A stretch of DNA of 20,000 nt, from NCBI GenBank assembly GCA_046331705.1, contig JAXLQJ010000034.1, forward strand, positions 61,612 to 81,611, read 5' to 3'. Below the pieces are notes generated by a model, which saw nothing but the letters and a program-made list of their open reading frames with translations, was not told the origin of the DNA and did no database searches. A program made the translations under genes and the position numbers. This stretch comes from a bacterium (GTDB lineage Bacteria; JADJOY01). The stretch's first letter is position 1. Every line of letters starts with the position of its first letter. Positions 1-20,000 of this stretch are shown one piece after another.

Positions 1-1
1 C

Positions 2-127
2 GACGTCTACTACGCCCGCGGCATCCGCACGGTCTCGGTGCAGTTCGAGCTGCCGGCGATGCCGGTGGCCTTCCACCGCGACCGCATCTTCTCCACCACG
101 CTCTCGCTGCTGCGGCGCCTGGCGTGA
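2..127 (+). CDS. 3' end of an unidentified protein (partial, runs off the left edge)
   Basis: Frame 2 is open from the edge (DVYYARGIRTVSVQFELPAMPVAFHRDRIFSTTLSLLRRLA) to TGA at 125-127. Every sense codon ends in G/C. The next gene starts 13 nt downstream. Confidence 0.7.
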   Translation, partial: DVYYARGIRTVSVQFELPAMPVAFHRDRIFSTTLSLLRRLA

Positions 128-140
128 CGGGCTCGAATCG

Positions 141-980
141 GTGAAGGCCTCGCTGGTCGCCGCGATCGGGAACGCGCCAGTCGGCGTCGAGCCCCCGAGC
201 GAGCGCGCCCCGAGCGGTGAGTCCTCGTTCGCCGCGCGCTACCAGGCTGCGGTCGCGGAGGGACCCGCCGACGTCTCCGCTGCGCCGTGCTCCGTCCGGG
301 TCGAGTCCGGCGACACGCTGTGGGCGCTGGTTCGTCGCCAGCTCGAGTCCGGCGGCAATCGCGCCTCCGATGGCGACGTGCTCGCGGGCGTGCGCAGCGT
401 GGCCGCGCGCAATCGCATCGACGATCCCAATGTGATCGTGCCCGGCCAGACGATCGATCTCGCCGCCGTCGCCGACGTGGATCCGGGCGGCGACTCTCCG
501 CGGCTACCGGCGCTCGACGATGTGCCGGGTCCGGCGCCGGAGTCCGCGTCGGCGCCCGTCCCGGAAACGCTCGACCTCGGGGGCTTGGTGGCCGGCGGCG
601 GCGACCGGGTCACCAGTCGCTTCGGGCTGCGTCGCGATCCGCTCTGTGGCGAGCGCCGCTTCCACTCCGGCATCGACATCGCCGCGCCGCAGGGCGCCGG
701 CGTGCGTGCGGCTGCCGGGGGAACGGTCACCTTCGCCGGCCAGCAAGCGGGCTACGGCCGCACGGTCGTCATCGACCACGGCGACGGCCGCTCGACGGTG
801 TACGCGCACCTGAGCGCGATCCTGGTTCGTCCCGGCGATCGCGTGGATGCGTCGACGGAGGTCGCCCGCGTCGGCCGCACCGGCCGCGCCACGGGTCCGC
901 ATCTGCACTTCGAGCTGCGCCAGGACGGCGTCGCAGTCGATCCCGCGCTCGCCAGCCTCGCGATCGACGATCGCGCCTGA
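141..980 (+). CDS. LysM domain + M23 family zinc metallo-endopeptidase (peptidoglycan hydrolase)
   Basis: LysM-like segment VRVESGDTLWAL...NRIDDPNVIVPGQTIDL. M23 motifs VTSRFGLRRDP, HxxxD (HSGID), YAHL and HxH (GPHLHFE). GTG start with weak RBS, so the start is uncertain. Confidence 0.9.
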   Translation: MKASLVAAIGNAPVGVEPPSERAPSGESSFAARYQAAVAEGPADVSAAPCSVRVESGDTLWALVRRQLESGGNRASDGDVLAGVRSVAARNRIDDPNVIVPGQTIDLAAVADVDPGGDSPRLPALDDVPGPAPESASAPVPETLDLGGLVAGGGDRVTSRFGLRRDPLCGERRFHSGIDIAAPQGAGVRAAAGGTVTFAGQQAGYGRTVVIDHGDGRSTVYAHLSAILVRPGDRVDASTEVARVGRTGRATGPHLHFELRQDGVAVDPALASLAIDDRA

Positions 981-988
981 AGGGCCGC

Positions 989-1096
989 TGACGCACGCGC
1001 CGCTGCGCGTTTCTCGCGCCGGCCGCGGCTTCCTCGGGGGTCGGTCTCGGACCCCCGCCTGCCCGTCGACTGGCTGCGCTCGTCGCGGCGCCGTCA
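989..1096. repeat. Long imperfect palindrome between convergent genes (REP/MITE-like element or terminator structure)
   Basis: Nested inverted repeats: outer TGACG..GCGCCGC / GCGGCGC.CGTCA, middle CGCGCCGGCCGCGG / CCGTCGACTGGCTGCG (imperfect), and a perfect 8-bp inner stem CGGGGGTC-N7-GACCCCCG (1035-1057). Confidence 0.45.
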
Positions 1097-1122
1097 ACGC
1101 GCGCCAGCGCGAGCAGCGCTCG

Positions 1123-2091
1123 TCAGGCGAACGCAGCCATCGCCTTCTGATGGGCCTCGTGCGCCTCGCGCATCAGCAAGTCCACGTCGGGCGCGCTCAC
1201 CTCGAGTCCCACCGCGCTCGCGCGATTCACGACCTCCTCGAAGAAGGTCGCGGTCGACGCGGTGCCATCGGCCTCGGCTTCGAGCGCGTAGCAGAGCCGG
1301 TCCGCGAGATGCACGGCGGCCACCAGCAGGCTGTGCTCGTCGTCGTCTTGGGGCCGATGGTGGTACTCGATGGCGCGGCGGCACGTGCTGGGCAGCTTCC
1401 AGCTCGACGCCACCAGCGCTCCCACCTTCTCGTGGAACTCGTCGAACACCACCTCGAAGTAGTCGCCCGGCTCGAACTGGATGCCGGCCCGATCCCGCAG
1501 CACGCGCTCGATGTTCATGAGCGAGATCACGAGGGTGGGCTTGCCGATGTCGTGGAGCAGCCCGGCCAGGAACGCCTCGTCCATGGGCAGGCGCTTCATC
1601 TTGGCGACCTGGCGCGTGATGTTCCCGCACAGCAGCGCGTGCTCCCAGAGTCGCGTCATCGCGGCCTTGTAACGCTGATCGCGCAGGATCGCGGAGCGGA
1701 ACGAGATGGCCAGCACGATGTCGCGCACGTTCACCACGCCGAGCCGCTGCACGGCCTCGCGCAAGCTGGCGACCTCGCGGGTGCCGGCGAAGAACGCCGA
1801 GTTCGCGGTCTTGAGCACCTTCGCGGTGATGAACTGATCGCGCTCGATCACGCTCACCACGTCGCGAAGCTGGAACTCGCTGGTGGCCGTGAGCCGCATC
1901 AGCTCGACCGCGACCGACGGCAGCAAGGGCGCCTCGATCCGGTCCTCGCGGATGTCCTCCGAGACCTGACGACGCAGTGTCTTGAGGAGCGCCTCGATGC
2001 GGCGCTGCTCACGGTCGACCTCGATCGACGACCGAACCTCGATGGGGGTGGCTGCGGAGCGTGGAGGATGGCTCGAAACCGTCGCGGTCAT
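1123..2091 (-). CDS. HDOD domain signal-transduction protein (HD superfamily)
   Basis: PLLPSVAVELMRL, DQFITAKVLKTANSAFF, SLREAVQRLG, LWEHAL, AFLAGLLHDIGK, HEKVGALVASSWKLP, YHH, LAD. The ATG at 2091 has GGAG 6 nt upstream; alternative start at 2103. Confidence 0.92.
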   Translation of the reverse strand: MTATVSSHPPRSAATPIEVRSSIEVDREQRRIEALLKTLRRQVSEDIREDRIEAPLLPSVAVELMRLTATSEFQLRDVVSVIERDQFITAKVLKTANSAFFAGTREVASLREAVQRLGVVNVRDIVLAISFRSAILRDQRYKAAMTRLWEHALLCGNITRQVAKMKRLPMDEAFLAGLLHDIGKPTLVISLMNIERVLRDRAGIQFEPGDYFEVVFDEFHEKVGALVASSWKLPSTCRRAIEYHHRPQDDDEHSLLVAAVHLADRLCYALEAEADGTASTATFFEEVVNRASAVGLEVSAPDVDLLMREAHEAHQKAMAAFA

Positions 2092-2171
2092 GCGTGTCTC
2101 CATCCGTTCTGGGGGAGTGGGCGGGGATCACCCGTGGTGGCTGGCCGCATCGTGCGGTCGCGCTACCGCTC

Positions 2172-2200
2172 CTTTCGGCCGGCCATGCGCGCGACTTGAG
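2172..2200 (-). promoter_or_regulatory. Putative sigma28 (FliA/WhiG-type) promoter for the HDOD gene
   Basis: Minus strand reads CTCAAG-N15-GCCGAAAG, similar to the T(A/C)AAG...GCCGATAA sigma28 consensus (spacer about 1 nt longer than in E. coli). It lies about 80 nt upstream of the HDOD start. Confidence 0.5.
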
Positions 2201-2216
2201 CGATTCCGAGCAGGAG

Positions 2217-2253
2217 GCCGGTTTTGCCCGGTTCCCAGGCAAGGCTGACCGGC
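2217..2253. promoter_or_regulatory. Inverted repeat, candidate enhancer (UAS) for a sigma54 activator
   Basis: GCCGGT-t-TTGCC-N9-GGCAA-ggctg-ACCGGC, centred about 105 bp upstream of the predicted sigma54 +1 (about 2340), a typical bEBP enhancer distance. Confidence 0.3.
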
Positions 2254-2313
2254 GAATGGCCCCGCAACCGAGCGCGGACGCCCCTTTCTTCGCGCTTCTC
2301 GTCGGTTCCGTCG

Positions 2314-2329
2314 CGGCACGCATGTTGCG
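2314..2329 (+). promoter_or_regulatory. sigma54 (RpoN) -24/-12 promoter of the che operon
   Basis: CGGCACGCATGTTGCG against consensus TGGCACG-N4-TTGC(A/T). Invariant GG (2315-16) and GC (2327-28) are separated by exactly 10 nt. About 105 nt upstream of the cheA ATG. Confidence 0.78.
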
Positions 2330-2433
2330 AAGGGCCACCGTGACCTGGCGATCCGCGGCCGCTCCGATGTCGACCGCGAAACGCCACCGACCGTGATCGA
2401 TCCCCCGACCCCGACTGCTTGCGAGAGGTACCG

Positions 2434-4800
2434 ATGACCGAGCTCGACGAAGAGATCGTCAACGAGTTCCTGGTCGAAAGCTACGAGAACCTCGATCAGC
2501 TCGATCGAGACTTCATCGAGCTCGAGAAGGACCCGCGCAATCGCGAGATGCTCGCGCGGATCTTCCGCACCATCCACACCATCAAGGGCACCTCCGGGTT
2601 CCTGGGGCTCGAGAAGCTGCAGAAGGTCACCCACGTGGGCGAGAGCCTGCTCTCGCGCCTGCGGGATGGCGTGCTGCTCCTCGACCCCGAGATCACGACC
2701 GCGCTGCTGCGCATGGTCGATGCCGTGCGCCAGATCCTGGCGTGCATCGAGGCGGCCAAGAGCGAGGGCGACGTCGACTACGGGAGCCTGATCGCCGATC
2801 TCAACCGCCTGCAAGATCCCACGCAGCGCAGCGCGCCCACGGCCGCCGCGCCCGTTGCGGAGCAGGCGGCCCAGCCGGCGGCCGCGCCCGCGCCGCCGCC
2901 GAAGCCCGTGAGCGCACCGGCGGCCGCCGCTCCCCAGATCGCGAGCCCCGCAGCCACGCCGGCGCCGACGATCGCACCACCGCTCGCCGCGACGCCGACG
3001 CCCAGCACGCCGGCAGCAGCGCCCACTCCCTTCGCCACCGCTTCTCCCGCCGCGCCGGTGCCGCCGGCGCCCGGGACGAGCGCGCCCGCGAGTGACGGCG
3101 CGGAGACGAAGTCGGCGGCGCCAGGCGTATCGGAGAGCTCGATCCGTGTCGACGTGGGGATCCTCGACAAGCTCATGAACCTGGTCGGCGAGCTGGTCCT
3201 GGCGCGCAACCAGGTCCTCCAGCTCAGCACCAGCACCGCGGACTCGTCGTTCCAGGCCTCCACCCAGCGCCTCAATCTCATCACCACCGAGCTGCAAGAG
3301 AGCGTCATGAAGACGCGCATGCAGCCCATCGGGAACGTGTGGAGCAAGTTCCCGCGGGTGGTGCGCGACCTCGCCGTGATGTGCGGCAAGAAGGTGCGCG
3401 TCGAGATGGACGGCCAGGAGACCGAGCTCGACAAGACGATCCTGGAAGCGATCAAGGATCCGCTCACCCACGTGATCCGCAACTCGGTGGACCACGGCAT
3501 CGAGAGCAGCGAGACCCGCGTCGCCGCGGGCAAGCCCGCCGAGGGCTTGCTGTCGATGCGCGCCTACCACGAGGGCGGCCAGGTCATCATCGAGATCGCC
3601 GACGACGGCGGCGGCATCGATCCCGAGCGGGTACGCGCCAAGGCGATCGCGCGCGGCTTGATCACCGCCGAGCAAGGGGCGCGCCTCGGCGACCGCGAAG
3701 CCGTGAACCTCGTCTTCCTGCCCGGCTTCTCCACGGCCGAGAAGGTCACCAACGTCTCCGGGCGCGGTGTCGGCATGGACGTGGTGCGCACCAACATCGA
3801 GAAGATCGGCGGCACCGTCGACGTCCAGAGTCAGCTCGGACGCGGCACCACCATTCGCATCAAGATCCCGCTCACGCTCGCCATCATTCCGGCGCTGATC
3901 GTCACCGCCGGCGGCGACCGCTACGCGATCCCGCAAGTCAGCCTCCTCGAGCTGGTGCGGCTCTCGGGCGATCAAGCGATCCAGAAGATCGAGCGCATTC
4001 GCGGCGCGCCGGTCTACCGGCTGCGCGGCAACCTGTTGCCGCTGGTCGACCTGAGCCAGGAGCTCGGCCTGGTTTCCGCGAGTCGCGCCGACGTACCTGC
4101 CGATCCGACCAACCTGGTGGTGCTGCAGGCCGGGGACCGGACGTTCGGCCTGGTGGTCGAGAGCATCGGCGACACCGCGGAAATCGTGGTGAAGCCCCTC
4201 GGCAAGCAGCTCAAGGGCATCGATTGCTTCGCCGGAGCGACCATCATGGGCGACGGCACGGTGGCGCTGATCCTCGACGTCGTCGGCATCGCGCAGCGCG
4301 CCAAGATCCTGGGCGCCTCCGGCGAGCGCTCGCTGGTCGACACCGCGGACGCGGCGGTCGCCGCGAGCGAGGACGTCCAGACCTTCCTCCTCTTGGGTCT
4401 CGGCGAGCACGATCGGCTGGCGCTGCCGCTCTCGCTGGTGGCGCGGCTCGAAGAGGTGCCGGCGAGCTCGGTCGAGCGCGCGGGCGGCCACGAGGTGGTC
4501 CAGTACCGCGGCGAGATCCTGCCGCTCGTCCACCTGAGCCAGCACTTCGCCACCGACTCTCCCACCAACGATCCGCTGCAAGTGGTCGTCTACACCGAGC
4601 GTGGCGCGTCGGTGGGCGTGGTCGTCGACCAGATCGTCGACATCGTCGAGGAGCGCGTGACGATGCAACGCACGGCGGCTCGTCCGGGCTTGCTCGGCTC
4701 CGCCGTCATCCAGGGCCGCGTGACCGATCTCGTGGATCTCGCGAGCATCGTGCGCGCCGCCGACCCGACGTTCCTCGAAGGGCACGCCGAGGCCGCCTGA
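2434..4800 (+). CDS. cheA: Chemotaxis histidine kinase CheA (HPt - Pro/Ala linker - dimerisation - HATPase - two CheW-like domains)
   Basis: IFRTIHTIKGTSGFL (P1 His), IRVDVGILDKLMNLVGELVLARN, HVIRNSVDHGIE, DDGGGID, FLPGFSTAEKVTNVSGRGVGMDVV, IPLTLAI. RBS GAGAGG precedes ATG 2434. Confidence 0.97.
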   Translation: MTELDEEIVNEFLVESYENLDQLDRDFIELEKDPRNREMLARIFRTIHTIKGTSGFLGLEKLQKVTHVGESLLSRLRDGVLLLDPEITTALLRMVDAVRQILACIEAAKSEGDVDYGSLIADLNRLQDPTQRSAPTAAAPVAEQAAQPAAAPAPPPKPVSAPAAAAPQIASPAATPAPTIAPPLAATPTPSTPAAAPTPFATASPAAPVPPAPGTSAPASDGAETKSAAPGVSESSIRVDVGILDKLMNLVGELVLARNQVLQLSTSTADSSFQASTQRLNLITTELQESVMKTRMQPIGNVWSKFPRVVRDLAVMCGKKVRVEMDGQETELDKTILEAIKDPLTHVIRNSVDHGIESSETRVAAGKPAEGLLSMRAYHEGGQVIIEIADDGGGIDPERVRAKAIARGLITAEQGARLGDREAVNLVFLPGFSTAEKVTNVSGRGVGMDVVRTNIEKIGGTVDVQSQLGRGTTIRIKIPLTLAIIPALIVTAGGDRYAIPQVSLLELVRLSGDQAIQKIERIRGAPVYRLRGNLLPLVDLSQELGLVSASRADVPADPTNLVVLQAGDRTFGLVVESIGDTAEIVVKPLGKQLKGIDCFAGATIMGDGTVALILDVVGIAQRAKILGASGERSLVDTADAAVAASEDVQTFLLLGLGEHDRLALPLSLVARLEEVPASSVERAGGHEVVQYRGEILPLVHLSQHFATDSPTNDPLQVVVYTERGASVGVVVDQIVDIVEERVTMQRTAARPGLLGSAVIQGRVTDLVDLASIVRAADPTFLEGHAEAA

Positions 4801-4843
4801 CCCGGCAATCCGCGACGCCAGGTCGACCGAGAAGGAGACAACG

Positions 4844-5287
4844 ATGGGGAGCACCCACGCGTTCTGCACGTTCTGCGTCGACGACCACTTCTTCGGAGTC
4901 GAGGTCGAGAAGGTCCAAGAGGTGATCCGTCACCAGCCGATGACGCGCGTCCCGCTCGCGCCGGTGGTGGTGCGCGGCCTCATCAACCTGCGCGGCCAGA
5001 TCGTGACCGCGCTCGATCTCCGGCGCCGGCTCGGCTTGCCGGAGGCGAGCGTCGACCGACCGCCCGCCAACGTCGTCGTGCGCAGCGAGGACGGGGCCGT
5101 GAGCTTGCTGGTGGACGAGATCGGCGACGTCCTCGAGATCGACGAGGAGCATCGCGAAGCGCCGCCGAACACGGTCGACAGCCTGGGTCGGGACCTCATC
5201 CAGGCGGTCTACAAGCTCGATGGCCGCTTGCTGCTGATCCTCGACACCGAACGCGCCACGCGCGTGCACGGCGACGAGCGCTGCTGA
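4844..5287 (+). CDS. cheW: Chemotaxis coupling protein CheW
   Basis: [64 protein letters not shown]. Confidence 0.96.
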
Positions 5288-5360
5288 CGCCGGGCACGCG
5301 GCAACGAGCCTCCACGGACGCCCCCTCGAACGGCGCGGTCAACGCGCAAAGGTCCTTCGC

Positions 5361-7472
5361 ATGGCCCACCGACTCCACCTGAAAAGCGTCCAGACCAAGC
5401 TCCTGGTCAGCTTCCTCGCACTGACCTTCGGCGCGATGGCGCTGGTCACCGCCCTCGCCTATCAGCGCAGCTCCGCGGCGCTCGCCGCTGCGGCCGGCAC
5501 GACCCTCGAGAGCGAAGCGACGCGGGCGCTGGAGACGATCGACCGCAACCTGGACAACCGAGTCCGGGACCTCAAGGCCACCGTGCGACGCAACGCCGCG
5601 CGCGGCGCGCCCGAGGTCGTCACGGCGGCGGCCAACGATCTGGTCCGCACGTACGGCTTCTACGATCTCATCGTGGTAGCCGATGTCGACGGGAACGTGA
5701 TCGCGACCAACACCGTCGACGCCGAAGGCCGCCCCTTGCGCGCGCAGTTCACCAATCGAAACGTCAAGGGCGAGACCTGGTTCCAAGCCGTCGTCGGCGG
5801 GTCGCTCGGGCGGGACCAGATCTACACCAGCGACGTCGTGAACGATCCGTGGGTCGCGGAGATCGCCAACGGCGAGGAGCAGGCCCTGAACATGGCGGCG
5901 GCCGTGCGCGACGAGAACGGCGCCGTCATCCGTGCCTGGTCGAATCGGCTGGCGTTCGATCGGCTCGGTCGCGCGGTCATGGACGACACGCGAAAGGACC
6001 TCGCGCAGCGCGGCATGAAGACGGTCGAGACCCAGCTCCTCTCCAAGGCGGGCCTCGTGCTCGACGACGCCGACCCCGCGGCGGAGATGAAGCTCAATCT
6101 GGTGGATGTGGGCCTGGCCGCAGCCAAGGCTGGGACCGAGGGAAAGAGCGGCTACGTCACCGAGGTCCACAAGCGCACCGGGAAGCTGCAAGTGAACGGC
6201 TACGCCGCCGAGAAGGGCTGGGCCCAATACCCGGGTCTCGGATGGAGCGCGCTGGTGCGTCAGGACGTCTCGGAGGCCGCAGCGGCGGCGACGGGGATCC
6301 GCAACTACATGATCCTGATCGCTCTCGCCGCGCTCGCGGTGGTCGTCGTCGCGGCCGTGGTGATCGCGCGCGGCATCGCCCGCCCGCTCGTGGCGACCGC
6401 CGACGTCCTCGAGAGCCTCGCGGACGGCGAGCTGCGCCGCCACGTCGCGGTGGACTCGACGGACGAGGTGGGACGCATGGGAACGGCGCTCAATCGCGCG
6501 ATGGACTCGATGCGCGACGCGCTGGGCGGCATCGCCGGCGCCGCGACCGGGCTCGCCAGCTCCTCCGAGGAGCTCACCTCGGTCAGCCGCCAGATGACCT
6601 CGAGCGCCGAGGAGACGGCATCGCAAGCGGGTGTGGTGTCGGCGGCGGCGGAACAGGTGAACGGCAACATCGGCAGCGTGGCGGCGTCGGTGGAAGAGAT
6701 GACGGCCTGCGTTCGCGAGATCGCCAAGAACGCGCAGGAAGCAGCGCGCGTGGCCTCGCAGGCCGTGGACATCGCCCAAGGCACCTCCACCACGATCCAC
6801 AAGCTCGGCGATTCCAGCAACGAGATCGGCAACGTCCTCAAGGTCATCACCTCGATCGCCGAGCAGACGAACCTGCTCGCCCTCAACGCCACCATCGAGG
6901 CGGCGCGCGCCGGTGAGTCGGGAAAGGGCTTCGCGGTGGTCGCCAACGAGGTGAAGGAGCTCGCCAAGGAGACCGCCAAGGCCACCGAGGACATCGGGCG
7001 CAAGATCGAGGCGATCCAGGACGACACCCGGGGCGCCATCCAGGCGATCACCGAGATCACCGAGGTGATCCACCAGATCAACGTGATCTCCACCACCATC
7101 GCCGGTGCCGTCGAGGAGCAAAGCGCCACGACCAACGAGATCGCTCGCAACGTGAGTGAAGCGGCGCGCGGCAGCGTCGAGATCACCCGCAACATCACCA
7201 GCGTCGCGCAGAGCGCCGGCGACACCACCGCGGGTGCCACGCAGACCCAGCTCGCCGCCTCCGAGCTCGCGCAGATGGCGTCGGATCTCACGCAGCTCCT
7301 GTCGCGCTTCCAATGGCAAGGCAGCGGCAACACCATGGGCGTGCCCAGCGTCGCGGCGCGCGCCCTCGCACCACTGCAACCGGCCGCGCCGCCGCCGCGG
7401 ACGAATCCGTCCAGCGGCGCATCGAACGGCAACGGTCATGCGCATGCGGGCAGCTACGTCTTCCATGCGTGA
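5361..7472 (+). CDS. Methyl-accepting chemotaxis protein (TM - Cache-like sensor - TM - HAMP - 38H signalling domain)
   Basis: Two hydrophobic helices, HAMP (IARPL...[11 protein letters not shown]) and hairpin tip [37 protein letters not shown]. Manual count gives 19 heptads per arm versus 18 in E. coli Tsr. Confidence 0.96.
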
Positions 7473-7537
7473 CGCGAGAGGGACGCGCGGGCGACCGCCC
7501 GTCCCGAGCGCAACTTCACGCTCGTGAGGTGAACGCC

Positions 7538-7909
7538 GTGAAAGCGATCGTCGTCGACGATTCCAAGGCCATGCGGATGATCCTGGCGCGCAGCCTGCGC
7601 GCACTCGGGTTCGACGTGGAGGAGGCGGGCGACGGGCGCCAAGCGCTCGACAAGCTCGCGACCATCGACGCGCCCGACCTGGCGCTGGTGGACTGGAACA
7701 TGCCGGAGATGAACGGTCTCGAGCTGGTGCGCGCGATGCGGGCCGAGTCGCGGCTCGCGGCGATGCGCGTGATGATGGTCACCACCGAGACCGAGATCAG
7801 TCACGTGACCCAGGCGCTCGAATCGGGTGCCGACGAGTACGTGATGAAGCCATTCACCGCCGACGCGATCCGCGAAAAGCTGGCGCTGCTCGGCTTCTCG
7901 CTGGGATGA
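7538..7909 (+). CDS. cheY: Single-domain response regulator CheY (first copy)
   Basis: GTG start after GAGGTG RBS. KAIVVDDS, LVDWNMPEMNG (phospho-Asp), MVTTE, YVMKPF. The N-terminal 75 aa of the track ORF (7313) overlap the MCP and are spurious. Confidence 0.93.
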   Translation: MKAIVVDDSKAMRMILARSLRALGFDVEEAGDGRQALDKLATIDAPDLALVDWNMPEMNGLELVRAMRAESRLAAMRVMMVTTETEISHVTQALESGADEYVMKPFTADAIREKLALLGFSLG

Positions 7910-9081
7910 CCATGGCCAAGATCCGGGTCCTGGTCGTCGACGATTCGGTGGTGGTGCGCCGGCTCGTCACCGACGCGCTGTCACGCGATCCGATGATCGA
8001 GATCGCGGGGGTGGCCGCCAACGGCCGCATCGCGCTCGCCAAGATCGCCGAGGTGAGCCCGGACATCGTGACGCTCGACGTCGAGATGCCCGAGATGGAC
8101 GGGCTCGCCACGCTGGTCGAGATCCGCAAGACGCGCCCCAAGCTGCCGGTGATCATGTTCAGCACGCTCACCGAGCGCGGTGGGGTGACGACACTGGAAG
8201 CCCTCGCCCGCGGGGCCAGCGACTACGTCACCAAGCCCTCGAACGTGGGCAGTGTGAACGAGGCGCTGGAACGACTGCGCGCCGAGATGCTGCCCAAGAT
8301 CAAGGCGCTCTGCGGCCGCTCCGCGGATGCTCCACCGGGGATGGCACGTCCCGCCCTCGGCCGTGCGGCAGCGCCCGGCGCGCCACCCGCCGCGCCGGGA
8401 GCCGCGCCGAGCCGCATCGCGCCGCGCCCCAGTGCCGCACCTCCGCCGCCGCGCACCCGATCCGGCCCTCCTGCACGAGTCGAGGTGGTCGCGATCGGCG
8501 TCTCGACGGGCGGCCCGAATGCGCTGGCGGTGGTGATCTCGAGGCTTCCAGGCGATCTGCCGGTGCCGATCCTGATCGTCCAGCACATGCCGCCGCTCTT
8601 CACGAAGCTCTTGGCGGAGCGCCTCGACTCGGGCTCGCGCTTGACGGTGCGCGAGGCCTTCGACGGCGCGCGCCCCACGCCAGGCTCCGTGTGGGTCGCG
8701 CCCGGCGATCACCACATGCTCGTGGCGCGGGAGGGTGGCGCGGTGGCGCTGCGCCTCAACCAGGCTCCCGCCGAGAACTCGTGCCGGCCGGCGGTCGATC
8801 CCCTCTTCCGCTCGGTCGTCGAGGTCTACGGCGCTCACGCGCTCGGGGTGGTGCTCACGGGCATGGGTCGCGACGGCTTGCTCGGCGCGCGCGCGCTGGT
8901 GGCCGCCGGTTCGCGCATCATCGCCCAGGACGAGGCGAGCTCGGTGGTGTGGGGCATGCCCGGCTACGTGGCGAGCGAAGGGCTCGCCGAGCGAGTGCTG
9001 CCCATCGGAGACGTGCCCGGCGAGATCGAGCGCCGGGTGACGGAGTCGCGCGGCCTTCGGCCCGCGCGGGCGATCGCGTGA
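7906..9081 (+). CDS. cheB: Chemoreceptor methylesterase CheB (REC + methylesterase)
   Basis: REC VLVVDDS/TLDVEMP/TKP. Catalytic S-H-D in GVSTGGP, IVQHMP and LTGMGRDG. ATGA overlap with the cheY stop (alternative start 7912). Confidence 0.97.
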   Translation: MTMAKIRVLVVDDSVVVRRLVTDALSRDPMIEIAGVAANGRIALAKIAEVSPDIVTLDVEMPEMDGLATLVEIRKTRPKLPVIMFSTLTERGGVTTLEALARGASDYVTKPSNVGSVNEALERLRAEMLPKIKALCGRSADAPPGMARPALGRAAAPGAPPAAPGAAPSRIAPRPSAAPPPPRTRSGPPARVEVVAIGVSTGGPNALAVVISRLPGDLPVPILIVQHMPPLFTKLLAERLDSGSRLTVREAFDGARPTPGSVWVAPGDHHMLVAREGGAVALRLNQAPAENSCRPAVDPLFRSVVEVYGAHALGVVLTGMGRDGLLGARALVAAGSRIIAQDEASSVVWGMPGYVASEGLAERVLPIGDVPGEIERRVTESRGLRPARAIA

Positions 9082-9094
9082 CGCGGAGCCGTAC

Positions 9095-9922
9095 ATGAGC
9101 CTCGCCGCCAACGACTTCGATTATCTCTGCAAGTTCCTCTACGAGCGCTCGGCGATCGTGCTGCAGCCCGGCAAGGAGTACCTCGCCGAGTCGCGGCTCA
9201 TCCCGCTCGCCAAGCAGGAGGGCTTGGGGGGGCTCGCTTCGCTGGTCGCCTCGCTGCGATCCGGCCAGGCGAACGGCCTCGCCCAGCGGGTGGTCGACGC
9301 GATGACCACCAACGAGACGTCCTTCTACCGCGACACCGGCCCCTTCGAGGCGCTCCGGACCCACGTCCTGCCGGCGCTCGTCAAGGTCGCCGAGCGCGAG
9401 CGCGCGCTGCGGATCTGGTCGGCGGCGTCGTCCACCGGCCAAGAGATCTACAGCACCGCGATGCTCATCCGGGACCATTTCCCGCAGCTCACCGGCTGGA
9501 ACCTGCAGCTCCTGGCCACCGACTTGTCGCGTGACGTGCTCGCGCGCGCCCGGGAGGGCCGCTACAACCAGCTCGAGGTGAACCGTGGCCTGCCCGCGCC
9601 GATGCTCGTGCGCCATTTCGAGCGGCACGGCCTGGACTGGCAGCTCAAGGCCGACATCCGGCGCATGGTGGAGTTCCGCGAGCTCAACCTCGCCGCGTCG
9701 TGGCCCTCGCTGGGCAGCTTCGACCTGGTCTTCCTGCGCAACGTCCTCATCTACTTCGACGTCGAGACCAAGCGACGGATCCTGGGCCGCGTGCGCCAGG
9801 TGCTGAAGCCGCACGGCTACCTCTTCCTCGGCGCCGCCGAGACCACGCTGATGCTCGACGACGGCTTCGAGCGCGTGATGTTCGACAAGACCACCGCGTA
9901 CCGGCTGCGCGGGACTCGTTGA
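9095..9922 (+). CDS. cheR: Chemoreceptor methyltransferase CheR
   Basis: MTTNETSFYRD, RIWSAASSTGQEIYS, ATDLS, FDLVFLRNVLIYFD, GYLFLGAAET. Confidence 0.97.
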   Translation: MSLAANDFDYLCKFLYERSAIVLQPGKEYLAESRLIPLAKQEGLGGLASLVASLRSGQANGLAQRVVDAMTTNETSFYRDTGPFEALRTHVLPALVKVAERERALRIWSAASSTGQEIYSTAMLIRDHFPQLTGWNLQLLATDLSRDVLARAREGRYNQLEVNRGLPAPMLVRHFERHGLDWQLKADIRRMVEFRELNLAASWPSLGSFDLVFLRNVLIYFDVETKRRILGRVRQVLKPHGYLFLGAAETTLMLDDGFERVMFDKTTAYRLRGTR

Positions 9923-10073
9923 GAGACGCACGGAGATGTCCCCTCGCGCAGCTGCACCGATCGCTCGCCATGCCCGAGGCAGGCGTGCGCCGACCACGAG
10001 CCGCCCACAGGCGGCCCCACCTCGCCTGGCACGCACGCGACCACCGACACCAGGCTAGAGAGGAGACGCTTCA

Positions 10074-10535
10074 ATGCAGGTCGACGAATCCACGCTGTTC
10101 GAGCTCACCGAGCAGGTCTGGACCTCGATGCTCGGCCTCAACCTCGTCATGGGCAACGGTCATCCGCCCGCGGCCGCGAAGACGCGGCACCTCGTGGGCT
10201 GCGTCGTCATCAGCGGCACGTGGGAAGGCGCGGTGTCGATCGAATGCCCGCTCACCGTCGCGAAACGCGCTGCCGGGATCATGTTCGGCACCGATCCTGC
10301 CGATGCATCCGATGACGAGGTGCGCGACGCCCTGGGCGAGCTCGCGAACATGATCGGCGGCGGCGTGAAATCGCTGCTGCCGGCGCCCAGCCAGCTCTCG
10401 CTGCCGACGGTGGCCGAGGGCGAGTCGCTGGTGCTCTCGGTACCGGGTACCCACGAGGTTCGGCACGTGAGCTTCGCCTGCGAGGGCGAGCCGTGCCGGG
10501 TCGTGATCGCCGCGAAGGAAAACGGCGCGGCGTGA
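10074..10535 (+). CDS. cheX: CheX-family CheY-P phosphatase
   Basis: GCVVISGTWEGAVSI and DALGELANMIGG (E-x-x-N active motif), QLSLPTV. RBS GAGAGGAG. Confidence 0.9.
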   Translation: MQVDESTLFELTEQVWTSMLGLNLVMGNGHPPAAAKTRHLVGCVVISGTWEGAVSIECPLTVAKRAAGIMFGTDPADASDDEVRDALGELANMIGGGVKSLLPAPSQLSLPTVAEGESLVLSVPGTHEVRHVSFACEGEPCRVVIAAKENGAA

Positions 10536-10587
10536 TTTCCGCTGGACGAACCGTGCCGAGCCCGACCTCGGCGGGGAGGACGCGACG

Positions 10588-10947
10588 ATGAAGATCCTGG
10601 TAGTGGACGACAGCAAGGCGATGCGCATGATCGTGATGCGAACCTTGCGGCAGGCCGGCTTCGACGGACACACGATCAGCGAAGCCACCAACGGCGCCGA
10701 AGCGTTGGAAGCCATCAAGAGCGCGGCGCCCGACCTCGTCCTGTCGGATTGGAACATGCCGGAGATGAACGGACTTCAGCTGCTGCAAGAGCTCAAGAAG
10801 CAGGGCTCCCCGGTGAAGTTCGGATTCGTGACCTCGGAGGGCTCGGCCGAGATGCGCCAGCAAGCGACCGAGAACGGCGCCCTCTTCCTGGTCTCGAAGC
10901 CCTTCACCGTGGAAGCGTTCCAGACCGCTCTCGACGGCGTGATCTGA
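10588..10947 (+). CDS. cheY: Single-domain response regulator CheY (second copy)
   Basis: KILVVDDS, VLSDWNMPEMNG, FVTSE, LVSKPF. RBS GGGAGG. Confidence 0.92.
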   Translation: MKILVVDDSKAMRMIVMRTLRQAGFDGHTISEATNGAEALEAIKSAAPDLVLSDWNMPEMNGLQLLQELKKQGSPVKFGFVTSEGSAEMRQQATENGALFLVSKPFTVEAFQTALDGVI

Positions 10948-10950
10948 GCC

Positions 10951-11040
10951 GGCGGATCCGCGCGGAGCCGCGGGGCGCGGCGCTCGCGAGGGGGACGACC
11001 CGCCTCGGATCGGCGGCGGAATCCCGCTGGGGATCCAGCC
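10951..11040. terminator. GC-rich imperfect hairpin between the convergent che operon and EBP gene
   Basis: Outer GGC-GGATCC / GGATCC-AGCC and inner CGAGG-GGG-ACGA-CCC-G-CCTCG (10987-11007). No U-tract on either strand. Confidence 0.3.
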
Positions 11041-11043
11041 TCG

Positions 11044-12411
11044 CTATCGCTTCGGTCGGCCGGAGCCGCGCGCGGGCGCCAACCCGAACTGCTTCATCTT
11101 CTGGTAGAGCGTGCTGCGCGCGATCCCGAGTCGTGCTGCGGCACGCTCCACGTTGCCACGCTCCGCTTCCACCACGCGCACCAGGTGGCGCATCTCCACG
11201 TCGGCGAGCGTGAGCGACAGATCGCCGGTGCGGTCGCGCGGCGAGGGCGCGACGTCGAAACGCACCGCGCTCGCGTCGACCGTGCGTCCGTTCGAGTAGA
11301 GCACCGCGCGCTCCAGCACGTTGCGCAGCTCGCGGATGTTCCCCGGCCAGTGGTAGCTCGTCAGCCGCCGCAACGCGGCTGGCGTGAGCTCGATGCCGGG
11401 CCGTCCCAGCTCGGCGGCGAGGATGCCCAGGATGTGCACCGCGAGCACGCCGAGGTCCTCGCCACGCTCGCGCAGCGACGGCATGCGCAACGGCAGCGCG
11501 CTGATCCGGAAGTAGAAGTCGCTGCGGAAGCGCCTGTCGCGGACCCGCGCCGCCAGGTCGACGTGGGTGGCGGCGAAGAGCCGCACGTCCACCTGCCGCT
11601 CGCGCACGTCGCCCAAGCGACGGAAGCGCTTGTTCTCGATGGCCTTGAGGAGCTTCGCCTGCACTTCCAGGTCGAGGTCGCCGACCTCGTCCAGGAAGAG
11701 CGTGCCGCGATCGGCCACCTCGAAGAGCCCGGACTTGGGGGCCACGGCACCCGTGAAAGCGCCCCGCTCGTGGCCGAAGAGCTCGCTCTCCAGCAGCTCC
11801 CGGGACAGCCCCGCGCAGTTGAGGTCCACGAACGGCTCGTCGCGGCGCGCGCTGTTGACGTGAAGCCACTGGGCGAGCGTTCCCTTGCCGCTGCCGGTCT
11901 CGCCGAGGACGAGGATGGGGCTGTCGCTCGCCAGCAAACGGTGGGCGTCCTCGGCGAGCTGGCGAATGCAGGTGCTCGCGCCGAGGAACGGATCGATCGC
12001 TCGCTGCGCGCCCACCTCCGCCGCACGCGTGCGACGCCGATCGCGGCGAGCAGCCACCAGCCGCTCGATCAGCGCCGCGAGCGATCCCAGCGCCACCGGC
12101 TTGGTCATGAAATGGTCGGCGCCCTGCTGGATGGCGCGCACCGCCAGGTCGATGGTGGCGTGGCCCGTCATGACGACCACCGGCAGCGCAGGATCGGTCT
12201 CGCGCAGCGCCACCAGCAGGTCGAGCGCGTTGCCGTCGGGCAGCATGTAGTCGATCGTCGCGGCGTCCGGCCGCCAGGTGGCCTGGAGCTCGCGCGCCGC
12301 GCCGCAGCTCGCGGCCTCCAGCACCTCGAAGCCGCGCGCGGCGAGGTATTGAGCGACGATGCCGCGCACCGACGGTTCGTCGTCGACGACCAGGATGCGC
12401 GTCACGGGCAT
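11044..12411 (-). CDS. sigma54-dependent enhancer-binding response regulator (NtrC family: REC - AAA+ - Fis HTH)
   Basis: REC ILVVDDE/TIDYMLPD/MTKP. Walker A GETGSGK, intact GAFTGA, Walker B TLFLDE, WPGNIRELRN, HTH GNVERAAARLGIARSTLYQKM. Confidence 0.96.
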   Translation of the reverse strand: MPVTRILVVDDEPSVRGIVAQYLAARGFEVLEAASCGAARELQATWRPDAATIDYMLPDGNALDLLVALRETDPALPVVVMTGHATIDLAVRAIQQGADHFMTKPVALGSLAALIERLVAARRDRRRTRAAEVGAQRAIDPFLGASTCIRQLAEDAHRLLASDSPILVLGETGSGKGTLAQWLHVNSARRDEPFVDLNCAGLSRELLESELFGHERGAFTGAVAPKSGLFEVADRGTLFLDEVGDLDLEVQAKLLKAIENKRFRRLGDVRERQVDVRLFAATHVDLAARVRDRRFRSDFYFRISALPLRMPSLRERGEDLGVLAVHILGILAAELGRPGIELTPAALRRLTSYHWPGNIRELRNVLERAVLYSNGRTVDASAVRFDVAPSPRDRTGDLSLTLADVEMRHLVRVVEAERGNVERAAARLGIARSTLYQKMKQFGLAPARGSGRPKR

Positions 12412-12446
12412 GCGTTAGCGACTCGGCGCCGCAGCGCGCGCATCGC

Positions 12447-13700
12447 TCAGAAAGGGGCGATTCGGATGACCAAGCATGCGTTCGTTCCGCCGAAACCGAA
12501 CGAGTTCTTGAGCAACACCTCCGCGCGAACGGCGCGCGCGCCATCCGCAACGTAGTCGAGATCGCACTCCGGATCGGGTTGCGTCAAGTTCGTCGTGGGC
12601 AGCGCCCTACCCCGCCGCCCGGCCGCCAGCGCGAGCACCGTTTCGATCGCGCCCGCGGCACCGTACGCGTGCCCGTGCATCGATTTCGTGGCGCTCACGG
12701 GCACCTCGTAGGCCCGCTCTCCCAGCACCGACTTGAGCGCGCGCGTCTCGGCGAGATCGCCGTGCGGCGTGGAGGCCGCGTGCGCGCTCACCACGTCCAC
12801 CTCCGACGGCGCCACGTCGGCTGCGGCGAGCGCCATGCGCATGGTGCGCGCCCAATCGCTGCCATCGGGCCGCGGATGGTAGACGTGGTACGCGTCGTTG
12901 GTCTGGGCATCGCCGAGCAGCTCGGCGTGGATGCGGGCGCCGCGCGCGCGGGCGTGGTCGCGATCCTCGAGCACCACGATGCCAGCGCCCTCGGCCATCA
13001 CCAGTCCGGCGCGATCGCGCGCGAACGGCCGCGACGCGCGCTCGGGCTCGGCCGTGGGATTGATCGCGCGGGCGTTGCCCATGCTGCCGAGCAAGACCAG
13101 GCCGATGCACGACTCGGCACCGCCCGCGAGCGCGACGTCCGCGCGCCCCGCGCGAATGAGATCGGCAGCCACGGTGATGGACGTGGCACCGGCGGCGCAC
13201 GCGTTCACGATGCCGTAGTTCGGGCCGCGCAGGCCGTGCTCGAGCGCGACCAGCGCCGACGGCATGTTGCCGGAGATGTTGAGGCTCACGCGCCCGGGCA
13301 GCTCGTGCGCCTTGCGCTCCACGAACGCGGCGTGAAGCGCACGGTGGTACGTGTGACTGCCCGGTGCCGCGACTCCCAGCACCACCGCTGCGCGGTCGCG
13401 CAGCTCGGCGTCGCCGAGATCGAGCGCGGCATCGGCGATCGCCTCCGCCGCGGCCGCCAGCGCGTAGACGATGGCGGGATCGTACGAGCTCGCGTACGCA
13501 GCCGGCACGAAGTGCCTGGCGTCGAGCCCTTCGACCGTCCCCGCGACCCGCGCGGGGATGGACGCGCCGAACTCATCCCACAGGTAGCGCTCGCAGCGCC
13601 GGATGCCCGACGCTCCCGCGAGCGCGCTGGCCAGCGACTCGGCGACCGTGTTGCCGAGCGGGGAGACCAGCCCGAGCCCGGTGATGACCACGTGTTTCAT
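12447..13700 (-). CDS. fabF: Beta-ketoacyl-ACP synthase II-like ketosynthase (FabF family)
   Basis: VVITGLGLVSPLG, catalytic Cys (NACAAG), His (SAHAAST), His (TKSMHGHAYGAAG), C-terminal NSFGFGGTN. Confidence 0.9.
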   Translation of the reverse strand: MKHVVITGLGLVSPLGNTVAESLASALAGASGIRRCERYLWDEFGASIPARVAGTVEGLDARHFVPAAYASSYDPAIVYALAAAAEAIADAALDLGDAELRDRAAVVLGVAAPGSHTYHRALHAAFVERKAHELPGRVSLNISGNMPSALVALEHGLRGPNYGIVNACAAGATSITVAADLIRAGRADVALAGGAESCIGLVLLGSMGNARAINPTAEPERASRPFARDRAGLVMAEGAGIVVLEDRDHARARGARIHAELLGDAQTNDAYHVYHPRPDGSDWARTMRMALAAADVAPSEVDVVSAHAASTPHGDLAETRALKSVLGERAYEVPVSATKSMHGHAYGAAGAIETVLALAAGRRGRALPTTNLTQPDPECDLDYVADGARAVRAEVLLKNSFGFGGTNACLVIRIAPF

Positions 13701-13808
13701 GCGGCATGCTCCGTCTCCCCCCGATCGTCGACCTCGATGTCTCCACCGCCGCGCGCCGGGCCGTTCGGCCCACCTTCGGACACGCGGAGGGTGCTGGCTC
13801 CGGCGCGG

Positions 13809-14972
13809 TCATGCGCGCGGCTGCGCGCTCGGTGCCGGTGCGTTCGTGACCAGCGGCAAGCGGATGCGGAACGTCGTCCCGACCCCCAGCGTGCTCGCGC
13901 ATTCGATCGTGCCGCCGTGGGCGCGCACGATCATCCTGCAGATCTCGAGACCGAGGCCGCTGCCGCTGGGCCGCGTCGTGTAGAAGGCGTCGAACACGCG
14001 TTCGATCTCGTCCGCCGGGATGCCGCGCCCCGTGTCGCGCACCTCGAGCACCGCTTGTCCGTCCTGGGCGCGGCACGCGACCACGATCTCGCCGCCCTCC
14101 GCCGTGGCCTCGGAGGAGTTCTGCACCAGGTTCCACAGCACGCGCCGAAAACGGCGCGGCGCGATGGCGCAGCACACCGGCCCGGCAAGCTCCTGACCCA
14201 GCTTGAACTTCTGATTGATGGTGCTGCGCCGAAGCTCGGCGGTGAACTGGCCGACCAGCTCGGTGAGGTCCGTGACGGCGACGTGGTATTGCGGCACGCG
14301 CCCTTGCGCCATGCACATGAGCTCGCTGGCCAGATCCTGGATGCCCTGGACGCCCTCCTCGAAGAGCGGATTCACCAGGTCCGGCGCGCCGCCGAGGGAC
14401 GAGAGCTCCGCGGCGCCGAGCAGCGCCGTCAGGTAATTGCGGATGTCGTGGGCGATCCCGGCGGCGAGCTTGCCGGCGAGCGCCAGCTTCTCGGTCTGCG
14501 ACAAGCGCTCGCGCGCTTGCTCGAGCTCGCGGTTGCGCGCCGTGAGGTCCCGCACGAGCTGGCGATTCTCGAGCGTGAGCCGGCGCGTCTCGAGCGTCTC
14601 GACGATCGCCATGCGCAGCACCATCGGATCGCACGGCTTGATCAGGAAGCGCTCGACCTGCCCCTCGTTGATGGCGCGCAACATCGCGTCGGCGTCGAGG
14701 AACGCGGTGAGCAGGATCCGGCCCACGTCCGGCTGGTTGGCGCGCATCCACGCGAACAGATCGGTGCCACGCATGCGCGGCATGCGCTCGTCGGCGACCA
14801 CCAGATGGAAGGGCTCGGCGGCCAACAGCGCCTGCGCCTCGGCGCCGTCGCGGGCGGTGCGGACGTCGTATTGCCGCTTCAAGAGGAGCTGCATCGTGTC
14901 GCGCAGCTGCGCTTCGTCATCGACCACCAGGACCTTGGGGCGCTCGACGTTGCTGGGACGATCGTTTTCCAT
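13809..14972 (-). CDS. Cytoplasmic REC - HisKA - HATPase hybrid kinase
   Basis: KVLVVDDE, VVADERMP, LLTAF, LIKP. H-box GIAHDIRN, N-box NLVQNS, DTGRGI, FYTT, GSGLGL. ATG 14972 is preceded by GAGGAG; the track start at 15038 overlaps the upstream gene. Confidence 0.93.
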   Translation of the reverse strand: MENDRPSNVERPKVLVVDDEAQLRDTMQLLLKRQYDVRTARDGAEAQALLAAEPFHLVVADERMPRMRGTDLFAWMRANQPDVGRILLTAFLDADAMLRAINEGQVERFLIKPCDPMVLRMAIVETLETRRLTLENRQLVRDLTARNRELEQARERLSQTEKLALAGKLAAGIAHDIRNYLTALLGAAELSSLGGAPDLVNPLFEEGVQGIQDLASELMCMAQGRVPQYHVAVTDLTELVGQFTAELRRSTINQKFKLGQELAGPVCCAIAPRRFRRVLWNLVQNSSEATAEGGEIVVACRAQDGQAVLEVRDTGRGIPADEIERVFDAFYTTRPSGSGLGLEICRMIVRAHGGTIECASTLGVGTTFRIRLPLVTNAPAPSAQPRA

Positions 14973-15006
14973 GTCGCCGCTGGTCTCCTCGAAAGCAGGG
15001 GACGTC

Positions 15007-17673
15007 TCAGGCCGCCGCTTCCCCGACCTCGGTGTCACTCGCCGCGGCCTTCGCCTCGGGCGGACCCGCGATCGGCAATCGCACCGTCACCTTCGTGCCC
15101 TCGCCCTCGACGCTCGTCAAGCCCACGTGGCCGCCGTGCTCCTCGACGATCTGGCGGGTGAGCGCCAGGCCGAGGCCCGTCCCCTCGCCCGGCGAGCGCG
15201 TGGTGAAGAACGGATCGAAGACGCGGTCGATCTGCGCGCCGGGAATGCCGCAGCCGTTGTCCTCGATCGAGATCTCCAGCTCGTCGGCGGTGCGCCGGGT
15301 CGTCACCCACAGCCGCCCCGCTCCCTCGGGCATCGCCAGGAGCGCGTTCTTGACGAGGTTGAGCAAGACCTGGTTCACGCGACCGATCTGGCAGCGCACC
15401 GAGGCATCCGCGCACAGGTCCTGGATCACCTCGACGTTCGGGTTCGCCAACGCGCCCGTGAGCAGCAAGGTCGAGGTCAAAGCCTGATTCAGGTCGGCGA
15501 GCTCGGGAGCGATCTCGTGCCCGGGACGCGCGATGGCGCGCAGGTACTCGACCACGCTGCGAATGCGGTCGACGCCCGTGCGCGACGCGTCGAGCAGCCG
15601 ACGACAGGTCTCCGCGGGCGAGTCCGGTCCGGTGCCGCCGCCGTCAGGGGTCGCGGCGAGCAACTCTTCGATGACCTCGCGCAGCGCGAACAGCGAGTTG
15701 GCGATGAATCCCAGCGGGTTCAGGATCTCGTGCGCCATTCCACCGGTGAGCAACATCATCGACGCACCGGTCTCTCGCTGCAGCTCGTCCACTCGCTCCT
15801 CCTTGCGCTTGAGCAGCGAACGCACCGCCGCTCGGAGCTCCTTCACGCTGAACGGTTTGATCAGAAAGATGTCGGCGCCGCTCTCGCGGGCCGTGGTGCG
15901 ATCGTCCGCTTGCCCACGCGCGGTCAGCATGACGATCGGCGTCGCCCGCGTGTCGGGATCGCGGCGCAGCTCGCGGCTCAACCACGGCCCATCGCGTCCG
16001 GGCATCATCCAATCGGTGATGACCAGGTTCGGCCGGTGCTCGCGGGCGCGCGCGAGACCTTCCTCGCCGTCACCGGCGGCGATCACGCGGTACTCGGCGG
16101 AGAGCTGCAGGGTGATGAAGCGCAGCAGCTCGACCGAGTCCTCGACCACCAGCACCGTCGCCGCGCGCGGCGGCGCCTCGAGGCGCGGCACGGTGCGGCG
16201 ATCGGCGGCGTCGTGAAGCTCGCCGACGCGGTATTCCGGCTGCTCGGTGACCCGACGGACCCAATCCCCGAGCCCGTGATCCTCGGCGCGCCGCGCCGGT
16301 GACGCGCCGCGCTCCGCGTGGCGCCGGTCGAGACGCTCGGCGGCGATGCCGCTCACGTCGCGCGGCAAGCTCACGTCGAAGGTCGAGCCCTTGCCGACCT
16401 CGCTCGAGACCGCGACTCGGCCACCGTGCAGCTCGACCAGCTCCTTCACCAGCGCGAGCCCGATGCCGGTGCCGCCTCGCGAGCGCGTGGCGCTCGGGTC
16501 CACCTGGCTGAAGCGATCGAAGATCCGCTGGTGCTCGCTCGCGGGGATCCCGATCCCCGAGTCCGTCACCGCGATGCGCAGCTCCGCCGGGTGCTCCTCG
16601 AGGCGCACCCGAATCGAGCCGCCGGCGGGCGTGAACTTGATGGCGTTGGACACGAGATTCAGCACGATCTTCTCGACCTTGGACGCGTCCAGGCGCGCCA
16701 GCACCGGCCGCTCGGGCGCGTCGAGGCGAAGCGTGAGCCCACGCCAGGCGGCCATCGGCCCGGCTTGCGTGGTGATGCTCTTCAGGAGCTCGGTCAGGTC
16801 GCAGACCTCGAGGCGCACCCGCGCCTGCGAAGCCTCGAGGCGCGCCAGGTCGAGGAGATCGTTGATGAGCCGAAGCAGTCCCAGACCGTTGCGCCGGATG
16901 ACGTCCAGGTACTCGATCTCGTGCGCGTCGCGGGCGGCCCGGTTGGACTCCGCGAGGCTTTCCAGCGCCCCCAGCATCAAGGTCAGCGGCGTGCGCATCT
17001 CGTGCGACGCGTTCGCCATGAAGGTGGTCTTCATCTGATCGAGGGCGCGCAGCTTGTCGAGCGCCGCCGCCAGCTCGTGCCGGCCCTCGAACTCGGCGAG
17101 CGCGAGACGCGCGCGTTGCGCGTTCGCCGCGATCGAGATGCCGAGGCCACCGAGGATGAAGAAGGTGTTGTTGAGCGCGGCGCGCCAGCGCACCATCGAG
17201 TCGAGCGACGCGACGCCGAGGTACATCGCCGCCATGCCGACTCCCACCACCGACGCCGTTCGCCAGCCCCACGGCATGATGAGGCCGGCGGCGAGCATCG
17301 TCACGATGAGACCCGCGTAGTAGAGGCTGTCGCCGTAGCCGGTGTAGGTGAGCATCACGCAGATGATGGCGCTCACCCACAGCACCGCGATCGCGCTCAC
17401 CACCACCAACGCCTCCATCGACCGCGGCCGGCGCGCCCACGCGATGATCGGCAGGTACGCGACGGCGCAGAGCACGCGCAGTCTCAGAAAATCGTGCACC
17501 ACCCCCGGAAACTGCGACGGCGGATAGACCACCCAATCCACCGCCCAGAACAGCAGGAAGATGACGATCGCCACCAGCGAGAAGAGCCGCACTCCGCGGC
17601 GCAGCGTCTCGCGGACCTCTTCGTCCCACGCCGCGCGAATCTCCGGATCGGCTGTCGCTCGGGAGCGTTTCAT
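15007..17673 (-). CDS. Membrane hybrid sensor kinase: 6 TM - HisKA/HATPase - REC - second HisKA/HATPase (888 aa)
   Basis: ATG 17673 overlaps the upstream TGA (ATGA). Six hydrophobic segments. H-box 1 NASHEMRTPLT, NLVSNAIKF, DSGIGI, GTGIGL. REC VVEDS/ITDWMMP/LTARG/IKPF. H-box 2 GMAHEILNPL, NLVKNA, DNGCGI, FDPFFTT, GTGLGL. Confidence 0.9.
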   Translation of the reverse strand: MKRSRATADPEIRAAWDEEVRETLRRGVRLFSLVAIVIFLLFWAVDWVVYPPSQFPGVVHDFLRLRVLCAVAYLPIIAWARRPRSMEALVVVSAIAVLWVSAIICVMLTYTGYGDSLYYAGLIVTMLAAGLIMPWGWRTASVVGVGMAAMYLGVASLDSMVRWRAALNNTFFILGGLGISIAANAQRARLALAEFEGRHELAAALDKLRALDQMKTTFMANASHEMRTPLTLMLGALESLAESNRAARDAHEIEYLDVIRRNGLGLLRLINDLLDLARLEASQARVRLEVCDLTELLKSITTQAGPMAAWRGLTLRLDAPERPVLARLDASKVEKIVLNLVSNAIKFTPAGGSIRVRLEEHPAELRIAVTDSGIGIPASEHQRIFDRFSQVDPSATRSRGGTGIGLALVKELVELHGGRVAVSSEVGKGSTFDVSLPRDVSGIAAERLDRRHAERGASPARRAEDHGLGDWVRRVTEQPEYRVGELHDAADRRTVPRLEAPPRAATVLVVEDSVELLRFITLQLSAEYRVIAAGDGEEGLARAREHRPNLVITDWMMPGRDGPWLSRELRRDPDTRATPIVMLTARGQADDRTTARESGADIFLIKPFSVKELRAAVRSLLKRKEERVDELQRETGASMMLLTGGMAHEILNPLGFIANSLFALREVIEELLAATPDGGGTGPDSPAETCRRLLDASRTGVDRIRSVVEYLRAIARPGHEIAPELADLNQALTSTLLLTGALANPNVEVIQDLCADASVRCQIGRVNQVLLNLVKNALLAMPEGAGRLWVTTRRTADELEISIEDNGCGIPGAQIDRVFDPFFTTRSPGEGTGLGLALTRQIVEEHGGHVGLTSVEGEGTKVTVRLPIAGPPEAKAAASDTEVGEAAA

Positions 17674-20000
17674 CCGACCCGTTTCGCCACCACCAGCACG
17701 GCCCGCGGCGGCATGCCGAACGTGTGCTCGACTCGTTCCACCTCGAAGCCCGCCTCGACGAAGAGCCGGCGAAGCGCGTCCGCCTCGTAGAAGCGGAACG
17801 TGCCCTCGTCGGCCAGGCGCAGCAGCCAGGCCGCCGAGCTCATGTATTCGCGCGCGCCGCGCAAGGGCGCCCGCCGTGGTGCCCTCGGGAGGCGCGACCA
17901 CGCCCGCGGCGATGTCCTCGATGAACCGCGTGTACACGCCGGAGAGGTCGGCGTCGGGACGGATGGACGAGGCCACCACGCAGGCACCTTCCGGAAGCAC
18001 GGCGTGGAGCCGGCGCAGGAATCCGAGCGCGTCGGGCAAGCACGAGAGGAAGAGGCTCATGAGCACGGCGCGCGCCGCGTGCAGGCTCGCGGGCGGCGGC
18101 TCGCACGCGGCATCCCACTCCTCCGCCGTGAACGGCACGCCGAGCGCGGCGGCGCGCCGCGCCGCTTGCTCGAGCACCTGCGGCACGAGATCGTAGGCGA
18201 TCACGCCGCGCGGGCGGCGCGGCAGGCGCGCCAGGAACGGGATCGAGTGGCCCATGCCGCCGCCGACGTCGTGGACCCAATCGTCGTCGCCGATCGCGAG
18301 CAGCTCGACCTGCCGCTGCATGAGCTCCCGGTACTCGCGGGTGGCGGCCAGCACGTCGAAGCCGAGGCTGCCGCCTTCCTCGCCCAGCATGTAGCCGCGC
18401 CAGTAGTCACGCGGCGAGGCGAGCTGGCTGCGCGGCGCCGCCGCCCATTCGGCCGCGGTCACGCGCTCGGCTTGCTCGCGCGTCGGCACGGCGATCACCG
18501 GGTCCAACACGTCGACCGCCGCCAGCAGATGGCGGATCACCGGCACGAACGAGATCACCGCCTCGGTGCTCTTGGTGGGGATGTGACCGCACGGGACGGT
18601 GACGAGCTTGCGCTCCACGGTGGGGGCGCAATCGAGGATGCTGCGGATGCGGTTCACGTTGACGAAGGCGTCGTAGACGCCGTGCACCCACAGGATCGGC
18701 ACGGTGAGCTTGGCGGCATCGGCCTGCGCGTCCTGGAGGAAGACCAGGCGGTGGCGGATGCCGTCGGCGCTCCAGCGATCGGTGTCGGCCAGCAGCCCGA
18801 GCACGTTCTGGACGTCGCCGTGGATCCCGGCGCGGTGCTTGGCCACGTAGTCGATGCCGCCCGACGCCATGCGCACCAGATCCTGGATGTCGGACGCACC
18901 CATCAGCTCGACCAACGTCGTGACGCGCAGCTCCTCGACGGCGGCGCGCAAGCAGAGCGGGCCCGAGAAGCTCATGCCGACCAGCGCGGTCGCCCGCGGC
19001 GGCGTCGCGAGCTTGTGGTGCGCGAAATCCACCGCCGCGCGCACGTCCTCGACGCAGGCCGAGAACGTGAGCCCGAGGGTCTCCTTGCCCGGCTCGCGGA
19101 ACTCGGGGTCCTTGTCGCTCTCGCCGAGGGCATTCGAGTAATCGAGTCGCAGCACGGCGAGATGACGCAAGTTGGCGTCGAACGACGCCGCCAGCACTTG
19201 CGCCAGGAGCGACGTCGATTCCTTGGTCTTCGCCCACGCGGGCGGGATCACCACCACGCTCGCCGGCCCGGGGTGCTCGACCTCGGTCCAGAGCCCCACG
19301 AGCTTGCGAGAGCCGGCGCGAAACTCGACACGGTCCGCGGCATAGGGCCGGATCGCCTCGCGCGGCGCCAGATCGGTGCCGGGATAGTCCTCCTCGATGG
19401 TGAGGCGAGCGTCCGCCACCGGGCGCGCCGCTCCTCCCTCGAGGAACGTGACGCCGACGGTGAACCCACCCCACGGCTGCGCCCGGTGATGCCGCACCGC
19501 CACCCGCTCGTGGCCGATGCAGCCGTCGCCGAAATCCAGATCGACGTCCAGGATCTTACCGACCTCGTGCTCCGGGCGAAGCTCGCGCTCGAAGTACGAG
19601 AAGCCGCGCGGCGAGACGTCGAAGATCGGCAAGGTCCGGCCCTCGATGACCACCGAGAGCGTGGAGTCGAGATCCAGCGCGAGCCGATCCTGCGCGCGCT
19701 GATCGGTGGCCGCGCACAGCGCGGGCAGCGAGAGCCGCGCCTCGTGCGACTCGAAGCCGAGAAGGTAGCCGTCCATCGAGAAGCTCTCGTGCCTGGCGAA
19801 CGTCGAATAGCACAGATAGTCCCCGGGCGCACCCAGCGCATGGGGGTTTTCGAGCGCCACGCGCAGATGGCGGCGCCCGGCGTCGTAGCCGATCGCCCGC
19901 GCCGTCACCGCACGCCCCGCGTACATGCGCGCGAACGTGAGCGGCGCCTGCTCGGCGACCAGCGACTCGAGCATCGCGGCGATCTGTGCCGGATCCACGA
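17670..20000 (-). CDS. Multidomain enzyme: YcgR-like/PilZ - LuxD-like alpha/beta acyl-thioesterase - class I SAM methyltransferase (probably 5'-partial; frameshift near 17865)
   Basis: PilZ RxxxR (RAQDR) and DxSxxG (DVSPRG). Hydrolase elbow VGMSFSG (Ser codon 18970-72), HGVYDAFV, PCGH. MTase motif I HDVGGGMG, acidic IAYDL, LRRLHAVLPEGACVV. The natural-looking C-terminus is in the alternative frame ending at TGA 17670. Confidence 0.8.

Follow-up and report, generated by a model that had tools for sequence, protein, structure and literature searches.

We analysed a 20,000-nt stretch of DNA (the window) from an uncultured wastewater bacterium, whose phylum is represented by only six species genomes. 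The ORF list and a GC3 frame plot place five consecutive genes on the minus strand. Along that strand, they encode a fusion enzyme, a hybrid double histidine kinase, a REC-histidine kinase (REC-HK), a FabF-like ketosynthase, and an enhancer-binding protein (EBP). The stop codon of the enzyme gene (TGA, 17670-17672) overlaps the ATG of the kinase gene, giving an ATGA at 17670-17673, and the following genes are separated by gaps of 34 nt (14973-15006), 108 nt (13701-13808), and 35 nt (12412-12446). An earlier note on this DNA had described five co-oriented genes with this overlap and these gaps. Both the layout and the gene content that it assigned were borne out, the former by the ORF list and frame plot and the latter by Pfam domains. 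A scan of positions 10500-20000 for terminators and sigma70 promoters found none. A Che cluster adjoins the operon in the window; within the flanking DNA examined, Che genes were not found beside the orthologous cluster of the sister genus.

Table 1 Genes, domains, and sequence elements of the cluster (window positions).
Feature	Position	Strand	Basis
EBP, NtrC-family sigma54 enhancer-binding response regulator, 455 aa	11044..12411	-	Pfam REC, Sigma54_activat, HTH_8
FabF-like beta-ketoacyl synthase paralogue, 417 aa	12447..13700	-	Pfam ketoacyl-synt N and C domains
Weak sigma54-type -24/-12 element, GGCAC...GCA, 3 mismatches, ~122 nt upstream of ketosynthase start	13822..13837	-	Lead
REC-HK, 387 aa	13809..14972	-	Pfam REC and HisKA/HATPase
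Hybrid double histidine kinase, 888 aa	15007..17673	-	Pfam HisKA x2, HATPase_c x2, one REC
NtrB/AtoS-like kinase module 2, hybrid kinase	15064-15786	-	Pfam, model matches
REC, hybrid kinase	15820-16155	-	Pfam
HisKA/HATPase 1, hybrid kinase	16360-17034	-	Pfam
MASE-like sensor, ~6 TM, hybrid kinase	17104-17601	-	Hydropathy
Enzyme gene, PilZ + alpha/beta-hydrolase + SAM methyltransferase, 5'-truncated	17670..beyond 20000	-	Pfam, alignment to homologues
Class I SAM methyltransferase domain, interrupted by frameshift	17670..18501	-	Motif I VHDVGGGMGH at 18247-18276
Frameshift site, 7 nt vs 9 nt in homologues	17865..17871	-	tblastn frame change between 17872 and 17864
Alpha/beta-hydrolase domain	18514..19344	-	Ser in GMSFSG (codon 18970-18972), Asp of HGxxDAFV, His of CGH
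Retained PilZ-type region, second PilZ module of family	19399..19998	-	Conserved motifs, weak profile match

The enzyme is a fusion of a PilZ region, an alpha/beta-hydrolase, and a class I SAM methyltransferase. Its alignment to the 1023-aa proteins P0001 and P0002 begins at their residue 248 and shows 73% identity. The window ends where the contig ends, which leaves the enzyme about 247 N-terminal residues short of these homologues, and the absent 5' end of the gene was not found elsewhere in the assembly. Because the enzyme changes frame shortly before its stop, the single 1663-codon ORF at 15007-19998 is a read-through artefact. We compared this site in near-identical contigs from four runs belonging to three studies (X1, X2, X4, and X6) and found the frameshift absent in all four. 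These contigs carry two extra bases and one substitution at the site, and with these changes the window gene forms one 776-codon frame with the same stop.

A HMMER profile search recovered 552 representative clusters of the enzyme family at E <= 1e-30, and enzyme length across the family is 820-1020 aa. Its members are annotated in the sources as 'methyltransferase' or 'lysophospholipase', with one source using 'UbiE / pimeloyl-ACP methyl ester carboxylesterase'. Four fragments and no named protein came from a word-based search for short, free-standing versions of the enzyme, and tblastn of the homologue P0004 against 72,556 plasmids gave no match. A contig scan with P0004 as the single query yielded at least two close loci.

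The PilZ motifs, the Ser/Asp/His triad, and the SAM motif were invariant or nearly so across 40 family sequences, and both catalytic domains gave structure models of high confidence. The retained PilZ region has its RxxxR and DxSxxG motifs at 19591-19707 (minus strand). R344, R348, and G375 were invariant and D370 and S372 at least 90% conserved in 25 family sequences, and the motifs were at least 90% conserved across the 40. In a profile search, the region also matched VCA0042 weakly (3kyg, E 0.003). The PilZ Pfam model (PF07238) matched 23 of 25 homologues, including P0001 (38.7 bits) and P0004 (27.1 bits; cut-off 22.5). These matches cover the first PilZ module, which is absent from the window fragment, and the fragment itself had no PilZ Pfam match at E <= 0.01. 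Since PilZ modules with intact c-di-GMP-binding motifs precede the catalytic domains, c-di-GMP would be expected to bind there and probably gates the enzyme. The RxxxR and D/NxSxxG motifs are shared with the PilZ effectors YcgR, PlzD/VCA0042, and BcsA, whereas the output in this family is a hydrolase-methyltransferase pair. A literature search found no paper that appears to describe such an output of PilZ.

The hydrolase domain was modelled as an alpha/beta-hydrolase fold (pLDDT 95.6), and the residues of its Ser-Asp-His triad (S125, D225, and H254) were invariant in the 40 sequences. Its nearest folds were of the lipase, esterase, or thioesterase type, including monoacylglycerol lipases and lipases, and not CheB. 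Like the LuxD myristoyl-ACP thioesterase/acyltransferase, the domain is a small-capped alpha/beta-hydrolase with a Ser-Asp-His triad, but here it is fused to PilZ and a methyltransferase. The label LuxD-like, which it had been given, stands at the level of fold and triad but not of family: PF02273 (Acyl_transf_2) matched neither the window protein nor any of 25 family members at E <= 0.01. By Z score alone, LuxD (PDB 1THT) did not come out as the nearest fold. PF02273 is present in Atlas neighbour clusters of fusions between a hydrolase and a methyltransferase. The methyltransferase domain has a Rossmann-type fold with the DxGxGxG SAM motif and an acidic residue after strand 2; its neighbours in a fold search were unspecific and did not discriminate the type of acceptor. 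Pfam matches to the window enzyme were Methyltransf_25/12/11 and, weakly, Hydrolase_4/Peptidase_S15, and a PDB sequence-profile search with the enzyme returned generic methyltransferases and a weak lipase only. The protein had been described as a thioesterase-methyltransferase fusion, which holds for the hydrolase and the methyltransferase; the PilZ region and the truncation had been missed.

The hybrid kinase has five hydrophobic stretches before residue 190, one of which fits two helices, and we read these as about six transmembrane helices. The sensor consists of this polytopic membrane region only and has no periplasmic domain. The Atlas leads for its family were a mixture of MASE2/6/7/8/11 and 6TM_PilS, with just 4 of the 10 best family-carrying Atlas matches in agreement; none was assigned. 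REC-HK aligns over 399 aa, at 30% identity, with the REC and kinase 2 region of the hybrid kinase and, judging from this alignment, is a paralogue of its C-terminal half. Kinase module 2 and REC-HK both resemble AtoS, ZraS, and NtrB-type kinases, whose partners are regulators of the NtrC type.

The EBP is an NtrC-family enhancer-binding protein with a REC domain (Response_reg, 79.5 bits), an AAA+ domain with the GAFTGA motif (Sigma54_activat, 205 bits), and a Fis-type HTH (HTH_8, 45.1 bits). Sigma54 promoters with at most two mismatches numbered 5 in the window vs 5.67 expected, and none lay inside the cluster, its intergenic DNA included. Two-mismatch elements were found in three of the five gene-upstream regions examined in relatives (L100, L101, and L006), that of the sister genus (L101) being at the place equivalent to the weaker element upstream of the ketosynthase gene. 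The element stays a lead because none was found in L005 or L099.

The ketosynthase has a full-length ketoacyl-synthase fold and keeps Cys168, His307, and His344, which align with the Cys-His-His of FabF. In these respects it is like the housekeeping FabF of the same genome, encoded on contig C37, but its TIGR03150 score of 407.2 bits falls short of the equivalog cut-off (493.75), compared with 576.2 for the housekeeping protein. All ketosynthases of such clusters fall below this cut-off yet keep Cys-His-His. The ketosynthase here is 35-42% identical to FabF, vs 41-70% among the cluster ketosynthases. These scores and residues mark the protein as a dedicated paralogue that is predicted to be catalytically intact.

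We then looked at the gene neighbourhood of the enzyme in metagenome relatives. Twenty-eight loci, all distinct at 70% identity, were informative in having at least 3 kb of downstream DNA, and 24 of them carry a kinase homologue of full architecture within 4.5 kb downstream on the same strand. In one more (L057), the kinase adjoins the enzyme on the opposite strand. With the requirement lowered to 1.5 kb, the kinase was present in 32 of 42 loci; in six further loci, an MMPL gene follows the enzyme and no kinase homologue was found in the 1.9-2.9 kb of downstream DNA available, which is too little to judge. At the deep level of 50% single-linkage clusters, the kinase was found in only 3 of 7 informative lineages. 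Contig C1 of the same genome holds a 53%-identical paralogous cluster with the order enzyme, kinase, REC-HK and an adjacent ketosynthase gene, and the sister genus has two clusters of the same kind. The synteny of enzyme and kinase, which the earlier note had named beforehand among the points on which its idea could fail, held in the 24 loci, in C1, and in both clusters of the sister genus. Atlas neighbour clusters are labelled Myxococcota, Nitrospirota, Verrucomicrobiota, and Omnitrophota. A full-text literature search found no paper describing the enzyme-kinase module.

The ketosynthase and the EBP are lineage-specific. The ketosynthase was found in 3 of 80 metagenome loci and the EBP in 4 of 80, and linkage was confined to the sub-lineage of the window (the C1 cluster, the sister genus, and three metagenome loci). 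The ketosynthase gene adjoins the enzyme gene in five arrangements (the window, C1, L010, L011, and L012), and in L010-L012 no kinase was found nearby. In the sister genus, an EBP orthologue of 50.5% identity is encoded upstream of the enzyme. Of the proposed five-gene cassette, the enzyme-kinase pair was thus upheld, while FabF and the EBP do not belong to a widely conserved core; likewise, the idea of a dedicated FabF survives as regards the intact paralogue but not as regards widespread linkage. An MMPL exporter gene lies directly downstream of the enzyme in 13 of the 28 loci; none is found beside either cluster of the window genome. A desaturase, CMAS, an AurF-like protein, an acyl-CoA dehydrogenase, and an acyl-AMP ligase are also encoded near the enzyme in relatives. 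The MMPL, desaturase, CMAS, dehydrogenase, and ligase neighbours support a lipid context, which fits the enzyme.

The arrangement resembles that of known signalling operons. In published accounts, the Ralstonia phcB-phcS-phcR(-phcQ) genes form a quorum-sensing operon whose signal is methyl 3-hydroxymyristate or 3-hydroxypalmitate (PMC11960443, PMC8578825, PMC6989110). Compared by gene order and these descriptions, phcB-phcS-phcR has the same succession of a SAM-dependent enzyme, a membrane histidine kinase, and a protein with REC and kinase-like parts (PMC11960443, PMC8578825, PMC6989110). The phospho-His of PhcS is placed there at residue 230, so its N-terminal sensor would be about 200 aa, as in the hybrid kinase here (PMC11960443, PMC8578825, PMC6989110). 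By calculation from the mutated positions that one account lists in its Table 1, PhcB is about 470 aa, and there is therefore no room in it for the PilZ, hydrolase, and methyltransferase regions that take up 820-1020 aa here (PMC6989110). The hybrid kinase also differs from Phc in its extra REC and second kinase module, and a sigma54 EBP stands in the place of PhcA as the output. No PhcB-named model was among the five NCBIfam matches listed. In Vibrio CqsA/CqsS and Xanthomonas RpfF/RpfC, the synthase of a fatty-acyl-derived signal is encoded beside a polytopic hybrid sensor kinase, a gene pairing that likens them to the enzyme-kinase pair. By enzyme family they stand apart: CqsA is a PLP aminotransferase-like enzyme and RpfF a crotonase, unlike the hydrolase and methyltransferase here.

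We tentatively read the cluster as a c-di-GMP-gated maker of a lipid methyl-ester (or similar) signal with a cognate intramembrane sensor relay of Phc-like logic, which we consider quite possible although short of probable. In this scheme, the dedicated ketosynthase would supply a particular acyl (or 3-oxoacyl) thioester, and the fusion enzyme, gated by c-di-GMP through its PilZ modules, would take the acyl group on its catalytic serine. The methyltransferase domain would then methylate the released product to yield a hydrophobic lipid, for instance a fatty-acid methyl ester; both substrate and methyl acceptor are presumed. The MMPL transporter encoded directly after the enzyme in relatives could export this product; the clusters of the window genome would do without it. 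Within the membrane, the product or some effect of it may be sensed by the co-encoded kinase. The first module of this kinase would pass phosphate to the REC domains of the hybrid kinase itself and of the separate REC-HK, and these could in turn control the NtrB-like kinase modules and hence phosphorylation of the sigma54 activator, as the domain order suggests.

The adjacency of enzyme and kinase would equally fit regulation of the enzyme by the kinase with no signal role. The main rival, which we regard as rather unlikely but to be taken seriously, is envelope-lipid remodelling under two-component control. Here the kinase would sense the state of the membrane (fluidity, packing, or stress), and the enzyme, with the ketosynthase here and MMPL elsewhere, would make and place a methylated or deacylated structural lipid as an end product and not a signal. 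MMPL, desaturase, and CMAS genes, which relatives have close to the enzyme gene, are characteristic of adaptation of membrane lipids, the purely intramembrane, MASE-like sensor has no assigned ligand family, and the lipases among the nearest hydrolase folds point the same way. However, the close and almost universal co-directional pairing and the multi-kinase relay exceed what is usual for regulation of a single enzyme, and gating by PilZ would suit an activity that is switched more than one that serves homeostasis; neither argument decides the matter.

The remaining explanations are weaker. A methyltransferase, an alpha/beta-hydrolase, and a FabF-like ketosynthase are the enzyme set of BioC/BioH-dependent pimelate synthesis, and by analogy the methyltransferase could cap a malonyl-thioester carboxyl, the ketosynthase and fatty-acid synthase extend it, and the hydrolase remove the methyl ester to give a dicarboxylate or unusual acid. 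The pimeloyl-ACP label that one source gives to relatives agrees with this, as does a weak BioC match; that match reached only 19.6 bits against the TIGR02072 cut-off of 184.95, however, and no BioH model was among the NCBIfam matches. With the ketosynthase so rare in the family and the MMPL and kinase linkage left unexplained, we consider this masked-carboxylate route improbable. Still a little less credible is an adaptation system in which the fusion, tuned by c-di-GMP, methylates and demethylates the kinase or a partner. Formally, the union of a methyltransferase and a Ser-His-Asp esterase in one protein beside a sensor kinase is like CheR plus CheB, and Che genes do adjoin the operon, but this neighbourhood is not kept in the sister genus within the DNA examined, the hydrolase fold is not that of CheB, and the MMPL, ketosynthase, and desaturase neighbours point to lipids. 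That the genes are unrelated neighbours and the window enzyme copy a dead pseudogene is very improbable: the gene as assembled is truncated and frameshifted, but the contig end accounts for the truncation, none of the runs compared has the frameshift, and synteny is kept across many lineages.

Returning to the signalling reading, its broader form would be a widespread and unrecognised system in which a PilZ-gated hydrolase-methyltransferase responds to rising c-di-GMP by converting an acyl thioester to a diffusible methylated lipid, which an MMPL pump exports and a dedicated intramembrane double kinase reads back. We hold this broader form to be doubtful. To our knowledge, c-di-GMP has few known enzyme outputs, and there are few known lipid-ester signals apart from that of Ralstonia Phc. 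If true, the system would tie the c-di-GMP state inside the cell to lipid signalling between cells (quorum or autocrine), and this may be the first sighting of it. The fusion of PilZ to a hydrolase-methyltransferase in synteny with a membrane kinase, and in many cases with a lipid exporter encoded in between, offers a testable link between a second messenger, lipid chemistry, and two-component signalling. Since the enzyme family is sizeable and unannotated, naming its product would annotate many environmental genomes at once.

The window has a G+C content of ~70% and many open frames, so genes were chosen with a GC3 frame plot. Coding signal was found on the minus strand throughout 11044-20000, where five genes were identified. 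The spacings between them (35, 108 and 34 nt) and the ATGA overlap (17670-17673) match what the earlier note had claimed, and the domain content it gave for the five genes agrees with Pfam. The window ends exactly where the contig ends (G000:C34:61612-81611; G000 is the window's genome).

Genes of the minus-strand operon in the window
Gene	Position	Strand	Basis
NtrC-type activator (EBP)	11044-12411	minus	GC3 frame plot, Pfam
Ketosynthase	12447-13700	minus	GC3 frame plot, Pfam
REC-histidine kinase (REC-HK)	13809-14972	minus	GC3 frame plot, Pfam
888-aa hybrid kinase	15007-17673	minus	GC3 frame plot, Pfam
Enzyme gene	start beyond 20000, stop at 17670	minus	GC3 frame plot, Pfam

The remainder of the window carries a complete chemosensory cluster (CheA, CheW, MCP, REC protein, CheB, CheR, CheX, CheY; 2419-10947, plus strand), which converges on the operon. 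The plus strand also has a good sigma54-type -24/-12 element (GGCACG-N4-TTGC, two mismatches to the 16-mer) at 2314-2329, ~90 nt upstream of cheA, suggesting that the Che operon may be sigma54-dependent. The first ~160 nt of the 198-aa REC ORF (7313-7909, plus) lie within the MCP gene, which ends at 7472; since the REC domain is not reached until residue 79, translation probably starts further downstream. Before the cluster are genes for a LysM + M23 peptidase (3-980, plus, 5'-open at the window start) and an HDOD/HD-domain protein (1123-2103, minus). In the genome (8.2 Mb, 118 contigs), sigma54 activators (48 tblastn pieces) and histidine kinases (108 pieces) are abundant, and near-identical DNA was found in metagenomes of activated sludge, wastewater and digesters (12 studies).

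The alignment of 1023-aa homologues to the window enzyme starts at residue 248, indicating that ~247 N-terminal residues were lost to the contig end; no copy of this missing 5' part was found elsewhere in the genome assembly. The reading frame to which homologues align changes between 17872 and 17864, and a 1663-codon ORF at 15007-19998 was rejected as a single gene, being an artefact of this change of frame. We aligned contigs from four public activated-sludge/wastewater runs (three studies) to 17300-18400 and found that all four differ from the window within 17865-17871 by two additional bases and a single substitution, a comparison that is not fully independent since the source sample may be among these runs. 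Applying these differences gives a single 776-codon frame with the same stop, of which 774 residues align to the 1023-aa homologue P0001 with one gap. The frameshift probably arose in assembly; at most it is specific to the strain.

The enzyme is a PilZ-hydrolase-methyltransferase protein with intact motifs. We aligned 25 members, and then 40 including a more distant ~830-aa subfamily. In both alignments the PilZ RxxxR and DxSxxG motifs, the hydrolase Ser (GMSFSG), Asp (HGxxDAFV) and His (GH), and the methyltransferase DxGxGxG and second Asp were invariant or nearly so. Among the 25 members, Pfam found PilZ in 23 and Hydrolase_4 in 18, and none matched the LuxD family PF02273 (E <= 0.01). Among 5.8 billion proteins, a word-indexed search returned only 31 relatives, most of them 880-1130 aa long, which carry precomputed PilZ and methyltransferase domains and vague source names ('methyltransferase', 'lysophospholipase', 'UbiE/pimeloyl-ACP methyl ester carboxylesterase'). 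When 1.84 billion representatives were searched in full with a HMMER profile, 552 proteins scored at E <= 1e-30, most of them 800-1200 aa long. The ESM Atlas neighbours were hydrolase-methyltransferase fusion clusters from Myxococcota, Nitrospirota, Verrucomicrobiota and Omnitrophota, some with PF02273 and PilZ.

Synteny of enzyme and kinase, the test that the earlier note had set for its own proposal, was strong. Scanning metagenomes with the enzyme alignment yielded 80 loci. In 24 of the 28 loci that extend 3 kb or more downstream of the enzyme, a homologue of the whole kinase, from the TM region through the second kinase module, was found on the same strand within 4.5 kb, and the pairing also occurs in a second cluster of this genome and in the sister genus. 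The 28 loci were all distinct at 70% identity, and single linkage at 50% collapsed them to 7 groups, three with the kinase, so one large clade dominates the count. The kinase was present in 32 of the 42 loci that have 1.5 kb or more downstream; in six more, an MMPL gene followed the enzyme, with no kinase homologue in the 1.9-2.9 kb of downstream sequence available. At locus L057 the kinase adjoins the enzyme on the opposite strand, and at L010, L011 and L012 a ketosynthase adjoins it and no kinase homologue lies nearby. MMPL linkage was frequent (directly 3' of the enzyme in 13/28 loci).

Neighbours were annotated with Pfam on 154 ORFs from 22 loci. The recurring order in the ~830-aa clade was a Trans_reg_C + AAA_16 regulator, an AAA-kinase + deaminase fusion, the enzyme, an MMPL transporter, a double hybrid kinase, a REC-GAF-kinase and a ~215-235-aa protein without a Pfam match. 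The regulator (~1000 aa) was seen in 22/80 loci. The conserved ~335-aa fusion, P-loop kinase-like (AAA_17/18/33) plus cytidine/dCMP deaminase, lies upstream of the enzyme (L016, L045, L071, L073, L083) and precedes it in 17 of the 53 loci that reach 1.5 kb or more in that direction. The operon-closing protein (L032 16255-16899; also L060, L071, L073, L083) has a signal-peptide or lipoprotein-like N-terminus.

The second cluster, on contig C1, contains an intact 1019-aa enzyme (53% identity to the window's), a kinase (54%), a REC-HK (54%) and a divergently adjacent ketosynthase (69%); no EBP was found beside it. Its flanks (locus L005, G000:C1:62001-81000) encode a fused CofG/CofH-like FO synthase (827 aa, 14660-17143, minus) and a 1098-aa protein (2442-5738, minus), radical-SAM/SPASM-like by eye. 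The enzyme was present in five of the only six species genomes by which the collection represents the phylum, and both cluster types occur in the sister genus. There the orthologue order is EBP, small REC-only regulator, enzyme, kinase, REC-HK and ketosynthase, and the EBP is 50.5% identical to that of the window, so the link persists though its gene has changed place. The REC-only regulator (L100 ~5320-5700, G001:C397) has a two-mismatch sigma54-type element ahead of it at 5247-5262; the equivalent region in the window lies beyond the contig end.

The hybrid kinase contains two HisKA, two HATPase_c and one REC domain. Before residue 190, five hydrophobic stretches, one of two-helix length, were found by hydropathy, and we read these as about six putative TM segments. 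This membrane-only sensor, without a periplasmic domain and with mixed MASE-like leads only, sits on a two-stage kinase. Both the second kinase module and the REC-HK are similar to AtoS, ZraS and NtrB-type kinases, and the REC-HK shares 30% identity with the hybrid kinase's C-terminal half. The EBP, with REC, an AAA+ domain bearing GAFTGA, and HTH_8, is an NtrC-type output. The window ketosynthase is a dedicated paralogue with its catalytic triad intact (Cys168, His307 and His344 present). On the FabF equivalog model (cut-off 493.75) it reached 407 bits; four other cluster ketosynthases also fell short (415, 392, 367 and 328 bits; sister-genus copy left out), and the true FabF on contig C37 scored 576. 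Cluster ketosynthases share 41-70% identity among themselves and 35-42% with FabF.

We tentatively regard the operon as a signal circuit. The enzyme would act on an acyl thioester or ester and be gated by c-di-GMP, and methylation would give a hydrophobic ester; the kinase would sense this product, and the phosphate would end on the EBP. The fatty-acid-ester signalling cassette proposed earlier is partly supported, in its gene content and enzyme-kinase synteny, but putative PilZ/c-di-GMP gating and, in relatives, MMPL must be added. Its ketosynthase and EBP belong to the cassette in the window but are lineage-specific, lying near the enzyme in 3/80 and 4/80 loci, respectively.

Genes near the enzyme in relatives also included a fatty-acid desaturase, CMAS, AurF-like, acyl-CoA dehydrogenase and AMP-ligase genes. 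Remodelling of envelope lipids under two-component control is the main rival reading, somewhat less likely than the signal circuit. The hydrolase and methyltransferase could instead serve a BioC/BioH-like pathway, which seems improbable, or CheR/CheB-like protein methylation, which is quite improbable. Chance neighbours or a dead gene would be a very improbable account of recurrent synteny and a frame that reads through in the run contigs.

The closest analogy to the signal circuit is Ralstonia phcBSR, which, as described in PMC11960443, PMC8578825, PMC6989110 and PMC11298618, matches the operon in gene logic. PhcB is ~470 aa, by arithmetic from mutation coordinates in Table 1 of PMC6989110, and too short for the three-part architecture. 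A full-text literature search found no apparent description of the PilZ-hydrolase-methyltransferase or its kinase partner within the library searched, and papers beyond it are possible. This conserved, uncharacterised module is a variant of the theme in which a lipid-signal enzyme lies beside its membrane kinase.
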